Shown: positions 1 through 49,141 of the stretch, piece by piece
Layout: every line of letters begins with the position of its first letter
Position numbering within the stretch: the first letter of the stretch is position 1
Assembly (NCBI GenBank): GCA_964448115.1
Contig: CAYUVA010000029.1
Coordinates: 7,125 to 56,265 of the forward strand
From: an uncultured bacterium
Lineage (GTDB): Bacteria > CAYUVA01
Direction: 5' to 3'
DNA: 49,141 nucleotides
The notes under the pieces: generated by a model
The model's input: only the letters and a program-made list of their open reading frames with translations
Told to the model about the DNA's origin: nothing
Database searches by the model: none
Position numbers and translations under genes: made by a program

Positions 1-596
1 TTAAATAGATTAACAATGAAAAAGAGAAATAAAAATAGAAGTATATTAGGACGCAAAAGCGCTGATATGCCCATAGCAATCCCCCCCAAAAATGTGTACA
101 AGCGATCGTTCTTATCCCAACCGGTCTGGAATAGGATTAGACTTACCAGATTGAAGAAGATCACCAGTGTAGGCAACAAGATCGCTCCATCATAAAAGAT
201 AAATGGTCCATAGATCGCTGCTAACAAGGCACCAAGAATGGCTAAATGGATTTCCATATATTTTCTAAGTAATATAAAAAGTAAAAAACAAGATGCGGTG
301 CCAATAATAGCTTGAACCAGGCGAACTATTGTCAATTTGAATTTATCACTGAATTGGAAAATGATTTGAAGGAAATATGGATATGCTGGACTCATAAAAT
401 ATGGCTTTGGATGTATGGACTCCTTCTTAGAGATGGTCTCAGCTTTTTCAACATAATATTTCGAGTCGAGAATCATTCCCTCGTAGAACTCGGTGGAACT
501 AATCTCGATGATGTATGTAACCCTAAGAACTAGTGCTAAAAAAAGGATCACCGCAAGAGATATAGTCTTTCTTCCCCGGTTCTCTTGAAGAGCCAT
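1..596 (-). CDS. Polytopic membrane protein, N-terminal part. It resembles GT39/ArnT-family glycosyltransferases, and the gene runs off the window start.
   Basis: Reverse-strand ATG at 594-596 opens a frame with no stop down to position 1 (MALQENRGRKTISLAVILFLALVLRVTYIIEIS...). It contains several hydrophobic helices. The ORF track omits it because it is open-ended. Confidence 0.45.
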   Translation of the reverse strand, partial: MALQENRGRKTISLAVILFLALVLRVTYIIEISSTEFYEGMILDSKYYVEKAETISKKESIHPKPYFMSPAYPYFLQIIFQFSDKFKLTIVRLVQAIIGTASCFLLFILLRKYMEIHLAILGALLAAIYGPFIFYDGAILLPTLVIFFNLVSLILFQTGWDKNDRLYTFLGGIAMGISALLRPNILLFLFLFFIVNLF

Positions 597-843
597 ATCT
601 ACTCCTTTATTTTCGCCCCTGCAACGATATGACTGAGTATATCATATCCGGGCTTATCTTTGCACCATCAATTCTCAAGCATGAAAAACAGCTTCTTTTT
701 ATCAATCATCTTGAATTTACTATATATTCCATGAGTGATCAATCAAGCAAATTGCGTTTATGTAACCATGCCGTCTCTTTGCTTTGCATTCAGATCCTAT
801 GATATATTATTTGCATAGTATTTAAGGCTCGGATGTAATAGTT

Positions 844-3800
844 ATGATCAAAGATCAGGTGGGCAATTATAAGATTCTCGCCAAGTTGGGCGAGGGGGGT
901 ATGGGCGCGGTTTACAAGGCTTACGACCTTGCAAATAAACGGACTGTAGCCCTGAAATTCGCTCTATCCAACATCATTTCCGAGGAGGTGGGTCTCAGGC
1001 GATTCGAGCGTGAGATCCGTGCAATCTCAAGACTCTCGCACCCAAATATCACCGCCGTCTATGACTCCGGTCGCTCTAATGGCAATATCTTTTATGCCAT
1101 GGAATTCATCGATGGCTCAGAGTTGAAGGATTACATAAGAACCGAGAATCTAAGTGAACAAGAGAGATTCGACCGCATATTCAACTCAACCGCACAGGTG
1201 CTAAGGGCACTCTCATATATACATTCACAGCGCATTATCCATCGTGATCTGAAGCCGAGCAATATTATGGTAGCTAAGGATCATATTGCCAAGATAATGG
1301 ACTTCGGGTTGGCCAAGGATATCGCCTCAAAAACCATGGTTACTGCAAGCGGTCTTGTGGTTGGCACAGCCGACTACATGTCTCCGGAGCAAGGAAGCGG
1401 AAAAACTTTGGATCAAAGAACCGATCTCTATAGCCTAGGAGTGATACTATATGAGATTTCCACTGGACGGAAGCCATTCAGCGGCGATGGACCTATACAA
1501 GTAATTATTAAACATATCCAGGAACCGCCGATACCGCCGAGAAAGTATAATTCTTCCATAACCCCAATGTTCGAGGAGATCATACTAAAGCTGATGGAGA
1601 AAAGCCCTATAGACAGGTTCCAGACTGCTGATGAAACTATCGAAGCTCTTAAGGAAGCTCATCAAGAGTTCCTTGAAGCCGGTAAGGCTAGCTCGCAGTT
1701 CGATCTGCCTGAACTGGAGGAGATCCAACCGCTGCTAAGACATAAGGATTATCTGTTCAAGGCACAGTTGGTGGGTCGAGACCATGAATTCGAGCAGCTT
1801 GTTGAGCTGGTCGATCAGCTAAAGAGCGGCTTCGGCAGCCTTGCTTTGCTCAAAGGTGAAGCCGGCGTGGGTAAGAGTCGCCTGGTCGAGGAGCTTCTGA
1901 CTCACTTGAAATTTACAGAGGTGAGGATCTTCAAGGGACATTGCTATGAGCAAAGGAACATACCATACCAGGTGTTCTCCCCCATCTTTGATCGCATAGC
2001 GGCTCATTTAAATCGCCGAGGAAGCAGCTATGCAGAGACGATCATCGGTAACACAGGTAAGATAATAGGCAGAATATTCCCTATTTTCAACGAGATACCT
2101 TATGTAAAGACCTTGCCAGAGCCGGCCGAGTTGCCGCCGGGAGAGGAAAAAATAAGATTACTGAGTGCTATTAAAAATCTATTCGAGCGACTGGCAGCCC
2201 AACAACCGTGTTTATTTTATCTCGATAACCTTCACTGGTCCGATGAGGGTAGCATCGAACTACTTGAATACCTGGTCGAGAACCTTCTGATTCCATACGA
2301 AAAAGCGCCCATAATGTTCATAGGCACAATACGCAGCGAAGAGCTATCCGAGAACAAGGCGCTGCAAAGATTCCAAGGGAAACTGCAACATCGCGAGAAT
2401 GTTGTCATGATGGAGATCAAACGACTGGAGCAAGACCAGGTAGGTCTTATATTGCAACAGATGCTCGGTATGAGCCATACGCCGACCCGGCTTACTCCAA
2501 AGATCTTTGCCGAGAGCGGGGGCAATCCATTCTTTATCGAGGAAGTGCTTAATGCCATGATCGAGGATGGGATACTATACCGGGAAGGCTCTCAGTGGCA
2601 GGTGCGAGTCGATAGCTATTCACAACTTATCATACCGTCATCGATAAAGGAGGTCTTGAAGAGACGATTTCGCAATCTTGGCGAAGAGGAGATGGATGTG
2701 CTCCGCTGGGCTGCTGTGATCGGCGAGGACTTCGAGTTCGATGTTCTGATGGAGGCTGGCGAGTTCGATGAAGACCTCCTACTCGATGTCATCGACCAGT
2801 TGCTCAAGTACAACCTCATCTTCGAGAAAAGCGTAGGGATGGTTGAGAAATATATCTTCTACCATGGAAAAATAAGGGATGTACTCTACGATGAGATCAG
2901 CCAAAGGCGTAAGAAACGACACCACCTAAAGATCGCTAATGCCATCGAAAAAATACACAAGAAAAGGCTGGATAAGTACATACAATCCCTGGCTTATCAC
3001 TACTACAATAGTCCTGATTTGGAGAAGGCATTTATCTACAGCAAGGATGCCGGGCTCAAAGCCAAACTGGTCTTCCAGAATGCAGAGGCGATCAATTTCT
3101 TCAATCAGGCGACGCAGATTTACCGAGAGCAGCACCAGGAGCTGAGTAAAGATTATTATCCTGAGTTCATTATCGTACTGACCGAACTGGGTGAGACGCA
3201 GAAGCTGACTGGCAGCTATGATGAAGCACTCGAAACCTACCAGGAGATGATCCGATGGGCGCAGGAACGCAACGACGAAAAGCAGGTCTCCATTGCCCTG
3301 GGAAATCTAGGTGATATCTACCAGATGAAGGGCGAGTTCAAGGAGGCAAAGGAAAGATTCAATGAATCCATAGAAATAGCAAAGCGATTAAACTACAAGC
3401 CAGGTATAGCCAAATGCCTCAATGGTATCGGCATCGTTCATCTGATGCAGGGAGACTATAATCAAGCTATGGATTGTTACAACCGCAGTTTAGAGATTGA
3501 AAAGCAGTTTGGCAATCAAAAGGCAATAGCTAAATTGTATAATTCCATAGGTGCTGTCCATTTTTACAAGCGTGCTTATGAACAAGCCCTCGATTGGTTT
3601 ACAAAAGCATACCAGATAAGAGAAGAATTAGGCGATAAATCAGATATGGCAACCTCAATAAATAACCTTGGCTCTGTGTATGACCTGCTGGGGCAAAAGA
3701 ATAAATCAATACCGCTTTACAAGGAGTCTCTCAAGATTGCTCAAGAAATCGGCAAAAAAAACGATGAAGCGATGTGCCTACACAATATCGGATACTATCA

Positions 3801-4695
3801 CTTCGAGCAATGCAATTACCAGGAAGCTCTGCGTTACTTCCAGCAGGCGTATAAGATAAAGAAAGAGTTGGGAAACAAAAAGGGACAGGCGATAACGCTT
3901 ACCCTTTTAGGATCTATATTTTATTTTCAAGCAAAATATGAACAGAGTCTTTCGTATTTTAATCAAGCCCTTGCTATAGACGAGGAGACCGAGGATAAAT
4001 TGGATATGATAAATAACATGATCAATCTTGGAGACCTGTTCAATACCATAGGAATGGTGGAAAAAGCCCTTCAGTATCACCAGATGGCGTGCGACCTGGC
4101 GGTCGGGATTGGTGATGTAGGAACCGAATCATCAGCTTTGGCTGGAAAAGCAAGGGATCTGGCATATATGAGAAAGCATCCCGAGGCACTGGAGGCGATA
4201 AATACGGCTATCGAGCTATCCAAGAACATCGGGATGAAGGATAAACTGGTAAGCGCTTGTTTGACATTGGCTGATATCAGACTTGAACTAGGTGAACCAG
4301 GAGATACCGGGGACTTGTGTGCACAATGTCTCGATCTTGCCAAAGAGGTGGGAGTGAGCTATCAATTGGTCGATCTTCACCTGACCTTGGCTAGGATAAT
4401 GCACCAAAAAAAGCAGTTCGAGGATGCAATCGAAGCCGCCAAAAGAGCGCTCTCCATGGCACAAGAACTGCAAATCCCAGAGTATTACTGGAAGAGCCAT
4501 CTGGTACTAGGAAATATTTATAGGGAAATACAAAAAAATGATGAGTGTCTAAAGGAATATAAGATGACCATGGAAGCCCTGGAGTCTATATACAAGATGT
4601 TCAAGGATAATGATCTAAAGAAGGCTTACATTAGCAGAAGAGATCGCCAGGAGGCTATCGAGATTATCCGTGAATTCGCAGGCAGGATGAGGTGA
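844..4695 (+). CDS. Serine/threonine protein kinase fused to an AAA+ (STAND-like) ATPase and a long TPR array (PknK-like architecture).
   Basis: Hanks kinase motifs: GEGGMGAVYKA, HRDLKPSNIM, DFGLAKD, SPEQ. Then a Walker A (GEAGVGKSRL) and a hhhhD Walker B (LFYLDNLHWSDEGS). Then more than 10 TPR-like repeats (e.g. AKCLNGIGIVHLMQGDYNQAMDCYNRSLEI). Confidence 0.9.
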   Translation: MIKDQVGNYKILAKLGEGGMGAVYKAYDLANKRTVALKFALSNIISEEVGLRRFEREIRAISRLSHPNITAVYDSGRSNGNIFYAMEFIDGSELKDYIRTENLSEQERFDRIFNSTAQVLRALSYIHSQRIIHRDLKPSNIMVAKDHIAKIMDFGLAKDIASKTMVTASGLVVGTADYMSPEQGSGKTLDQRTDLYSLGVILYEISTGRKPFSGDGPIQVIIKHIQEPPIPPRKYNSSITPMFEEIILKLMEKSPIDRFQTADETIEALKEAHQEFLEAGKASSQFDLPELEEIQPLLRHKDYLFKAQLVGRDHEFEQLVELVDQLKSGFGSLALLKGEAGVGKSRLVEELLTHLKFTEVRIFKGHCYEQRNIPYQVFSPIFDRIAAHLNRRGSSYAETIIGNTGKIIGRIFPIFNEIPYVKTLPEPAELPPGEEKIRLLSAIKNLFERLAAQQPCLFYLDNLHWSDEGSIELLEYLVENLLIPYEKAPIMFIGTIRSEELSENKALQRFQGKLQHRENVVMMEIKRLEQDQVGLILQQMLGMSHTPTRLTPKIFAESGGNPFFIEEVLNAMIEDGILYREGSQWQVRVDSYSQLIIPSSIKEVLKRRFRNLGEEEMDVLRWAAVIGEDFEFDVLMEAGEFDEDLLLDVIDQLLKYNLIFEKSVGMVEKYIFYHGKIRDVLYDEISQRRKKRHHLKIANAIEKIHKKRLDKYIQSLAYHYYNSPDLEKAFIYSKDAGLKAKLVFQNAEAINFFNQATQIYREQHQELSKDYYPEFIIVLTELGETQKLTGSYDEALETYQEMIRWAQERNDEKQVSIALGNLGDIYQMKGEFKEAKERFNESIEIAKRLNYKPGIAKCLNGIGIVHLMQGDYNQAMDCYNRSLEIEKQFGNQKAIAKLYNSIGAVHFYKRAYEQALDWFTKAYQIREELGDKSDMATSINNLGSVYDLLGQKNKSIPLYKESLKIAQEIGKKNDEAMCLHNIGYYHFEQCNYQEALRYFQQAYKIKKELGNKKGQAITLTLLGSIFYFQAKYEQSLSYFNQALAIDEETEDKLDMINNMINLGDLFNTIGMVEKALQYHQMACDLAVGIGDVGTESSALAGKARDLAYMRKHPEALEAINTAIELSKNIGMKDKLVSACLTLADIRLELGEPGDTGDLCAQCLDLAKEVGVSYQLVDLHLTLARIMHQKKQFEDAIEAAKRALSMAQELQIPEYYWKSHLVLGNIYREIQKNDECLKEYKMTMEALESIYKMFKDNDLKKAYISRRDRQEAIEIIREFAGRMR

Positions 4696-4733
4696 TGAAA
4701 TTACCCATTTTACGATGATGGGTCCTGGCGAAT

Positions 4734-5687
4734 TCACGGCTTATCTTCCCTGTGATAATGACAATTAAGTATGGCACAATGCATCCTGCATCGACGGGTA
4801 AAAAGACGCATCCTTTGTGCCCTCTCGGACTCCCAGATCTCTTTGATTGGTTGTTCAATGAAGTTTCCGACCGGCGCGGTATTAAAACAGAGCATCACCT
4901 CTCCATAGGGGCTGAATGACATATTGGACTCTCCAACCTGGCATTGGATCTTCTTACTAGGGGTAGGATCGCGAAAATAATCGATGAATCCTCGCAATTG
5001 CCCAACCGTATTACTTATGAAGTTTGTCTTTTTCTTTTCTTCGATAAGCCATTCGATGACTTGACTTAGATACTCCAGATCCTTTATCCATAATGGGCTT
5101 TTAAGATGCCACCTGGGATCGAATTTGGTGCCGAAGTTCCAGCAGAGCGCCTGAAAGCCAATATAATACCCACGCTCAATTGCCCACTCTACAAGCTCCT
5201 CGATATTATAGAGATTATATCTCATAATAACCGCTGCGATGGCGATGGTTATGCGATCCCGATACGGCTCCAGGTGCTGAAGTGCCTTTATCACCCTGTC
5301 GTAAGCTCCTTTACTTCCCTTGAGGCTATTAAATCTTTCAGGATCAAGCGTGTCCAGAGAGACATTCAGTGTATGCAGTCCGCTTTGAGATATCTCTTCA
5401 GACATCCTTGCATCTATGAGAGTCGCATTGGTCGTAACGAAGGTCTTTACTCCATACTCATTCGCCTTACTAATAATTTCCCATAGATCTCGCCGGATGA
5501 GCGGTTCCCCCCCGGCAAAATGAAGCTCGTAATACCCTAGCCAATCACCAAGCTGTCTGATTAGCTTGATCCATTGCTCTTTGGTAGCTTCCTTTCTCCC
5601 CTTTCTGGTTTTCCACAGATCACAATGCAAACAACGCAGGTTACAAAGGTCAGTAATTGAGGCGTGAAGGCTTTTCGGCTTAGGCAT
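4734..5687 (-). CDS. Radical SAM enzyme with a C-terminal SPASM/twitch-like Cys-rich domain.
   Basis: CX3CX2C motif (CNLRCLHC) near the N-terminus and a GGEPL motif. C-terminal cysteines: CQVG...LCFN...CRMHCAILNC. It lies 55 bp downstream of dnaE on the same strand. Confidence 0.8.
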   Translation of the reverse strand: MPKPKSLHASITDLCNLRCLHCDLWKTRKGRKEATKEQWIKLIRQLGDWLGYYELHFAGGEPLIRRDLWEIISKANEYGVKTFVTTNATLIDARMSEEISQSGLHTLNVSLDTLDPERFNSLKGSKGAYDRVIKALQHLEPYRDRITIAIAAVIMRYNLYNIEELVEWAIERGYYIGFQALCWNFGTKFDPRWHLKSPLWIKDLEYLSQVIEWLIEEKKKTNFISNTVGQLRGFIDYFRDPTPSKKIQCQVGESNMSFSPYGEVMLCFNTAPVGNFIEQPIKEIWESERAQRMRLFTRRCRMHCAILNCHYHREDKP

Positions 5688-5742
5688 AATTCATCCTGTA
5701 CTTATATATCTCGATTCTTCAAGTATAGTTTAAGACCGCTTG

Positions 5743-8700
5743 TTATGCAAAACGAAGGCAGTTATCTCCCAACAGCTTCTCTAGATCATTAACCAGCTCA
5801 TCTTCAGGACATGATCTCAAATTGCTATCGATAAGAGCCAGCACTCCCTCTCTTCCGTAGCGTCTGGGGATCTCCACCTCGAAAAAAACCCTGCAATCAC
5901 CAGGGTGAGCGTAGAGGATCTCGTTTATTCTGTTTATCATCCTGTGATCAGTGAGCATAGCGTTGAGACTGATGGTCATTGCACTCGAGCTTTTTCGAAG
6001 CTCCTCCAAAGGGGTTATTCTAAATGCCCTAAGAGATAATTTATCATCCTTCTTATCCAGCTTACCATTTACCAGAACGCAAAGATTCTCCTCCAACATA
6101 TTCCTGATTTCCTCAAATAGCCTCGATGGAACGATAACCTCAATTAGACCCACCTGGTCTTCCAAAGTAATTCGAGCGTACATATAGTTATTTTTCTTCG
6201 ATTTTCTGCGAACGACCTTGTTTATGACCCCGGCAATCGCCACCTCGGATTCATCTGAGAGTTCGTTTAATACGGCAATGTCAGCGTTTGTAAAATACTT
6301 CAACTCCCGTTCGAACCTATCCAGGGGATGCCCTGTAATATAGAAACCGAGGGTCTGCTTTTCATAAGATGTCATTTCCCGCTGGGTAAACTCTGGCGCC
6401 TCGGGAAGGCTCTTGTCAACGCTTGCCAGGCTTCCATTGGGATCGAAATCAAAGATGCTCAGATGCTTTTTCTCTTTTCCTTTGGCCATCTCCTGAGCCA
6501 ACCCCAAAGCCCTGTCGAGCACCATCATCTTCTGCTGTCTGTTCCCTTCAAGTTCATCCAATGCCCCGCTTTTAATCAGGTTTTCAAGTATCTTGGCATT
6601 AAGATGTGTAGCGGTCATCCGCTCGCATAGCTCAAATATGGAGCTGAATTCACCCCGATTTTTCCTCTCCTCGATGAGCTTCTCCGCTGTAGCCTGTCCA
6701 ATGTTTCTGATAGCGCTCAAGCCGAAGTATATCTTTTTCCCCTCTGGAGCAAAGCGAACATCGCACTTATTGATATTAGGGGGTAACACCTCAAGCCCCA
6801 TCCGTTTGCACTCATTGATATATTTAACCAGGTCCTCGATGCTGTCCAGGTAGCTGTTCAGATGGCAAGCCATATATTCAGATGGGAAGTAGGTCTTCAG
6901 GTAAGCGGTCTGGTAGGCGACCAGGGCATAGGCAGCGGCGTGGGACTTATTGAAGCCATACCCGGCGAACTTCACAATCTGTTCCCAGAGCACTTTTGCT
7001 GATGTCTCGGTCATACCTCTTCTAACTGCTCCGCTCACAAATTTCTCTTTGTGTCGCTCCATGATCTCAGGCTTCTTTTTTCCCATAGCCTTGCGCAGCT
7101 CATCTGCCTCGACCAGGTTATAGCCAGCAATGCGGTTGGCGATACGCATCACCTGCTCCTGGTAAACCATTATTCCATAAGTTTCCTTTAGGATATCCTC
7201 CATTCGTTGATCCAAGTAGGTTATCTTCTCCTTACCATGCTTACGAGCCGCATAATCAGGGATAAGATCCATGGGACCGGGTCTATAAAGAGCCACCATT
7301 GCAATCAAATCCTCGAATTTATCTATTCCACAAAGACGAAGGGTCTTCCTCATTCCGGCACTCTCAAACTGGAAGACGCCAACCGTTTCACCTTTGGAGA
7401 ACAGTTGCAGGGTCTTTGTATCATCCAGTGGTATTTTCTGAGGATCAATTTTGATATTATGTAGATCCATTATCATTTTTACTGTCTCATCGATTACCGT
7501 AAGGGTTCTCAAGCCTAAAAAATCTGCTTTGAGCAAGCCTAGCGCCTCTATATCTTTCATAGTGAATTGGGTAACGCTAGCTTCCTTGTTATCCTGATCT
7601 CTTACCAAGGGAATGCTACCGATTAAGGACTGGTCTGAAATGACTATTCCAGCAGCGTGTTTAGACTGATTGGATGGCAAACCCTCCAATACAGCACTTA
7701 CCTCTAGTAGTTTCTTAATCTTGGGTTCCCTCTGCTGGTATTCTCTAAGCTCTGGCACCTCTTTAATTGCCTTCTCCACAGTCATATCCTTATCCGGACT
7801 GATCAGTTTCGTTATCTTATTCAACTCTTGAAATGGGATACCCATCGCATTGCCCACCTTTTTCATCACTGCCCTGGTCTTAAGCGTGTTAAAGGTGATG
7901 ATATTAGCGACCCGATCCTCTCCATACTTGCCTGCTACATAATCGATCACCTCATCCCTACGCACCTTGCAAAAATCGATATCAATATCAGGCATACTCT
8001 TTCTGCCTTGATTCAAGAAACGTTCAAAGATGAGATCGTATTTTATAGGATCTATATCGGTAATCCCTAGCGAGTAGGCTACCAGGCTGCCGGCTGCCGA
8101 TCCTCTGCCTGGACCGACCGGAATCTTTTTAGATTTAGCGTATGAGACAAAGTCCCACACGATCAGGAAATAGCCCTCAAATCCCATATCCTTTATGATC
8201 TCTATCTCATGATTCAGCCGTTCCTTATATTGATTATACATAGATCCGGGGATCTTGCCTGTATCGAATTTAGCCTTCAATCCCTCTTGAACTTCGTGCT
8301 CGAAATACTCAGTCAGGCTATAACCTTCTGGTGGTTCATAATGCGGTAGCTTCGGTTTGCCGAACTCGAACTCAACATGGCATCGTTTGGCAATGGAAAG
8401 CGTATTGCTGATGGCATCCGGGTGCTCATCGAACAGCCTGTTCATCTCCTCGGCGGTTTTGAGATAAAACTGGGTTGATTGGAAGCGGAGGCGATTGGGA
8501 TCATCGAACTGCTTCTGGGTCTGTATGCTCAACAGAATATCGTGTGCTTCGGCATCTTCAGGCATAATATAGTGGCAGTCGTTGGTCGCCACCTTCTGTA
8601 TGGAAAGGTCATTAGCCAGCTTTATCAGCTTCGGTAAGACCTTCTTCTGATCGGTCAAGCCGTGATCCATAAGCTCAATGAAGAAATTGTCCCTGCCAAA

Positions 8701-9219
8701 GGTGGCAACAAAGTGCTCCGCGCACTCATAAGCCTTTTTATCCTTGCCCTGAAGCAGCAATGAGGGTATCTCCCCCCGCAGACAACCGCTTAAGACAATA
8801 AGCCCCTGTGAGTGTTGAGACAACAGCTCCTTGTCTATCCTCGGTTTAACATAAAATCCCTCCAGGTGTGCTTTGGTGGAAAGGATACAAAGGTTATGGT
8901 AGCCGATCTCATTTTCTGCCAAGAGTGTCAAGTCGTAATATGACGATTCTCGGCTTCCCTTAGCTGAGGTGTCCCTCATCGAGCCTTTGGCAACATAAGC
9001 TTCCATGCCGATTATCGGATTGAGTGTTCTCTCGTCGCCTTCTTTCCTTTGCTTCTTTAGTATGCGATGGATCTCCACCGCGCCGAATAGATTGCCATGA
9101 TCGGTAATGGCTATTGCTGGCATCTTCAGCTCCTTTGCTCGAAGCACTAGACGCTCCAGGTCGCAAGCGCCATCGAGCAAGCTATATCCTGTATGTACAT
9201 GCAGATGCACAAAATTCAT
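5743..9219 (-). CDS. dnaE: DNA polymerase III alpha subunit.
   Basis: PHP-domain N-terminus MNFVHLHVHTGYSLLDGA, a 1158-aa length, and conserved polymerase core motifs (GPGRGSAAGS, FNKSHAAAYAL). Confidence 0.95.
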   Translation of the reverse strand: MNFVHLHVHTGYSLLDGACDLERLVLRAKELKMPAIAITDHGNLFGAVEIHRILKKQRKEGDERTLNPIIGMEAYVAKGSMRDTSAKGSRESSYYDLTLLAENEIGYHNLCILSTKAHLEGFYVKPRIDKELLSQHSQGLIVLSGCLRGEIPSLLLQGKDKKAYECAEHFVATFGRDNFFIELMDHGLTDQKKVLPKLIKLANDLSIQKVATNDCHYIMPEDAEAHDILLSIQTQKQFDDPNRLRFQSTQFYLKTAEEMNRLFDEHPDAISNTLSIAKRCHVEFEFGKPKLPHYEPPEGYSLTEYFEHEVQEGLKAKFDTGKIPGSMYNQYKERLNHEIEIIKDMGFEGYFLIVWDFVSYAKSKKIPVGPGRGSAAGSLVAYSLGITDIDPIKYDLIFERFLNQGRKSMPDIDIDFCKVRRDEVIDYVAGKYGEDRVANIITFNTLKTRAVMKKVGNAMGIPFQELNKITKLISPDKDMTVEKAIKEVPELREYQQREPKIKKLLEVSAVLEGLPSNQSKHAAGIVISDQSLIGSIPLVRDQDNKEASVTQFTMKDIEALGLLKADFLGLRTLTVIDETVKMIMDLHNIKIDPQKIPLDDTKTLQLFSKGETVGVFQFESAGMRKTLRLCGIDKFEDLIAMVALYRPGPMDLIPDYAARKHGKEKITYLDQRMEDILKETYGIMVYQEQVMRIANRIAGYNLVEADELRKAMGKKKPEIMERHKEKFVSGAVRRGMTETSAKVLWEQIVKFAGYGFNKSHAAAYALVAYQTAYLKTYFPSEYMACHLNSYLDSIEDLVKYINECKRMGLEVLPPNINKCDVRFAPEGKKIYFGLSAIRNIGQATAEKLIEERKNRGEFSSIFELCERMTATHLNAKILENLIKSGALDELEGNRQQKMMVLDRALGLAQEMAKGKEKKHLSIFDFDPNGSLASVDKSLPEAPEFTQREMTSYEKQTLGFYITGHPLDRFERELKYFTNADIAVLNELSDESEVAIAGVINKVVRRKSKKNNYMYARITLEDQVGLIEVIVPSRLFEEIRNMLEENLCVLVNGKLDKKDDKLSLRAFRITPLEELRKSSSAMTISLNAMLTDHRMINRINEILYAHPGDCRVFFEVEIPRRYGREGVLALIDSNLRSCPEDELVNDLEKLLGDNCLRFA

Positions 9220-9500
9220 CTATTGCCTCCCATGATTTCGAGCTCGTATGTACTGCAATTGATAAGCGATCCTTAAGAGCGCGCTATTTCGCATGCCGAA
9301 AGGTGCTTCCACAATTTAATAATGACTCATTTGGGCATTCCCGCGCTCTCGTTTGTCATTCCCGCCCAGGCATGAACCCATATCTGGATCATTATATTAC
9401 CCCTTCTACCTGCGGAATGAAAGTGGTATCAAAGCCTTATCTTCTGATTAACATATTGATTATAAAGCACATTTTTCAGAAAACTCGATTTCATATCAAA

Positions 9501-10217
9501 ATGGATTTACCTAGCAGCGATTTTAGGATAACATCTTCGTCCATGGACAAGGGCACGCTATATGGCATCATCGCGGTTGTTACATTAACTCTGCTTGGCA
9601 TCGCAACCATGTTCATCCCCTTTGAGCACTCATCCCATGCGCAAACCGAGTCGCGCATCCCTGTCGGAGAGATCAAAGCGGATAATGTCATTGGACAAAC
9701 CTTCATCAGCCGCTACCCGAACCTTTACGCAATCTCTGTTTTTATGGCGACCTACCAAAGAGTGAACCGCTCTATGCTTCAATTTAGACTAAAGGAAAAG
9801 CCTGATTCGCCTGAACCATTGCGCGAGATCTCGGTAAACGCATCGCAGATCGAGGACAACCAGTATTATCGCTTTGAGTTTGTGCCTCTAGCAGCGAGCA
9901 GGAATCGGCATCTTTACTTTGAGTTATCTGCGCCGACCGCCAGCGAGGGGGATGCGGTTACCGCCTGGGCATCGCTGCGCGATTTTTATACAGACGGAAG
10001 CCTGATCATCAATGGCAGGGTTTCTGACGGAGACCTTCGTTTCAGCCTTCACCATCGAGTGCGCGGCTATGAGTTACTGGCAGTATTTTTAGAGCGCGCC
10101 GCCTCGCAGAAGCCGGGCATCTTAGGCAACCGTTGGTTTTACTTGTTTCTCTTATGCACCTATGGTCTAGTCGTATTATTCGTCATATTCCTCACCATCA
10201 GGCAGCTTATAAGCTGA
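9501..10217 (+). CDS. Hypothetical membrane-anchored protein. The start is uncertain. The track ORF begins at 9114 and overlaps the dnaE start, so the first internal Met after dnaE was used.
   Basis: Long ORF with an N-terminal TM segment (LYGIIAVVTLTLLGIATMFIP) and a C-terminal TM (WFYLFLLCTYGLVVLFVIFLTI). No recognisable family. Confidence 0.4.
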   Translation: MDLPSSDFRITSSSMDKGTLYGIIAVVTLTLLGIATMFIPFEHSSHAQTESRIPVGEIKADNVIGQTFISRYPNLYAISVFMATYQRVNRSMLQFRLKEKPDSPEPLREISVNASQIEDNQYYRFEFVPLAASRNRHLYFELSAPTASEGDAVTAWASLRDFYTDGSLIINGRVSDGDLRFSLHHRVRGYELLAVFLERAASQKPGILGNRWFYLFLLCTYGLVVLFVIFLTIRQLIS

Positions 10218-10601
10218 TATTCTTATGTTTTATACTTAGAGGAAAAATACCCTTCCTTTTTCATTTTGATTGCAGATAATAGCATAATTATTGAATAATT
10301 TTATAATTGTTGAACAGTTTTAATGATATTTTCTGCTATCCGAATAACTGAATCAACTTTTTGCTAAATATTTGAAAAATATAATTTATCCTCATAATCA
10401 GCTTTATTTATATTTTTTCTTAACTCTTATGAGGTTTTTTGATATATTTCTGAAATCTACTGTAATTTCTTCATTCTATTTTTATTTATGTCATCTCGTT
10501 ACTGGTGTCAAACTTAAAATAACTTTGATCATCTGAGAGTTCATCGACTTCCCCCTTCCCTTTTCTGCTTGGGTGTGGTATGAGTGATTTTTCGAGTTGA
10601 C

Positions 10602-10630
10602 TTGACAATGAAGATATACTCAAATAATAA
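10602..10630 (+). promoter_or_regulatory. Putative sigma70-type promoter for dsrA.
   Basis: TTGACA at 10602-10607, a 17-bp spacer, then TAATAA at 10625-10630. The dsrA RBS AAGGAG lies at 10675-10680, and all of this sits inside a 467-bp AT-rich leader. Confidence 0.3.
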
Positions 10631-10686
10631 TGTTTGTTGTCTCTAGCGAGTGAATAGTTGAAGCACCTTCTAGAAAAGGAGAGAAA

Positions 10687-11901
10687 ATGGGCGACAAGAA
10701 ATACCCGCTAATTGAAGAACTGGAAAAGGGACCCTGGCCGAGCTTCGTTAAAGAAATCAAGAAAGCTGCGGCGAAAAACGAGATGGCTGAGGATCTCTTA
10801 GGGCAGTTGGAGACATCCTACGAGGAGAAGATAGGACACTGGAAGCACGGCGGAATCGTCGGCGTACTCGGTTACGGTGGTGGAGTAATCGGAAGATATT
10901 CCGATATCCCAGATAAGTACCCCAAGATATCACACTTCCACACCATGCGTATCAACATGCCCTCTGGTTGGTTCTACACCAGCGAGAAGCTCAGAACGAT
11001 ATGCGACATCTGGGATCGCCACGGCTCAGGCATAACTAACATGCACGGCTCTACAGGCGACATCATCTTTTTGGGCACTGTAACCGATGAGCTTGAGCCG
11101 ACCTTTGCAGATCTGACCAAAGCTGGATTCGACCTGGGTGGGTCTGGTTCGGTGCTGCGGACTCCCAGTGCCTGCAACGGCATGGCTCGCTGCGAGTGGG
11201 CTTGCTACGACACGCTCAAGGTCTGCAATGCGCTAACTCATGAGTACCAGGATGAGCTTCACCGCCCCATGTTCCCCTACAAGTTCAAGTTCAAGTTTGC
11301 CGGCTGCCCCAATGACTGCGTGGCTTCCATAGCCAGAGCGGATCTTTCGGTTATCGGCACCTGGCGAGATAACATCCAGATAGATCAGGACGCAGTAGCT
11401 GAATATGCCGCAACCGGCATGGATATTCAGGGCGATATCATCGAGAGATGCCCAACCAGATGTATGAAGTTCGACGGCAAGAAGATCCAGATTGACAACC
11501 GCTACTGTAACCGCTGTATGCACTGCATCAACAAGATGCCCAAGGCTCTAAAGCCTGGCAAAGACAGAGGCGCCTGCATCCTGCTCGGTGGCAAGGCTCC
11601 TATCATGGAAGGCGCGCTGCTTTCCTCGGTGCTGATTCCATTTATGAAGATCGAACCTCCCTACGACGAATTGAAGGATCTCATCGATCGCATCTGGGAG
11701 TTGTGGAGCGAGGAAGGTAAAAACCGGGAGCGCGTTGGCGAATATATGCAGCGCATCGGACTAGGAAACTTCCTAGAGGAGATCGGCGTTGAACCTCACC
11801 CGGATATGGTAAACCACCCCAGGGAGAACCCCTACATCTTCTTCGAGGAGTACCTCGTTGAGGATGATGAAGAAGAAGTTGAAGATGAAGAAGAAGAATA
11901 G
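10687..11901 (+). CDS. dsrA: Dissimilatory sulfite reductase alpha subunit.
   Basis: N-terminus [18 protein letters not shown] matches the DsrA consensus ...GPWPSFVSDIKQEAA. Also conserved: [48 protein letters not shown] and the ferredoxin-like CPTRCM...CNRCMHC. It ends in an unusual acidic tail, [13 protein letters not shown]. Confidence 0.95.
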
Positions 11902-11962
11902 AACAACCTGTTGGAAACAATGAAAGGTAACCATGAATTCAATCTTTCGGAGGTTAACATAA

Positions 11963-13036
11963 ATGGCTGAAGACAGAATCACCGATATTGGACCACCTAA
12001 TTACGAGGACTTTCTACCGCCGGTAATCAAGAAGAACTACGGCAAATGGAAGTACCATGAGATCATAAAAGCCGGGGTTATGTTCCATGAGGCAGAAAGT
12101 GGAGATCGGATCTACACGGTAAGAGCTGCTACTCCAAGATTGGCTGCAACCGCGACAATTAGGCTATTCGCCGACCTTGCTGACAAGTATTGCGACGGAT
12201 ACCTGCGATGGACCAGCCGCAACAATGTCGAGTTTCTACTTACCAATCCGGATAACATCGATCCCCTGATCGAGGATCTCCAGAAGGAAGGTTACCTGGT
12301 CGGCGGTATGGGCAGGGCTATCTCCAATATCGTGCATACCCAGGGCTGGGTACACTGCCACTCGGCAGCCACAGATGCATCTGGTATCGTCAAGTCGGTA
12401 ATGGATGAGCTGGCTGAATACTTTACTACTAAGGATCTTCCAGGCAAACTGAGAATTGCCTTGGCTTGCTGCCTGAACATGTGCGGCGCAGTGCATTGCT
12501 CGGATATAGCCATCTTGGGTGTTCACAGAAGACCACCGACCATCCTGCACGACACTCTGCGCAAGCTGTGCGAGATCCCGACCACCATCGCCTCCTGCCC
12601 GACAGGTGCTATTCGGACGGCAACGGTAAACGGGCAACCGAGCGTCGAAGTTGAGGAGGATCTCTGCATGTTCTGTGCGAACTGCTATACGGTCTGCCCC
12701 TCCATGCCTCTTAACGATCCGCTCAACGATGGTCTGTCAATCTGGGTTGGTGGCAAGGTCTCCAATGCAAGGAGCGCTCCCAAGTTCTCCAAGCTGGCAA
12801 TTCCTTATATTCCAAATAATCCACCGAGGTGGCCCGAGGTGGTTGATGCTGTAAAGAAAATCGTCGAGGTCTGGCTGAAGAATGCCAAGAAGGATGAAAG
12901 ACTCGGTGAGCTTATCGATAGGATCGGCTGGACAAGGTTCTTCAAAATGGCTGATATCGAGTTCACCAAGTATCATATCGATGATTTCAAGTTTGCTGGT
13001 ACAACCTACAAGAAGACCACCCAACTATTCTACTAG
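11963..13036 (+). CDS. dsrB: Dissimilatory sulfite reductase beta subunit.
   Basis: Conserved DsrB motifs: [68 protein letters not shown]. The GGAGG RBS lies 8 bp upstream. Confidence 0.95.
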
Positions 13037-13048
13037 GGGTGAAAAGCT

Positions 13049-13300
13049 ATGGGTAAACCTACAATTGATGAATTGGCTGATGCCATGTATGAGATGGTCA
13101 AGGAAGCCACTGGGCGCAAGAAGCTCAAGCCTATGGATCTTATAAAGGCAGCCAAAGATAAGTTTGGCGATGAGAATGTTGATAAGAAAGATGGCAAAAA
13201 AGCTATAAACAAGCTCATCGATGAAGGTCGTTGCGTTTACACCTACTTTGGGGGCAGCTTCGTAGAACTGCCTCACAAGGACGGCGCTGCCAACGAATAG
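13049..13300 (+). CDS. dsrD: DsrD, the small winged-helix protein of reductive dsr operons.
   Basis: 83-aa Lys-rich protein immediately after dsrB. The C-terminal YTYFGGSF pattern resembles the DsrD ...YWSSGSTTMY... region. Its position matches the usual dsrABD order. Confidence 0.8.
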   Translation: MGKPTIDELADAMYEMVKEATGRKKLKPMDLIKAAKDKFGDENVDKKDGKKAINKLIDEGRCVYTYFGGSFVELPHKDGAANE

Positions 13301-13356
13301 ATCGCCAGGCCATCGTTTGAAATAAGAACAACATAAGCCGATTCAGTTAAAATTAT

Positions 13357-13399
13357 GGAACAGGGAACTTTTCATAGTATAGTTCTCTGTTCCTTTTTT
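13357..13399 (+). terminator. Putative intrinsic terminator/attenuator between dsrD and dsrN.
   Basis: GGAACAGGGAACT...AGTTCTCTGTTCC forms a stem of about 12 bp with one mismatch and an 11-nt loop. It is followed directly by TTTTTTC. Confidence 0.55.
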
Positions 13400-13404
13400 C
13401 TTGT

Positions 13405-14871
13405 ATGAACCAAGGCAATAAATTAAAGAAAAACTCTAAGGATATAGAATTATCTTCCGATGAAAGCAGATATAATTCAGCACCTCTCCCCTACCCTCGC
13501 ATTGTGATAGCTGGGGCGAGTGGAGATTCGGGCAAGACCCTGATTTCACTCGGATTGTTATCTTATTTCTTAAGTCAAGGCATGTCCCTGGCTGCCTTCA
13601 AGAAGGGACCAGATTACATAGACTCAGCCTGGCTCGGAGAGGCTATACAGGGCAAGGCACGCAATCTCGACCCCTTTCTTATGGGGGAAGATTCCCTGCT
13701 TAGTTGCTTCTTGACAAGCGCATCAGGGAAGGAATTGAGCATTATCGAGGGAAATCGTGGTTTATGCGATGGTGTTGATGTGGAGGGGAGCTTCAGCACT
13801 GCCAAGCTCGCCAGATTGCTGGATGCACCGGTTATCCTGATAGTAAATGTAACCAAGATGACGCGGACATGCGCAGCATTGGTGCTCGGCTGCAAGATGA
13901 TGGAACCGGAGGTAAACATTGCCGGGGTGATCCTTAACAAGGTAGCCGGAACCAGGCATGGCAGGGTGGCAGGTCAAGCTATCGAATCTTACACCGGCAT
14001 CCCTATAGTCGGCAGCGTGCCCAAATTATCCGAAGACTTTCTTCCCAGCAGGCACCTCGGCTTGATAATGCCTCGTGAGCATCCCAGGTTCGGCGATATG
14101 ATACATCGAATCGAGTCGAAGATCATCGATCACATCAATGTAGATCGCATCTTAGAGATAGCTCGCTCTGCAAGCGTAATGCAATCGGTTCCAGTTGACC
14201 TGTTTGGTGAGGCAGTTGCTGATGAAAAGTCGGTGCGCATCGCCTTTTTTTGCGACCAGGCTTTTTCTTTTTATTATCCTGAAAATCTGGAAGCACTCGT
14301 GCATCACGGCGCTGAGCTGGTGCCCGTGTCCTCCATAGATGCTGATCAGCTACCGAATGATATCCAGGGGCTTTATATAGGCGGTGGATTTCCTGAGCTT
14401 CTCGCCGAGCGCGTCTCCTCCAACCAATCGTTGCGTCGTTCTGTAAAGGATGCTGCCGAGGCAGGCTTACCTATCTATGCGGAATGTGGCGGGATGGTGT
14501 ATCTTTCTGATGAGCTTTTCTGGGAGGAGCGACAGTTCCCCATGGCAGGCGTGCTTCCAATCAGCATTCGTATGCACCCTAAGCCGCAAGGGCACGGGTA
14601 TTCAGAGATTTTGGTGGATAGAGACAACCCGTTTTTCAACATGGGCGAACGCCTTTTGGGGCATGAATTTCACTACTCGCGCATAGTATCGGGATTCGAG
14701 AAGATATACACGGTCTATAAACTAAAGAAAGGAACCGGCTGCTACGAGATGCGCGATGGGATTACATACAAGAATGTCCTGGCAAGCTATGTGCATCTTC
14801 ATGCTCTTGGATCAAGCAGTTGGGCGCCCGGTTTCGTACAAGCAGCAGTTCGATATAAAAAAGGATCATAA
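13405..14871 (+). CDS. dsrN: DsrN, a CbiA/CobB-like siroheme amidase (cobyrinic acid a,c-diamide synthase homologue).
   Basis: P-loop region IVIAGASGDSGKT plus a C-terminal glutamine amidotransferase domain (YAECGGMVYL, GHEFHYS). It lies directly downstream of dsrABD. It has an N-terminal extension of about 30 aa. Confidence 0.8.
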   Translation: MNQGNKLKKNSKDIELSSDESRYNSAPLPYPRIVIAGASGDSGKTLISLGLLSYFLSQGMSLAAFKKGPDYIDSAWLGEAIQGKARNLDPFLMGEDSLLSCFLTSASGKELSIIEGNRGLCDGVDVEGSFSTAKLARLLDAPVILIVNVTKMTRTCAALVLGCKMMEPEVNIAGVILNKVAGTRHGRVAGQAIESYTGIPIVGSVPKLSEDFLPSRHLGLIMPREHPRFGDMIHRIESKIIDHINVDRILEIARSASVMQSVPVDLFGEAVADEKSVRIAFFCDQAFSFYYPENLEALVHHGAELVPVSSIDADQLPNDIQGLYIGGGFPELLAERVSSNQSLRRSVKDAAEAGLPIYAECGGMVYLSDELFWEERQFPMAGVLPISIRMHPKPQGHGYSEILVDRDNPFFNMGERLLGHEFHYSRIVSGFEKIYTVYKLKKGTGCYEMRDGITYKNVLASYVHLHALGSSSWAPGFVQAAVRYKKGS

Positions 14872-15933
14872 GAAACCTTGTCCCTTCAGAATCTCCATCA
14901 GGTATCTACCTGTTTTTGAGATATCCCATTTTTTATGATGATCAGGAGCAAGGCTGCACAGGCTCTCATAAAGCGATTCGCTTTCCATGATCCGGAAAAT
15001 AAGCTCTGCTATCGTGGCATGATCCTTTTTATGTATCAAAATCCCCGCATTTTGGAGCGTATCGGGAATAGCGCCTGCCGCATAGGCAATAATAGGCAGC
15101 CCAAAGTAGTTCGCCTCCAACAAGGGCACACAGAATCCCTCGTGTTCGCTCATCGAGATGAGCAGATGGCTGTTACGCATCAGGGTGCAAAGGTCGCGGT
15201 GATCCAGCTTACCCATGAAATAAGCCTCGTGTAGATGCAGCCGCTCAGCCATATTAAGAAGCCTGTAATAATAGCTTTCCAGGTGATCGAACTTGCCGAC
15301 CATGATTAGTCTTGCTCGATCGGTCAAAGTCCGGCTCAGGATCGCAAATATCTTCAGGATATCCTCATAGCACTTGTTTGGCGATATCCGTCCCACATGA
15401 AGTATATTGAAGCGACCATCGTCGAATATGCTTTTAAGCACTGGATTATCGGGCACATCGAACTTCGAGTAATCAACCCCAAAGGGGAGCACATCGGTGT
15501 TTTGAAAGCCCCGCTCTTTCAGTTCACTCTCATTAAAAGCCGAATCTGCAAGCGCGAGGTCCACAGTCTCTTTAAGATACGCAAGATGATCCCTCCCTGC
15601 AATCGACATGCGCACCAGCACCTCGTCTAGCTCCTTGAAGTACTTTGCCGGGGTAACATTGTGATAGATCATCACCTTTTTCCCCTTGGCATCATGCAGT
15701 TGGTGGGACAGGAAGCTGGGTATGGCGTAATGGAGAATATTTATCGCATCCTCGGTGTCATACTCGGCAAAGCGTCTGCTCGGGATGCCCAATGGCGCTC
15801 GCGGGGGGTCGGCATCGATATAAAATACATTCGATTCGAATCCCTGCCCTGCAAAGAAGCGCATCAAAGCAAGCGCATTATCGCCGGTGGCATCACCATC
15901 GTGCCAGGCGGGCAACATCTGGTTTATTCGCAT
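14866..15933 (-). CDS. Glycosyltransferase family 1 (GT4-like).
   Basis: EHEGFCVPLLEA motif and Rossmann-like GT-B features. It is a paralogue of the next gene. Confidence 0.85.
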   Translation of the reverse strand: MRINQMLPAWHDGDATGDNALALMRFFAGQGFESNVFYIDADPPRAPLGIPSRRFAEYDTEDAINILHYAIPSFLSHQLHDAKGKKVMIYHNVTPAKYFKELDEVLVRMSIAGRDHLAYLKETVDLALADSAFNESELKERGFQNTDVLPFGVDYSKFDVPDNPVLKSIFDDGRFNILHVGRISPNKCYEDILKIFAILSRTLTDRARLIMVGKFDHLESYYYRLLNMAERLHLHEAYFMGKLDHRDLCTLMRNSHLLISMSEHEGFCVPLLEANYFGLPIIAYAAGAIPDTLQNAGILIHKKDHATIAELIFRIMESESLYESLCSLAPDHHKKWDISKTGRYLMEILKGQGFL

Positions 15934-17002
15934 CTAGAGCCTCGTCTATAATTTTTTTTAATTTAGACTCAAAGTCATAATCCTCAAGTTGTACAAGCCT
16001 TTGTCGCTGGGTTTTAATTACCTCTTGAGAAAGCTTCTCATCGGTACATAGCTTTGATACCAGCCCGGCGATCTCCGGGGGATTCTTTATCGTTAATCGT
16101 ATCCCCGCATTGCCCATAGTTTCGGGTATGGCTCCAGCCAGGTAGGCAATGACCGGGATGTCCGCCTGGAAAGCCTCTATCAGGGGTACGCAGAAGCCCT
16201 CATGTTCGCTGAGGCACAGGAAGACATCTGCCAATTGATAATAAGCAGCCAGGTCTCCATCGCTGATATGCCCGGTGAAATATACATCGCTGAGGCTATA
16301 TTTCTCCTTGAGGCTCAGCAGCTTGTAGTAGTATGGCTTAAAGGGTCCATGATCACCGACTACAAAGAGCCTAGCGTTTGGATGATATTGGCGCTTGAGA
16401 TAGTAAAATACTTCCAGGAGATCCTCCTGTTTCTTATTTGGAGTTATTCGCCCCACGAATATGATGTTAGGGCCACGGCCGGCAAACATTCTTATGATGG
16501 TGGGATTCGGGGCAACCCTTGAGGTAACCGGCTGCACCTTTATGGGCAAAACATCTGTGTCATCGAACCCTAGATGTTCAAGGTCTTTGCGGTTGAACTC
16601 AGAGTCTCCCACCGCGATAGTGCATCGCTTGGATAGCTGCACCAGCCGCCGCCACCCCTCTAAGGTGCGATTCACCAGCTCATCATTAACGCCATAAAAG
16701 TACTTAGCGGGCGTCATGTTATGGTAGATAAGCACCAGGCGGTTGGGCATCTTGTAGAGATACTCAGAGATGATGCCACCCACGCTATAGTGGTAAATAA
16801 GGATATCATCGCCGCCGTTCTCCGTGGGATAATCGACGAATCTTTTCGCTAATCCCCTGACCTTGGGGTGGATCACCTCGGCGAAGATCTCGGATTCAAA
16901 TCCCCATCCCATAAGCACCCTCTGGATATAAAGTGCATAATTGCCGATTGCATCTCCAAAGGAGAAGCCGGGCATGAACTGATGTACGGCAGGCTTGGTC
17001 AA
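15893..17002 (-). CDS. Glycosyltransferase family 1 (GT4-like), tandem paralogue.
   Basis: EHEGFCVPLIEA plus shared HNMTPAKYF and GRI(S/T)PNK motifs with the preceding gene. Confidence 0.85.
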   Translation of the reverse strand: MTKPAVHQFMPGFSFGDAIGNYALYIQRVLMGWGFESEIFAEVIHPKVRGLAKRFVDYPTENGGDDILIYHYSVGGIISEYLYKMPNRLVLIYHNMTPAKYFYGVNDELVNRTLEGWRRLVQLSKRCTIAVGDSEFNRKDLEHLGFDDTDVLPIKVQPVTSRVAPNPTIIRMFAGRGPNIIFVGRITPNKKQEDLLEVFYYLKRQYHPNARLFVVGDHGPFKPYYYKLLSLKEKYSLSDVYFTGHISDGDLAAYYQLADVFLCLSEHEGFCVPLIEAFQADIPVIAYLAGAIPETMGNAGIRLTIKNPPEIAGLVSKLCTDEKLSQEVIKTQRQRLVQLEDYDFESKLKKIIDEALDANKPDVARLARW

Positions 17003-18192
17003 CGACCGAGCACCTCCTCGATAAGCGAGACGATCTTGTCCTCGATGGTCTGCCAGTTATAGTTTTCTTTTATGTAAGCACATCCGGATTCTCCCATTCG
17101 TTGCCTTATCTGCGGGTTTTTCAAGAGAAACTCCACGGTAGCACGAAACTCTGGGTAATTCTCATAATAAAGCCCGCCGTTGCTTCTTATGGTCTGTCCC
17201 TTAGTTACCGCACAGCGTCCGTTTACCAGGGTTGCCTTGCCCATAACCCATGCCTCCAGGATTACAATCGACAAGCTCTCGTAGAAGCTAGGGAGAATGA
17301 GAAATTCACAGGCTGATAGCGCATCGTACTTGTCCTGATCATCGATGTAGCCAATATGTCGAATCTTGGGGTGTTCAGGGATAGAAAGAGCAGGGGTTCC
17401 AGCCAAAACCAAATGGACATCGAGCGCGGCGTTATCCATCAGCCGGGTAAAATAGGTAAAAAGCTCCTCGCAGCCCTTGTTTCGGTCTATCCTGCCAATA
17501 TATAGAACGAACGGTTCAGTGATATTATAATTTTTCCGAAATCGCTCCCCATCAACACTAGCGGGAGGATCAATAGGAGAGCCGATGATGCGGTTGGGTA
17601 TTTTATCTGCCGGTGAAAAGCGCAGTACCAGCTCTCTCTCCTCTGGGGTCAGGTAAAGTATCCCAGCAACCTTGGGGAAGATCTCCTTGAATATCTCCAA
17701 TCGCAGTGCGGGATCGTCCTCTGCGGTGGGGACGAGGATTGTCTTTCCAGGCAGCATGGTTACGGTCTGGTAGGCAGTGTAATATCGAAAGCTGTAGGCG
17801 ATGATGCCATGAAATAGATGATGGTCTTTCTTGAGATACTTCACCAGGGCGGGGCAGTAGGGACCATTTTCCTTTACCCATTGCAGTTCCTGCTTCCGGG
17901 TGTGTTCAGTCTCGAATACATCAGCGGACAGCCAACTGAAGCGCCTGAGTCTCCTTTGCCTTTTAACCTTGAAGCGAGTAACCTTGATATTGTTTACCAG
18001 GTCATCTCCAGGCGGATATTTATTGCTCCAGCTTATGTAATCCTCGGCACAGGTGGTCAGAACATGGATTTCATACTTGTCTGATAATCTTTCAGCGATC
18101 CAGCGACAGTGGGTCTCAGCCCCGCCGCCTACCTCAAGCCCATAGCGCTGAACAACAAAGGCAAGTCGTTTTTTTGCTTGTTTTGCTTTCAT
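16999..18192 (-). CDS. Glycosyltransferase family 1.
   Basis: GT-B C-terminal motif ESLSIVILEAWVMGKATLVN and the nucleotide-sugar-binding E-x7-E region. The N-terminus carries a GGGAETH-type motif. Confidence 0.8.
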   Translation of the reverse strand: MKAKQAKKRLAFVVQRYGLEVGGGAETHCRWIAERLSDKYEIHVLTTCAEDYISWSNKYPPGDDLVNNIKVTRFKVKRQRRLRRFSWLSADVFETEHTRKQELQWVKENGPYCPALVKYLKKDHHLFHGIIAYSFRYYTAYQTVTMLPGKTILVPTAEDDPALRLEIFKEIFPKVAGILYLTPEERELVLRFSPADKIPNRIIGSPIDPPASVDGERFRKNYNITEPFVLYIGRIDRNKGCEELFTYFTRLMDNAALDVHLVLAGTPALSIPEHPKIRHIGYIDDQDKYDALSACEFLILPSFYESLSIVILEAWVMGKATLVNGRCAVTKGQTIRSNGGLYYENYPEFRATVEFLLKNPQIRQRMGESGCAYIKENYNWQTIEDKIVSLIEEVLGR

Positions 18193-18719
18193 TGCTGCTT
18201 TTCAGGGGGAAAGACGAGTTCTTCGAGCGCTTTTTCCCGTTTCTTGAGTATCTCCAGCTCCCCCTCCAAATGCAGGATTCTATGCTCCAGGTTCTTTTTT
18301 TCTATCTCTGATTTGGTTAACTCGAAGGTCAAATTGTGCAAGATATGCGCATAGTAAAAATTTAGCCAATACTGTCTCTTAAAATTCTCCTCGGTGAACT
18401 CGATGAACCATCGAATGAGGGGTCTTACGATCTTCCTTTTAAATAGAACAATAAGCCTGCCAATCCCCTTGCGGTGTGATTTAATTTGGTGGCGGACGCT
18501 GATATTCCACTTCCCTTCGGCGCTGTGGAACTCCTGGAGTATCTCCATATCGAGATCCGGCGCCTTGTAGATCTTTTCGAGCTTGGCTTGTGCTATCTGC
18601 TGGATCTCCTCCTCGTAATATCTACCCTCTTGCTTCCTTTTTTCTATATCGCGGCGGATATCTTCCATTATCTTTTCGATATTGACCTTATCGCTGTTAA
18701 GCTCGAAGGTGTTCTCCAT
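18189..18719 (-). CDS. Hypothetical coiled-coil protein.
   Basis: Highly charged heptad-like sequence (EKRKQEGRYYEEEIQQIAQAKLEKIYK ... LEHRILHLEGELEILKKREKALEEL). It is translationally coupled to the upstream GT. Confidence 0.5.
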   Translation of the reverse strand: MENTFELNSDKVNIEKIMEDIRRDIEKRKQEGRYYEEEIQQIAQAKLEKIYKAPDLDMEILQEFHSAEGKWNISVRHQIKSHRKGIGRLIVLFKRKIVRPLIRWFIEFTEENFKRQYWLNFYYAHILHNLTFELTKSEIEKKNLEHRILHLEGELEILKKREKALEELVFPPEKQQ

Positions 18720-18937
18720 GATACAAGCTCCTTAGCATTTATTTTTCATTTAGGCTCAAAGCGATGTTATCTAATTTTAGGCTTTTAGTAAATCATCATA
18801 ATAGGGCTATACATATTAAAGACTATTAAACCACAAAGCATGCCCTAGTTCAGAGCAATGGGCACAAAGTCCTTTGAATGCCGGGTAAGAAAATGATAGA
18901 TCTTGAATGCTGAAGAGAACCTCGAACTGCTGGCAAA

Positions 18938-19693
18938 ATGGCAACTAAAGAGATCATCGGTACTGTCAAGAAAGCCCTGAATGATATTGAACCTGATGGC
19001 AAGCTGCTGCTCGATGTGAGTTGCGGCAAGGGAGAACTCCTGTTAGCGCTCAAGGACTCTGGCTTCAAGCTAAGGGGAACCAGGCTGGAGCGGAAATACT
19101 TCGGATTCGTGGATCTGCTTGATGGCACTGGTATCAAGGTCGATGAGCCGGTTGACCTTCTCGAGGGTCTTCCCTACCCTGATAGCTCGGTCGATGTAGT
19201 TGTCTGCATCGAGGTGCTCGAACACCTGGAGAATCATCGCCGGGCAATATCAGAGCTTTCCAGGGTGCTAAAAGCAGGAGGAATATTGATCCTGAGCACG
19301 CCGAACATCATGCGCCTGACCTCAAGGCTGCACTTTTTGTTGACCGGTTTGCACAAGGCGAGGCGCCCCGCCATCCCTTACCAAACTTCACTTGAGGAAT
19401 CGATGCGATATCATAACTACCCAGCGTACTTGCCAGTTCTGGATTATTTACTTTACGCACATCGGCTCGATATCGTCGAATTTCTCCCCTGTAACATCAA
19501 GGCGCCAGCAAGGGTGCTTTATTACTTGCTTTATCCGGCGATCATGCTTGATACATGGTTTACATTGCGCTTCAGGGAAATGGAGCTTGCAGCAAGCGGA
19601 GATTGGCGACGATTATTCAGGATGCTGACCAATCCTTATGTATTGGTGGGAGATCTTATTTTCATTAAAGCCATAAAGCTGCCGTTTAACTAA
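18938..19693 (+). CDS. Class I SAM-dependent methyltransferase.
   Basis: Motif I LLDVSCGKGELLLAL, post-I acidic residue, and motif IV GGILILSTPN. Confidence 0.75.
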   Translation: MATKEIIGTVKKALNDIEPDGKLLLDVSCGKGELLLALKDSGFKLRGTRLERKYFGFVDLLDGTGIKVDEPVDLLEGLPYPDSSVDVVVCIEVLEHLENHRRAISELSRVLKAGGILILSTPNIMRLTSRLHFLLTGLHKARRPAIPYQTSLEESMRYHNYPAYLPVLDYLLYAHRLDIVEFLPCNIKAPARVLYYLLYPAIMLDTWFTLRFREMELAASGDWRRLFRMLTNPYVLVGDLIFIKAIKLPFN

Positions 19694-19694
19694 C

Positions 19695-20480
19695 TCAAAT
19701 ATTGAAGATATTTATACCCGTAACAGCTGATGCAGCCCTCTTAAACGCTTCCTTGTCTCCAGAACAAATAAACTGTAACTTCCCATTAGATTCAGGGGGT
19801 ATCTTAAGCGAATTATATACCCTGACTGCCTGTTTTGCGACCGCCTCGGCAGGGCTGAAGATCCTGATATCGTAAGGGGCAAGCTCCCTTATCAGTGGGG
19901 TCAGAAAATGATAATGCGTACATCCAAGAACCAAATTTTCAACACCCTGGCTAAAAATTGGGTCAAGGATCCTCTTTAGTATATCCCTTGCGACATCGCC
20001 GTTGACCTCTCCCTTTTCCACAAGCTTGGCAAGCCCTGCGGTGCAATGTGTATATACCATGCGGTCATCCGCGAAGCGCTTGAGCAGATCGCGGTATTTT
20101 TTTCCCTCTGAGGTGGTCTGGGTCAACAGGATAGCCACCGCTTCATTGCTGTTAACCGATGCTGGCTTCACCGCTGGCTCCACGCCGACAAAGGGTAGAT
20201 CAAAACGCCGGCGAAGATGCTCGATGGCAGCGACGGTGGCTGTATTGCAGGCGACCACGATCATAGCAGCTCCCATTGATTTGAGCATCTGTGTAATAGT
20301 GCTGCTAAACTCGATGATCTCCTTACTGGTTCGCTCGCCATAAGGGAAATGCGCATTATCGCCATAGTAAACGATATCTGCATCCGGCAGAAGCCTCCTC
20401 ACCTCAAGCAATATGGAAAGCCCACCGATACCGCTATCGAACATACCGATCATGAGGATGCGATCGTAGCAGAAAACCAA
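19695..20480 (-). CDS. murI: Glutamate racemase.
   Basis: Conserved FDSGIGGLSIL, VVACNTAT and LVLGCTHY motifs. The real start may be the internal Met (MIGMFDSG). Confidence 0.85.
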   Translation of the reverse strand: MVFCYDRILMIGMFDSGIGGLSILLEVRRLLPDADIVYYGDNAHFPYGERTSKEIIEFSSTITQMLKSMGAAMIVVACNTATVAAIEHLRRRFDLPFVGVEPAVKPASVNSNEAVAILLTQTTSEGKKYRDLLKRFADDRMVYTHCTAGLAKLVEKGEVNGDVARDILKRILDPIFSQGVENLVLGCTHYHFLTPLIRELAPYDIRIFSPAEAVAKQAVRVYNSLKIPPESNGKLQFICSGDKEAFKRAASAVTGINIFNI

Positions 20481-20607
20481 CCGCTATTGTACCCGCACAA
20501 GCATTAATATACAGAGGTGCGCATGTTTTTTTCCTTATGGCTTGCCTTATGCCCCATAACATGTAAGTAGGGCCGAAGCCTAATAAAATCAGGCTGCATC
20601 ACTTCCC

Positions 20608-23028
20608 CTACTCTATGGTTAAATATGGCCAGAGGTGGCTCTGGTTGCCATCGAGGTCCCTGGCGCGGATCTCAAGTAAATATGCCCCTGAAGCTCCCTC
20701 TAGATCGCCACGACCAAAGGCTATCGAAAGCCCATAAACACCATCACCACGAGCGAAATCTCCGTGATACCCATCATCGAAAAAGTACAATCCCGCAGGC
20801 TGCCCGGCAAAATAAAGCTGCACTTCCATTATATTGCCTAGACCTTGCGGGTCAGATACCGCTGCCAGAATACGCAAAATGCCCCCACGATCCTCTGAAA
20901 GTTCGGTATCAAAATAGCCCGCTGCCAGAATGTTCGGCGCATCACCACCCCTTGAAGATGCGATCACAGCAAGATCATACAAAATGCGCCAATCATTCGC
21001 TACAGCAAATAGATCTGCGCCGCTACCAAAGCCTTTGTCTCCACCTTCTCCCTCGGAGATCTCAAGAAATGGCCACAGATAGCTGATGCCTCCGCGGTCA
21101 TCAGTGGCTTTAAGCTCGATTAGCAGCTCCACAGGCGGAATTCCCGGCTCGATGAATACATCGCTTAGCCAGTAGATTCCCTGCGAACCGCCGAGTTCAG
21201 GGAGCTTTAATCCAGTAGGCGAGCCCTGGTACCAGACCTCAACCTCCTCGACCGTACCATCTGCGTCTGATGTCCAGGCGACCAGATCAAGATACCCCCC
21301 TGATTGCGATGTTATCTGCGTGCCCAGGTAGCCTGCCATCAATATCTTGGGACGATAGTTGAATGGAGTCGGCGTGCTGGTCGGATGTGGAGTCCTGGTC
21401 GCAGTCGGGGTCGTGGTCGGCGTAGCTCTCGGCGTAGGGGTTATATCCCCAGTGAGGACGATATTGCCATCCGCATAGCCCCAGACGCCGGTTTGTACAT
21501 CCTTGCCCTTTAGCTGCCAGAAATACTCTCCAGCAGCAAGCTGTGCGCCCATGTCATCGGTGCCATCCCAGCGCTGCGTCTCGCTGAAGTACTCATATTG
21601 CCCCGCATAAGTCCAGCGCCGAAGCAGCTCCTGGTCCGCGCTAAGTATGGACAGGCTGATGTTCTCGATCATATCCTCGGGCGGCTCGGCATTGCCGTAC
21701 ATGGTGAACAGCGTCGTATCCTGGAAGCCATCCCCATCTGGTGAGAACGGATTTGGGCTGACCTCCACGAAGAAAAGCGGTCCCTCCCCTGTTGGCGTAG
21801 CGGTCGGCGTTGCGGTCATGATAGTACCGGTTACGGTTGGTGTAACCGTCGGCGTCTCGGTGATTGTTGGCGTGAATGTCGGAGTCGTTGTCGGGGTCGA
21901 GGTTGGAGTCGGAATGAACTTCTTGAGCGCGTAGAGCTTGTGATCCTTGGAGCCGAAGAAGATGTACTGTTCGGGACCGATTGCAGGCGATGACCAGACC
22001 TCGTCTCCGGTCTCATAAGACCAGAGTAAATGACCATCCTTATCGAGGCAATATGCCTTGCCATCCCTTGAGCCAAAGTAGATGTTCTCATTCAAGTCAA
22101 TAGCTGGAGAGCTTATAATCTCGCCACCGGTGTTGTACTGCCAATCTTTAAGTCCGGTTGTAGCATCAATTGCATACATCACGCCGTTGGCGCTTCCGCA
22201 GTAGATGGTTCCGCTGGGAGCGATGCCAGGCGAACATCTCGACTCGCCGCCGATGTTGAAGCTCCAGTTTACAGAACCTGCTGAGCTAAGTGAATACAAC
22301 TTTTGATCCTTGCTGGCAAAGTAGATATTGCCATTTTCATCGATTGCCGGCGATGAGGCTATGATATCACCTGTTTCATAAGACCAAAGCAGAGTGCCAT
22401 CCGAATTGATGGCATAAAGAAAGTTATCAAGAGAACCAGCATAAGCGATCCCAGAATCGGTTACCGCCGGCGCTGCATAAACCGCATCATCTGTTTCATA
22501 TTTCCAGACCGTTGAGCCACCTTGCGTTATGCAATATATCTTTGAGTCTGCACAGCCGAAGTACAGATTGCCGTCAGCGCCGATGGTTACTGAGCTCATT
22601 ACCCAGCCACCGGTACTGTACTGCCATTTCAGTGTTCCATCCGAGTTGAGAGCGACCAGGCGATTCATATCTCCGACAAAGATAGTGCCGTCATCTGCCA
22701 CGGCAGGGGTACTGAAGACATTGACACTCAGTTGATAGGACCACCTGAGGAAGCCATTGAAGCCTACCGCATAGATTTTACTGAAGCTGCCGATAGTGCC
22801 TATGTATATAGTCCCATAGTGCCCTAGAACAGGGGAGTTGATTATTGAGCCGTCAGCAACATAACTCCATTTTAGCCAGGCATCCGGGCTGCCGGCTAGC
22901 TCGACATATCCAGTATGCGCACCATTCTGCTGGAACTGCGTCCAGGGGGACTGCGACCAGGCAGGCATTGCCGCCAAGCCGATGGTGAGTGCGATTATCA
23001 TTATCAGTGCTATCTTTTTCATTGGCAA
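20608..23028 (-). CDS. Secreted PQQ-like beta-propeller repeat protein. It carries Pro/Thr-rich linkers, a FlgD-Ig-like segment, and two copies of a C-terminal domain of about 105 aa.
   Basis: Signal peptide MPMKKIALIMIIALTIGLAAMPAWSQ. More than 8 repeats of the pattern YAxxxxDGTLxWxYxTG. Linkers: TPTSTPTTTPTFTPTITETPTVTPTV. FSPDGDGFQD motif. Duplicated domain ending in WPFLEI and WPYLTIE. Confidence 0.8.
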   Translation of the reverse strand: MPMKKIALIMIIALTIGLAAMPAWSQSPWTQFQQNGAHTGYVELAGSPDAWLKWSYVADGSIINSPVLGHYGTIYIGTIGSFSKIYAVGFNGFLRWSYQLSVNVFSTPAVADDGTIFVGDMNRLVALNSDGTLKWQYSTGGWVMSSVTIGADGNLYFGCADSKIYCITQGGSTVWKYETDDAVYAAPAVTDSGIAYAGSLDNFLYAINSDGTLLWSYETGDIIASSPAIDENGNIYFASKDQKLYSLSSAGSVNWSFNIGGESRCSPGIAPSGTIYCGSANGVMYAIDATTGLKDWQYNTGGEIISSPAIDLNENIYFGSRDGKAYCLDKDGHLLWSYETGDEVWSSPAIGPEQYIFFGSKDHKLYALKKFIPTPTSTPTTTPTFTPTITETPTVTPTVTGTIMTATPTATPTGEGPLFFVEVSPNPFSPDGDGFQDTTLFTMYGNAEPPEDMIENISLSILSADQELLRRWTYAGQYEYFSETQRWDGTDDMGAQLAAGEYFWQLKGKDVQTGVWGYADGNIVLTGDITPTPRATPTTTPTATRTPHPTSTPTPFNYRPKILMAGYLGTQITSQSGGYLDLVAWTSDADGTVEEVEVWYQGSPTGLKLPELGGSQGIYWLSDVFIEPGIPPVELLIELKATDDRGGISYLWPFLEISEGEGGDKGFGSGADLFAVANDWRILYDLAVIASSRGGDAPNILAAGYFDTELSEDRGGILRILAAVSDPQGLGNIMEVQLYFAGQPAGLYFFDDGYHGDFARGDGVYGLSIAFGRGDLEGASGAYLLEIRARDLDGNQSHLWPYLTIE

Positions 23029-23124
23029 CCTGCACCTCGTATAGTATCCATCGTAGTTATCAACGGTATATTGGTATCATCCTGATCCGCAATAAGAGGC
23101 ATAAAATATTATCTAACGCTATGA

Positions 23125-23802
23125 TTACTTTTTTGTTGATGGGAGATTTCCATTCTTTCTCAGCCGTCTGATCCTTCCCTTGACCGAACCGTAGCTGGTA
23201 CCGAGTTCCTCGGCGATTACCCTCTTAGGCTTTTTGATATTTTCAACAAGGTAGCGATCCCGTTCCTTAGTCCAGACAAACTTCCTTCTGTTCTTCTGCT
23301 TGATATAGCCGATCGATTTAAGCCGGTGTATTCTACCCTTTATTGAGGCGATAGTCGTTCCCAGCTTCTCCGCTAGCTCGGCATTGGTGAGATGAAGGTT
23401 CTCCTTGATGAATCTATCTTTTTTTTCGTCCCAGGCGCATAGTCGCCTAAGTTTTAAGGCTTTCAATCTCCATTGTATTAGCTTTGGGTCAGTGTTCAAT
23501 GCCTCGGCAAGTTGCTGGTTGCTGTTGGTCTGATAATGGTTTCTGAGATAATCATCTCGTTCCTTGCCCCAAAACTGGGAGCGATCCAGCATCTTCACCA
23601 CGCCATCGAAGTCGATTTTAATGGCGCTTAGCTGATCCTCTAGCACCTTGCCGAGCTTGTTATATTCCTTTATATAGACAATATCTCCAGGTTGGTATAT
23701 TTTTAGAAAATTTATCCCCGTCCTCTTGGCGGTTCGTATATTTCTGGCTCTTTCCTTTATCTTTTTAAGCCTATCGTTGTTCATGATGTAATATCCTTTC
23801 AT
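23125..23802 (-). CDS. Putative DNA-binding protein with three tandem sigma-70 region-4-like / Myb-like HTH repeats.
   Basis: Three repeats of W(G/T/E)KE(R/K)D..L..N....LAE.LG(T).....(I)..R...L+ (NQQLAEALNTDPKLIQWRLKALK, NAELAEKLGTTIASIKGRIHRLK, KRVIAEELGTSYGSVKGRIRRLRKNG). Very basic protein. Confidence 0.55.
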   Translation of the reverse strand: MKGYYIMNNDRLKKIKERARNIRTAKRTGINFLKIYQPGDIVYIKEYNKLGKVLEDQLSAIKIDFDGVVKMLDRSQFWGKERDDYLRNHYQTNSNQQLAEALNTDPKLIQWRLKALKLRRLCAWDEKKDRFIKENLHLTNAELAEKLGTTIASIKGRIHRLKSIGYIKQKNRRKFVWTKERDRYLVENIKKPKRVIAEELGTSYGSVKGRIRRLRKNGNLPSTKK

Positions 23803-23999
23803 CTTTTTTTTGTTGATTATATAAGAATAATTGAAAAAAATAAAGCCACCAACTAGTTCGGTCGGTTTGTAAATGTCTTGTGAGATCTAGTTGTTTCTCC
23901 CTTGTTAAACTGAAAAGATTTTGATAGATTCCAGATCATGGAAGTAGTTAGCCATCTTAGTGAATATACCATTGATAAAATACTACAAGGAGTGCTGCT

Positions 24000-25163
24000 A
24001 TGAAGGGATTAGTCTTGGACGCTAAATGGGATCCTAAGCCGGACTATAAACTGAGCGATTTCGAGAGATCGACTGGAAAAGCGATAACTGGTTCGTCGGT
24101 TTGGAGAGATCCCAAGCTGGAGGTTAGGGAATGGGAGATGCCAAAGCCTGGCGATAACGATGTTTTAATAAAGGTCAAGGCTTGCGGGGTATGCGGCTCG
24201 GATATGCATTTCTACGAGACCGATGAGGATAACTACATACTCTATCCTGGCTTGACGAAATTCCCGACCATACTGGGACACGAGTTTTCTGGACAAGTAG
24301 TTGAGGTCGGCAAGAGGGTGAATGACCTGAAGGTTGGCGACATGGTTACGGTCGAGGAGATGATGTGGTGCGGGCGCTGCAAGCCTTGTAGAGCGGGATT
24401 CCCCAATCACTGTACCAACCTCGAGGAGCTTGGATTCACCATCCCCGGCGCTGATGCCGAGTATATTGCGGTTGATGCCAAGTACTGCTGGAAGCTCGAT
24501 GAGCTGAAAAGGCAGTATTCGGATGATGAGACCATATACGAGGTTGGAGCTACCGTGGAGCCAACCTCTGTGGCTTATAACAGCATTTTCGTTCGCGGGC
24601 AGGGATTTCAACCGGGGGCTTATTTCGTGGTTTTTGGAGTTGGACCTATCGGGCTTGCTGCTATTCAATTGGCTAGATCCGCTGGTGCCAGTTTGATCAT
24701 CGCCTTCGAGGTATCAAAGGGAAGACTGGAATTGGCAAGAAAGCTGGGTGTTGACTATGCCTTCCATCCGGATGAGATAGATACAAGTCCTGGCCAGGTG
24801 GTCATGGACTTGACCCACGGCGAGGGCGCTGATTTCATCCTGGAGGCTGCTGGCGTCCCTGAGTTTTGCATCCTTGAAGCCGAGAAATGCCTGGCGGTCA
24901 ATGGTAAAATATCACAGATTGGGAGGGCGGCAGATCGTGTGCCCATGTACATCGAGGTGCTCCAGGTGCGCAGGGGGCAGCTTTTCGGCTCACAGGGACA
25001 CTCGGGACATAATATCTTTCCCAATGTCATTCGCATGATGGCTGCCGGATTGGTTGATAATACTAAGATAATCACAGCCAGATTCCCCTTGGATAAGGCA
25101 GTGGATGCAATTGCCCAATCTACCTCCCGCCAGGACGGCAAGATCATCATTAAACCGGAGTAA
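24000..25163 (+). CDS. Zn-dependent alcohol/polyol dehydrogenase (MDR superfamily).
   Basis: Catalytic Zn motif CGVCGSDMH...GHEFSG, structural Zn Cys cluster CGRCKPCRAGFPNHC, NAD(P) fold GVGPIGLAAIQLA. The AAGGAG RBS is present. Confidence 0.85.
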   Translation: MKGLVLDAKWDPKPDYKLSDFERSTGKAITGSSVWRDPKLEVREWEMPKPGDNDVLIKVKACGVCGSDMHFYETDEDNYILYPGLTKFPTILGHEFSGQVVEVGKRVNDLKVGDMVTVEEMMWCGRCKPCRAGFPNHCTNLEELGFTIPGADAEYIAVDAKYCWKLDELKRQYSDDETIYEVGATVEPTSVAYNSIFVRGQGFQPGAYFVVFGVGPIGLAAIQLARSAGASLIIAFEVSKGRLELARKLGVDYAFHPDEIDTSPGQVVMDLTHGEGADFILEAAGVPEFCILEAEKCLAVNGKISQIGRAADRVPMYIEVLQVRRGQLFGSQGHSGHNIFPNVIRMMAAGLVDNTKIITARFPLDKAVDAIAQSTSRQDGKIIIKPE

Positions 25164-25166
25164 ATT

Positions 25167-26195
25167 ATGGTCGAAAAAGAATTGATGTCAGCCGCTGTAT
25201 TCGAGGATGAAGGAAAGCTGGCATTAAAAGAGATACCAATCCCTCGCATCACCAAGCCTGACCATGTCCTTCTCAAGGTTGAGGCGGCAAGTATCTGTGG
25301 AACCGATATAAAGATCCTGCAAGTGCCACCATTGCATCCAGCAGAAAAGGGTATAGTTCTGGGGCATGAGTATGTCGGCACCGTGGTCGATAAGGGAGAG
25401 GCTTGCCAGCATCTAAAGGTCGGCGACCTGGCAGCGGTCGATCCTAATATCACCTGTGGATACTGCTTTTTCTGTCGTAACGGACAGCCAAATATGTGCC
25501 TGAACATGACCACACTGGGGATATTCAAGGACGGTGGATTCGCCGAGTATAGCGTTGCACCGGCCAAGGCACTGCACAAGGTGAAGAAGGACATTCCCCC
25601 TGAGCTTGCCGTCTATGCTGAGCCTCTTTCCTGTATCGTAAATGCCTTTGATAAGCTGGACTTCAAGATCGGCTCCAAGGTATTGGTGCTCGGAGCCGGT
25701 CCCATCGGGCTTTACTTCATCATGTTCTTCGTCAAGTCATTCTCCTCGCTGGTTGCGGTATCCGAGCCAAATAACTATCGAAGAAACTATGCGGAAAAAC
25801 TGGGTGCGAATCTGGTCATCGATCCCAATGAGGGCGATCTTTTCAAGATCTCCGAGGAACATACCAAGGTCGGCTTCGATATAGTGGTCGATGCGGTGGG
25901 CACATTGCTCCCCCAAGCGCTGAAGCTGGTGAGAAAAGGGGGAACTATCCTTATGTTTGGAATGAACGATCAGGAGCAATCCACCATTGCACCATACTAT
26001 CTGACAAGGTATGAGATAAAGCTATTGGGCACTTTTATCTCCAACTTTTCCTTTGCCAGGGCAATTAGTCTGATCGAATCGCGGAGATTACCTCTCGATA
26101 AGGTTATAACTCACCGCATCCCGCTATCCTCGATCAGCGATGGTATCAAGTGGATGGAAAGCGGCGAGGCGCTCAAGATCATCGTAAAACCTTAG
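25167..26195 (+). CDS. Zn-dependent alcohol dehydrogenase, threonine/sorbitol dehydrogenase-like.
   Basis: CGTDIKI...GHEYVGTV, CGYCFFCRNGQPNMC, GAGPIGLYFIMF. It starts 4 bp after the previous ADH stop. Confidence 0.85.
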   Translation: MVEKELMSAAVFEDEGKLALKEIPIPRITKPDHVLLKVEAASICGTDIKILQVPPLHPAEKGIVLGHEYVGTVVDKGEACQHLKVGDLAAVDPNITCGYCFFCRNGQPNMCLNMTTLGIFKDGGFAEYSVAPAKALHKVKKDIPPELAVYAEPLSCIVNAFDKLDFKIGSKVLVLGAGPIGLYFIMFFVKSFSSLVAVSEPNNYRRNYAEKLGANLVIDPNEGDLFKISEEHTKVGFDIVVDAVGTLLPQALKLVRKGGTILMFGMNDQEQSTIAPYYLTRYEIKLLGTFISNFSFARAISLIESRRLPLDKVITHRIPLSSISDGIKWMESGEALKIIVKP

Positions 26196-26246
26196 CAATA
26201 CACGCGATAGTTCTTATCTAGGGAAAGTATCCCTGTAATTGTAATT

Positions 26247-27608
26247 GTGTCAAAAAATACAAATAATTCGGCAAAGCAGACTGAACATAAGGCTAGCCAG
26301 AACCATCTGCTAAACCTATGCTTTGAGAGCCTCTCCAACGGAAAGGATATCCTGCTTAGCTCTAGCCCCGGCTGCGGGAAGACTTATCTACTCAAGCGGT
26401 TAGGTGAGATGTTCTCCAAGGATAGAAAAAGGAGATACATCTACTTTGATTGCCGCTGGATATGCACCACTCCACAGAGGTTCATAAAAGAGCTTTTATC
26501 CAGGATAATCAACGAATTATACTCGAAATCCAATCATCGCCGCCGACTTATTACCAAACTCAGGGATTCTTTATTGAACGAGGCAGGGATCAGACTCATC
26601 GATCCCAGGCAAACAAGACTACAGATAGATATTTACTCACCGGATAAGGGTTTTTACTTGCAGCTCGAAGAAGGGTTGCGACTAATTAAGTCCTTATTAA
26701 ATGATCTTGCTTTGCAGCTTATATTTGCCTGGGATAACTTCGAGGAAACTCAGACTCTGCGTAATTATCCAGATATGCATGATTTTATGGAGAAGTTTTG
26801 CGAGCTTATTATCTGCGATGATGTGATCAAAAATATTATTACACTTGGATGCGAGATTCAGCTTCGGAGTTGTAATCATAAGCTAGTAAGATATCGAATG
26901 ATTCCATTCAACCTGGATGATATCAAGGCTCTTAAAAGGTTTTCTGCACCTGTCGCTCAGGAGTTCGCATATTTCACTGGGGGAAAACCGTTATACCTTG
27001 ACATCTTCAGCACTTATTATCAGGACTTGAGCGAGGAAGAGCGGCTATCCGATAAGAAGGCTATTATGACAGTGCTTAGATATGTACTGTGGGATCTTTT
27101 ATCAGACAATGGCATGTTGAATAGCTATGTGGAGAGGATGCTTATCGATAGACTATCCAGGGCAAGGGGCTATGGTGTGCTCAAGGAGATATTAAGTGTC
27201 CTTAGCCAGCAACCAGGCGCCAAGCTCAAGGATATCTCGGACCAAATAGGCAGGATCCGCTCCAGTACACTTAACTATCTTAAGGAGTTACAAGCTGTTT
27301 ATCTAATCGAACGGCGGGGTTATCATTACTTCATCGCTGACCCGATCCTCTCAATGTACCTTAGGTTCAACAGCCAGTATCCACTTTCCAGGTTGAGTTG
27401 GAGGGATATAGATGACAAACTTATTGATAGTATTTATCCAAGCGAGTTTAAGTTTGCCGAGCTGGTTTACAGCCTGAACCTGATGGAGGAGGATAGCATA
27501 AAGCCGACCAAACGAAGGGAAAAAAGACCGCCCGCCAAGGATAAAAAAACGAAGGCTAAACCCACTGAAAACACTATAACTAGGGCATTCAAGCCAGAGA
27601 TAGACTGA
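26247..27608 (+). CDS. AAA-type ATPase (archaeal-ATPase/ORC-like fold) with a C-terminal winged-helix-like region and a Lys-rich tail.
   Basis: Walker A SSSPGCGKTYLLKRL, Walker B-like IFAWDNFEE, and a basic C-terminal tail KRREKRPPAKDKKTKAKP. Confidence 0.65.
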   Translation: MSKNTNNSAKQTEHKASQNHLLNLCFESLSNGKDILLSSSPGCGKTYLLKRLGEMFSKDRKRRYIYFDCRWICTTPQRFIKELLSRIINELYSKSNHRRRLITKLRDSLLNEAGIRLIDPRQTRLQIDIYSPDKGFYLQLEEGLRLIKSLLNDLALQLIFAWDNFEETQTLRNYPDMHDFMEKFCELIICDDVIKNIITLGCEIQLRSCNHKLVRYRMIPFNLDDIKALKRFSAPVAQEFAYFTGGKPLYLDIFSTYYQDLSEEERLSDKKAIMTVLRYVLWDLLSDNGMLNSYVERMLIDRLSRARGYGVLKEILSVLSQQPGAKLKDISDQIGRIRSSTLNYLKELQAVYLIERRGYHYFIADPILSMYLRFNSQYPLSRLSWRDIDDKLIDSIYPSEFKFAELVYSLNLMEEDSIKPTKRREKRPPAKDKKTKAKPTENTITRAFKPEID

Positions 27609-27647
27609 TCTGATATTCCCAAGATGGAGGGCTGGGAATGGAAAGCT

Positions 27648-29477
27648 TCACGGTTTATCCAAGATGATCGGCTTTAGGCGCACAGAATGCTTTTTACCAT
27701 CAAAGTCTATATCTGCCAGCAGTGCGACCTTGCCGGGAAACAGCCCCATCGGCGCAGCCCTTCCTTTCTCGATCCGTGCATAGATGACACTGCTATCATA
27801 AAACGGGCTGTTGGCTGCAAGGGCGCCGTTTAGTATCACTTGGCGTGCTGATACATTAACTCCTGCCTGCGTATCTATATGAACCACGGCATTTTCGATA
27901 CCCTGGCGTTTAACATGAGTTGGAACCAGGCGCAAAAGCTCGGTCTCCTGCATCCATGCCGAGGCTACTCTGGGCACATAAGCCACCATGCTCTCCACTA
28001 TTAAAAAAGTTACCAGCAACGATGAGAAGTTGAAGCGGCGATCGGGAGTTTGTTTATCATCGGAAACTGATCCTGACAGATAGATCAAACCCCTCGCTGC
28101 CAATATTATCATAAATGGTATGGTTGGATAATAGTATCTCGCTCCCACCAGCATAAGCGCGCTATGCGCCCAGTACAGCATGTAAAAGATAGCAAAGCTC
28201 ACATTAAACGAAAACAGAAATATCTCCTTTCTGCCCCGATATGGGGAAAGTAGAGTTAATATCGGCAAAAGCAGGCTAACAAAAGGAAAACCAAGCAGAT
28301 TAACTGACATGACATAAAGATTTAGCCAGAGATTATATAATCCATCAAGGGGAGTATGCCCCTTATGGATTCCCTCCTTGATATCCATGACTCCATAAGA
28401 TCGTGGTTGATCGGTAAAGCCGATATTGTCAAGCCCCTGCTCGACGGTGTATGGGTGGCGGTGCATGTCGCCGGTAACCTGGTAATTATAGAAATAACCG
28501 AGCGCCAGCAGGATTATGTATCCGGCGATCATGAAAGGCATAATGGGCGCAACCTGGCTGAATGCCCGAAAGAGCTTGTAAATAAGGAGAAATAATATCG
28601 GAACGAGGATGAGCACCGCATCGAACGGCCTGGTCAGGGCTGCAAAGCCGAAGCTAAAGCCGGCGATCACCCCCCATAGGTACCGATGCCTGCCGTAAAA
28701 AGCTCGCAATATGCTGTAAACGAAAAGCACACCCCAAAAAGCAGTCGCAGTGTGCGCCAGGTAAGTCCCGTTCATAAACAGCGCAAACGGTGAGACCATA
28801 TAGAGAAACTGGGCAATAACTGCGGTTGTATGATCGAAAAGAAGCCTTGCCAGCAGGTAGATTACAAATCCTAGCAATGCGCCAAGAAGAGGATTGATCA
28901 ACCAAGGTGCACCGACAAGTATCCCTGGAACAAGCAAAAGCGGGTATCCAGGAAAGAACCTGGAAAACAGGCGTCCATTATAATAGACCGTATGTAACAC
29001 CTTGACATGAGGGATCAACTGCGCTGGAACCGATGAATAAAATTTACCATTAGCCAAAATCTTCGCCTGGTAAAGATTGCAGATTCCATCATCGAAGTGC
29101 GGAATTCCACCTATTATGATAATGGAAACGATGAGATAGAGCAAAAAACTGACTCCGAGCAATACATAAGGTGTACCTTTGTAAGCGAGTAATGACCTTG
29201 CAAAACTGCCGATTGCCAGTGCTATCTTAGGGGATTTTCGTGTTATCAACCAAATCACGGCTATTAGAAGGGGGTAAATGACTAGAAGCCTCAACAGTTC
29301 TCTTGATGCAGAGGCGGTAACCACATCAGGAAACAGCGGATCGAACCTGCTAGGGAGGATCTTGTTTACATGTAGCAGACTAAAGGACTGATCGAGTTGT
29401 GGTTTACATTGTGCCCCAGTTACAAATAGACTAAGAGCTAACAGTATGGCAAAGTGCATCGACAATCCCTTAATCAC
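27648..29477 (-). CDS. Polytopic membrane protein, GT39/ArnT-like glycosyltransferase candidate.
   Basis: About 12 predicted TM helices throughout, an N-terminal signal-like MHFAILLALSLFVTGAQC, and a large C-terminal soluble domain. The family assignment is tentative. Confidence 0.45.
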   Translation of the reverse strand: MIKGLSMHFAILLALSLFVTGAQCKPQLDQSFSLLHVNKILPSRFDPLFPDVVTASASRELLRLLVIYPLLIAVIWLITRKSPKIALAIGSFARSLLAYKGTPYVLLGVSFLLYLIVSIIIIGGIPHFDDGICNLYQAKILANGKFYSSVPAQLIPHVKVLHTVYYNGRLFSRFFPGYPLLLVPGILVGAPWLINPLLGALLGFVIYLLARLLFDHTTAVIAQFLYMVSPFALFMNGTYLAHTATAFWGVLFVYSILRAFYGRHRYLWGVIAGFSFGFAALTRPFDAVLILVPILFLLIYKLFRAFSQVAPIMPFMIAGYIILLALGYFYNYQVTGDMHRHPYTVEQGLDNIGFTDQPRSYGVMDIKEGIHKGHTPLDGLYNLWLNLYVMSVNLLGFPFVSLLLPILTLLSPYRGRKEIFLFSFNVSFAIFYMLYWAHSALMLVGARYYYPTIPFMIILAARGLIYLSGSVSDDKQTPDRRFNFSSLLVTFLIVESMVAYVPRVASAWMQETELLRLVPTHVKRQGIENAVVHIDTQAGVNVSARQVILNGALAANSPFYDSSVIYARIEKGRAAPMGLFPGKVALLADIDFDGKKHSVRLKPIILDKP

Positions 29478-29536
29478 TTATTGCCTTTATGCCTAGTTGG
29501 TTTTGTTCTGGATATGCTAAGAAACTTACAACAATA

Positions 29537-31594
29537 CTAGTTAGGGTTCACATCGGTCGCACCGTCGGCAGGGATTGGATTGCTCGGCTTATGGGGCGGA
29601 TTATTGCCATACTGGGCTGACTGTACATCTATTGGTGTATAGATCATGCCAATATGCTCAGCAAGCGAATAGCTCGGTTCCCCAAAGGTTATGATATTAG
29701 TAGGCTCAACATCTCGTAGTCGAACAGCCCCTCGGTTATTTTTAGTTAACTTCGGCAGGGACAACGCAACCATTTTTTGATAGAAGAATGATTTAATATC
29801 TGCGATCAGACGGCTGATTCTGCTTGGTTTGTGTATGATCTGTATGTTCTGTTGCTCATCATCAGTGGCTGAATTTGCATAGAATGGGACCACGAGATAT
29901 GGCCAGGGAGAGCTGACCGCGCCCTCTATATCCTTAGCCAACAACTCCAGGTTGTATTTTCCTACGGGTGCACCGGGGGAAATCGGCGCCTGGAATTGCC
30001 AAATAGAGTTAGCTGGGTCCACTAATGTCAACTTAACGCCAGTGGGAACACCCTGGTAAAGTATCTCAACCTCGCTGACCACGCCCATGCCCATGCCGGG
30101 GTGATCGGTAGCATAGGCGAGCAAGGTCATGATTCCTCCATCGGCATTAGTGAGACGGGTGTTCATATACCCGGCGATATTCACTATCGGCGGTAGATTG
30201 CCCATCGGTGGCGTTGAGGTCGGCGTCATAGTAGGGGTGGGGGTCGCAGGCGGTGGCGCGCCCCAGGTAGTGAAACGCCAGACATCGCCGCTGGTGCAAT
30301 CGCCGTGGTTATCGCAGGCGAGCACCTGCCAGTAATAGGTTGTGTTAGAGTTCATCTTGCCCGGATACCAGTAACGATTGGTCGTGTCATTAACGACCCG
30401 GCTTGTGGGCGGATTAACATTAGCCTCGAAGTAAACATCGTAATAGACTATATCCCCTGCGTCAGGATCCCCCCCATCCCAGCGCAGGTAGGTTTTGTTG
30501 GGGTCGAAAGTGGGGGTCGGAGTCGGTGTTTTTGTCGGAGTCCTGCCTCCTGGAGTGGGGGTATAGGTCGGGTTGTTCCTGTCCAGTGCATCGATTGCGC
30601 TCAGCACATCATCTCTTAGCCTGGTTCCGCTTGGACCAGAGTAAGCATGATCACCCAGGATATAGTACTGTCCCCCATCGAGGTAGAATATAGGTCCACC
30701 GCTCATCCCTCCATAGCTAGTGCCGCGATAATAGAGCTTGTAGTTGTCCGCGTACCATATATTATCCTGGTTCTCGTACATCTCGTTGCCGCTGAAGCCG
30801 GTCTCTGCTGGGTAGCCGGTAACCCGAACCGTCTTGCCGAAGTACCAGGTTACATTGTTTACAGCGTGCCCCATGTTTCCGACGCCACTTGAGCTGCCCA
30901 AGGCTACCGCTCCCCAGTCGTAGCGCCAGTCGTGGCTAGTTCTCCATCCATTAGGGACGGTTAGTGCAACGCTGGCAAATTGACCGAATGGTTGCTGATT
31001 GCCGTTCAAGCCAGGAATTACGATGACTTGATCCGCCCAGCGCCAGTTGCCGGAGCCTTGCGGAACCTCGGAGTATATGCAATGCCCGGCGGTGAGAAGC
31101 AGCCTGTCCTTCATAATAAACGAGCCGGAGCAGACATACCAGGTGCTGCCGTAGCGCATCAGCAGCTTGCAGATAGTCTTGTATGGATAAACCGTTGTGT
31201 TGTTGATCTTGTAGAAGCCCTTGGCATCCTCGTTCATGCCATCATAGATCAATTCTGATCGCTGGATAGGCGGGCAATCCATCGGCTCCAGGGTGTGATA
31301 GACCGGCTGCTCGAATGACTCATCAGCCCAGGGAACCTCGGTTACCGAGACCATTGGCATCGGCTTGGCTGACAGGATGATCTCCTCATCGATGCACTCG
31401 CAAGGCTCAAGTACCCATTGATCACCTGGGTCATAGCCCGGATAAACGATCTCGACATCCATGCCGAAAACTCGGATTGTCATCGCGAAAATCACAAACA
31501 TCGACAAGGAGATCATTTGTGCTACTTTCGTGAAAGGCAAGCCTCTTTGTAAACATCTAAAAGCGAGGAAAGCTATCGATTTCATGTAAGACAC
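29537..31594 (-). CDS. Secreted trypsin-like (S1) serine protease. It has Pro/Thr linkers, an Ig/FN3-like region and the same C-terminal domain as the 806-aa propeller protein.
   Basis: His active-site motif LLTAGHC and Ser active-site motif GMSGGP. Linkers TPTPGGRTPTKTPTPTPTF and PPPATPTPTMTPTSTPP. Domain ...AGYMNTRL...ILYQGVPTGVKL...SPWPYLVV. Confidence 0.8.
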   Translation of the reverse strand: MSYMKSIAFLAFRCLQRGLPFTKVAQMISLSMFVIFAMTIRVFGMDVEIVYPGYDPGDQWVLEPCECIDEEIILSAKPMPMVSVTEVPWADESFEQPVYHTLEPMDCPPIQRSELIYDGMNEDAKGFYKINNTTVYPYKTICKLLMRYGSTWYVCSGSFIMKDRLLLTAGHCIYSEVPQGSGNWRWADQVIVIPGLNGNQQPFGQFASVALTVPNGWRTSHDWRYDWGAVALGSSSGVGNMGHAVNNVTWYFGKTVRVTGYPAETGFSGNEMYENQDNIWYADNYKLYYRGTSYGGMSGGPIFYLDGGQYYILGDHAYSGPSGTRLRDDVLSAIDALDRNNPTYTPTPGGRTPTKTPTPTPTFDPNKTYLRWDGGDPDAGDIVYYDVYFEANVNPPTSRVVNDTTNRYWYPGKMNSNTTYYWQVLACDNHGDCTSGDVWRFTTWGAPPPATPTPTMTPTSTPPMGNLPPIVNIAGYMNTRLTNADGGIMTLLAYATDHPGMGMGVVSEVEILYQGVPTGVKLTLVDPANSIWQFQAPISPGAPVGKYNLELLAKDIEGAVSSPWPYLVVPFYANSATDDEQQNIQIIHKPSRISRLIADIKSFFYQKMVALSLPKLTKNNRGAVRLRDVEPTNIITFGEPSYSLAEHIGMIYTPIDVQSAQYGNNPPHKPSNPIPADGATDVNPN

Positions 31595-31828
31595 CTTTGA
31601 CTCAAAGATTGATTTTGTTTGATATTGTACATAGTTATATATACTTCCAAATTATTAAGATTTCAAGCAAAAGCGAACTTTTATTGACATTTAGATCAAA
31701 AGGTTATGAAATTGTGATCGAAAATACTGACAGGTGCTTCCTGAACTTAACACTAAAGACAAAAGTCTAGGGCTTTTCACTTAAGGGTCTAAAATTGGTC
31801 TTTTAGGGAAAATACGCGCTCACCCCAG

Positions 31829-31906
31829 CCCTCTCCCAGAGAGAGGGCGTAGGAACTGGAAAGGGTGATCCCATCCCTTCTCTCTGGGAGAGGGTTAGGG
31901 AGAGGG
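31829..31906. repeat. GC-rich twin palindromic repeat element (REP/MITE-like) upstream of the pduS-like gene.
   Basis: CCCTCTC-CCAGA-GAGAGGG at 31829-31847 and CCCTTCTCTCTGGGAGAGGG(TTAGGGAGAGGG) at 31875-31906. Both sit in an otherwise AT-rich 367-bp intergenic region. Confidence 0.5.
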
Positions 31907-31961
31907 TCTTTCACCTGTAAGTAGAACAGTATAAAACTATAGTATAAAGACTCCTTCCATT

Positions 31962-33275
31962 ATGGTTGATGATCTTGTCGAAAAAGTGATAGGAGCGGGC
32001 GTAATCGGAGCGGGCGGAGCCGGCTTTCCCGCGCATATCAAGCTCGATTGCAAGGTCGATACTGTAATCGCCAACGGCGCCGAGTGCGAACCGCTGCTCT
32101 ACAGCGACCAGCAGATCATGCACAAAAATGCCGATGAAGTGGTGGCTGGACTGCACCTGGTGATGAAGCAGGTAAAAGCGAAAAAGGGATTTATCGCCCT
32201 CAAAGCCAAATACAAGGCATCTCTTCAAGCCATAAAAAAGGTGGCAGCTAAATACGATGATATCGAGATCGCCCTCCTAGAGGACTACTATCCAGTCGGC
32301 GATGAGCAGATACTTGCTTATGAGGTTACCAGCAGGCTCACTCCCCAGGGCGGAATCCCTATCGATATCGGAGTGCTGGTCTGCAATGTCCAATCTCTTG
32401 TGCAGATACATAGCGCAGCCAATGGAACTCATGTTACCAGCCGTATGGTTACTATAATCGGCGATATTCCTAGACCGGCGGTCATCGAGGTTGCAATTGG
32501 TACCACCTTCGAGGAACTTCTGGCAGGAACTGGCAACCAGCTTGACGATGATGGCAAAGTCATACTTGAGGGTGGCATTATGATGGGCACGGTGCGAGAG
32601 AACCTCGATGAGCCGGTGAAACGAACCACCACCGGCATCATCGTGCTTCCCAAGGCTCACCCTGTGGTCATGGAGAAACTCCGCCACTGGCAGCGTGATA
32701 TAAACATCATGCGCAGCGCCTGCGCTCAATGCTATTATTGCAGCGAGGTTTGCTCAAGGCGCCTGCTGGGGCTTGAACTGGAGCCGCACAAGATAATGCA
32801 TTACATAGCCCTTGGCGATGAAAGGCACATCCCAGAGGGGATCTACAACTGCTCCGGCTGCGGATTATGCGGAATCTGGGCTTGCTATATGGGGCTTTCG
32901 CCATGGAAGGTGATCCAATACCTTAAACAAAAGATACCCTATGATGGGCACAAGATCCCCATCGATGCAGCTCATCCCAGCCGAAACCTGCGCAAGGTGC
33001 CTAGCTCGCGATTGAAGATTAGGCTGGGGATTGATAAATTCGACATCAAGCCGACTGTCCTGGAACCATTGCTGGAGCCTAAGCGAGTGCGTTTGAGCCT
33101 CGAGGAGCATATCGGGGCTGCCGCAGTACCCCTAGTTTCAATTGGAGATATGGTGCGAAAAGGTGATATAATCGCCGAACCACCCGCAGGTGAGATGGGA
33201 GCGGTGGTGATCGCCTCCATCACTGGAAAGGTTACAAAGATCAACGATTGCATCGAGATAATCAACCAGGAGTAA
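31962..33275 (+). CDS. PduS-like RnfC/NuoF-family Fe-S flavoprotein (BMC-associated cobalamin reductase-like oxidoreductase).
   Basis: GAGVIGAGGAGFPAHIKL...DTVIANGAECEPLL matches the PduS/RnfC N-terminus. Two 4Fe-4S motifs: CAQCYYCSEVCS and CSGCGLCGIWAC. A BMC shell gene follows directly. Confidence 0.8.
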   Translation: MVDDLVEKVIGAGVIGAGGAGFPAHIKLDCKVDTVIANGAECEPLLYSDQQIMHKNADEVVAGLHLVMKQVKAKKGFIALKAKYKASLQAIKKVAAKYDDIEIALLEDYYPVGDEQILAYEVTSRLTPQGGIPIDIGVLVCNVQSLVQIHSAANGTHVTSRMVTIIGDIPRPAVIEVAIGTTFEELLAGTGNQLDDDGKVILEGGIMMGTVRENLDEPVKRTTTGIIVLPKAHPVVMEKLRHWQRDINIMRSACAQCYYCSEVCSRRLLGLELEPHKIMHYIALGDERHIPEGIYNCSGCGLCGIWACYMGLSPWKVIQYLKQKIPYDGHKIPIDAAHPSRNLRKVPSSRLKIRLGIDKFDIKPTVLEPLLEPKRVRLSLEEHIGAAAVPLVSIGDMVRKGDIIAEPPAGEMGAVVIASITGKVTKINDCIEIINQE

Positions 33276-33279
33276 TAAA

Positions 33280-33828
33280 TTGGTACATGCCATCGGAATG
33301 CTGGAGTTGAGGAGCATCGCCAGGGGGATCGAGGCAACCGATGCTATGGTCAAGGCTGCACAGGTCTCCTTGCTGCGAAGTGCTCCCATCTGTTCCGGTA
33401 AGTACCTCATCCTGGTCGGAGGACTGGTCGCTGATGTGAAAAGCGCTATGGCTGATGGCGAGGAAGTAGCTGAATATAGCGTGGTCGATAAGCTGATCAT
33501 CCCCAATATCCACCAGGACATCTTCCCTGCCCTGACTTTCACCACCCAGATTGGAGAGATCGATGCTTTAGGGATCATCGAGGCATTCTCGGCATCATCG
33601 ACCATCATCGGCGCTGACCTGTCGGCAAAGGCAGCCAAGGTGCAACTGATACAGATAAGGCTAGCCAACGGCATCGGCGGCAAGGGATACTTCACTCTGA
33701 CCGGCGATGTTGGCGCAGTGCGGGCAGCGGTCTCGGCTGCATCGGAAGCGCTGTCAGCGCAAGGGATGCTGGTCGAGGCGGTGGTCATACCCCAGCCACA
33801 CCATGATATATCGCCTTTTTTAATATGA
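33280..33828 (+). CDS. BMC-T tandem-domain microcompartment shell protein, PduT-like.
   Basis: Two BMC (PF00936-type) domains: AIGMLELRSIARGIEATDAMVKAA...VVIPNIHQD and ALGIIEAFSASSTIIGADLSAKAA...GDVGAVRAAVSAASEA...VVIPQPHHD. Cys in APICSG is at the position of the PduT Fe-S ligand. Confidence 0.85.
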   Translation: MVHAIGMLELRSIARGIEATDAMVKAAQVSLLRSAPICSGKYLILVGGLVADVKSAMADGEEVAEYSVVDKLIIPNIHQDIFPALTFTTQIGEIDALGIIEAFSASSTIIGADLSAKAAKVQLIQIRLANGIGGKGYFTLTGDVGAVRAAVSAASEALSAQGMLVEAVVIPQPHHDISPFLI

Positions 33829-33854
33829 GGCATGGGGATTGATAGTCTTTGAAC

Positions 33855-34045
33855 CACAAAGACACAAAGGCACAAAGAAGAGGGTGATACCGTGATACCG
33901 AGCTACCGTGATACCGTGAATGAGGCTCTTTCCTCGCATCTTGCACCTCACCCCACTTTGCGTCTTTGCCTTTTTCCGTCTGTTTCCTTCCTTAATATTC
34001 TTTGCGTCTTTGCGTCTTTGCGTGATCCTCTTTCATCTCCCTTCA
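33855..34045. promoter_or_regulatory. Structured repeat-rich intergenic region between BMC-T and the vertex genes: an imperfect 23-bp inverted repeat, a GTGATACC triplet and CTTTGCGT direct repeats.
   Basis: CACAAAGACACAAAGGCACAAAG at 33855-33877 against the reverse complement of CTTTGCGTCTTTGCGTCTTTGCGTG at 33999-34023. GTGATACC occurs three times at 33884-33917. CTTTGCGTCTTTGCC at 33955-33969. Confidence 0.4.
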
Positions 34046-34057
34046 AACTAAAAAACT

Positions 34058-34363
34058 ATGCCGTTTTATCTAGCTAGAATCATTGGATGCCTGGTAGCGA
34101 CCCGAAAGGAGCCGGGCTTGGAGGGCAAGAAGCTGCTCCTCGTGCAGCCGATAGATGCCTCTGGCAAGGACAAAGGCACACCGATAGTCGCCACCGATGC
34201 AGTCGGCGCCGGCGTCGATGAGATCGTGATCATAGTCGATGGGGGCAAGGAGGCGGGTTTCGCCTTTTACCCGCAGCATGTCCCCTCAGATGCGAGCGTG
34301 GTCGGCATAGTTGATGATGTCTTCACCTTCAAACAGAATAATAAGCAGACAAAGGAGCCTTGA
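34058..34363 (+). CDS. BMC vertex pentamer protein (EutN/PduN/CcmL family, BMV).
   Basis: MPFYLARIIGCLVATRKEPGLEGKKLLLVQP...GAGVDEIVII matches the EutN consensus (.VIGTVVSTQK.P.L.G.KLLLVQ). Confidence 0.85.
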   Translation: MPFYLARIIGCLVATRKEPGLEGKKLLLVQPIDASGKDKGTPIVATDAVGAGVDEIVIIVDGGKEAGFAFYPQHVPSDASVVGIVDDVFTFKQNNKQTKEP

Positions 34364-34367
34364 TGTT

Positions 34368-34649
34368 ATGTTCATAGCCAAGGTCATCGGCAATGTAACC
34401 GCCACCCAGAAGCACTCTGCTTACAAGGGCAGAAAGCTGCTCCAGGTACAGCCGGTGGATCTATCAGGCGAGCCGATGGGGAGGGATTACCTGGCGATCG
34501 ACCTTGTGGATGCAGGGATCGGGGATACGGTTATTCTGACCATTGAAGGCTCATCGGCTATGTCAGCGTTGGGTGATCCTCATGCTCCAGCCAATGCCAT
34601 TATCATCGCGGTCGTGGATGAGATTGACATTTATGGTAATAATGAATAA
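34368..34649 (+). CDS. Second BMC vertex pentamer protein (EutN/PduN family). The start is trimmed to the internal Met preceded by an AAGGAG RBS.
   Basis: MFIAKVIGNVTATQKHSAYKGRKLLQVQPVD...DAGIGDTVIL. The track ORF starts at 34311, but that would overlap the upstream gene. AAGGAG lies at about 34354. Confidence 0.8.
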   Translation: MFIAKVIGNVTATQKHSAYKGRKLLQVQPVDLSGEPMGRDYLAIDLVDAGIGDTVILTIEGSSAMSALGDPHAPANAIIIAVVDEIDIYGNNE

Positions 34650-34664
34650 TATTATAATAATTAT

Positions 34665-36929
34665 TTAATAATTATTGCCAAATAATTTTTTAATTTCTTG
34701 TTCCATTTCATTAAATTCTTTCTCCGTTTCAACTTTCATTTCTTCTCTAGCTTCAATGAAAATTTTTATTAATTCTTTCTTAAAATCTTCTCTATTAAAT
34801 GCTTCTTCTAATTCTAAAATCATTTTATCAATTGTAAAGCCTAATACTATAGAACTTAAAGTGCCACCAACAATGGCGCCTGCTGCTGTCCCAGCTCCTG
34901 GAATAACAGACCCAATCCCACCTCCAATTAATGCAGCTAAACCTTTTCCCATGGCTTTCTTTCCTAAAATTTTTGTAAACGCCTTTGCGGCGGCTTTTAT
35001 TGTGCCTTTTGCTGCAATTTTTGATACTATTTTCTTTGTAATAATTGCCGTGAATATTCCGCCGGTTGCAGCACCACCTACACTAGCACCTATATTATAT
35101 TTCGTCATATTAAAATTTTCTAATGTAATTATTATATTTTCCATACTACGATCTACAATAATATCACGATTTGGATAGGAAATATCTATTTTATATTTTT
35201 TAACAATTTTCATTATATCTTTCTCATATTTGTTAATTAACTTATTTATTTTATTACAATATTCTATATATTTTTCATTATTTATTGCATCGATATTATG
35301 CTCTTTTAATTTTTCCTTAATAATATCTTTTAGTTTAGCTTCAATATATTCATTTAATTTACCTTGGAACATATTTATTATGCGCATATATTCTGCTGGC
35401 AAAGAGTAATACCAGTTTAAAAAAGGATCTATACCTTCTATCGCAATATCAAAAGTTTTATCTATAAATATATTTTTATGCTCTTGATATTTAAAATTAA
35501 TACGCTCAATTTCTTTTTCATAAAATTTATTTATCTTATTTATTTTATTAATACCATCTTGGTTAATATATATATCATTTCCATTTATAATAATTCTAAA
35601 AGCATGTTTTATTCCTTTTTCAATGTACTCTCTTTTTTCTTTAGAACTTTCGAAATATTTCCTGGTTTCCAACAGAAAATTTAATCCTCCCAACAAAGGA
35701 ATATAAATAAATATTACACTAAAAACTAAAAATAGCGTGCAGATAAAAATTTTATTTTTAGAAATAGGAGGTGGAATATCCTCGCGACCACGAGAAAATT
35801 CAAAGATTCTTCCATACTCATTCCAGGGTATAAGCAAAAATAAATATAAAAAACATGCAATACTAAAAAGCGGTAAATTAAATAAAAATATTATACCTAA
35901 TTTTAATAATATCCTCAATTTCTTTGTATCATTTTTATTCATGGATTGATACTTTATATGATTTTTAATAAAATTAATAGAATAATCTTCAATTGCAACC
36001 TTATAAGAATAAATGTATGAAATTTCTTTTATTAATTTCATAGAATGCATATTATCTACTAATTCTTTCTTTTTACTAATTACTTCTTCTAACGAATTAT
36101 ATGATGGAACTGGTTTTAGTATAGGGATAAAAATTACACATAATAAAGAAGCAATTATTGGAGTAAATCCCAGCGCCAAGGATATTGGATAATAATAAGA
36201 AAGATATTGCTGAGTTTCTTTTTTAACAAGCTTTCTAAAAATTGAAAAAACAAGGTAAAATATCGGTGCAACTGAAAAAATAATCAACCATTCATATATA
36301 TTATAAAATTGAAATTGTATTACTAATAGCCATGACATTGCATGTGCTATAATAATCCAAATAAATATTCTAAGAATGGTTCCAGAAAATAATCGATTTA
36401 TAATGCCTTCGGAATTAAAAGATTGTAGAAATTTCAACCGTCTAATTGTTGATCTATATAGCAAAGATAAAAATATTGATAAAGTTAGTAGGATAAGCAA
36501 TAAAATTTGAGAAATAATTGCAAATTCAGAATAAGTTAAATAAACTAAAATAATTATTAATAAGGTAAAAATAATTATCTTTACCATATATCTCCAAAAC
36601 AAATTACTTGTCTTAAATTCATTTACCATGGACTGTTTAGACTTCAAACTATCATTTGGTGCTAGTTTATCTTCATGCAAAATATTCCCTGTTTCATTGA
36701 TAGTTTGTTTTACTTGCTTTGTGGCTTTTTTTCTGAAAAATAGTATATATAAAATAATAAAAATAAATATCCATAATATAAATACCACATAAGGGGAAAA
36801 ATCAGAATTGTATAAAATAGCAAATGAAATGAATAATATAAAAGTAGAAACCAAACTTATGATTAATGCAATTATCGATAATAACAAAATCAATAAAAAA
36901 CTCTTAATCCATTTAAATAATTTTTTCAT
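34665..36929 (-). CDS. Large polytopic membrane protein encoded in an AT-rich (~25% GC) island. Its C-terminus is a Gly/Ala/Lys-rich glycine-zipper region.
   Basis: The ORF is 754 aa (2265 bp), rich in K/I/N/F/Y, with more than 10 hydrophobic segments. C-terminus GASVGGAATGGIFTAIITKK...GGGIGSVIPGAGTAAGAIVGGTLSSIVLG. The composition contrasts sharply with flanking DNA. Confidence 0.55.
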   Translation of the reverse strand: MKKLFKWIKSFLLILLLSIIALIISLVSTFILFISFAILYNSDFSPYVVFILWIFIFIILYILFFRKKATKQVKQTINETGNILHEDKLAPNDSLKSKQSMVNEFKTSNLFWRYMVKIIIFTLLIIILVYLTYSEFAIISQILLLILLTLSIFLSLLYRSTIRRLKFLQSFNSEGIINRLFSGTILRIFIWIIIAHAMSWLLVIQFQFYNIYEWLIIFSVAPIFYLVFSIFRKLVKKETQQYLSYYYPISLALGFTPIIASLLCVIFIPILKPVPSYNSLEEVISKKKELVDNMHSMKLIKEISYIYSYKVAIEDYSINFIKNHIKYQSMNKNDTKKLRILLKLGIIFLFNLPLFSIACFLYLFLLIPWNEYGRIFEFSRGREDIPPPISKNKIFICTLFLVFSVIFIYIPLLGGLNFLLETRKYFESSKEKREYIEKGIKHAFRIIINGNDIYINQDGINKINKINKFYEKEIERINFKYQEHKNIFIDKTFDIAIEGIDPFLNWYYSLPAEYMRIINMFQGKLNEYIEAKLKDIIKEKLKEHNIDAINNEKYIEYCNKINKLINKYEKDIMKIVKKYKIDISYPNRDIIVDRSMENIIITLENFNMTKYNIGASVGGAATGGIFTAIITKKIVSKIAAKGTIKAAAKAFTKILGKKAMGKGLAALIGGGIGSVIPGAGTAAGAIVGGTLSSIVLGFTIDKMILELEEAFNREDFKKELIKIFIEAREEMKVETEKEFNEMEQEIKKLFGNNY

Positions 36930-37818
36930 TCAAATTCTCCAAATAATATAACCATATCCAATTTTTCCCAACTTCCATCATCCAGATAAAAAATATGTTG
37001 TGTCATATAGTTACTGTGTTTTTTCCTACTTATCATCCTCATCATCCTCGAAAATATATTTGACCCTAATGTCAAATAACATCTTATCTTCAATAGAATT
37101 ATGATCCCATATCCTTTTTATAATGTCAATACCCTGAAGTTAACTGAAATGATCTGAGGTGAACTGCGCTGTAAGGTAAGAAATTAGGTTCTCACTATCC
37201 CTTTCTCTTAGCCATTAGTGTTATAGGTGAGCCGAAAAGCCTGGTCAACCCCATACTACCAAGCAAGCCCTCGACTCTGCGGGTGAAGCCAGGATTGTTC
37301 AGCTTGCGGTGCAGCTTGAAGGGGAGCACCAGCTCCTTGCTGTAGGCGATAAGCTCGAAGCCACAATCCTCGAGCAGCGGGATAATATTATTTCAATTCC
37401 GAGCAGGTTGCTTGAGAGCAAAAAATTCACAAAAAAGACACAAATGTTAAAACCTGAGGCGGCGAAGCTGCAATAAAGTATGCTAATCCAGCATGAAGAT
37501 TATGACGCGCGAAAGTGCGTTATCAGTTTAGTGAAGTAATCTAAGTTATGCCTCTGTTGGGTTTTATAATGTCTATACCTATTCCAAGCATTACCGGCAA
37601 AGGTATCAAGCTTCTGCTGTAGTGATAACTCGCACATTTATAAAATAGAGAATTCATGTTTTTCAATAACTTACAGCTCTCAAATGTCAAACTCGGGTGG
37701 AACATTTTACTAAATTACGGGATCGAGCGATCTATCGCGTGTAGTTTATTCGTATATTAAGAGACTCCAATAGACATCAAACGCCTAAATAGCTTTTTTA
37801 GGGCTGAAAAGCCCCTCA

Positions 37819-38571
37819 TCAACCCAGGTCGCCGAAGCGATTCTGTAGAATTGCGGTCAAGGTTATTGCCGCGGTCTCTGCCCGTAATATCCTCGATCCC
37901 AGGTTTACCGCCTCGAATCCATTTTTGAAAGCAGCCGCTATCTCACTGGCAGAAAAATCCCCCTCGGGACCGATTGCTACTAGGCATGAATTGGGAGCTT
38001 GCATCCTGGTTAGAGCTTCATTCAAAGATTGACCGGCAGTAGCTGTTGCAATCAGTTTCAGCTCGATCGACTGGGATTCCTCCAGGAAGTGCTCCCAGCT
38101 TATCGCCTTACGCAATCTCGGAATTGTCGCCCTGCCGCACTGCCTGGTAGCCTCGATGATGATCCGCTCCCAGCGCCTACCCTTAGCCTCCTTAAATCCT
38201 CGCCCGGAAGGTACCTGCGAGTTATCCGTGATTACTGGGATCAGCTCGCTTATTCCCAGTTCGACACACCTTTGGATGATCATCTCCATTTTAGTAGCCT
38301 TTAGCACTGCTTGTGCCAGAATCAGCCTTAGCGGCGATTCGGGGATCGGCTCCAGGTTATCAATAATCCTTCCATAGGCGGTGTGTTTGCCGGTTTTAGT
38401 GAGCCTGACAAGATACTCCTTGCCTTTGCCATCGAATACGCAGACCATATCCCCAGCCTTCAAGTGGAGCACCTTGCTCAGATGCCAGACTGCTGGAGGG
38501 GTGAACTCGATGATTCCCTTCTCGATGCGATGTCCGGGAGTATAGAATCTATATTTGGGTCTTCTATCCAT
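37819..38571 (-). CDS. rsmE: 16S rRNA (uracil1498-N3)-methyltransferase.
   Basis: N-terminus RFYTPGH...I.L....WHL.KVLHLKAGD is typical of RsmE. C-terminal SPOUT motif LVAIGPEGDFSASE. Confidence 0.8.
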   Translation of the reverse strand: MDRRPKYRFYTPGHRIEKGIIEFTPPAVWHLSKVLHLKAGDMVCVFDGKGKEYLVRLTKTGKHTAYGRIIDNLEPIPESPLRLILAQAVLKATKMEMIIQRCVELGISELIPVITDNSQVPSGRGFKEAKGRRWERIIIEATRQCGRATIPRLRKAISWEHFLEESQSIELKLIATATAGQSLNEALTRMQAPNSCLVAIGPEGDFSASEIAAAFKNGFEAVNLGSRILRAETAAITLTAILQNRFGDLG

Positions 38572-39896
38572 CCTCTTTTGGCTAGCTCAATAATCACCTC
38601 CCCGGCAAAGTAAAGAGACCCGGCAAAGATATGCAAGCCAGGCTCTTTATTTTGCTTTATCCTTTCGAGGATCTGGGACAACTGCTCAAAGCGAGCGTTA
38701 CTGCCAAGCTCTGAGATATAAGCCTCCCTTGGCTTAGCACGGGGATTTTTCATCACGATAAATGCGCTATCATCCATGTTGGCTGCAAGTGCCTCCATGA
38801 AGGGGAGTATCTTTTTCTCCCTGGAGAATGCCAGGTAATACCGAACATTCTTATCATCCTTGAATGCCTCGATATGCTCCCTAAGAGCGGCGGCTGCGGA
38901 TCGATTATGCGCTCCATCTATGATCAAGATGTTGTTTGCGTTGCCATCGTTGAGTTTAGTACATTGCAGCCTCCCCAACCAGTGGACATGTTCCATTCCA
39001 TTTATTACTGAATCTTCGGTTATGCTCCAGCCTTTATCCTGCAAATACAGGCAAGCTCGAATAGCTAAAAGTGCATTGCCGAGTTGTCGATTACCAGCCA
39101 GGGATAGCCTAAAGGCAAAGGTCTGTCCGCTTTGGCGATCCGAGATGCTGATCAACTGGGAATCCAATAGTTGTCTGTGTTCATTGATTTTTAATCTTTC
39201 ATCCGGGAAAAGGATGGGAGAATTGGTCTCTTGACACCTTGAATATACCTGGTCGAGCACGGTCTTGGGCTGTCTATTGATGATCACGGGAGCATTCGGC
39301 TTGATTATACCTGCCTTCTCACCGGCGATCTCTTCTATCCTGTCGCCTAGGATCTCTGTATGATCCAAGCCTATCTCGGTGATGATGCTCAATATGGGTT
39401 GTATCACATTGGTCGAATCTAGCCTTCCGCCTAATCCGACCTCGATAATGGCTATGTCAACCTCGCTGCGCCTGAAATGCTCGAATGCCAGCGCGGTCAT
39501 CAAGGTAAAGACGGTTCTATAATCGGTCAATTGACCTACCTGTTCGCTCCCTGCCATGAGCATCTCGGTGATGGAGCAAAACTGGTCTATCGATATCGGG
39601 ATGCCGTCTATGGTAAATCTCTCCCTGACATCGAACAGGTGAGGAGATGTGAATGCACCTGTTTTGTAACCTGCCTGGGAGAGGATGCTTTGCAACATGG
39701 CGACCACCGAGCCTTTACCATTGGTGCCGGCTACATGGATTTTGGGGTAGTTGTTCTGTGGATCTCGCAATCGCTTAAGGTATGTGGAAAATTCTCTTAG
39801 GCTTCGGTCAGTAACCTCGACCTTGAAGCGAAAGCGATCGATCTCCAGGTTGGTATGGCGGTACAGGTAATCAAGCGCGCTTTGGTAGCTGATCAT
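38478..39896 (-). CDS. folC: Bifunctional folylpolyglutamate synthase / dihydrofolate synthase.
   Basis: Mur-ligase P-loop HVAGTNGKGSV, IIEVGLGGRLDSTNV and DGAHN motifs. Its 3' end overlaps the rsmE start by about 90 bp. Confidence 0.85.
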   Translation of the reverse strand: MISYQSALDYLYRHTNLEIDRFRFKVEVTDRSLREFSTYLKRLRDPQNNYPKIHVAGTNGKGSVVAMLQSILSQAGYKTGAFTSPHLFDVRERFTIDGIPISIDQFCSITEMLMAGSEQVGQLTDYRTVFTLMTALAFEHFRRSEVDIAIIEVGLGGRLDSTNVIQPILSIITEIGLDHTEILGDRIEEIAGEKAGIIKPNAPVIINRQPKTVLDQVYSRCQETNSPILFPDERLKINEHRQLLDSQLISISDRQSGQTFAFRLSLAGNRQLGNALLAIRACLYLQDKGWSITEDSVINGMEHVHWLGRLQCTKLNDGNANNILIIDGAHNRSAAAALREHIEAFKDDKNVRYYLAFSREKKILPFMEALAANMDDSAFIVMKNPRAKPREAYISELGSNARFEQLSQILERIKQNKEPGLHIFAGSLYFAGEVIIELAKRGWIEDPNIDSILPDIASRRESSSSPLQQSGI

Positions 39897-40291
39897 CGCC
39901 CATCTTCGTTATTTTCAAATCCTAGCTCCTTCAACTCCACCATCCTGCCAGAAGCCCAAAGATCCTCCAAAGCATAGTATTCCCTCGCTTCCTCCAGGAA
40001 TATGTGGATGACCATATCTCCATAATCGATCAGGATCCAGTAGCCATGTTCGTATCCCTCTACATGGTACGGTCTAGTTTCTCGATTCTCTTTAAGGGTT
40101 TCTACGATATGGTCTGCAATCGCCTGCGTCTGCCTGGTGGATAAGCCGCTGGTTATAATAAAGTAGTCTGTGAAATCGACCAGGTCTGATATATCAATGA
40201 CTAAGGGATTCTGCGCTTTTTTAGCCATCATGGCGCTGAGGGTTTGCCTGACCAGCTCTTGTGTCTCGACATCGTGCCTTGCTATGTTCAT
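39893..40291 (-). CDS. rsfS: Ribosome silencing factor (Iojap family).
   Basis: KKAQNPLVIDISDLVDFTDYFIITSGLSTRQTQAIADHI is the conserved RsfS core. It sits downstream of nadD as in most bacteria. Confidence 0.85.
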   Translation of the reverse strand: MNIARHDVETQELVRQTLSAMMAKKAQNPLVIDISDLVDFTDYFIITSGLSTRQTQAIADHIVETLKENRETRPYHVEGYEHGYWILIDYGDMVIHIFLEEAREYYALEDLWASGRMVELKELGFENNEDGR

Positions 40292-40986
40292 TTGCCTCCC
40301 TTAATGTAAAGTTCGTTATCTAGCAGGTACTTCTCAACCAGTGTGGGGGTGAGATACCTTATGGAGACTGCTGAGCGCAGCCGTTTTCTTATCTCCGTGG
40401 AGCTTATCTCTATACCGATTATCGGTAAAAAGTGGATGCTATGATCGTTTTTACCACTGATACTTAGATATCTGCCTGTATCCTTAGCTTCATTAGGGTT
40501 GAATAAAGGCTTCAAATCTCTGTCTATAACCGATAAAAATCGGTCCGGGGAGCTATTTATGCCTCGGCTAGTAATTATAAAATCGCAGTGATCGAAAAGC
40601 TCTTCATACTTGTACCATGTCCTTATCTCCTCGAAGGCATCCAATCCCATGATAAAATATTGGCAATAAGAGTTATGCTTCCCCTCGAAGTATTTAATGG
40701 TATCAATCGAGTAGGATATGTATCCTTTTTTTATCTCGTAATCGGAGACCTGGAAATACGGATTATCAGCCACTGCGATCTCAGTCATCCGCAGCCTATG
40801 CGTGGCATCGAGCAACCTGGCGGCATTTTTGTGTGGCGGATTAGCACAGGGAATGAATATGACCTTTTGCAGCTCAAACGCGTTCCTAGTTTCTTCGGCT
40901 TGGACGAGGTGTCCATAGTGTATCGGGTTGAATGAACCTCCCAGAAGTCCGATACGCCCTTCTTTTGCAGAATTACCCGAAAACAA
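40288..40986 (-). CDS. nadD: Nicotinate-nucleotide adenylyltransferase.
   Basis: IGLLGGSFNPIHYGHL (HxGH nucleotidyltransferase motif) and SSTEIRKRL (ISSTxIR) motif. Confidence 0.85.
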   Translation of the reverse strand: MFSGNSAKEGRIGLLGGSFNPIHYGHLVQAEETRNAFELQKVIFIPCANPPHKNAARLLDATHRLRMTEIAVADNPYFQVSDYEIKKGYISYSIDTIKYFEGKHNSYCQYFIMGLDAFEEIRTWYKYEELFDHCDFIITSRGINSSPDRFLSVIDRDLKPLFNPNEAKDTGRYLSISGKNDHSIHFLPIIGIEISSTEIRKRLRSAVSIRYLTPTLVEKYLLDNELYIKGGK

Positions 40987-41106
40987 GTTATTTAATAGTC
41001 GCTCCTTTGGATGGAAAGAGAAATTGGCGCGAATACACAGATATTGACCTATGCCGATTCTGATCGACTGAGCTAAGCCGGTTTATATACTGTTTAGATA
41101 TCCAGG

Positions 41107-41373
41107 TCACCCCGCAGTTATCTCGGTAACCAATCTTAGCGTATCACCGCTGTTAACCCCGGCTGAGGAGAGGGTCTCGTTTCCAAGTAGCTGTCGCCCG
41201 CTCTCCTTGTGGATCAGCTTATAGTTCAGCCTCCCCCCGGCATCGCTCAAGGGTAGCTCGAGCTGCTCGATGAGCAATGGAATGATACTTTTTATCTCCA
41301 CATCGTCGGAGATCTCGACTAGTTCCCTTTTGCTCTCGTATTGGTCGGTCAAAACAACCTGTATATCAGCCAT
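41107..41373 (-). CDS. Small ubiquitin-like (beta-grasp) protein.
   Basis: 88 aa. The C-terminal half GRQLLGNETLSSAGVNSGDTLRLVTEITAG parallels ubiquitin [30 protein letters not shown] but ends in AG. It lies directly downstream of a Zn-ribbon protein. Confidence 0.45.
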   Translation of the reverse strand: MADIQVVLTDQYESKRELVEISDDVEIKSIIPLLIEQLELPLSDAGGRLNYKLIHKESGRQLLGNETLSSAGVNSGDTLRLVTEITAG

Positions 41374-41410
41374 ATCTATGCTTCCTTTTTATTTAGGTTT
41401 TTTTTATATA

Positions 41411-41896
41411 TCATCCTGTGCTGAGCTTGTCTCGGAGATAAATCTTAACCTTATTCTCCACCGCCGGAGATAGCGAAAGGCTGCTATTATCCCGTAAAAG
41501 ATCCCTAAGTTCCTTGGCTTGTTCCAAGGTAAGATCCTGGTCGGTGATGATAAGATGCACATATTTCTTGATGATTTGATTGGTCTGTAGTCGTTTGATG
41601 AGAGCTTTTTCCTTCTGTTTGCCATTGCATCCAGGTCTAGCGCAGCGATCTATAGCTAGCCAGCAATTATCATCTCCCCCACGGTCATGATAATAAAGGG
41701 TGCATCCATCGCCGGGGCACTTCACCGCCATCCGATTCTCCGGGGCGGTAAAGTCCTCTCGGCACACCGGGCAGATCATGTGCCTATGCTCCTTGGGAAC
41801 CCTGGTTGTAAGAGCATAGTAATCCTTCTTGCTGCTTTTACTTTTGTTTATGAGCTGGTTGAAAATCTCGTTCAGCTTGTCCTTTTCTTTAGCCAT
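41411..41896 (-). CDS. Hypothetical zinc-ribbon protein.
   Basis: CPVCREDF...(17 aa)...CPGDGC plus C..C.RPGC. Basic N-terminus. No recognisable enzymatic motifs. Confidence 0.45.
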   Translation of the reverse strand: MAKEKDKLNEIFNQLINKSKSSKKDYYALTTRVPKEHRHMICPVCREDFTAPENRMAVKCPGDGCTLYYHDRGGDDNCWLAIDRCARPGCNGKQKEKALIKRLQTNQIIKKYVHLIITDQDLTLEQAKELRDLLRDNSSLSLSPAVENKVKIYLRDKLSTG

Positions 41897-42079
41897 TTTC
41901 GTGAAAAAAGATTCAACACCTCATCAGTTCCTCATATCACAATTTACTCTTACATGATAATAATTCCAGTGAAAAAGTCAAAATATTTCTCTGTCTTAAT
42001 ATGTGAGCTAGCAAATCGTATTTTAAGCAATTGCTAAGCCAATCATAGTTTCTAGCATAAATCATTCAATTTTGCTATC

Positions 42080-44509
42080 TTGAGTCAAGTCAAGATGAAG
42101 AAAAGTATATTTGAAGCACTAAAGGAAAGCATCCTGGTAAGCGACGGTGCCATGGGGACCATGCTGCAAAAGATCGGCTTCGATGCCGATATCCCACCGG
42201 ACTATCTATGCATCAAGGATCCTGACAAGGTTAAGAAGGTACATCGCGGATACTTAAATGCCGGGGCAGTGCTGATAATAACCAATACCTTTGGCGCTAA
42301 TCGATTCAAGCTCAGCAATTACTCGCTTGAAAACCAGGTATCCAAGATCAACCATGCAGCGGTAAAATTAGCCAGAGAAGCGGTGCAAGATAAGGCATTC
42401 CTGCTTGGAGACATTGGCTCATTGGGTAAGATGCTCATTCCGCTGGGTGAGATCTCCTTCGATCAAGCCTTCGAGGCTTTCAGGGAGCAGGCATTAGCCC
42501 TGGAACAAGCCGGGGTCGATGGATTCATCATAGAGACCATCTCTGAAATTCTGGAGCTTAAGGCAGCGATCATAGCGGTCAGAAGCATCTCTGATAAGCT
42601 GCTTATCTCCAGCATGACCTTCGATACAAATGGGAGATCCCTTAGCGGCACTGATCCGCGATCTTACGCGATAACTGCCGAAGCCAGTGGCGCTGATATC
42701 ATAGGTGCCAACTGTGGAATGGGGCCAGATGCTATGGAGGGGATCGTACTTGAGCTTAGAGGAGCTACCTCGCTGCCGATAATGGCTCAACCGAACGCTG
42801 GATTGCCAATTCTTGATCAAAATGGAGAGACGGTCTGGCAGATGGATGCACCTCAGTTCGCCGAGATCACCGCTAGATTGGTCGAAAAAGGCGCCAATAT
42901 AGTCGGCGGATGCTGTGGAACCACCTGGGAGCATATCAGGGAGCTGAGCGAGCGGGTTAAGCATCTTGGACCAATATACCTGGAGCATTACCCATTGCTA
43001 AATGTTACCAGCAGAACTAAATCTCATAGCATCGGCAAGGGGCTTCCTTTTACAATAATCGGCGAAAGGATAAATGCCACCGGCAGGAAGAAGCTCTCCG
43101 AGGAGATACTTGAATATCGAATGGACATGGTACGCCAGGAAGGGATCGCCCAGGCTAATGCAGGCGCACATCTGCTCGATGTAAACATGGGAGTGCCGGG
43201 CATCGATGAGCCAAAGGCGATGACCAAAGCGGTGCTTGCATTGTCGGGAGCGGTTGACTTGCCCTTGGCTATCGACTCCATTGCCCCCGACACCCTGGAG
43301 GCAGCCCTGAAGGTCTATCCGGGGAGACCACTTATAAACTCGATAAGCGCAGAAAATAAGAAGCTGGTGCAGCTTTTACCCCTGGCAAAGAAATACGGCG
43401 CAGCATTCATCGGGCTTACCATCGATGATAGGGGACTTCCTGACTCCGCGCAGGATCGGCTGAATAAAGCACAGACTATCATAGAGGCGGCAAAAGAATA
43501 CGGGCTTGATCATACGGATATAATGATCGATCCCGTGGTACTTACCGTCGGCTCAAGCCAACGGCAGGCTATGGAGACTCTCAAGGCAGTTGAGCTTATC
43601 AACCAGCACCTCGGCATCGCCACATCACTAGGGATTAGCAATATCAGCTTCGGCTTGCCCAATCGAGGGCTAATAACTCGAACCTTTGCTTCTATGGCAC
43701 TCGCTTACGGACTGGCCGCCGGGATAGTGAATCCACTGGATGGAGAGCTTATGGACATACTGCTTGCCGCCCAAGTACTCAGTGGCATTGATCACAAGGC
43801 TCAAAGATACATCAAGGCTTATTCAGTAAAGGGTACTAAACAGCTAGAGATGACTAAATCAGGGGCTAGGAAAACCAAGCCAGCTTCCATGCTATACAAG
43901 GCGGTGCTTAATGGAGACCCGGATGGAGCTGTATCACTTGCCAAACAACTGATCGATAGCGGTGAACAACCGCTTGAACTTATAAATCGAGTCATGATAC
44001 CCGCCATCGAAGAGGTGGGAAGGCGCTACGACAAGGGCGAGTACTTCCTTCCCCAATTGATGATGGGAGCCGATGCCATGAGAGCTGCCTTCAGGCTGCT
44101 CAAACCTCTGCTGGCAACACAAGACAAGGAGTACAAGGGCAAAGGAAAGATCGTCCTGGCAACCGTCAAGGGCGATATTCACGACATTGGCAAAAATATA
44201 GTCTCCGTTCTGCTACAAAACAATGGATTCGTGGTCATCGATCTCGGTAAGGATATACCAGCAGAAATGATACTCGAATCTTTAGAACGCGAGGAGCCAG
44301 ATATCCTCGGCTTGAGCGCCCTGATGACCACCACATTACCTGCTATGTATCAGACCATTTCGCAGGTTAAGCAAAAAAAACCTGATGTTATGGTAATGGT
44401 GGGCGGAGCCGTGGTTACAGAGTCTTATGCCAAGAGGATCGGAGCAGATGGCTATGGAAAAAACGCCACCGAGGCTGTAAAAGTGGCTAAAAAACTATTG
44501 AAACTATAA
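42080..44509 (+). CDS. metH: Cobalamin-dependent methionine synthase. It has Hcy-binding, pterin-binding, B12-cap and B12-binding domains but lacks the C-terminal AdoMet reactivation domain.
   Basis: GAMGTMLQ and GANCG...GGCCGTT (Hcy S-methyltransferase). DVNMG pterin-binding domain. DxHxxG-type B12 motif GDIHDIGKNIV with SALMTTT. 809 aa, versus about 1230 aa for full-length MetH. Confidence 0.9.
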   Translation: MSQVKMKKSIFEALKESILVSDGAMGTMLQKIGFDADIPPDYLCIKDPDKVKKVHRGYLNAGAVLIITNTFGANRFKLSNYSLENQVSKINHAAVKLAREAVQDKAFLLGDIGSLGKMLIPLGEISFDQAFEAFREQALALEQAGVDGFIIETISEILELKAAIIAVRSISDKLLISSMTFDTNGRSLSGTDPRSYAITAEASGADIIGANCGMGPDAMEGIVLELRGATSLPIMAQPNAGLPILDQNGETVWQMDAPQFAEITARLVEKGANIVGGCCGTTWEHIRELSERVKHLGPIYLEHYPLLNVTSRTKSHSIGKGLPFTIIGERINATGRKKLSEEILEYRMDMVRQEGIAQANAGAHLLDVNMGVPGIDEPKAMTKAVLALSGAVDLPLAIDSIAPDTLEAALKVYPGRPLINSISAENKKLVQLLPLAKKYGAAFIGLTIDDRGLPDSAQDRLNKAQTIIEAAKEYGLDHTDIMIDPVVLTVGSSQRQAMETLKAVELINQHLGIATSLGISNISFGLPNRGLITRTFASMALAYGLAAGIVNPLDGELMDILLAAQVLSGIDHKAQRYIKAYSVKGTKQLEMTKSGARKTKPASMLYKAVLNGDPDGAVSLAKQLIDSGEQPLELINRVMIPAIEEVGRRYDKGEYFLPQLMMGADAMRAAFRLLKPLLATQDKEYKGKGKIVLATVKGDIHDIGKNIVSVLLQNNGFVVIDLGKDIPAEMILESLEREEPDILGLSALMTTTLPAMYQTISQVKQKKPDVMVMVGGAVVTESYAKRIGADGYGKNATEAVKVAKKLLKL

Positions 44510-44536
44510 TCTTTTATAATTTATAGGGATTTAGCA

Positions 44537-45496
44537 ATGGAAGAAAGATTCGGACTTAAGTACAACGGCGAAGGCAAGGCGTGGATCATCGATGGAAAGG
44601 CGATCTCCGATAGGATAAAGGAGGAGGTTAAACAACGCTTGGATTCTTTTATCCAAAGAAGCGACAGACCGGTCGGCATCGCAGCCATACTAGTCGGAGA
44701 TGATCCTGCAAGCAAGATGTACATGCGCATGAAGACAAAAGCCTGCGATAAACTAGGCTTCTTAAGCGAGACGATATACCTGGAGGAATCTACTGATTCC
44801 AACGAATTGTTGAAGACTATCGAGGAACTGGGCAAGAAAGACGAGATCGATGGCATCTTAGTTCAGCGTCCGCTCCCCCCGCATATCGATGCTTACAAGG
44901 TCTATGCCGCCATCCCAGCCGACAAGGACCCGGACTGCTTCAATCCGCAGAATGTCGCACGGTTGCTAACTAATCAATACTTCATTGCACCCGCGACACC
45001 TTACGGGATCATCCATGCCTTGAAGACAATAGGGATTCAGATCAACGGAGCAAGGGCAGTGGTGCTTGGGAGAAGCGATATAGTCGGAAAACCCATGGCT
45101 ATTTTACTCATGCACAATAACGCAACGGTTACTATATGCCATAGCCGGACAAGGGACATAGAGAATATCGCCAAGGAGGCAGATATACTGGTAGCTGCCA
45201 TGGGAAGGGCTTGCAAGGTAAATGGCAGTTGGATAAAGCAGGGGGCAACCGTCATCGATGTAGGAATAAACGAGGTTACTGACCCGGCAGCCATCGGAGA
45301 TATCATAATCCCCGACTCACCGAAGGCAAAACAGCTTAAGGAGAAGGGTTATACCATGGTTGGAGATGTCGATTTTGAGAGCGCACAGCTAGTCGCCGGT
45401 TGCCTGACCCCTGTGCCCGGTGGAGTCGGTCCACTGACCATCGCCACCCTGCTCGAAAATACGATGCTGCTTGCAGAACGAAGACTGGCTAACTGA
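44537..45496 (+). CDS. folD: Bifunctional 5,10-methylene-tetrahydrofolate dehydrogenase / cyclohydrolase.
   Basis: IIDGKAISDRIKEEV, LVGDDPASKMYMRMKTKAC, GILVQRPLP, VLGRSDIVGKPMA, TPVPGGVGPLTIATLLENT. Confidence 0.9.
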   Translation: MEERFGLKYNGEGKAWIIDGKAISDRIKEEVKQRLDSFIQRSDRPVGIAAILVGDDPASKMYMRMKTKACDKLGFLSETIYLEESTDSNELLKTIEELGKKDEIDGILVQRPLPPHIDAYKVYAAIPADKDPDCFNPQNVARLLTNQYFIAPATPYGIIHALKTIGIQINGARAVVLGRSDIVGKPMAILLMHNNATVTICHSRTRDIENIAKEADILVAAMGRACKVNGSWIKQGATVIDVGINEVTDPAAIGDIIIPDSPKAKQLKEKGYTMVGDVDFESAQLVAGCLTPVPGGVGPLTIATLLENTMLLAERRLAN

Positions 45497-45501
45497 ATTG
45501 A

Positions 45502-46245
45502 ATGATCGGGCTTATGTCTTTCCGTACCGTTTTTTTCGATCTTGATGGCACGCTGAGCGACTATACATCGGTGGTAAATCGCACGCTTGGGCTTATTTCA
45601 GATTATGCGAACAAACAAAACCCGGCAGTAGAGCAATCCCACTTCATTAAAGCATACTGGAAGTTGGTCGAGGAGATGGAGAATTTACAACGACAGGGCA
45701 CGATTGAGCAGAATCTACTCCTTGACCGTGAGTACCGCTTTGCTAAGACACTTGAGCTTATAGGAGCCCCCTCTTCCAAGCTAGCAAAAAAGTTAGCTGA
45801 TATATACTCGCAACAACGCTCCGGCAGCCCGATCCTGTTTGATGGTGTAAAGGAAACCTTGCAGTGGCTGAGGGGTAGGGCATCATTGGGCGTAATCTCC
45901 CAGGGAAGCGAGGATAAACAGGTTCGCCAACTGGAAAACTTAGGCATACTCGATTTCTTCGACCACCTGGTCATGACCGGCAAGGTGAAATTATACAAGC
46001 CGGATGATCGCCTATACCTTGAGGCAGCGAGAATTGCCAACAGCAAGCCGCAGGAATGCATCATGGTTGGCGACAGGCTCGATTGGGATATTGCTCCAGC
46101 TAAACGAGTAGGTATGATGACGATCCTGTTTACTGAGAATTCGCTTTACTATAATGAATTCTTAGATGATCTTGATGCAGCCGATCATATAGCAGAAGAT
46201 TACGATCAGGTGCTTGAGATCCTAAAGGAGACCCTGCGCGGCTAA
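45502..46245 (+). CDS. HAD-superfamily hydrolase.
   Basis: Motif I VFFDLDGTL, motif II GVISQGS, motif IV MVGDRLDWDI. Confidence 0.75.
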   Translation: MIGLMSFRTVFFDLDGTLSDYTSVVNRTLGLISDYANKQNPAVEQSHFIKAYWKLVEEMENLQRQGTIEQNLLLDREYRFAKTLELIGAPSSKLAKKLADIYSQQRSGSPILFDGVKETLQWLRGRASLGVISQGSEDKQVRQLENLGILDFFDHLVMTGKVKLYKPDDRLYLEAARIANSKPQECIMVGDRLDWDIAPAKRVGMMTILFTENSLYYNEFLDDLDAADHIAEDYDQVLEILKETLRG

Positions 46246-46255
46246 TGCTATAACT

Positions 46256-46624
46256 CTAATCTCCGAAGACCTTTATGGGTCTGTACGGATGTGTACCTTC
46301 TATAACAGGGACGCCTGCCTTTGCTTTGACCTTTGCAACAATCTCGTCCTTGTAGGGACAATTATCCACCAGGCAGGTCCCCAGGTGCACAGCATCTATT
46401 GTCTCGCCGGTCATGGACATCCAGGCTTTAAGGTTGGCAAGGCGTAGGACAGGAGAAGTCCCGGGGCATCCGCCGCAGTGTAGAAATGCGCGCAACTTGA
46501 CATCTCCATTCCCCTTGTAACGCTCGAACTCTCCTTCCTTCTTGTCAAAGCCCATCAGGCAACGATGACAGCCTATGCATGTTTCATCCTTAATGTTCTG
46601 GCAACTGAGTACTGCGATGTTCAT
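46256..46624 (-). CDS. CGGC-domain protein (small Cys-rich, putative metal-binding).
   Basis: HCGGCPG motif plus an N-terminal C...CIGCHRC cluster. 122 aa. Confidence 0.6.
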   Translation of the reverse strand: MNIAVLSCQNIKDETCIGCHRCLMGFDKKEGEFERYKGNGDVKLRAFLHCGGCPGTSPVLRLANLKAWMSMTGETIDAVHLGTCLVDNCPYKDEIVAKVKAKAGVPVIEGTHPYRPIKVFGD

Positions 46625-46661
46625 TTAAGCTAGCCTCCTTGATTCAATTCGAGATTCCCAT

Positions 46662-47960
46662 TTATTTCACTTCAAACTTGAAAACACGCAAACCAGGATA
46701 ATTGCACAATCCTTCTAGATCCTCCTCGATGCGCATGAACTCGTTATATTTGCAGGTGCGATCCGTCCGACTTAACGAGCCGGTCTTTACTTGTCCGGCA
46801 TTGGTTCCCACTGCCAGATCTACCAGGAATGTATCCTCGGTCTCCCCGGAGCGATGTGAGACCACGGTCGTATAGCCCGCTTCCTTTGCCATTTGGATGG
46901 TATCCAATGTCTCGGTTACGGTGCCGATCTGGTTGAGCTTGATCAGGATCGAGTTTGCGCAGCCCCCTTCGATGCCTTTGGATAATAGATGCGGATTGGT
47001 TACAAACAGGTCATCTCCCACCAGTTGAATCTTCTTGCCTAGTTTCTCAGTCAATAGCTGCCATCCCTCCCAGTCGTCCTCGTAAAGTCCATCCTCAATG
47101 CTTATCAGGCTAAACCTATCGACCCATCCAGCGTATATGTCGATAAGCTGCTGTGATGTAAGGTCCCGGCGAGCCCCACCGGTAAAGAACTTGTATATCT
47201 TTTGGTCCTTGTTATAGAAATGGTTGGCAGCGGCATCGATGGCAAGCCTTACCTGCTGTCCATAACTGTATCCGGCTTCGTTAACGGCATTTATTATGTA
47301 TTGGAAGACCTGCTCGCTGTCCTTCAGGTTGGGTGCAAATCCGCCCTCATCCCCGACGCTGGTGGATAGATTATCTTTCTTGAGGATCTTTTTTAATATA
47401 TGGAAGATCTCCGCTCCCCAGCGCACCGCCTCGATGAAGCTCTTGGCTCCCACGGGGACTATCATGAACTCCTGTATATCGATATCATTATCCGCATGTG
47501 CCCCGCCGTTTAAGACATTAAACATCGGCACCGGCATAACTTTAGCGTTGCACCCACCCAGGTAGCGGTAAAGTGGGATTCCGAGTAGATCGGCTGCTGC
47601 CCGCGCCGCAGCCATGGATACGCCGAGAATAGCGTTGGCTCCTAGCTTACTCTTGTTATCCGTGCCATCAAGATCCCTCATGGCGTGATCGAGTTCGACC
47701 TGCTCAAGAACATCCATGCCGAGGACCTGGGGCGCTATGACATTGGTAACATTATCGATCGCCTTGAGGACACCTTTGCCGGCGTATCGCCTGGGATCTC
47801 CATCTCTCAATTCAAGAGCCTCGTTTTCTCCGGTAGATGCGCCGGAGGGAACGATCGCCCTGCCGTAAGCGCCCGATGTGGTCGCCAGCTCGACCTCGAC
47901 GGTCGGATTACCCCTGGAATCGAGGACTTCCCTAGCATTTATATACTCAATAGTGCTCAT
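46662..47960 (-). CDS. eno: Enolase (phosphopyruvate hydratase).
   Basis: [25 protein letters not shown]-terminus. Conserved [10 protein letters not shown] and the [11 protein letters not shown] signature. Confidence 0.95.
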
Positions 47961-48205
47961 ATCTACCCCTTTGTTTTTAGGCTTCTTAGCATCGATTAAA
48001 GGTATCTCGGAACATTATTTTATATGGGGAAAAAAGTCAACCTTATACTTGGCGTCTTTGTCTTGTCTTTGTCGGGATCGTGTGATCCTGTTTCCTTATC
48101 TTAATTTGCAACCAGCTAAACACCAATTTATTTAATGCATCTGCCAGTTAATTTTGATATATTACAGCCTGTAAACATCATTATTAATTATCGAGGGAGA
48201 AGAAT

Positions 48206-49141
48206 ATGGATTTCTCACTGACATCTGAACAACAACTGCTCAAGGACAGCACCCGCGACTTCGCAGAGTCAGTAATCAAACCGCATGTCATGGAATATGA
48301 CGAGGCTCAGAAGTTCCCCATGGAAATAGTAAGGCAGCTCGGTGAGCTAGGCTATCTAGGTCTTATAATCCCCGAAGAGTGGGGCGGTGGCGGCATGGAC
48401 TATATCTGCTATGCGATCGCCATCGAAGAGCTTTCTCGGGTGGATGGCTCCATAGGCATCACCGTGGCTGCCCACAATTCGCTATGCAGCAATCATATCA
48501 ACATGTTCGGCAGCGATGTGCAGAAAGAGAAGTACCTGAAACCGCTTGCCAAAGGTGAATACATCGGCGCCTGGGGGCTTACCGAGCCGGGGGCGGGATC
48601 AGATGCTGGAAGTATCAGAACTACCGCGATCAAGCACGGAGATTACTATATCTTAAATGGCTCCAAGACCTTCATCACCAACGCTAGCGTCGCTGATGTC
48701 GCTGTCATCATGGCAAGCACGGATCGCTCCAAGAAACACCGCGGTATCTCAGCTTTCATCGTAGAGAAAGGTACTCCTGGCTTCAAACCGGGCAAGAAGG
48801 AGAACAAGCTCGGCTTGCGTGCCAGCGACACTGCGGAGTTGATCCTGGAGGATGTGCGCATCCCGGCAGAAAACCGCATCGGCGAGGAGGGCAAGGGCTT
48901 CTACCAGACCATGAAGATCTTAGATGGCGGTCGCATCAGCATCGCAGCCCTGGGACTTGGGATGGCTCAGGGAGCGTTGGATGCCTCGATATCGTACTCG
49001 AAGGAGAGGGAACAATTCGGGCAGCCGATATGCAACTTTCAGGCGATCGCTTTTTACCTGGCAGAGATGGCTACACGGATTGAAGCATCGCGTCAGCTCA
49101 TTTACCTGGCTGCCAACATGTATGATCGAGGATTGAATATC
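48206..49141 (+). CDS. Acyl-CoA dehydrogenase (short/branched-chain type), 5' part. The gene continues past the window end.
   Basis: ATG at 48206 preceded by [29 protein letters not shown]..., [32 protein letters not shown]. The frame is open to position 49141. Confidence 0.85.

Follow-up and report, generated by a model that had tools for sequence, protein, structure and literature searches.

Dissimilatory sulfite reductase (Dsr) is used by anaerobic bacteria to respire sulfite. A working Dsr pathway needs dsrC and dsrMK, and DsrD activates the DsrAB enzyme allosterically. Among the structurally characterized enzymes, Archaeoglobus fulgidus DsrAB (PDB code 3MM5) and the Desulfovibrio vulgaris DsrAB–DsrC complex (PDB code 2V4J) share with the enzyme described here the fold-defining domains, the cysteines of the siroheme-[4Fe-4S] center and of the ferredoxin domain, and the NP[YF] motif that anchors the C-terminal arm. 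The protein studied here differs in that it lacks the ferredoxin-domain insert of Desulfovibrio as well as the DsrB insert of A. fulgidus, and it is shorter near the N terminus.

The closest relatives are the reductive bacterial-type DsrAB of uncultured phyla (Zixibacteria, candidate division GN15, Elusimicrobiota, Ignavibacteria, Omnitrophota, Gemmatimonadota, and Acidobacteriota), of which Diao et al. (2023) and Hausmann et al. (2018) reportedly provide surveys. Their DsrA subunits comprise ∼400 amino acids and are 71–78% identical to the DsrA reported here; no homologue above 78% identity was found. The likeness extends to an acidic DsrA tail (EEY[FY]EE followed by poly-D/E), the gene order dsrA-dsrB-small ORF-dsrN, and a DsrD-like protein that is negative in Pfam. 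In some relatives dsrL and siroheme-synthesis genes follow, whereas both are missing from the operon described here, which is an ordinary reductive dsrABDN sulfite-reductase operon of a kind already known.

Operon layout and the encoded enzymes

We analyzed a 49-kb stretch of DNA, referred to as the window. A preliminary description of this DNA had read the gene order as dsrA-dsrB-dsrD-dsrN, and four ORFs are indeed found in that arrangement (Table 1), with the reservation that the small third ORF fails the DsrD models of both Pfam and NCBIfam. The four genes, dsrA-dsrB-dsrD(-like)-dsrN, can be assigned with confidence to one operon of the reductive bacterial type; that confidence extends to the identity of the operon and not to the function of the DsrA tail. 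The order dsrA-dsrB-small ORF is kept in 72 related loci, in most of which dsrN follows directly, and the genes flanking the operon are common to none of 80 related loci. Within the window, the DsrD-like ORF begins 12 nt after dsrB. The window proteins that were looked up are singletons at 90% clustering; the exception is DsrA, whose cluster adds one 48-residue fragment.

Table 1. Positions in the window of the dsr genes and of the sequence signals around them
Feature	Position	Strand	Support
Candidate σ70 promoter (TTGACA, 18-nt spacer, AATAAT)	10602-10631	+	Consensus scan, 11/12 matches; pattern match only
dsrA, dissimilatory sulfite reductase α subunit, 404 aa	10687-11901	+	TIGR02064, 586 bits; PDB 3mm5_A, E 3.7e-168
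Coding sequence of the DsrA polyacidic tail (residues 387-404), rich in GAA/GAG/GAT codons	11845-11898	+	
dsrB, dissimilatory sulfite reductase β subunit, 357 aa	11963-13036	+	TIGR02066, 502 bits; PDB 3mm5_B, E 2.8e-139
ORF in the dsrD slot, 83 aa; small winged-helix protein, DsrD-like	13049-13300	+	
dsrN, CobB/CbiA-family a,c-diamide synthase homologue, 488 aa, presumed siroheme amidase	13405-14871	+	TIGR00379, 431 bits; Pfam CbiA, AAA_26, GATase_3
Terminator-like hairpin and T-run just 3′ of dsrN	14899-14922	+	Consensus scan; pattern match only

The ATG of dsrA is preceded by the ribosome-binding site AAAGGAGAG, as read from the sequence. The candidate promoter lies 55 nt upstream of the dsrA start; promoter-like sites are no more common in the region than in shuffled sequence (4 found versus 6.6 expected). 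The terminator-like hairpin lies within the 3′ end of a convergent glycosyltransferase gene.

Both reductase subunits score above the cut-offs of their equivalog models, DsrA with 586.3 bits on TIGR02064 (cut-off 392.85) and DsrB with 502.1 bits on TIGR02066 (cut-off 341.5). DsrA possesses the four siroheme-[4Fe-4S] cysteines Cys-163, Cys-169, Cys-207, and Cys-211 (C-x5-C ... C-x3-C) and the ferredoxin-domain cysteines Cys-255, Cys-259, Cys-274, Cys-277, and Cys-280, all of which are invariant across 36 homologues and align with the A. fulgidus ligands. DsrA and DsrB form an α2β2 siroheme-[4Fe-4S] enzyme that reduces sulfite, an identity shown at the level of homology by the family scores, the conserved cysteine ligands, and 56–61% sequence identity to the crystallized enzymes.

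The dsrN product shows the full-length CbiA and GATase_3 architecture of CobB-family a,c-diamide synthases and DsrN, and its gene occupies the dsrN position. It exceeds the cut-off of the TIGR00379 cobB model (431 versus 261 bits), whereas its 410 bits on the model for the Ni-sirohydrochlorin diamide synthase CfbB fall below the cut-off of 560; the libraries searched hold no DsrN-specific model. Family membership and synteny make siroheme amidation its most likely function, with the cobalamin enzyme CobB as a formal alternative.

Reductive versus oxidative type

The DsrA of the window shares 60.7% identity with that of A. fulgidus, 58.1% with one from Desulfobaccales, and 55.7% with that of D. 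vulgaris. The values are lower for two sequences taken as oxidative type, 45.7% for P0243 and 39.8% for the rdsrA product of the SUP05 phage Lau218. P0243 was assigned to this type because its C terminus resembles that of Lau218 rdsrA and because the two sequences cluster together (bootstrap 100). A set of 50%-identity representatives, in which DsrA collapsed to few clusters, mostly fragments, had limited value for tree building but supplied archaeal outgroups and one oxidative-like sequence. In a neighbor-joining tree of DsrA alone (few references, 200 bootstraps), the window sequence falls inside the reductive clade with moderate support (bootstrap 77), within a crown group of uncultured phyla (bootstrap 80), and the oxidative pair stands apart.

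Pfam scans of the large non-overlapping ORFs (≥120 aa) outside the operon revealed neither dsrL nor dsrEFH in the 49-kb window, and likewise no dsrC or dsrMK(JOP). The DsrC signature C-x10-C-x-stop is absent from every frame of the window, and inspection by eye of the leftover small ORFs yielded nothing suggestive. The preliminary description had called the operon reductive, without dsrEFH or dsrL and with dsrC and dsrMKJOP likewise not in the window, and all three statements agree with these scans and with the placement of DsrA among reductive references rather than oxidative enzymes. Provided that the small ORF is DsrD, the window also displays the arrangement expected of the reductive type, a dsrD directly 3′ of dsrB and no dsrEFH or dsrL-1. 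The assignment as a reductive-type dsrABDN operon is supported by the family scores, the identity gradient, the neighbor-joining tree, and the conserved synteny.

An enzyme of the reductive type might nevertheless run oxidatively or in disproportionation in vivo. Sulfide oxidizers and disproportionators, Desulfurivibrio and cable bacteria among them, are documented to have reductive-type DsrAB accompanied by DsrD (PMC8794893, PMC10591310), and in close relatives (L037) a gene of DsrL-like domain architecture lies between the dsrD-like ORF and dsrN. For the window, however, such a direction is quite improbable: dsrL and dsrEFH are absent, a DsrD-like gene is present, and DsrA is placed with the reductive enzymes. 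Moreover, Ferreira et al. make the case that even in disproportionation DsrAB operates in the reductive direction.

The 83-residue DsrD-like protein

The protein encoded after dsrB escapes the available DsrD models. PF08679 (DsrD) does not match it even at E ≤ 10, whereas D. vulgaris DsrD as a control scores 118 bits, and the same model also misses a homologue from a Thermodesulfovibrio bin. NCBIfam does not recognize the protein as DsrD, searches of the PDB by phmmer or with the family profile gave no significant DsrD match, and neither did hhalign against one DsrD sequence. Aligned with D. vulgaris DsrD (PDB code 1UCR; PF08679), the protein shows ∼15% identity without a significant sequence match. 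Public annotation lists it as “hypothetical protein.”

Profile comparisons yielded faint signals. When the profile of the small-ORF family was aligned by hhalign with a canonical DsrD profile, built from Desulfovibrionaceae sequences only, the match was collinear with P 0.04, and reciprocal HMM scores between the family and true DsrD are weak (7–10 bits). The protein adopts a winged-helix fold like that of 1UCR, but its structure is no nearer to DsrD than to ∼50 other winged-helix domains. The family is 65–75% identical across phyla, conserved as strongly as DsrAB. In more than 10 phyla a member of the size and fold of DsrD holds the slot 12–35 nt after dsrB, in line with the preliminary description, for which conservation of the small ORF in related genomes had served as a check. 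The protein contains 16 Lys/Arg residues, several of them invariant.

Position, size, fold, and the weak reciprocal profile signals make a divergent form of DsrD the most likely identity of the 83-residue protein. Binding to DsrAB and stimulation of sulfite reduction would follow by analogy. For D. vulgaris DsrD, the title of the structure report (Mizuno 2003, as cited in PMC6018796) proposes binding of B- and Z-DNA via the winged-helix motif. It is rather improbable that the product is instead a small winged-helix protein unrelated to DsrD that binds DNA, such as an operon regulator, and whose gene came to lie in the dsrD slot by chance. Such a protein would hardly be expected to keep DsrD-like size, fold, and slot across more than 10 phyla, and a cross-phylum identity on a par with that of DsrAB suits an enzyme partner better. 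The profile signals to true DsrD, although weak, are collinear, and the specialist literature takes this ORF as DsrD.

In a very large environmental DsrAB clade, the DsrD counterpart thus goes unnoticed by PF08679 and NCBIfam. Pipelines built on these models will call such genomes dsrD-negative, which matters because the direction of sulfur metabolism is inferred with the help of dsrD.

The acidic C terminus of DsrA

The last 18 residues of DsrA comprise 14 Asp/Glu and no Lys/Arg, as the preliminary description had noticed, compared with an Asp/Glu content of 14.2% elsewhere in the protein (binomial P 2.5e-9 for one 18-residue stretch, ∼1e-6 when corrected for all positions). An acidic tail is found in 120 of the 120 nearest DsrA homologues and in ∼50 of the 70 related genomes compared at species level (more than 10 phyla); its start, EEY[FY]EE, is conserved among homologues, and its length varies between 7 and 25 residues. 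Judged by the homologues compared, such a tail is the norm for a very large set of uncultured bacteria and no peculiarity of this genome. We found no description of it in the searchable literature. Its designation as atypical in the preliminary description applies in comparison with the few structurally solved model enzymes but not within its own clade, and the statement that the canonical C terminus is longer does not stand: counted from the FF motif, the A. fulgidus protein continues for 20 residues and the window protein for 18, a similar length that differs in composition, the A. fulgidus residues being of mixed charge.

The GAA/GAT-rich low-complexity stretch that encodes the tail is prone to slippage and might raise the suspicion of an assembly or frameshift artifact. 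We consider this explanation practically negligible, as two independent assemblies, a Logan contig and an NCBI contig, yield the identical protein, homologous tails occur in all 120 independent assemblies, and the tail ends in a clean stop with normal spacing to dsrB.

In all solved DsrAB structures, the C-terminal arm of DsrA crosses to the other αβ heterodimer (bioRxiv 10.1101/2021.12.28.474277). The window DsrA keeps the conserved anchor of this arm, Asn-381–Pro-382–Tyr-383. An AlphaFold2 (AF2) monomer of mediocre overall quality (mean pLDDT 67) gives residues 376–404 a pLDDT of 33–36 and says no more than that the last 29 residues are unmodelled. The lineage-typical tail is probably a disordered polyanion, and it stands in for the terminal helix of the arm. 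Sister lineages stop 3–9 residues past the anchor, and Acidobacteriota whose DsrA is 70–73% identical lack the acidic tail and end in 4-residue tails; the tail is therefore probably dispensable for catalysis. With low confidence, its most likely role would be to adjust solubility or the electrostatics of the surface, and not the chemistry.

A different reading gives the tail a function in docking, be it of the Lys-rich DsrD-like protein, DsrC, or an electron donor, and sees in it the mark of a mechanistically distinct DsrAB subtype. The persistence of the acidic composition in all nearest homologues and in many phyla, together with the conserved start motif, would fit such a role, as would the basic, partly invariant Lys/Arg residues of the DsrD-like protein and the location of the replaced helix at the heterodimer–heterodimer interface (bioRxiv 10.1101/2021.12.28.474277). 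However, the presence of the tail shows no clear association with the C-terminal PH(K/R)EGAA motif of the DsrD-like protein (43/52 versus 14/20), and no correlation was seen between its charge and the net charge of DsrB (ρ 0.18) or of the DsrD-like protein (ρ 0.03). Acidobacteriota, with their 4-residue tails, moreover retain the same DsrD-like protein, and the spread in tail length resembles weakly constrained low-complexity sequence. A docking element is thus unlikely, and the suggestion in the preliminary description that the tail may affect docking of DsrC or another partner found no support in these negative co-variation tests and tail-less close relatives.

A wider proposal, which we regard as doubtful, is that the polyacidic-tail DsrA and the Pfam-invisible DsrD-like protein define a widespread, unstudied DsrAB subtype of Zixibacteria, Ignavibacteria, Elusimicrobiota, Gemmatimonadota, and other phyla. 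There, a disordered polyanion would have taken the place of the terminal helix of the arm bridging the two heterodimers. It would attract a basic partner, be it the Lys-rich DsrD-like activator, DsrC, or an electron donor, or alter communication between the two active sites.

As a marker of dissimilatory sulfite or sulfate reduction, the operon adds one more uncultured lineage, which is routine. The acidic tail of its DsrA is a clade-wide trait that replaces a structural element at the interface between heterodimers. If it were a partner-docking site, it would bear on DsrAB activation and electron supply in the phyla that dominate environmental dsrAB diversity.

The dsrABDN operon and its surroundings

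The four plus-strand ORFs of the operon coincide exactly with the coordinates in the preliminary description (see the table). The full length of DsrA aligns with the crystallised Archaeoglobus fulgidus enzyme (E 3.7e-168) and with those of three Desulfovibrionales, and the same holds for DsrB. The cysteines of the siroheme-[4Fe-4S] site and the ferredoxin domain of DsrA are all present and invariant in 36 homologues. On pattern matching alone, dsrA is preceded at a distance of 55 nt by a near-consensus sigma-70 promoter candidate (11/12 matches), and dsrN is followed by a hairpin that has a T-run.

Features of the dsr operon and of the putative microcompartment locus in the window
Feature	Position	Strand	Assignment
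dsrA	10687-11901	+	404-aa ORF; NCBIfam DsrA equivalog, 586 bits (cut-off 393); Pfam agrees
dsrB	11963-13036	+	357-aa ORF; NCBIfam DsrB equivalog, 502 bits (cut-off 341); Pfam agrees
DsrD-like ORF	13049-13300	+	83-aa ORF; no NCBIfam match
dsrN	13405-14871	+	488-aa ORF; NCBIfam CobB a,c-diamide synthase, 431 bits (cut-off 261); Pfam agrees
Two Zn-dependent alcohol dehydrogenases	24000-26195		
RnfC/PduS-like flavoprotein	31962-33275		
Tandem-BMC-domain shell protein	33280-33828		
Two small ORFs	34058-34363, 34311-34649		EutN/CcmL vertex protein-like, by eye

DsrA shares 60.7% identity with the A. fulgidus protein, 58.1% with a Desulfobaccales sequence and 55.7% with D. vulgaris DsrA, but only 45.7% with a database homologue whose C terminus resembles the oxidative type (P0243) and 39.8% with rdsrA of the SUP05 phage Lau218. 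In a neighbor-joining tree (389 columns, 200 bootstraps, rooted with Pyrobaculum), it falls within the reductive bacterial-type clade (bootstrap 77), inside a crown group of sequences from uncultured phyla (80), and the oxidative pair stands apart (bootstrap 100). No dsrC, dsrMK(JOP), dsrL, dsrEFH, sat or apr was found in the window by Pfam scanning of the large ORFs that lie outside the operon and do not overlap, by a search for the DsrC signature or by inspection of the leftover small ORFs by eye, in agreement with the absences reported earlier for dsrC, dsrMKJOP and dsrEFH/dsrL. The identities and the tree, along with the DsrD-like gene and the lack of dsrEFH and dsrL in the window, support the earlier reductive reading; such a combination indicates reductive chemistry, possibly still within disproportionation (Ferreira et al. 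2022, PMC8794893). This minimal dsrABDN version, which a Zixibacteria chromosome (L010) also carries, is an unremarkable operon of reductive type belonging to a new, unplaced lineage.

The operon is flanked upstream by DnaE and a putative membrane protein and downstream by three GT4 glycosyltransferases, and these flanks share nothing with those of 80 related loci. At 90% clustering, all window proteins looked up are singletons, except DsrA, which clusters with a 48-aa fragment. The mechanical 367-aa ORF at 9114-10217 extends over the 5' end of the oppositely oriented dnaE; a Logan contig gene call starts it later (∼9372-10217, 281 aa), and the product has no family match and looks membrane protein-like by eye. 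In relatives from Gemmatimonadota, Planctomycetota and some Acidobacteriota (L028, L034, L037, L047, L056, L072 and others), the DsrD-like ORF and dsrN lie ∼1.8-2.3 kb apart. In the Gemmatimonadota locus L037 (12701-20364), the interval between them contains a 561-aa gene with a DsrL-like domain architecture (Fer4_20, Pyr_redox_2, Fer4_21), and siroheme-synthesis genes lie downstream of dsrN (NAD_binding_7, a ferrochelatase-GluTR fusion and a HemD-methylase fusion).

Elsewhere in the window, 24000-34650 resembles part of a bacterial microcompartment locus. A sharp GC trough at 34000-37800 (0.24-0.34, versus about 0.47 elsewhere) has the look of a foreign island; its only ORF, of 754 aa and on the minus strand (34665-36929), matches nothing in Pfam or NCBIfam and is followed by ∼900 bp of AT-rich noncoding DNA. 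Ser/Thr kinase and AAA_16 ATPase domains occur together with many TPR repeats in a 1283-aa protein (844-4695), and the neighboring gene encodes a radical-SAM/SPASM enzyme (4734-5687).

The acidic C terminus of DsrA

DsrA ends in [24 protein letters not shown]. Of its last 18 residues (387-404), 14 are Asp or Glu and none is Lys or Arg, whereas Asp and Glu make up 14% of the rest of the protein (P ∼1e-6, position-corrected). An artifact can be dismissed, since the identical protein is recorded in two independent assemblies. Each of the 120 closest homologues in the database (71-78% identity) has an acidic C-terminal stretch, with 6-15 Asp/Glu and at most two Lys/Arg per last 18 residues; those with an organism name belong to Zixibacteria, candidate division GN15, Omnitrophota, Ignavibacteria and Elusimicrobia. 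Among the DsrA relatives encoded by 80 species-representative genomes, EEY[FY]EE followed by 5-20 Asp/Glu is the majority pattern, but several DsrAs of Acidobacteriota, Thermoanaerobaculia and Myxococcota type (69-73% identical) end 3-9 residues past NPY[IV]F[FY], for example in KKEE, KDEA or QLS. The tail is real and typical of its clade, and its distribution in these sequences makes it a clade-level trait of variable length that is missing in close sister lineages. Our literature search found no mention of it.

The canonical C terminus had been described as longer. That of A. fulgidus DsrA, [26 protein letters not shown], comprises 20 mixed-charge residues, the last one a Trp, and is thus about equal in length to the window tail but different in composition. 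The window DsrA is shorter overall (404 residues versus 418 and 437) because of a gap near the N terminus and the lack of the Desulfovibrio ferredoxin-domain insert. An analysis of all solved DsrAB structures describes the DsrA C terminus as an arm reaching across to the second αβ heterodimer, with A. fulgidus Asn-393 inserted into the opposite DsrB (bioRxiv 10.1101/2021.12.28.474277). This residue aligns with Asn-381 in the invariant Asn-381–Pro-382–Tyr-383 of the window protein; the anchor of the arm is therefore retained, and the polyanion replaces the terminal helix alone. In the AF2 monomer model, mediocre as a whole (mean pLDDT 67), residues 376-404 have a pLDDT of 33-36.

The proposal that the tail could affect DsrC docking or partner binding was examined indirectly across about 70 related operons and gained no support. 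Long acidic tails are not clearly linked to the PH(K/R)EGAA motif at the C terminus of the small protein (43/52 versus 14/20), and tail charge correlates neither with DsrB net charge (rho 0.18, p 0.13) nor with that of the small protein (rho 0.03). Phylogeny confounds all three comparisons, and they leave room for such a role.

The DsrD-like protein

The 83-aa protein does not match the Pfam DsrD model PF08679 even at E <= 10, nor any NCBIfam model; D. vulgaris DsrD, as a control, scores 118 bits against PF08679. Its family has 976 detectable members of ∼81 aa that share 63-75% identity with the window protein across phyla, with invariant positions that include YTYFGGS..E.PH. None of the best 120 of these members has a Pfam domain, and the named ones are nearly all "hypothetical protein." In NCBI/JGI, the family (P0121-P0240) occasionally also bears the names "phosphopantothenate synthetase" or "transcriptional regulator." A family profile found no DsrD in the PDB, and Foldseek with the confident AF2 model (pLDDT 88.8; three helices and a β-hairpin, a winged helix) retrieved generic winged-helix domains, among them Zα of ADAR1.

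The strongest argument for DsrD is the position of the ORF, which lies a few dozen bases downstream of dsrB in 72 related loci. Of the loci with no visible small ORF, one is masked by a run of N, six are cut by contig ends, and L021 is the sole clear absence in a sufficiently long locus. In L021, from a Myxococcota MAG (DsrA 66% identical), dsrB and dsrN are only 177 nt apart (12292-12469) with no DsrD-like ORF between them, and no other locus departs clearly from the conserved dsr synteny. Profile-profile alignment of the family with DsrD of Desulfovibrionaceae is collinear throughout (P 0.04), and reciprocal HMM searches give weak scores of 7-10 bits, the top score coming from a Thermodesulfovibrio-bin homologue. 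Hausmann et al. 2018 (PMC6018796) applied the name DsrD to the small ORF that accompanies dsrN in acidobacterial MAGs, and noted hydrophobic residues shared with D. vulgaris DsrD; Diao et al. 2023 (PMC10591310) counted DsrD in Zixibacteria, Acidobacteriota and others. We therefore treat the ORF as quite likely a divergent DsrD that formally fails the curated family model.

Of most practical use is the finding that these curated models are blind to the DsrD counterpart of this large DsrAB clade, and pipelines that call dsrD with them would miss it.

Follow-up and report, generated by a model that had tools for sequence, protein, structure and literature searches.

A probable satellite locus carrying an MNdh/BMC-T^SE redox module and two pentamer genes in a deep-branching, dsrAB-bearing uncultured bacterium

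In the stretch of DNA analysed here (49,141 nt; hereafter the window), four adjacent genes on the + strand (31962-34649) encode microcompartment (BMC) proteins: an MNdh of the PduS type, a BMC-T^SE shell protein of the PduT type, and two BMC-P pentamers. The original prediction had named a PduS homologue, a BMC-T protein, and two pentamers, and all four were found at these positions with scores above the profile thresholds. The genes and the two noncoding elements associated with them are as follows.

31819-31904, + strand: imperfect hairpin with 36-nt arms and a 14-nt loop, 58 nt upstream of the MNdh start
31962-33275, + strand: MNdh, PduS homologue, 437 aa (PF01512, PF13534, PF13375)
33280-33828, + strand: BMC-T^SE, PduT-type single-layer tandem BMC-T, 182 aa (two PF00936 domains, E = 5.8e-43)
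33829-34057, + strand: 229-bp spacer with 8-nt-period repeats and 23-nt inverted arms (fold z = -2.05)
34058-34363, + strand: BMC-P pentamer 1, probably clade B ("first of tandem pair"), 101 aa (PF03319, E = 4.8e-27)
34368-34649, + strand: BMC-P pentamer 2, assigned to clade A ("second of tandem pair"), 93 aa (PF03319, E = 4.2e-25)

All four open reading frames (ORFs) are intact and full-length, and neither frameshifts nor internal stops were seen. We found no sign of decay in the block, because motifs and conserved columns are kept, the genes are closely packed (intergenic gaps of 4, 229, and 4 nt), and ribosome-binding sites are present. Conservation was scored as the number of deviations at conserved alignment columns, with 101 columns (at least 90% conserved) for MNdh, 32 for BMC-T, and 16 for each pentamer.

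In MNdh, Complex1_51K (PF01512, E = 1.4e-42) covers residues 12-150, Fer4_17 (PF13534, E = 2.5e-9) residues 253-313, and RnfC_N (PF13375, E = 3e-12) residues 365-431; an SLBB match at residues 162-190 scored below threshold (20.4 bits against a cut-off of 27). An RnfC-like domain had been predicted at the N-terminus of this protein, but PF13375 sits at the C-terminal end. RnfC structures match MNdh at E = 4e-45 in a permuted domain order, such that RnfC residues 27-83 align with MNdh 370-427 and RnfC 122-411 with MNdh 4-304. The resulting order (PF01512, SLBB, 4Fe-4S dicluster, C-terminal PF13375) is a circular permutation relative to RnfC and NuoF, and such a permuted, C-terminal RnfC-like barrel is a hallmark of PduS/MNdh (PMC11626177). 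Eight cysteines, C254/257/260/264 and C297/300/303/308, form the motifs CxxCxxCxxxC and CxxCxxCxxxxC. In an alignment of 37 sequences, the protein keeps every invariant column, among them G13, G16-P23 (GAGGAGFP), N38-P44 (a region carrying the NGAECEP motif), Y110-E115, and the eight cysteines. It departs at 11 of its 101 conserved columns, the highest number among the 37 sequences; most of these changes are conservative, the exceptions being P206I, P265S, and H417I, and the excess could reflect a long branch or relaxed constraint. From these motifs, MNdh is predicted to be an FMN flavoprotein that oxidises NADH and carries two [4Fe-4S] clusters. Its stop codon at 33275 directly precedes the BMC-T start at 33280, an adjacency to BMC-T^SE seen for the MNdh gene in 97% of cases (PMC11626177). 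The nearest MNdh homologues (43-46% identity) come from SPU-type (sugar-phosphate utilisation) loci.

The BMC-T gene starts with TTG at 33280, 7 nt downstream of an AGGAG, and its product carries two tandem PF00936 domains within about 180 aa, as expected of BMC-T^SE. The protein aligns over its full length with PDB 3NWG (E = 1.2e-50), C. freundii PduT 3PAC (E = 5e-44), and 3N79, and deviates at none of its 32 conserved columns. The cysteine of its APICSGKY segment lines up with the cysteine of PduT ICPGK, in agreement with the original assignment of this residue to the position of the PduT Fe-S ligand; it is a pore cysteine and, by this alignment, a putative [4Fe-4S] ligand. The corresponding motif of BMC-T^SE, which ligates a [4Fe-4S] cluster, has been stated as CP(G/S)K (PMC11626177). 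CSGK in place of CPGK was considered as an unusual pore and rejected as a common variant, with ICSGK present in 19 of the 69 MNdh-adjacent BMC-T proteins and the pore cysteine in 68. The BMC-T scored 139 bits against TIGR02526 (eut_PduT), below the equivalog cut-off of 250.3; judged by its sequence, it is a PduT-type homologue and not a strict EUT/PDU PduT equivalog.

Pentamers 1 and 2 scored 94.7 and 88.5 bits against PF03319 (gathering cut-off 25) and deviate at 2 and 1 of their 16 conserved columns, respectively. The listed ORF of pentamer 2 spans 34311-34649; because the Pfam match does not begin until residue 20 and the ATG at 34368 is preceded, at a distance of 10 nt, by an AAGGAG, we place its true start at 34368, 4 nt past the stop of pentamer 1. 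Using a neighbour-joining tree without bootstrap and clade HMMs, we distinguished pentamer clades A, B, and C, which are this analysis's own and were defined independently of the published gray and orange clades. Pentamer 2 is firmly assigned by its HMM score to clade A (105.0 bits against 80.1 for the next clade), and it and L027_2500 are reciprocal best hits. Pentamer 1 is assigned weakly to clade B (90.6 against 83.2 bits, a 7-bit margin). Clades A and B are each represented once in the window and clade C not at all, and all 11 other loci with a clade-A pentamer also carry one of clade B and one of clade C. The two pentamers are probably best explained as members of a BMC-P triplet from which the third is missing here; such triplets of paralogues, two of them from clades that always occur together, characterise the SPU, HO, ACI, and FRAG types. 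Since clades A and B are always accompanied by a third pentamer in those 11 loci, a main locus is predicted elsewhere in the genome.

The hairpin upstream of MNdh lies in a 368-bp divergent intergenic region and is the strongest inverted repeat of the window, unique there. It has a predicted RNA fold of -74.7 kcal/mol (z = -4.5) and may serve the operon as a leader or regulatory element. In the spacer between the BMC-T and pentamer 1 genes, a search with u76/u77 gave no homologue of the small ORF located after BMC-T in SPU loci. Rfam returned nothing significant for the repeat-rich spacer or for the hairpin (sub-threshold matches only).

The surroundings of the block were examined by Pfam scans of 32 likely-gene ORFs (nearly all of the long ones) and by six-frame tblastn of the window with BMC-H, AldDH, PTAC, DeoC, RpiB, and the small SPU ORF as queries. 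Neither approach found BMC-H, AldDH, PTAC, DeoC, or RpiB, intact or degraded, anywhere in the 49-kb window, and the claimed absence of a hexamer and core enzymes there thus held. For example, tblastn with DeoC, RpiB, and AldDH of the SPU locus L005 gave a best E of 0.76. The sole BMC-H matches were the two BMC-T domains and a segment at 34842-35045 (- strand), which was rejected as a low-complexity, Gly/Ala-rich part of a 754-aa membrane protein. Two Zn-dependent dehydrogenases (24000-26195) were considered as BMC cargo and also rejected; the first is an IolM-type scyllo-inosose 3-dehydrogenase without an encapsulation-peptide-like extension. Within the window, the block is flanked by 31.9 kb upstream and 14.5 kb downstream that carry no hexamer or core enzyme, and the flanking housekeeping genes include dsrAB, DnaE, glycosyltransferases, RsmE, Mur ligase, MetH, FolD, and enolase. 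The immediate upstream neighbour is a divergently transcribed gene for a secreted protease-like protein. Downstream, a low-GC island (GC 0.17-0.29, from approximately 34650 to 37100) abuts the stop codon of pentamer 2; a compositionally foreign island had been noted here before, and its position would fit a rearrangement that truncated the locus.

In the host genome, dsrA and dsrB score above their equivalog cut-offs and a DsrD-like ORF is present, in keeping with its description as a dissimilatory sulfite reducer. Exact-protein searches with the BMC-T, MNdh, pentamer 1, and the kinase gave no match, those with DsrA and enolase gave only short Logan contigs of SRR15988951 (5.4 and 2.2 kb) that reach no further than the window, and a scan of the genome collection gave only a Bacteroidales protein of 25% identity. 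Its DnaE is at most 46% identical to any non-self database match, and the named matches are mixed (Omnitrophica, Desulfobacterota, Aminicenantia, and Vicinamibacteria). The original prediction further held that BMCs are poorly characterised in such a lineage. By the DnaE identities this particular lineage is indeed unsampled, but BMCs with PduS/PduT homologues have been studied experimentally in Dsr-bearing sulfite reducers, for example in Bilophila wadsworthia (PMC8667426). The isethionate GRM-type BMC of that organism likewise belongs to a Dsr-type sulfite reducer and includes two EutN proteins, a PduT-like protein, and a PduS-like RnfC homologue, for which a role in carrying electrons out of the shell has been proposed (PMC8667426). 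Unlike the genes described here, which stand alone, those of Bilophila lie in one operon with a glycyl-radical signature enzyme, AldDH, and a hexamer.

We surveyed 23 metagenomic MNdh loci, each flanked by at least 5 kb on either side. BMC-H, BMC-P, and AldDH were all present in 15 loci, none of the three was present in 6, and one, L027, has the order MNdh-T-P-P-P and neither BMC-H nor AldDH on 13.5 kb; BMC-H and AldDH are thus both missing from 7 of the 23. L027 was considered as the closest analogue but rejected as an example of the same locus type, since its operon differs and includes genes for a DeoR regulator, CoA-transferase, dihydroxyacetone kinase, and PTAC. The order MNdh-T-P-P was found as a contiguous segment within the SPU-type main loci L063 and L064. 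SPU loci (L063/L064, L005, and L010; PMC8217296, PMC11585597) resemble the block in that gene order (L063/L064), in their MNdh sequences, and in having tandem pentamers of the same two clades, whereas the window is without DeoC, RpiB, AldDH, PTAC, BMC-H, and a third pentamer. Because the defining SPU enzymes, a DeoC-type aldolase (PF01791), RpiB (PF02502), and AldDH, are absent from the window, the block cannot be filed as an SPU locus.

A close published counterpart is the MNdh/BMC-T^SE module itself, an NAD+-recycling electron conduit whose genes often form part of a satellite locus (Sutter et al. 2024, PMC11626177) and which is mostly satellite-located in PVM (18/20) and ACI (5/7) BMCs (PMC11626177). 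The block shares with it the permuted RnfC barrel, the FMN/NADH motifs, the eight cysteines, and the adjoining tandem BMC-T with a pore cysteine, and it is remote from any hexamer or enzyme genes, as in PVM and ACI BMCs. It differs in the two attached BMC-P genes, in CSGK as opposed to CP(G/S)K, and in its deep-branching, dsrAB-carrying host. Fission satellites with two BMC-P have also been described, and FRAG BMCs, which occur in candidate phyla, can be scattered among as many as six sites (Sutter et al. 2021, PMC8217296). With these the block has in common shell genes far from enzyme genes and what is probably a split BMC-P triplet, and the HO type I satellite likewise has two BMC-P (PMC8217296); the FRAG class rests on a whole-genome shell inventory, and the present analysis covers one 49-kb window. 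The unusualness implied for the arrangement is therefore not borne out: satellite MNdh modules are published (PMC11626177, PMC8217296), and 7 of our 23 loci are similarly without BMC-H and AldDH.

We consider it probable (about two in three) that the block is a satellite, or fragment, locus of a dispersed catabolic BMC (metabolosome), carrying the MNdh/BMC-T^SE cofactor-recycling module. In the sense of Sutter 2021, a main locus is marked by BMC-H together with BMC-P, a pairing that the shell genes of the block do not provide, and a satellite has its main locus elsewhere in the same genome, as is predicted here. In the scheme of Axen 2014 a satellite contains PF00936 only or PF03319 only; both domains are present here, and under that scheme the block would be a "satellite-like" or candidate locus. 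The redox-shuttling shell module split from its cargo locus that was originally proposed is the best-supported reading, although the cargo locus enters it as something we infer. That main locus is predicted to carry the hexamer(s), the third pentamer, an aldehyde dehydrogenase, and a signature enzyme. The most likely origin of the block is an SPU-like locus, where MNdh-T-P-P is contiguous, that underwent fission or rearrangement.

By analogy with the published module (PMC11626177), MNdh would oxidise, within the shell, the NADH produced by the aldehyde dehydrogenase. Electrons would pass through FMN and the two [4Fe-4S] clusters of MNdh to another [4Fe-4S] cluster, which the BMC-T^SE trimer would bind through its three pore cysteines, and from this cluster to a cytoplasmic acceptor, such that NAD+ would be regenerated without alcohol formation. 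The chemistry of the cargo is likewise presumed in this scheme, and the two pentamers would cap shell vertices.

A different history, in which the four genes are leftovers, possibly still being lost, of a decayed SPU-like locus whose enzymes, hexamer, and third pentamer have gone (e.g., through an island-associated rearrangement), is unlikely but is the most serious competitor. It would fit a window with no further BMC gene in 49 kb and a low-GC island that starts exactly at the pentamer 2 stop, where the related L063 continues with DeoC; on the other side, the divergent protease-like gene occupies the place of AldDH in related loci, and MNdh has the most conserved-column deviations of its family alignment. 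Against this history, the four ORFs are uninterrupted and have ribosome-binding sites, the six-frame search of the window gave no pseudogene traces of AldDH, DeoC, RpiB, or BMC-H, the shell proteins show no excess of deviations (0/32, 2/16, and 1/16), and all cofactor ligands are kept. In addition, isolated MNdh/BMC-T modules are common in other organisms (7 of the 23 surveyed loci; PMC11626177).

That the block is the edge or a distant part of one large canonical BMC locus seems very unlikely. The contig measures 56,265 nt, so that approximately 7.1 kb of it lie outside the window, and such a locus could be sought there or just beyond the contig. However, the genes are interior to the window, and because housekeeping genes fill both sides (31.9 kb and 14.5 kb to its ends), we conclude that the block is not the edge of a canonical locus immediately outside, a situation that would have undercut the original prediction. 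About 12 genes lie downstream and far more upstream, at or beyond the 12-ORF neighbourhood that defines a locus, and a locus that distant would still leave the block a satellite by the Sutter 2021 definition.

Least probable of all is a self-sufficient compartment in which BMC-T^SE pseudohexamers and the pentamers build a small hexamer-free shell around MNdh as sole or main enzyme. Single-layer BMC-T trimers do share the hexagonal footprint of hexamers, but a natural BMC type that lacks BMC-H is not known to us. BMC-T and BMC-P also occur in the absence of BMC-H in L027, over the length of that locus, and with PF00936 and PF03319 both present, the block does not have an insufficient shell complement by the criterion of Axen 2014. 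Nevertheless, MNdh has been reported only from BMC types that have AldDh to supply NADH (PMC11626177), clade A and B pentamers accompany a third pentamer in every other surveyed locus, and dispersal of the FRAG type is the simpler explanation for the lack of a hexamer nearby. We give equally little weight to a genome devoid of any BMC-H or BMC-type AldDH, in which the genes would encode a hexamer-free mini-shell or an MNdh-T^SE complex outside compartments, acting as a stand-alone NADH-to-acceptor conduit that possibly feeds the Dsr sulfite-respiration chain.

Read as a satellite of a dispersed metabolosome, the arrangement is a fresh example of an already described split-off redox module, in an unusually deep-branching sulfite-reducing bacterium. 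The interpretation of a redox module separated from its cargo is not new, since both the module and its satellite placement are published (PMC11626177, PMC8217296); the locus adds one example of the MNdh/BMC-T^SE satellite, with two pentamers attached, and adds a very deep-branching, uncultured lineage with dsrABD to those that have BMC shell genes. It also yields a checkable prediction, namely that BMC-H, a clade-C pentamer, and an aldehyde dehydrogenase are encoded in a main locus elsewhere in the genome. Should this prediction not hold, the block would encode the first hexamer-free assembly of the BMC type from nature, and such an assembly, if true, would matter for the rules of shell assembly and for the engineering of minimal redox compartments.

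The four adjacent plus-strand genes predicted at 31962-34649, encoding a PduS homologue, a BMC-T shell protein and two vertex proteins, are real, and all four match Pfam profiles. The first two are:

31962-33275, plus strand: gene 1, MNdh (the PduS-homologue Fe-S flavoprotein), 437 aa; Pfam Complex1_51K (E=1.4e-42), a 4Fe-4S dicluster domain and an RnfC barrel-sandwich domain
33280-33828, plus strand: gene 2, BMC-T (PduT-type), 182 aa; two BMC domains (Pfam, E=5.8e-43)

Genes 3 and 4 encode PF03319 pentamers (pentamers 1 and 2; 94.7 and 88.5 bits against a Pfam cut-off of 25), and the true start of gene 4 is the ATG at 34368, 4 nt past the gene 3 stop. The TTG at 33280, with AGGAG 7 nt upstream, is a better start for BMC-T than the ATG at 33298 used in the public gene call (P0244, 176 aa), which clips the first BMC-domain residues.

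Compared with solved structures, MNdh matched RnfC (E=4e-45) with the barrel domain shifted from the N- to the C-terminus (residues 365-431 in the Pfam scan); the original prediction of an RnfC-like N-terminus was therefore slightly off. This circular permutation has been described as typical of PduS/MNdh (PMC11626177). The two predicted 4Fe-4S motifs are borne out by the Pfam dicluster domain, and in an alignment with 36 homologues MNdh keeps every invariant column, including GAGGAGFP, NGAECEP and all eight cluster cysteines. BMC-T aligned over its full length with the solved PduT-type trimers 3NWG (E=1.2e-50), 3PAC and 3N79, and the Cys of APICSGKY lines up with the PduT pore cysteine, as had been proposed for the Fe-S ligand. 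The motif CP(G/S)K is reported as universal in BMC-T proteins adjoining MNdh (PMC11626177); that of the window is CSGK. Among 69 MNdh-adjacent BMC-T proteins of the loci surveyed below, we counted ICPGK 23, ICSGK 19, VCPGK 11 and VCAGK 5 times, the cysteine being kept in 68, and the Ser variant is ordinary in this set.

The rest of the window contains ordinary chromosomal genes. Pfam scans of 32 ORFs judged likely genes, nearly all of its long ORFs, revealed no BMC gene besides the four; the neighbours encode a Ser/Thr kinase-TPR protein, a radical SAM enzyme, DnaE, DsrA/DsrB, a CobB-like protein, glycosyltransferases, a racemase, dehydrogenases, RsmE, a Mur ligase, RsfS, NadD, MetH, FolD, a HAD hydrolase and enolase. 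Six-frame tblastn of the window with BMC-H (hexamer), aldehyde dehydrogenase (AldDH), phosphotransacylase (PTAC), DeoC, RpiB and a small conserved ORF from a related locus matched only the two BMC-T domains and the two pentamers, with no copy of any of the six queries, intact or degraded, so the claimed absence of a hexamer, AldDH, PTAC or other core enzyme stands. Two tandem Zn-dependent dehydrogenases lie at 24000-26195, the first an equivalog-level match to IolM scyllo-inosose 3-dehydrogenase (548 bits, cut-off 450); neither carries an encapsulation-peptide-like extension.

To place the locus, metagenome contigs were scanned with the MNdh alignment, yielding 80 loci that were annotated with our own HMMs for BMC, EutN, AldDH, PTAC, DeoC and RpiB; counts refer to the 23 in which MNdh is flanked by at least 5 kb in each direction. 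Hexamer, pentamer and AldDH were all present in 15 of the 23, and one had a hexamer and pentamer without AldDH. Six of the 23 had none of the three, consisting of MNdh and BMC-T alone (one also with RpiB and DeoC), and another, L027, reads MNdh-T-P-P-P (T, BMC-T; P, pentamer) without hexamer or AldDH; isolated MNdh/BMC-T modules are therefore common. L027 is the nearest analogue by pentamer similarity; it is a different operon and was rejected as the same kind of locus. Sequence identity to the nearest MNdh homologues is only 43-46%. Those inspected directly in their context (L003, L005 and L006) lie in AldDH-MNdh-BMC-T loci with PTAC; a hexamer, RpiB and DeoC are further present in L005 and L006, and acetate kinase, triose-phosphate isomerase and EutN genes in L005 and L003. 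These are loci of the sugar-phosphate utilisation (SPU) type (PMC8217296, PMC11585597). In SPU-type L063 (H-P-AldDH-MNdh-T-P-P-DeoC; H, hexamer) and in L064, the exact window order MNdh-T-P-P forms an internal segment. Locus L085 (contig Ga0308390_1000693, ~9884-13500) reads MNdh-BMC-T-RpiB-DeoC and lacks hexamer, pentamer and AldDH genes for 10 kb in both directions; it is a satellite pairing SPU signature enzymes with the redox module.

In a neighbour-joining tree of 89 pentamers, built without bootstrap, the proteins split by locus position into second (clade A) and first (clade B) genes of tandem pairs, pentamers adjoining AldDH (clade C) and lone pentamers just upstream of MNdh in one-pentamer loci. 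Clade-specific HMMs, which put 54 of 55 members into the right clade when tested by leave-one-out, assigned pentamer 2 to clade A (105.0 bits; next clade, 80.1) and, by a weak margin, pentamer 1 to clade B (90.6 against 83.2). Clade-A pentamers of this unbootstrapped tree always accompany B and C pentamers in other loci (11/11), which matches the published BMC-P triplet rule that two pentamer clades never occur without a third member. No third pentamer was found in the window, and it is therefore predicted elsewhere in the genome, along with a hexamer and AldDH. Two SPU-type loci (L010/L011; contigs Ga0172366_10000305 and Ga0067045_1030524) have four pentamer genes each, one in a separate deep clade common to L007-L009, L012 and L013 and beyond the usual triplet.

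The main rival, that the four genes are a decaying relic, is unlikely. It draws on the lack of partner genes nearby and on the compositionally foreign island predicted downstream, which we recovered at 34650-37100 (GC 0.17-0.29 against ~0.5 in the flanks) and which begins abruptly, exactly at the last pentamer's stop codon, where L063 continues with DeoC. The genes themselves are intact and well conserved. At columns conserved in at least 80-90% of aligned sequences, BMC-T deviates at 0/32 and the pentamers at 2/16 and 1/16 (median 1). MNdh deviates at 11/101, the highest of 37 sequences (median 2); part of this excess is expected, as the query forms the outgroup to the sequences it retrieved, and most changes are conservative, with P206I, P265S and H417I the non-conservative ones. 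This comparison gave no evidence of pseudogenisation in any of the four. With 31.9 kb and 14.5 kb to the window ends, the locus is not the edge of a canonical one; that such a locus lies in the ~7 kb of the 56,265-nt contig outside the window is improbable, and the four genes would still be a satellite by the published definition. Least probable is a hexamer-free shell of BMC-T and pentamers, geometrically conceivable but contrary to the triplet rule and to the reported dependence of MNdh on AldDH.

Other flanking genes are:

34665-36929, minus strand: multi-pass membrane protein of the low-GC island, 754 aa, Gly/Ala-rich C-terminal region
29537-31594, minus strand: probably secreted protein, 685 aa, weak trypsin-like domain, Pro/Thr-rich linkers
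27648-29477, minus strand: PMT_2-type (ArnT-like) membrane glycosyltransferase adjoining the 685-aa protein gene

Pfam, NCBIfam and PADLOC gave no match to the 754-aa protein. Its homologues form 821 representative clusters (121 at E<=1e-30), mostly of ~600 aa; Pfam scans of five of them were empty in the homologous region, a 1057-aa one having only C-terminal Sel1 repeats. The protein belongs to a widespread uncharacterised family. The ~890 bp between this gene's start and RsmE (36930-37818) hold no ORF of at least 60 aa and, by tblastn, no BMC-gene remnant. The 685-aa protein gene is immediately upstream of the BMC genes and divergently transcribed; neither it nor the glycosyltransferase shows an evident link to them. 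In this divergent intergenic region, 58 nt before the MNdh start codon, is the strongest inverted repeat of the window (31819-31904; 36-nt arms, 81% complementary, 14-nt loop; RNA fold z = -4.5). It has no second copy in the window and matches no Rfam family; the BMC operon may use it as a leader or regulatory hairpin. A 229-bp spacer (33829-34057) separates BMC-T from pentamer 1 and is built of 8-nt-period repeats (CACAAAG x3, GTGATACC x3-4, CTTTGCGT x3), with 23-nt inverted arms at 33857-33879 and 33998-34020 (fold z only -2.05); it has no Rfam match and no homologue of the 76-77-aa ORF found 3' of BMC-T in L003/L005.

Evidence on the host's metabolism comes from a second cluster:

10687-14871: dsrA-dsrB-(DsrD-like ORF)-cobB-like; the DsrD-like ORF, 83 aa, at 13049-13300

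This arrangement is of the kind seen in reductive-type sulfite/sulfate reducers. DsrA (586 bits, cut-off 393) and DsrB (502, cut-off 341.5) are equivalog-level NCBIfam matches and, with the DsrD-like ORF and cobB-like gene, make the proposed dissimilatory sulfite reducer reasonable. No other database sequence exceeds 46% identity to DnaE; the lineage is therefore very poorly sampled. BMCs with PduS/PduT homologues are nevertheless not uncharted in Dsr-type sulfite reducers: the isethionate BMC of Bilophila wadsworthia has already been isolated, and an electron shuttle of this kind was proposed for it (PMC8667426).

By analogy with the published model (PMC11626177), MNdh inside the shell would oxidise NADH made by aldehyde dehydrogenase; electrons would travel from FMN via two [4Fe-4S] clusters to a [4Fe-4S] cluster in the BMC-T trimer pore and on to an outside acceptor, regenerating NAD+. 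In PVM (18/20) and ACI (5/7) BMCs, this module is mostly found at satellite loci; it has been read as an add-on for particular redox conditions (PMC11626177). Fission-derived satellites are known, such as that of HO type I with two BMC-P and an aldolase, as are dispersed FRAG BMCs of candidate phyla, with shell genes in up to six places and a pentamer triplet (PMC8217296). The window locus fits these descriptions. Its reading as a redox-shuttling shell module apart from its cargo locus is essentially right, while the arrangement itself has already been published (PMC11626177, PMC8217296). The finding is of value mainly for the host's phylogenetic position and for predicting, in a clean and testable way, that a main locus exists elsewhere in the genome.

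Follow-up and report, generated by a model that had tools for sequence, protein, structure and literature searches.

Paired tandem repeats of short units have been described in Geobacter metallireducens as "global regulator binding sites", which fall into classes 1, 2 and 3 with 24, 21 and 8 pairs, respectively (Aklujkar et al. 2009, PMC2700814). The sites consist of three to five tandem octa- or heptanucleotide repeats, form pairs on opposite strands at a variable distance, are multicopy, and may lie between the genes of one operon, as between proB and proA (PMC2700814). They were interpreted, without experiments, as sites of an IHF/HU-type regulator, and the description concerns this one genome only (PMC2700814). 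It is the single paper found that describes a paired octamer architecture, and it does so without a link to the GxxExxY genes considered below (PMC2700814). It was also the only relevant paper obtained for the topic of octamer repeats and STRR sequences, and the repeat sequences described here were not found in the published literature.

The DNA analysed here, referred to as the window, is a stretch of 49,141 nucleotides that carries a BMC locus. A 229-nt spacer separates two shell genes of this locus and contains a pair of inverted octamer arrays, termed arms. The features of this region are as follows.

33280-33828, + strand: tandem-BMC-domain shell protein (BMC-T), the upstream neighbour; Pfam PF00936 in two stretches, E 5.8e-43; P0001 100% identical.
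33829-34057, no strand: inter-gene spacer of 229 nt, from the BMC-T stop codon to the first EutN/CcmL start codon as given by ORFs and Pfam hits; read as an insertion.
33847-33854, no strand: left outer flank CTTTGAAC, counted as part of the element; flank and arm match L148:2196.
33855-33877, no strand: left arm (CACAAAGN)x3, found by reading the sequence, Tandem Repeats Finder, inverted-repeat search and pattern scan.
33878-33883, + strand: purine-rich linker AAGAGG after the left arm, likened to the Shine-Dalgarno-like leader of gene-carrying cassettes.
33884-33919, + strand: GTGATACC array of 4.5 units, one of them degenerate (Tandem Repeats Finder).
33892-34077, + strand: 61-aa ORF with a GTG start, spanning repeat arrays and overlapping the EutN start by 20 nt.
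33956-33981, no strand: second, degenerate CTTTGCGT array with 72% matches (Tandem Repeats Finder).
34000-34022, no strand: right arm (CTTTGCGN)x3, perfect repeats, found by the same four approaches as the left arm.
34023-34028, no strand: right outer flank TGATCC of the CTTTGCG-TGAT subtype, not complementary to the left flank.
34058-34363, + strand: first EutN/CcmL vertex protein, the downstream neighbour; Pfam PF03319, E 4.8e-27.
34368-34649, + strand: second EutN/CcmL gene; Pfam PF03319, E 2.3e-25, with AAGGAG upstream.

The left repeat noted in an earlier sequence-only reading of this DNA, CACAAAGACACAAAGGCACAAAG, is found exactly at 33855-33877. The right repeat, CTTTGCGTCTTTGCGTCTTTGCGTG, is likewise present, but at 34000-34024, shifted rightwards by one base from the 33999-34023 given by that reading. 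The imperfect reverse complementarity ascribed to the two repeats was confirmed: the arms (CACAAAGN)x3 at 33855-33877 and (CTTTGCGN)x3 at 34000-34022 are complementary at 20/23 positions and lie 122 nt apart, a match that is non-random against shuffles and simulations. The inverted-repeat search returned the pair as 33857-33879 and 33998-34020 (23 nt, 87% complementary, 118 nt apart). Only two sites in the window, the spacer and 31819-31904, have inverted repeats that match at 20/23 or better and lie within 300 nt of each other; 30 Markov simulations gave none. The general pattern (CRCNNRGN)x3 matched the two arms and nothing else in the window, with 0.07 matches expected, and no second copy of an arm was found in the 49 kb. 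The three arm mismatches are all A.C on the + strand and are therefore G.U on the - strand. On the sense RNA the pairing of the arms amounts to -28.8 kcal/mol, and the fold z-score of the spacer is -1.77 on the + strand and -1.78 on the - strand.

Tandem Repeats Finder reported four period-8 arrays in the spacer and no more of such kind in the 49 kb. The arrays of the arms scored 3 units and 87% (33855-33878) and 3.1 units and 100% (33999-34023), and for each array pattern the observed count was reached in 0/100 shuffles. The direct repeats that had been noticed between the arms are indeed there and belong to the GTGATACC array at 33884-33919 (85%), whose 4.5 units are made up of three exact copies, a single GAGCTACC and an incomplete unit. 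No inverted partner of this array exists within the window. Its consideration as a second arm type was rejected, because viral contigs yielded only one chance-like match of 2 units, and the array is read as a local slippage expansion. The degenerate CTTTGCGT array contains 13 nt that are 92% complementary to the left arm (inverted-repeat pair I3) and appears to be an older or duplicated right arm; duplicated right arms are also present at locus L079. Judged by its letters, the AAGAGG linker at 33878-33883 seems to resemble the Shine-Dalgarno-like leader between arm and ATG in gene-carrying cassettes, such as CGCAAAG-AAGGAAGAGGAG-ATG in L255 and AGAAGAAGAGGGATT in L236. The purine content of the spacer is 60-80% over 33829-33888 and 10-30% from 33929 to 34048. 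A scan of 33829-34057 revealed neither a sigma-70 promoter with -35 and -10 hexamers nor an intrinsic terminator with a GC-rich stem and a T run, and no Rfam covariance model matched in the window.

The element starts 26 nt past the BMC-T stop codon and ends 34 nt ahead of the EutN start codon, within a co-directional operon. The best non-self protein matches reach 63% identity for BMC-T and 64-66% for enolase, and a metagenome scan for close relatives of the locus with a window-specific 31-mer gave zero matches. In two relatives BMC-T is likewise followed by EutN, at a distance of about 10 nt in L001 (BMC-T 63% identical) and of 11 nt in L266 (54% identical, with the order BMC-T, EutN, EutN). 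Since these two relatives share the gene order and have a mere 9-11 nt where the window has 229 nt, the spacer is an insertion. Target-site duplications, for which a search had been proposed, were found neither in the window nor in the family of elements described below: the sequences next to the window element differ (GTCTTTGAAC vs TGATCCTCTT), and across the family there were 8 matches of 2 nt vs 4.1 expected, with nothing longer above chance. Of the options named in the sequence-only reading, a MITE-like insertion comes closest. It is borne out as regards the insertion and the recurring inverted arms, and the window element does possess the terminal inverted repeats of a classical MITE; target-site duplications and a DDE transposase are absent. 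The label of a classical MITE was dropped because target-site duplications are missing in both the window and the family.

Arms of this kind are widespread. For the pattern CTTTGYGNCTTTGYGNCTTTG about 17 matches are expected by our own calculation for 596 Gb of uniform sequence, and at least 120 matches were obtained in genome contigs of many lineages and at least 120 in viral contigs. The lineages among the matches listed include Acidobacteriota, Chloroflexota, cyanobacteria, Alphaproteobacteria, Verrucomicrobiota, Chlamydiota, Bacteroidota, Planctomycetota and others. Nostocales carry many of the cassettes. Among the matches listed, 59 further inverted (-,+) arm pairs were found 11-424 nt apart, as compared with 15 pairs in the (+,-) and 20 in the same orientation, and the commonest array length is 3 units. 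Together with the window these define a family of 60 pairs, with about three tandem CRCAAAGN units per array, (-,+) orientation and a distance of 11-424 nt. Canonical copies form near-perfect stems of 27-33 bp with fold z-scores of -8 to -12. The two arms covary: across the 60 pairs 83.9% of the cells are paired vs 75.6% in shuffles, and changes on both arms number 220 vs 105 in shuffles, a value reached by 0/500 shuffles. The R/Y columns of the 60 pairs hold 40-41 GC, 16-17 AU and 2 other combinations, the R/Y position is complementary in 138/145 unit pairs, and slid controls are paired to at most 55%. Complementarity continues into the outer flanks (0.78/0.87/0.72 vs 0.38-0.46 for shuffled partners), where the stem extends by a family median of about 3-5.

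Flank types that recur in the family include GAAC+CACAAAG at the left end (5/60 pairs) and CTTTGCG-TGAT at the right end (4/60 pairs, with similar flanks in L133 and L168). At other loci the 300 nt around core arms show an enrichment of period-8 arrays of about 9-fold, and period-7 arrays show no enrichment near arms. Copies within one contig have their interior and flanks in common (L012, L137 and L201). The arms lie in contexts as varied as the fab operon, R-M loci, tRNA-synthetase genes and phage structural modules, and many family members lie between co-directional genes according to an ORF-based classification, which is noisy, mis-called the window itself and is used qualitatively only. 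An apparent in-frame copy of the element was observed inside truB in L061. A scan of 19 canonical loci with Rfam gave unrelated matches to rRNA, tmRNA and the SAM riboswitch only. DnaA boxes, IHF sites, a sigma-70 promoter composed of an array and its flank, anti-Shine-Dalgarno mimicry, a likeness of the GAAC/GTTC flanks to attC and CRISPR-like arrays were also considered, and none fitted consistently across the members.

The window arms belong to this family: each has three CRCAAAGN-type units, the orientation is (-,+), and the spacing is in range. The 31 nt of left flank and arm are identical at 30/31 positions to the left end of L148:2196, an IMG/VR contig, and the 27 nt of GAAC and arm (33851-33877) match the left end of L203 at 27/27 positions. 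L133 and L168 have the same right flank, TGATC. The window copy departs from the family in its pairing. It has A.C at the R/Y position in 3/3 units and thus contributes three of the family's seven failures among 145 unit pairs, a mismatch type that within the 60 pairs is common to the window and L168 only. Its stem extends by 0 into the outer flanks, which are not complementary, its fold z-score is about -1.8 vs -8 to -12 for canonical copies, and the element is without a gene. The left and right arms are of different subtypes, and the element could therefore be a chimera of two elements, not one decayed copy.

In the family members that enclose a gene, this gene most often belongs to GxxExxY (TIGR04256, E 5.7e-37; PF13366, PD-(D/E)XK), a family of at least 7,999 proteins at E <= 1e-10 with its function listed as unknown. 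A GxxExxY gene lies at the arms in 9/120 genome loci among the matches listed, and neighbour clustering of the genome loci listed showed it to be the only clearly recurrent neighbour family. When 13 GxxExxY loci were chosen by protein similarity alone, independently of the repeat pattern, inverted octamer arrays were found at 9 of them, namely at 4/8 plasmid or chromid loci and at 5/5 loci from the protein profile. The gene starts 0-12 nt past the left arm. Neighbour clustering revealed no transposase family at the arms, DDE transposases included, and no RAYT family of the Y1 (IS200/IS605-like) type was present among 852 ORFs within 200 nt of arms. In the viral contigs the arms enclose small ORFs of other kinds; among the matches listed there, none had a GxxExxY gene at the arms, nor was one found in the cultured-phage collection. 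The site is filled in L242 (fabD-[cassette]-fabG) and empty in L247. Between L255 and L256 the cassette is flipped, with the breakpoints within the arms; these two loci show that the cassette can be inherited vertically for long, which argues for low mobility. In the window itself, tblastn and HMM searches of the spacer and the whole stretch for a GxxExxY gene or its remnant returned noise only, and no integrase was detected among the 20 ORFs subjected to Pfam scanning (24000-36929 and 37819-47960).

We propose that the window element is probably a decayed, gene-less copy of a widespread family of octamer-array palindromic cassettes, inserted between BMC-T and EutN. The ends of such a cassette are inverted arrays of typically three octamers, with the unit CRCAAAGN here and CRCnnRGn across related cassettes. 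In intact members the arms and 3-9 flanking bases form a perfect stem of 27-33 bp. The arms enclose either a short loop, in hairpins termed "empty", or a small gene, which most often encodes the GxxExxY PD-(D/E)XK nuclease-like protein. The family probably spreads, or has spread, as a mobile or recombining cassette. The gene-carrying form is probably its autonomous partner, by analogy with REPIN/RAYT or homing-endonuclease cassettes, and GxxExxY may, to judge by its linkage to the arms, be the protein that mobilises them. One copy would have entered the original 9-11-nt spacer between BMC-T and the first EutN gene, lost its cargo and then drifted. Cargo loss and drift would account for the A.C mismatches, for the lack of complementarity between the flanks and for additional slippage arrays, GTGATACC among them. 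The spacer is likely to have no dedicated BMC function, and any effects on the operon mRNA are likely to be incidental at most. Such effects could arise because EutN translation would be set apart from BMC-T, with a long-range stem of moderate stability and a pyrimidine-rich leader before an EutN gene in front of which no Shine-Dalgarno-like motif was seen when the sequence was read. A broader proposal, which we advance only tentatively, is that the octamer arms mark a previously undescribed cross-phylum class of cassettes, also present in phage-like contigs, whose autonomous form encodes GxxExxY. This protein might move, invert or home the cassette by recognising its (CRCnnRGn)x3 arms in the form of a DNA hairpin, a cruciform or a duplex, and gene-less hairpins, that of the BMC operon included, might be non-autonomous derivatives or landing sites.

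The sequence-only reading had also offered a structured RNA leader and a cluster of operator sites for the BMC genes. A structured leader finds no support, given the absence of an Rfam match, the folding of both strands that had been proposed as a check, which gave a z-score of only about -1.8, the missing spacer in the orthologues and the occurrence of arms in unrelated contexts. A role of the element in the operon could also have been acquired later: the arm duplex and the CU-rich leader might be a target of RNase III or of mRNA decay, or might uncouple translation, and in this way reduce the output of EutN, the pentamer, relative to BMC-T and tune the shell stoichiometry. BMC vertex proteins are required in low amounts, and duplexes of at least 20 bp are substrates of RNase III. 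The position between the BMC-T stop and the EutN start of a co-directional operon, which resembles that of many family members, the -28.8 kcal/mol of the sense RNA, and the lack of a Shine-Dalgarno motif before the first EutN gene next to AAGGAG before the second would all suit such an element. We consider it unlikely, since the fold z-score is weak on either strand, the sense strand has A.C at the mismatches and only the antisense strand has G.U, L001 and L266 do without the spacer in the same gene order, and the spacer shows no terminator or promoter consensus. Operator sites for the BMC genes likewise find no support. The octamer arms are not BMC-specific, because they also lie beside fab, R-M, tRNA-synthetase and phage structural genes. 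That the arrays are sites of a DNA-binding protein, a nucleoid-associated "global regulator" or a regulator of the BMC locus, which would control vertex-gene transcription, is very improbable. The strict 8-nt period, the three units and the conserved C-R-C..R-G positions do resemble protein recognition, and IHF/HU-type binding has been proposed for the analogous paired sites of Geobacter, although that proposal is without experimental support (PMC2700814). The 8-bp spacing would place successive sites on different faces of B-DNA, the spacer has no promoter-like site, and a Pfam scan found no regulator gene in the BMC locus.

A purely local origin, in which slippage made the octamer arrays, template switching made the inverted copy and the likeness to arms elsewhere is convergent, would agree with the four different period-8 arrays of the spacer, among them the GTGATACC array with its single chance-like viral match elsewhere, and with the lack of a target-site duplication and of a second copy in the window. 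Such an origin is nevertheless quite improbable: left flank and arm match an unrelated viral contig at 30/31 positions, and the same unit, in threes, in the same orientation and with the same flank subtypes, recurs across phyla much more often than expected by chance. Period-8 arrays moreover cluster specifically around arms in other genomes, and local slippage therefore looks secondary to the element. The 61-aa ORF (33892-34077), already doubted in the sequence-only reading, is judged to be non-coding. Its GTG start lies 8 nt past AGAGGG, and this start codon is placed relative to the left arm as in gene-carrying cassettes. The reading frame is a translation of repeat arrays, strings of the LCVFASLR type appear in chance ORFs over arms elsewhere, it overlaps the EutN start and shows no similarity to GxxExxY, and the entire spacer that contains it is missing in L001 and L266. 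That this ORF or the 43-aa ORF at 33920-34051 is a real micro-protein can hardly be credited.

If the window element is a decayed cassette, the spacer of the BMC locus would be a relic insertion rather than a BMC regulator. Neither a gene nor a riboswitch should be annotated in it, and the expression of the vertex proteins may still be reduced or uncoupled by its presence. Should the linkage between the arms and GxxExxY prove functional, the cassettes would represent a new kind of selfish or recombining element. They would also supply operons with long perfect hairpins of RNA or DNA and give rise to spurious ORF calls. An action of GxxExxY on the arms would provide the first functional context for the very large TIGR04256/PF13366 family and a REPIN/RAYT-like system resting on a different enzyme.

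Several described elements share features with these cassettes. Bacterial MITEs such as Correia/NEMIS, RUP and Nezha are likewise small, non-coding and bounded by inverted repeats, lie between co-transcribed genes and form RNA hairpins, whereas the elements described here have no target-site duplication, no related DDE insertion sequence and internally repetitive termini. The intervening sequences (IVS) of 23S rRNA are also insertions into transcribed DNA; hairpins bound them, some of them carry a small ORF, and their long stem is an expected RNase III substrate. They are located in the rRNA helices 25 and 45 and typically encode a four-helix-bundle protein, whereas no member of the cassette family was seen in rRNA. 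Integron attC cassettes resemble the present ones in their promoterless small genes, in hairpin-forming imperfect palindromes of variable length and in their co-directionality with the neighbouring genes. They differ in having one attC per cassette instead of two arms; the RYYYAAC/GTTRRRY core and a nearby integrase are absent here, and the window element ends in TTTGAAC and TGATCCT. The palindromic elements of Rickettsia (RPE) can lie in frame within protein genes, as the truB copy in L061 appears to, but they are lineage-restricted, unrelated in sequence and without octamer periodicity. The STRR sequences of cyanobacteria are short intergenic tandem repeats in Nostocales; their period is 7 instead of 8, and inverted pairing is not part of their definition.

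Among the paired sites of Geobacter, those of class 2 have the unit TCTCCGTS; its reverse complement, CACGGAGA, agrees with CRCnnRGn (compare CACGGAGG in L243). The unit sequences are otherwise different, as judged from the published description, and the paper reports no GxxExxY link, hairpin formation, phage contigs or spread across phyla. The REP/REPIN-RAYT systems offer the best analogy in the way they work. They too are short extragenic palindromes whose inverted doublets form long hairpins without target-site duplication, and they too are multicopy and mostly intergenic, with one protein gene flanked by the repeats. The arms of the present cassettes are octamer arrays, however, in contrast to REPs with their GTAG-type head, and the flanked gene encodes a PD-(D/E)XK GxxExxY protein instead of an IS200/IS605-like Y1 transposase. 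REPs are species-specific, whereas the octamer arms are nearly identical across phyla. The likeness to REP/REPIN-RAYT is one of working and not of membership.

The part of the microcompartment operon in which the studied spacer lies contains the following features.

31962-33275, + strand: PduS/RnfC-like gene, 5' of the shell gene
33280-33828, + strand: tandem-domain BMC shell gene (BMC-T; PF00936), upstream neighbour of the spacer
33829-34057: spacer of 229 nt, between BMC-T and the first EutN/CcmL gene
33855-78: (CACAAAGN)x3 array, period 8, left outer array of the spacer
33884-919: (GTGATACC)x4.5 array, period 8, with three exact copies, one GAGCTACC and an incomplete unit
33956-81: degenerate (CTTTGCGT)x3 array, period 8
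33999/34000-34023: perfect (CTTTGCGT)x3 array, period 8, right outer array of the spacer
34058-34363, + strand: first EutN/CcmL vertex gene (PF03319)
34368-34649, + strand: second EutN/CcmL vertex gene (PF03319)

Four period-8 tandem arrays are present in the spacer. The outer two are mutually inverted and complementary at 20 of 23 positions, which confirms the inverted repeats that the sequence-only reading had described as bracketing the spacer interior. That description was otherwise correct, and its left arm was placed accurately; the right arm was shifted by one base. The repeat feature far exceeds chance expectation. Of 100 shuffles, none gave a count as high as that observed for either array pattern, inverted repeats of at least 20/23 within 300 nt occur at two places in the 49 kb and in none of 30 simulations, and the pattern (CRCNNRGN)x3 matches these two arms alone in the 49 kb. 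The three mismatches between the arms are each A.C on the sense strand. RNA folding, proposed earlier as a check, gives the arm duplex alone -28.8 kcal/mol as sense and -35.8 kcal/mol as antisense RNA, whereas the whole spacer reaches a z of only -1.8 on either strand, slightly better than shuffles. A mini-ORF, ATGGGGATTGATAGTCTTTGA (MGIDSL*, 33831-33851), begins 2 nt past the BMC-T stop, directly before the left arm, and is probably meaningless.

The collections compared contain no close relative of the source organism, as judged from BMC-T and enolase. BMC-T is 100% identical to a single protein match (P0001) and 63% identical to the next best one, and enolase shows at most 64-66% identity to any other sequence. 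The gene order is retained in two more distant relatives. In one of them, L001 (BMC-T 63% identical), a GTG lies about 10 nt past the BMC-T stop, and the frame starting there opens with VRLAKVEGVIVCTRK, the EutN N-terminal pattern. In the other, L266 (BMC-T 54% identical), the genes run PduS-like, BMC-T, EutN, EutN, PduL, aldolase, and the gap between BMC-T and EutN is 11 nt. Because both gaps are this short, the 229-nt spacer is extra DNA in the present lineage, that is, an insertion.

Other features were observed near the spacer. The second of the two places in the 49 kb where an inverted repeat reaches 20/23 is a strong palindrome at 31819-31904, just 5' of the PduS-like gene, with 36-nt arms CTCACCCCAGCCCTCTCCCAGAGAGAGGGCGTAGGA / TCCCATCCCTTCTCTCTGGGAGAGGGTTAGGGAGAG that are 81% complementary and an RNA fold of -61.6 kcal/mol (z -5.8). 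The first two BMC operon genes lie between this palindrome and the studied element. Hairpins of the form CCTCTCCC...GGGAGAGG are also found in loci L012, L087, L099 (twice), L143, L208 and L238. A 685-aa ORF (29537-31594, - strand) with PT-rich linkers is divergent from the operon and has no Pfam match. A 754-aa ORF (34665-36929, - strand), also without a Pfam match, is rich in lysine and isoleucine, has numerous hydrophobic stretches and lies within a 24% GC island with 45-53% GC on both sides. It directly follows the two EutN genes, at the point where L266 has PduL and aldolase, and looks like a foreign insertion truncating the BMC locus.

The ends of the spacer element belong to a family of inverted triple-octamer arms that crosses phyla. 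A scan of one genome per species with the pattern CTTTGYGNCTTTGYGNCTTTG gave at least 120 matches, and a scan of IMG/VR contigs also gave at least 120; by our own calculation, uniform sequence of 596 Gb should contain about 17 matches. The genome matches listed come from Pyrinomonadaceae and other Acidobacteriota, Chloroflexota, Nostocales and other cyanobacteria, Sphingomonadales, Verrucomicrobiota, Chlamydiota, Bacteroidota, Planctomycetota, myxobacteria and others. Among the 240 loci listed, three units are the commonest array length, and 59 arm pairs have the (-,+) orientation of the window copy, 15 are (+,-) and 20 have both arms in the same orientation. The arms of family pairs are 11-424 nt apart. 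Typical members, TCA-(CGCAAAGN)3 ... (CTTTGCGN)3-TGA or GAAC-(CACAAAGN)3 ... (CTTTGTGN)3-GTTC, fold into perfect stems of 27-33 bp (z -8 to -12).

The two arms covary, and therefore their complementarity is maintained, at the DNA or RNA level. The R/Y position of the unit is complementary in 138 of 145 unit pairs and the spacer base N in 55 of 85, and for the first three bases beyond the arrays the complementary fraction is 72-87% of pairs, compared with 38-46% for shuffled partners. A 60-row alignment contains 220 both-sided changes versus 105 in shuffles (0/500 reach 220), with a covariation score of 0.267 versus 0.130 in shuffles and at most 0.119 in slid controls. Other units also form arrays near the arms: within 300 nt, period-8 arrays show an enrichment of about 9-fold, matching the extra GTGATACC array of the window and the GGACTAAG array of locus L113; periods 6, 7 and 9 show no enrichment within this distance. 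Same-contig copies in L012, L137 and L201 have interior and flanks in common, as expected for dispersed copies of one element.

Two listed loci, L236 (2194-2269, (CACAGAGN) arms nested outside (CACAAAGN) arms) and L139 (5270, two right ends in series with GAGAGATAATCTTTTAAA after each), suggest modular array-plus-linker units. In L061 (1670-1738) a 69-nt (+,-) arm pair lies within a long ORF reading like TruB (…VTIHSL[CVFASLRETEKDLFAQRRKDAKD]AVDEITLTANVSKGTYIRSL…), apparently inserted in frame into a housekeeping gene, as Rickettsia palindromic elements can be.

The arms often enclose genes of the GxxExxY family. Unbiased clustering of ORFs within 150-200 nt of the arms yielded a sole clearly recurrent family in the genome loci listed, a protein of about 125 aa at nine loci, which is GxxExxY, TIGR04256 (NCBIfam, E 5.7e-37), corresponding to Pfam PDDEXK_3. 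The function of PDDEXK_3 is listed as unknown, with "multiple transfers" between divisions (PMC3424549). The inter-arm space of L014 and L090 is filled by the gene, whose start codon lies 0-4 nt past the left array. Two samples were drawn independently of the repeats. Of eight GxxExxY loci found by tblastn against plasmids and chromids, four carry inverted octamer arrays with units differing from the genome-scan arms (CGCGAAG in Sphingomonas, CACAGAGG in Bacteroides, CGCAGAGG in Gemmatirosa and CACAGAGA in Bernardetia); the other four have a 21-nt direct repeat, a simple 12-nt inverted repeat, direct ACAAATNG arrays or nothing. A protein profile search gave five distinct loci, all with TCA(CGCAAAGN)3 or a complete CGCAAAG-type hairpin 5-12 nt upstream of the ATG and with CTTTGCG-type arrays (2-3 units, some degenerate) that end in TGAG/TGAC about 40 nt or less from the stop.

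In Sphingomonas parapaucimobilis (L242) a GxxExxY cassette with CGCGAAG-type arms occupies the fabD-fabG spacer of the fatty-acid synthesis operon, and S. paeninsulae (L247) has an empty 33-nt spacer at the same place. The annotated GxxExxY CDS of L242 extends through the right arm. Nostoc sp. CENA543 (L255, CP023278.1) and a JGI metagenome contig (L256), both cyanobacterial, contain the same cassette in opposite orientations between corresponding neighbours, FrhB-like and Met-gamma-lyase genes, with 80% identity in the interior and 82-85% in the flanks. The strand switch of the alignment falls inside the octamer arms, so the arms take part in recombination and the cassette can stay at one site for long. 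In soil metagenome contigs (L258-L263) a GxxExxY gene with a complete small octamer hairpin on either side lies between hsdS and hsdR of a type I restriction-modification locus.

In viral contigs the arms are found between structural genes and at times bracket other ORFs of 57-80 aa; no GxxExxY gene was seen in the viral arm loci listed or in cultured phages. Such small ORFs (L159:1466-1715, L212:11388-11687, L148:511-867; one zinc-ribbon-like) lie between terminase-, portal- and capsid-like genes, like moron or cassette boundaries.

The window copy agrees with the family in arms, unit number, orientation and spacing. Over the 31 nt of its left end (CTTTGAAC plus arm) it matches an element of viral contig L148 at 30 positions, and the 27 nt made up of GAAC and the left arm are all identical in locus L203. 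Unlike the family, it has a weak fold and outer flanks that are not complementary, and its unit pairs, all A.C mismatched, account for three of the family's seven failures at the R/Y position. A left end of subtype GAAC|CACAAAG is combined with a right end of subtype CTTTGCG|TGAT, a mixture found only here and in L168 among the pairs; since its ends belong to different subtypes, the element is either one copy that has drifted or a chimera formed from two. It is gene-less and retains no recognisable trace of GxxExxY, a gene that is absent from the whole 49-kb window. The purine-rich AAGAGG 3' of the left arm resembles the leader before the start codon in gene-carrying cassettes. This resemblance would be compatible with loss of the cargo by internal deletion.

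The best explanation of the spacer feature is that it is a decayed remnant of a palindromic cassette family that has been poorly described. The family would spread as a cassette, gene-less hairpins would be its non-autonomous form, and the partner acting on the arms would be the GxxExxY nuclease-like protein, an assignment that we put forward only tentatively and regard as somewhat doubtful. The readings offered earlier of an operator cluster or a structured RNA leader, and that of a riboswitch, are not supported, because the arms occur in unrelated contexts, a scan of the spacer revealed no promoter or terminator consensus, and the arms match no Rfam family in the window or in the canonical loci scanned. 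The doubt expressed about the 61-aa ORF was justified: it is a mere translation of the repeats, and the micro-protein reading is likewise not supported.

For the BMC operon itself, side effects alone would be expected from the insertion. The originally tight BMC-T/EutN junction is gone, the first EutN gene is preceded by a pyrimidine-rich leader devoid of a Shine-Dalgarno sequence, and the transcript can form a moderately stable long-range stem. That the spacer was selected for lowering vertex-protein output is improbable. The local importance of the relic is modest. The arm family is of moderate to good interest, since it connects a defined DNA architecture with a very large family of proteins whose function is unknown.

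Small palindromic mobile repeats, the kind to which the window element belongs, are already known; the cassette family itself is poorly described. The suggestion of a MITE-like insertion holds as regards insertion. Target-site duplications are detectable neither in the window nor in family pairs, and MITEs share only single traits with the present family, as do rRNA intervening sequences, integron cassettes, Rickettsia palindromic elements and cyanobacterial STRRs. REPIN/RAYT systems are closest in working terms, having in common the arrangement as inverted doublets, the absence of target-site duplications and a gene flanked by the repeats, but the enzyme family and the repeat architecture differ, and the present family is therefore not a member. 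In the literature searched, the arm sequences had no match and none of the three papers that mention GxxExxY dealt with octamer-arm cassettes. The only published account of a paired-octamer architecture that we found is the Geobacter metallireducens genome paper, which reports three classes (24, 21 and 8) of "paired sites on opposite strands". A site consists of 3-5 octa- or heptanucleotide units in tandem, the distance within a pair varies, and one pair lies between proB and proA; the authors guessed at sites for an IHF/HU-type regulator (PMC2700814). The class 2 unit of these sites, TCTCCGTS, gives on reverse complementation a CRCnnRGn unit, as in the present family.

Follow-up and report, generated by a model that had tools for sequence, protein, structure and literature searches.

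A compositionally foreign, AT-rich gene beside a microcompartment operon encodes a divergent protein of an unnamed polytopic membrane-protein family with a glycine-zipper module

The bacterial dynamin-like proteins (e.g. LeoB/LeoBC/LeoA, BDLP1 and DynA) are built from a trunk or 'middle' domain, a hydrophobic glycine-rich paddle and a C-terminal helix. In phage tape-measure proteins (PHROG 167, 1047 and 794), which are encoded in tail morphogenesis modules and whose very long coiled coil determines tail length, a Lys-rich helix and a glycine-zipper hairpin come after the coiled coil, and a GxxxGxxxG hairpin of about 40 residues is present in Gly-zipper_Omp (PF13488), Gly-zipper_YMGG (PF13441), DUF1269 (PF06897) and NCBIfam YiaD, which are short lipoproteins or proteins with two transmembrane (TM) helices. 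Glycine zippers commonly line or pack channels. Furthermore, DUF697, the YcjF-like domain carried on HSR1-type GTPases, contains a VPGxGxxxGAxxG motif. At the level of the genome, classical genomic islands are recognized by an abrupt shift in composition and codon usage and by a recombinase, a tRNA or att site and flanking direct repeats.

The locus described here lies in a 49,141-nucleotide stretch of DNA from an uncultured bacterium (contig CAYUVA010000029.1; hereafter, the window). With classical islands it shares the abrupt AT shift, the codon usage and an insertion site between accessory and housekeeping genes, but it consists of a single gene in 2.5 kb, and neither an integrase or IS element nor a tRNA target or flanking direct repeats accompany it in the window. 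Its product belongs, as a divergent member with an N-terminal extension, to a large family of polytopic membrane proteins that has no description in Pfam, NCBIfam or the literature, and is both unnamed and uncharacterised.

The C-terminal module of this family bears a weak but consistent resemblance to the part of LeoB that forms the membrane-binding paddle. PADLOC models of LeoB are matched by 42 of 75 family members, the island protein itself giving no match, over a stretch of ~70-95 residues of LeoB/LeoBC, the region aligned with LeoB positions ~445-510 including the charged C-terminal helix of the family; the likeness is weak and partly compositional. Unlike in dynamin-like proteins, the module is fused to an integral membrane domain of seven (here nine) TM helices, neither Dynamin_N nor any other GTPase Pfam domain is matched by the island protein and 10 further members, the Walker A motif is absent from the island protein, and no paired dynamin-like genes occur nearby. 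As in tape-measure proteins, a Lys-rich helix and a glycine-zipper hairpin follow helical sequence, and several family members match the tape-measure PHROGs with E values of 1e-7 to 1e-10 (~6e-3 for the island protein). However, only the hydrophobic segment is matched, the island gene stands outside any tail module with no phage genes nearby, and the family has neither relatives in the phage collections searched nor a structural match in BFVD. Some members give matches below the gathering threshold to Gly-zipper_Omp, YMGG, DUF1269 and YiaD, with which the hairpin is shared; here, in contrast to those short proteins, the zipper is a module of a polytopic protein of 600-750 aa, and a conserved P-x2-G turn of its own sets it apart from the small glycine-zipper domains. 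Finally, the motif shared with DUF697 extends over 16 columns in hhalign (probability 4.6%), and the family gives no Pfam match to that domain. In a single lineage only, represented by one Desulfovibrionaceae metagenome-assembled genome, two GTPase/DUF697 genes stand immediately upstream of the family gene, and comparison of their products with the family profile gave no more than this 16-residue motif match.

Composition, extent and surroundings of the island

The ORF at 34665..36929 (minus strand) has a GC content of 24.8%, compared with 47.8% for the remainder of the window, where 2265-bp windows average 47.8% (sd 2.2, minimum 43.3%). Along the sequence, GC amounts to 0.52-0.55 at 34200-34599, drops to 0.19-0.27 over 35000-37199 and again exceeds 0.42 from 37000-37399. 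When followed in 50-bp steps the edges lie at ~34630 and ~37125 and are abrupt within ~50 bp, so that the low-GC zone of ~2.5 kb comprises one gene with its ~200-bp leader and nothing else. The drop to ~25% GC over ~2.4 kb that was reported in the initial annotation is therefore borne out by sliding-window GC, with the correction that the flanks are at ~48% rather than ~50%. GC at the three codon positions is 0.31/0.26/0.18, as opposed to 0.54/0.38/0.57 in host genes, whose GC3 (0.567 +/- 0.042) never falls under 0.498, and the dinucleotide signature distance (delta*) is 168, compared with 43.6 +/- 15.7 and a maximum of 95 for other 2.5-kb windows. Thus, in GC, GC3 and dinucleotide signature alike, the island lies 8-9 sd away from host values. 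The bias towards K, I, N, F and Y codons noted at the outset is also evident in the protein, in which I, L, K, F, N and Y make up 57% of the residues and the FYMINK set 48%, as against a host mean of 28%.

A single minus-strand ORF of 754 codons had been said to occupy the low-GC stretch, and it proved to be intact, from an ATG start to a stop codon at 34665-34667. That the gene is real follows from the probability of ~6e-31 of finding 754 open codons by chance at the base composition of the island, from a GGAG ribosome-binding site at 36937-36940, 7 nt before the ATG, and from the retention of 38 of 53 family-conserved positions, the whole glycine zipper included. The low-GC leader (36930..37125, minus strand), recognized as part of the island from the GC steps, contains a promoter-like TTGACA-17-(TG)GATCAT at 37129-37101 in a consensus scan, in which promoter-like matches do not exceed the expectation from shuffled sequences. 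The leader shows no notable RNA structure, folding no better than its shuffles (z = -0.66), and Rfam gave no credible match between 33500 and 38500 (one match below threshold, E 0.83). It also holds a small ORF (36926..37093, minus strand) of 55 aa from a TTG codon, or of 36 aa in the gene call on the Logan assembly, the TGA stop of which overlaps the main ATG by 4 nt as ATGA; it has no Pfam match, and whether it is a real gene is uncertain.

As initially described, the island is bounded by microcompartment genes on one side and by an ORF-poor stretch on the other. The former comprise two EutN genes, a tandem-BMC protein and a PduS-like protein. The nearest, a host EutN/CcmL gene at 34311..34649 on the plus strand (Pfam EutN_CcmL, 4e-25), converges with the island gene, the two stop codons being 15 bp apart. 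Since its last codons (...YGNNE*) are already AT-rich, with a GC of 0.10 at 34625-34674, the junction probably falls within the 3' end of EutN. On the other side, 690 bp without any ORF longer than 55 aa precede rsmE, the first gene of a housekeeping cluster (rsmE-folC-rsfS-nadD). Six-frame translation of this interval reveals a C-terminal gene fragment of ~65 aa (IIPLLEDCGFELIAYSKELVLPFKLHRKLNNPGFTRRVEGLL...; 37195..37389, minus strand) at a GC of 56-62%, which has no Pfam match and probably remains from a host gene that was disrupted; a plasmid match to 37100-37830 was not found. An 18-bp direct repeat, TTTTATAATGTC[A/T]ATACC, is placed exactly at the upstream edge of the island (37116..37133, plus strand; its minus strand includes the TTGACA) and recurs at 37562..37579 (plus strand), 446 bp away. 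Such a pair is expected 0.00-0.09 times by chance, and it brackets the adjoining 446 bp, not the island. In the part of the window that was surveyed with Pfam, the neighbours include genes for BMC-shell proteins, an alcohol dehydrogenase (ADH) and a peptidase as well as housekeeping genes; nothing indicates that the island protein serves the microcompartment.

Architecture and distribution of the protein family

The island protein seemed an orphan at first sight, as word-indexed searches with the single protein and with a 95-sequence profile yielded no more than one relative besides the query. This was an artefact, caused by the biased composition swamping the candidate list of such searches; the exhaustive HMMER search found the relatives. 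With phmmer against 1.84 billion representatives, 821 clusters were obtained at E<=1e-3, 456 at <=1e-10 and 121 at <=1e-30, and most matches are full-length, query residues ~105-735 aligning with nearly the entire target of ~600 aa. The family is defined here from this set of matches by its 7-TM core, LDWYYSL motif and glycine zipper, and these conserved motifs argue against an alignment driven by composition. The closest member is ~30% identical to the island protein, which occupies a long, isolated branch in a neighbour-joining tree. No match in Pfam, NCBIfam or PDB sequences was found for the query or the family members; query matches to Pex24p, Gemini_mov and BcsG in the Pfam, NCBIfam and PADLOC scans lie far below threshold and were rejected as noise. 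Likewise, a search of PDB sequences with the family profile retrieved only GCN4 coiled coils, Foldseek found nothing at E<=1e-3 in PDB and BFVD, and the 7-TM core has no significant fold match in PDB.

The AF2 model of the island protein (pLDDT 78, pTM 0.68) and hydropathy agree on ~9 TM helices, in keeping with the many predicted initially, and on a Gly/Ala-rich C-terminal region (residues 614-632 and 661-700). Residues 1-105 (36615..36929, minus strand; so for all modules below) form an N-terminal extension with two additional TM helices (~14-38 and ~47-65) and a basic linker. This extension lies outside the family alignments, which begin at query residues ~85-206, and is modelled at a pLDDT of 51-76; no sequence resembling a ribosome-binding site is found upstream of the internal Met101. 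The conserved 7-TM core follows (residues 110-422; 35664..36602), as delimited by the AF2 model, hydropathy and family conservation, with ten-residue-block means of pLDDT over residues 110-420 mostly at 84-97, decreasing to 75-86 near the C-terminal end. Its conserved residues include Y158, W214, E371 and R374, the last two belonging to a cytoplasmic-loop motif, P-x2-E-Y-x-R, of which the island copy keeps P368, E371 and R374. Few conserved polar residues are found within the TM helices across the family. Family-wide counts of K and R in the short loops fit an N-in/C-out topology, so that by the positive-inside rule the C-terminal domain would lie outside the cytoplasm, unless residues 601-632 cross back.

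The C-terminal half begins with an all-helical domain (residues 425-600; 35130..35657) with long helices at 457-498, 525-543 and 546-579. It contains the most conserved motif of the family, at residues 504-516 (LNWYYSLPAEYMR; 35382..35420; consensus LDWYYSLxxEYxR), the columns of which are invariant or nearly so. The island copy retains L504, Y507, Y508, S509, L510, E513, Y514 and R516, and has N at position 505, where 95% of family members have D. A first Gly/Ala-rich hydrophobic segment of low pLDDT (residues 614-632, GASVGGAATGGIFTAIIT; 35034..35090) leads to a Lys-rich amphipathic helix (residues 633-660; 34950..35033) that carries, as a family mean, 6.2 K/R and 0.1 D/E, with K641, K645, K653 and K658 conserved. 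Next comes the glycine-zipper hairpin (residues 661-700; 34830..34949), G669-x3-G673-x3-P677-x2-G680-x3-G684-x3-G688, in which the glycines are conserved in 97-99% of family members and P677 in 94%. The zipper proposed in the initial annotation is therefore real and is the best-conserved C-terminal feature of the family. A charged C-terminal helix (residues 701-754; 34668..34829; consensus VDxxLLxLEExxxRExF) with conserved D701, E708, E709 and R713 completes the protein; these four residues, all zipper glycines, P677 and the conserved lysines of the Lys-rich helix are present in the island copy.

A scan of GTDB species genomes with a pattern of the LDWYYSLxxEYxR type recovered 262 loci, hence at least 262 species. 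The family is common in Desulfobacterota and also occurs in Methylococcales. Across Nitrosomonas the gene has a native composition and keeps to a single syntenic site, these copies being vertically conserved. Neither tblastn of the query against plasmids (PLSDB) and of a second member against phages (INPHARED) and plasmids nor a motif scan of IMG/VR revealed any relatives. Clustering of the five neighbours on either side at ~78 loci yielded no conserved partner genes, only lineage-specific synteny. In ~30 loci of Nitrosomonas, the same-strand gene that comes next after a gap of ~260 bp resembles by eye a Kef/YbaL-type cation:proton antiporter, and in some Desulfobacteraceae a Met-aminopeptidase gene, also assigned by eye, is among these neighbours. 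Some copies lie near WYL regulators, Cas1/Cas2 or antitoxin genes, and one stands between two ORFs that look transposase-like by eye. The difference in GC between gene and flanks has a median of +0.008 over 71 family loci; in 7 of them (~10%) the gene lies at least 5 GC points under its flanks, and the dips shown, confined to the gene, recur as similar single-gene AT-rich dips in several unrelated genomes.

Origin of the island gene

The island gene is compositionally foreign, and horizontal acquisition, as already suspected from the composition, is supported by GC, codon-position GC, oligonucleotide signature and sharp edges, and by the mostly native composition of its relatives. The 2.5-kb block would thus represent a single-gene insertion, brought in with its own leader and ribosome-binding site and placed between EutN, the last gene of the microcompartment operon, and the rsmE-folC-rsfS-nadD cluster. 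An origin in a very AT-rich, unsampled donor lineage can be inferred with good support, the AT-driven amino acid composition implying that the gene had long resided in an AT-rich genome. The transfer probably took place by illegitimate recombination, as no integrase, tRNA or flanking repeats are left: neither tRNA genes nor an integrase or IS element are found in the window, no repeats bracket 34630-37125, and an island of one gene has no space for a recombinase gene. The nearest relatives of the adjoining RsmE are 44% identical in the protein database and 35% among metagenome contigs.

The same lack of integrase, tRNA and flanking repeats would also be expected if the gene were native, its AT-richness being kept by selection or local mutation bias, and membrane proteins rich in I, F, L and Y do lean towards AT-rich codons. 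Such a bias in amino acid content, however, cannot yield a GC3 of 0.18 where host genes have 0.567 +/- 0.042, the other membrane proteins of the window are not GC-depressed, most family members equal or slightly exceed their flanks in GC, and the edges are sharp, so that a native origin is highly improbable. An equally slight chance is left for an assembly chimera, in which DNA of an AT-rich organism was joined to the host contig. The contig is indeed assembled from a metagenome, the gene is found on one contig from one sample only, and Logan contigs break at 37259-37346, i.e. 130-220 bp past the upstream edge, the link between island and rsmE being provided by the deposited assembly alone. 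Nevertheless, a contig produced by a second assembler (Logan, SRR15988951) is identical to window positions 34001-37258 and spans both edges, from the EutN genes with their host composition through the whole island to 130 bp of normal-GC sequence beyond; moreover, a chimera would need two joins precisely framing one intact gene with its ribosome-binding site. Taken as a whole, the explanation that an imported single gene of an unnamed membrane-protein family encodes a protein working at the membrane is given a probability of about 0.6.

Possible function and meaning of the family

The best guess for the island protein is a membrane-inserting or membrane-shaping protein of the inner membrane. 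The 7-TM core would anchor it, and the glycine-zipper hairpin may enter the bilayer or pack inside it and mediate oligomerisation; membrane shaping, tethering, stabilisation or the lining of a channel would be the result, rather than the action of a secreted toxin. Tentatively, a resident membrane protein can be envisaged, the C-terminal half of which is like the middle, paddle and C-terminal helix of a dynamin without its GTPase. The further step of relating the whole family to the trunk/paddle/C-terminal-helix module of dynamins, as a previously unrecognised class of proteins that lack the GTPase and are anchored integrally in the membrane, is a speculative one; in that case, the 7-TM domain would keep the membrane-inserting zipper paddle in place at the bilayer, and membranes would be shaped, tethered or repaired with no hydrolysis of nucleotides. 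Stacked internal membranes are built by Nitrosomonas and Methylococcales, in both of which the family occurs, and on this reading a role in membrane architecture would become testable.

The initial annotation had likened the C-terminal segment to pore-forming or bacteriocin-like peptides, a reading that was not sustained, the zipper being a module of a conserved ~600-aa polytopic family. A bacteriocin was rejected because of the size and architecture of the protein (754 aa and polytopic, bacteriocins being small secreted peptides or toxins that have a leader and dedicated export and immunity genes), because of gene context and because the family is vertically conserved. Among the Pfam-scanned neighbours, which cover part of the window, genes for export, immunity or processing (e.g. 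ABC exporter, peptidase-C39) were not seen. The nearest tenable form of the pore-former idea is a membrane-permeabilising effector (an abortive-infection, defence or toxin-type pore-former) that moves as a small accessory cassette, its hairpins oligomerising into a pore once triggered. Modules that insert into membranes or form pores typically contain glycine zippers, one of which is needed for the translocation of the T6SS effector Tde1 (PMC10240207); the C-terminus of the family matches tape-measure hydrophobic segments at the E values given above, some copies are AT-rich single-gene islands, some reside near the WYL, Cas1/Cas2 or antitoxin genes already mentioned, and the sole PADLOC matches are Leo proteins, which are among its defence and candidate-defence models. 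All the same, an effector is unlikely: these matches are confined to the LeoB/LeoBC stretch of members, so that no PADLOC-DB 2.0 model is matched over most of its length together with partner genes and none describes a family member; no relatives were found in INPHARED, PLSDB and IMG/VR; synteny and native composition in Nitrosomonas suggest that the role is physiological and not accessory; among the neighbours, no gene for immunity, export or sensing recurs as a conserved partner; and a protein of 600-750 aa with a 7-TM core is unlike a bacteriocin.

An ion or small-solute channel, or a transport-associated protein, in which the core conducts or senses and the hairpin packs an oligomeric channel, would suit the highly conserved and confidently modelled polytopic core, the habitual place of glycine zippers in channels and the antiporter-like gene next door in Nitrosomonas. 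It is nonetheless doubtful, given that the TM core has no similarity in fold or sequence to transporters or channels in PDB, Pfam or NCBIfam, that so few polar residues are conserved within its helices, and that the Kef-like neighbour, restricted to one clade and separated by its gap, may be mere synteny.

For the host genome the significance is modest, amounting to one imported accessory membrane protein beside a microcompartment operon. A practical lesson is that proteins of extreme composition may appear to be orphans in word-indexed searches despite having hundreds of relatives. Of secondary interest, if true, is that the gene would time and again have entered genomes of higher GC, belonging to unrelated phyla, as an AT-rich cassette with no other gene in it. 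The wider value lies in the family itself, with its hundreds of clusters, its occurrence in at least 262 species and a 7-TM core that has no solved structural relative. Should its C-terminal half indeed be a dynamin-paddle-like module without a GTPase, it would represent a new bacterial way to manipulate membranes, an idea that is open to testing in cultivable Nitrosomonas strains.

The AT-rich island, its gene and its junctions

The abrupt fall in base composition claimed in the initial annotation is sharp in both 400-bp and 50-bp windows: in the former, the GC content is 0.52-0.55 up to position 34599, 0.19-0.27 over 35000-37199 and above 0.42 from 37000-37399 onward, and 50-bp steps place the edges of the island near 34630 and 37125. 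The lowest value of any other kilobase in the 49-kb window is 0.388, and windows of equal size outside the island have a mean GC content of 47.8% (s.d. 2.2, minimum 43.3%). The low-GC stretch is filled, as had been described, by a single minus-strand ORF (34665..36929, 754 aa, start ATG), with a GC content of 24.8% against 47.8% for the remainder of the window. At the three codon positions its GC content is 0.31/0.26/0.18, compared with 0.54/0.38/0.57 in 25 host ORFs (GC3 s.d. 0.042, minimum 0.498), and the dinucleotide-signature distance (x1000) between the island and the remainder is 168, as opposed to 43.6 +/- 15.7 for other 2.5-kb windows. With GC, GC3 and dinucleotide signature all outside the host range, the island gene is compositionally foreign, in support of the horizontal acquisition that was initially suggested.

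The gene is also real and intact. At the base composition of the island one codon in 11 is expected to be a stop, and the probability of 754 open codons is ~6e-31; a GGAG sequence lies 7 nt upstream of the ATG at 36929, and no GGAG-like site precedes the in-frame Met101, the start that would give the family-typical length. The protein is composed of 16.6% Ile, 10.9% Leu, 10.3% Lys and 7.7% Phe; the many transmembrane (TM) helices anticipated from the sequence amount to about nine by hydropathy and structure model, and the Gly/Ala-rich C-terminal segments are present at residues 614-632 and 661-700. Within the low-GC leader, a small minus-strand ORF (36926..37093; 55 aa from a TTG, 36 aa as called in Logan, an independent assembly of run SRR15988951) has a TGA stop codon that overlaps the start of the 754-aa gene (ATGA). 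No database entry matches this ORF, which may encode a leader peptide, translationally coupled to the gene downstream, or may be spurious.

The flanks are those first noted, namely microcompartment (BMC) genes on one side and a non-coding stretch on the other. On the low-coordinate side are found a PduS-like protein, a tandem-BMC shell protein and two EutN/CcmL pentamer genes in tandem on the plus strand (34058-34363 and 34311-34649), which overlap by 53 nt as listed, the second probably starting at an ATG near 34369 (MFIAKVIGNV...). This second gene is convergent with the island gene, and its last four codons (..YGNNE*), already AT-rich, may derive from inserted DNA, which suggests a junction within the EutN 3' end and illegitimate recombination. 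Nothing ties the island gene functionally to the microcompartment operon, with which it is convergent and to which it is foreign. The other side consists of ~690 bp with no ORF longer than 55 aa, followed by rsmE (nearest relatives of the product 44% identical in the protein database and 35% in metagenome contigs), folC, rsfS, a cytidylyltransferase-fold gene, nadD-like by our reading, and a metH-like gene.

Within the non-coding side, a minus-strand open piece of ~65 aa (IIPLLEDCGFELIAYSKELVLPFKLHRKLNNPGFTRRVEGLL...; 37195-37389) in a patch of 56-62% GC resembles a truncated host gene of which only the C-terminal end is left, by eye a methyltransferase tail, and has no Pfam match. The remainder of 37130-37818 holds no ORF above 55 aa, so that a host gene may have been destroyed on arrival of the island. 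An 18-bp direct repeat, TTTTATAATGTC[A/T]ATACC, is present at 37116-37133 and 37562-37579 and nowhere else in the window (0.00-0.09 chance matches expected). Its first copy lies exactly at the upstream edge of the island and includes, on the minus strand, a TTGACA -35-like hexamer; the pair encloses not the island but 446 bp of ORF-free sequence, and could represent an operator pair, what remains of another insertion, or an att-like duplication.

A large membrane-protein family

The 754-aa query matches no Pfam, NCBIfam or PADLOC model, and the only proteins that a word-indexed search retrieved out of 5.8 billion were the query itself and a relative of 614 aa, with a striking motif in common (GIDPFLNWYYSLPAEYMRIINMFQG vs GVDLYLDWYFSLPGEYTRLYNMAQG) and a glycine-rich tail. 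When 1.84 billion cluster representatives were searched exhaustively with HMMER, 821 proteins passed E<=1e-3, of which 456 reached <=1e-10 and 121 <=1e-30; almost all are 590-650 aa long and align end to end with query residues ~105-735. The ~105 additional N-terminal residues of the window protein, beyond the span of these alignments, contain two further TM helices. The apparent orphan status is an artefact of composition, as the word-indexed search missed the family again even with a 95-sequence profile. The window gene belongs to a large membrane-protein family that is uncharacterised. All named cluster members are annotated as 'hypothetical protein', a literature search found no description of such a protein, a family-profile search of all PDB sequences returned GCN4 coiled coils only, and scans of ten members against Pfam and ten against NCBIfam matched no family, giving only sub-threshold small glycine-zipper domains and, in one cluster, a Sel1-repeat fusion. 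In the latter (cluster P0108, locus L010, 639-3812), a ~600-aa family protein is fused to ~450 C-terminal residues of Sel1 repeats, for a total of 1057 aa, and a WYL regulator is encoded two genes downstream.

An alignment of 95 members served to define the family features: a 7-TM core with the loop P-x2-E-Y-R-R-x-F; a helical domain with the signature NVDxYLDWYYSLxxEYxRI; a Lys-rich helix (K-x3-K-x3-K...AAKA); a glycine-zipper hairpin, G-x3-G-S-V-V-P-G-x-G-T-A-x-G-A-x2-G-G; and a charged helix, VDxxLLxLEExxxRExF. Of the 53 positions with at least 80% conservation, 38 are retained in the window protein, among them all the zipper glycines and the Pro; N replaces the 95%-conserved D505.

In a scan guided by the motif, with one genome for each GTDB species, 262 loci were confirmed. 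About half of the 80 listed are from Nitrosomonas and the others mainly from Desulfobacterota, along with Methylococcales, other Proteobacteria, Marinimicrobia, Omnitrophota, Planctomycetota, Bacteroidia and Acidobacteriota; the window's own genome is absent among these 80, which the misfit of its FLNWYYSL to the pattern [YF]LD[WS]YYSLx[AG] would explain. Phage, plasmid and IMG/VR collections yielded no relatives. Neighbour clustering gave no partner gene common to the whole family. At ~30 Nitrosomonas loci the next gene is, by eye from the sequence, a Kef-type cation:proton antiporter; this is lineage synteny, and the Nitrosomonas family proteins form one clade. At ten Nitrosomonas loci, including L076 (4923-7295), there is also a conserved upstream neighbour of ~790 aa with its own glycine-zipper membrane segment (GKFAGIFAAIGLAIGAIGTAIASVVTGF), which is not homologous to the family. 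Outside Nitrosomonas the gene stands alone among unrelated genes, with WYL regulators, Cas1/Cas2 and antitoxins as occasional neighbours and two HSR1-type GTPase genes in one Desulfovibrionaceae MAG (locus L003, CAZGAH010000032.1). The two GTPase genes (6971-9681), of native GC and one of them also with DUF697, immediately precede the family gene in this one lineage only. The same locus holds a second low-GC block (1100-6900; 30-40% in a ~66% GC genome), with a DZR/Sel1-like protein and three proteins without Pfam match (720, 347 and 248 aa), adjoining a WYL/WCX regulator and a few kb from the AT-rich family gene; this block may be another imported cassette.

Predicted structure and possible likeness to dynamin-like proteins

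AlphaFold2 with the family alignment gave a wholly helical model (mean pLDDT 78, pTM 0.68), with mean pLDDT values per ten-residue block of mostly 84-97 between residues 110 and 420 and low confidence in the glycine-rich stretches. The short loops of the family fit the positive-inside rule for an N-in, C-out 7-TM core, the mean number of K/R residues per loop being 4.6, 1.6 and 3.2 in L4-5, L6-7 and L8-9, and 0.3 and 0.1 in L3-4 and L5-6; residues 601-632 might cross back, so that either side is possible for the C-terminal domain.

Several concordant, if weak, lines suggest that the C-terminal half resembles the membrane-binding part of bacterial dynamin-like proteins. Among 75 members searched with PADLOC models, 42 match LeoB (best 6.6e-7), 10 LeoBC and three LeoA; the LeoB matches cover positions 415-510 of 568, and residues 348-610 of one member align to LeoA 270-506. 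LeoA has, at the tip of its trunk, a hydrophobic paddle rich in glycine, and a hinge at Gly274 (PMC4159319). We infer that LeoB 415-510 corresponds to the membrane-binding region, a domain that PMC4159319 gives for LeoB without residue numbers, and LeoA 270-506 to the trunk. The top Foldseek match is BDLP, below significance. In control searches, the unshuffled 200-residue C-termini of five members all match LeoB (1.6e-5 to 2.9e-4), none of five global shuffles matches anything, and shuffles within 20-residue blocks match LeoB in none and LeoBC in one of 10 (2e-4); the similarity to LeoB therefore exceeds composition, though not by a wide margin. The C-terminal region also matches hydrophobic segments of tape-measure PHROGs (1e-7 to 1e-10), and the motif VPGxGxxxGAxxG is common to the family glycine zipper and the DUF697 protein of locus L003. 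Neither a GTPase domain, in Pfam scans of the query and ten members, nor a Walker A motif, in the query, was detected. The family is not a dynamin, and would have in common with dynamins at most a shared or convergent paddle-type module.

Origin and possible role of the island gene

Single-gene horizontal acquisition from an AT-rich donor has good support. The window protein has the most AT-driven amino-acid content among 167 proteins (FYMINK 48% vs a host mean of 28%), which points to long evolution at ~25% GC or lower, followed by a transfer too recent for the composition to have drifted toward that of the host; as the closest family relative is only ~30% identical and the window copy sits on a long isolated branch, the donor is unsampled. 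No integrase, tRNA or island-flanking repeat was found. That the gene is instead native and simply AT-rich is unlikely: over the 71 loci with enough flank, the gene-minus-flank GC has a median of +0.008, so that the family is compositionally native in most hosts, seven loci being more than 5 and four more than 10 points below flank GC, and the window copy has the most extreme offset, at -23 points. Gene-confined dips also occur in the 66%-GC Desulfovibrionaceae MAG (gene 33-35%), two Methylococcales, one Syntrophobacteraceae, one Bacteroidia and one alphaproteobacterial MAG. In the last (OZ253470.1, locus L035, 6830-10421) the gene lies, by eye, between an IS6-type transposase ORF and an IS256-type fragment, an arrangement resembling a composite transposon; in a Methylococcaceae MAG (L017, 7908-9803) the AT-rich island copy is split into two ORFs of 426 and 186 aa, either a frameshifted pseudogene or a sequencing error. 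An assembly chimera, with the island misjoined to host DNA, is likewise unlikely, as the island is reproduced in Logan: a 3258-bp contig identical to window 34001-37258 spans the host-composition EutN genes, the entire island and 130 bp of normal-GC DNA beyond, and a second runs from 37347 through rsmE and folC past 40986 (about 41,230), so that both island edges recur in a second assembly. The link across 37259-37346 comes from the deposited assembly alone, and these 88 bp may have further copies in the genome or metagenome, or poor coverage.

As to function, the likeness to bacteriocins put forward in the initial annotation is rejected in view of protein size, architecture, gene context and the vertical conservation of the family. 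A resident inner-membrane protein is weakly favoured, whose C-terminal half would behave like a dynamin paddle without the GTPase, the glycine-zipper hairpin inserting or packing in the bilayer, so that the membrane would be shaped, tethered or stabilised, or a channel lined. Two less likely alternatives are a defence effector that forms pores when triggered and an ion channel. For the host genome, the island is an imported accessory gene, ordinary in kind; it leads, however, to a family that is widespread and unannotated, has a novel 7-TM core modelled with confidence and, possibly, includes a GTPase-less paddle module.
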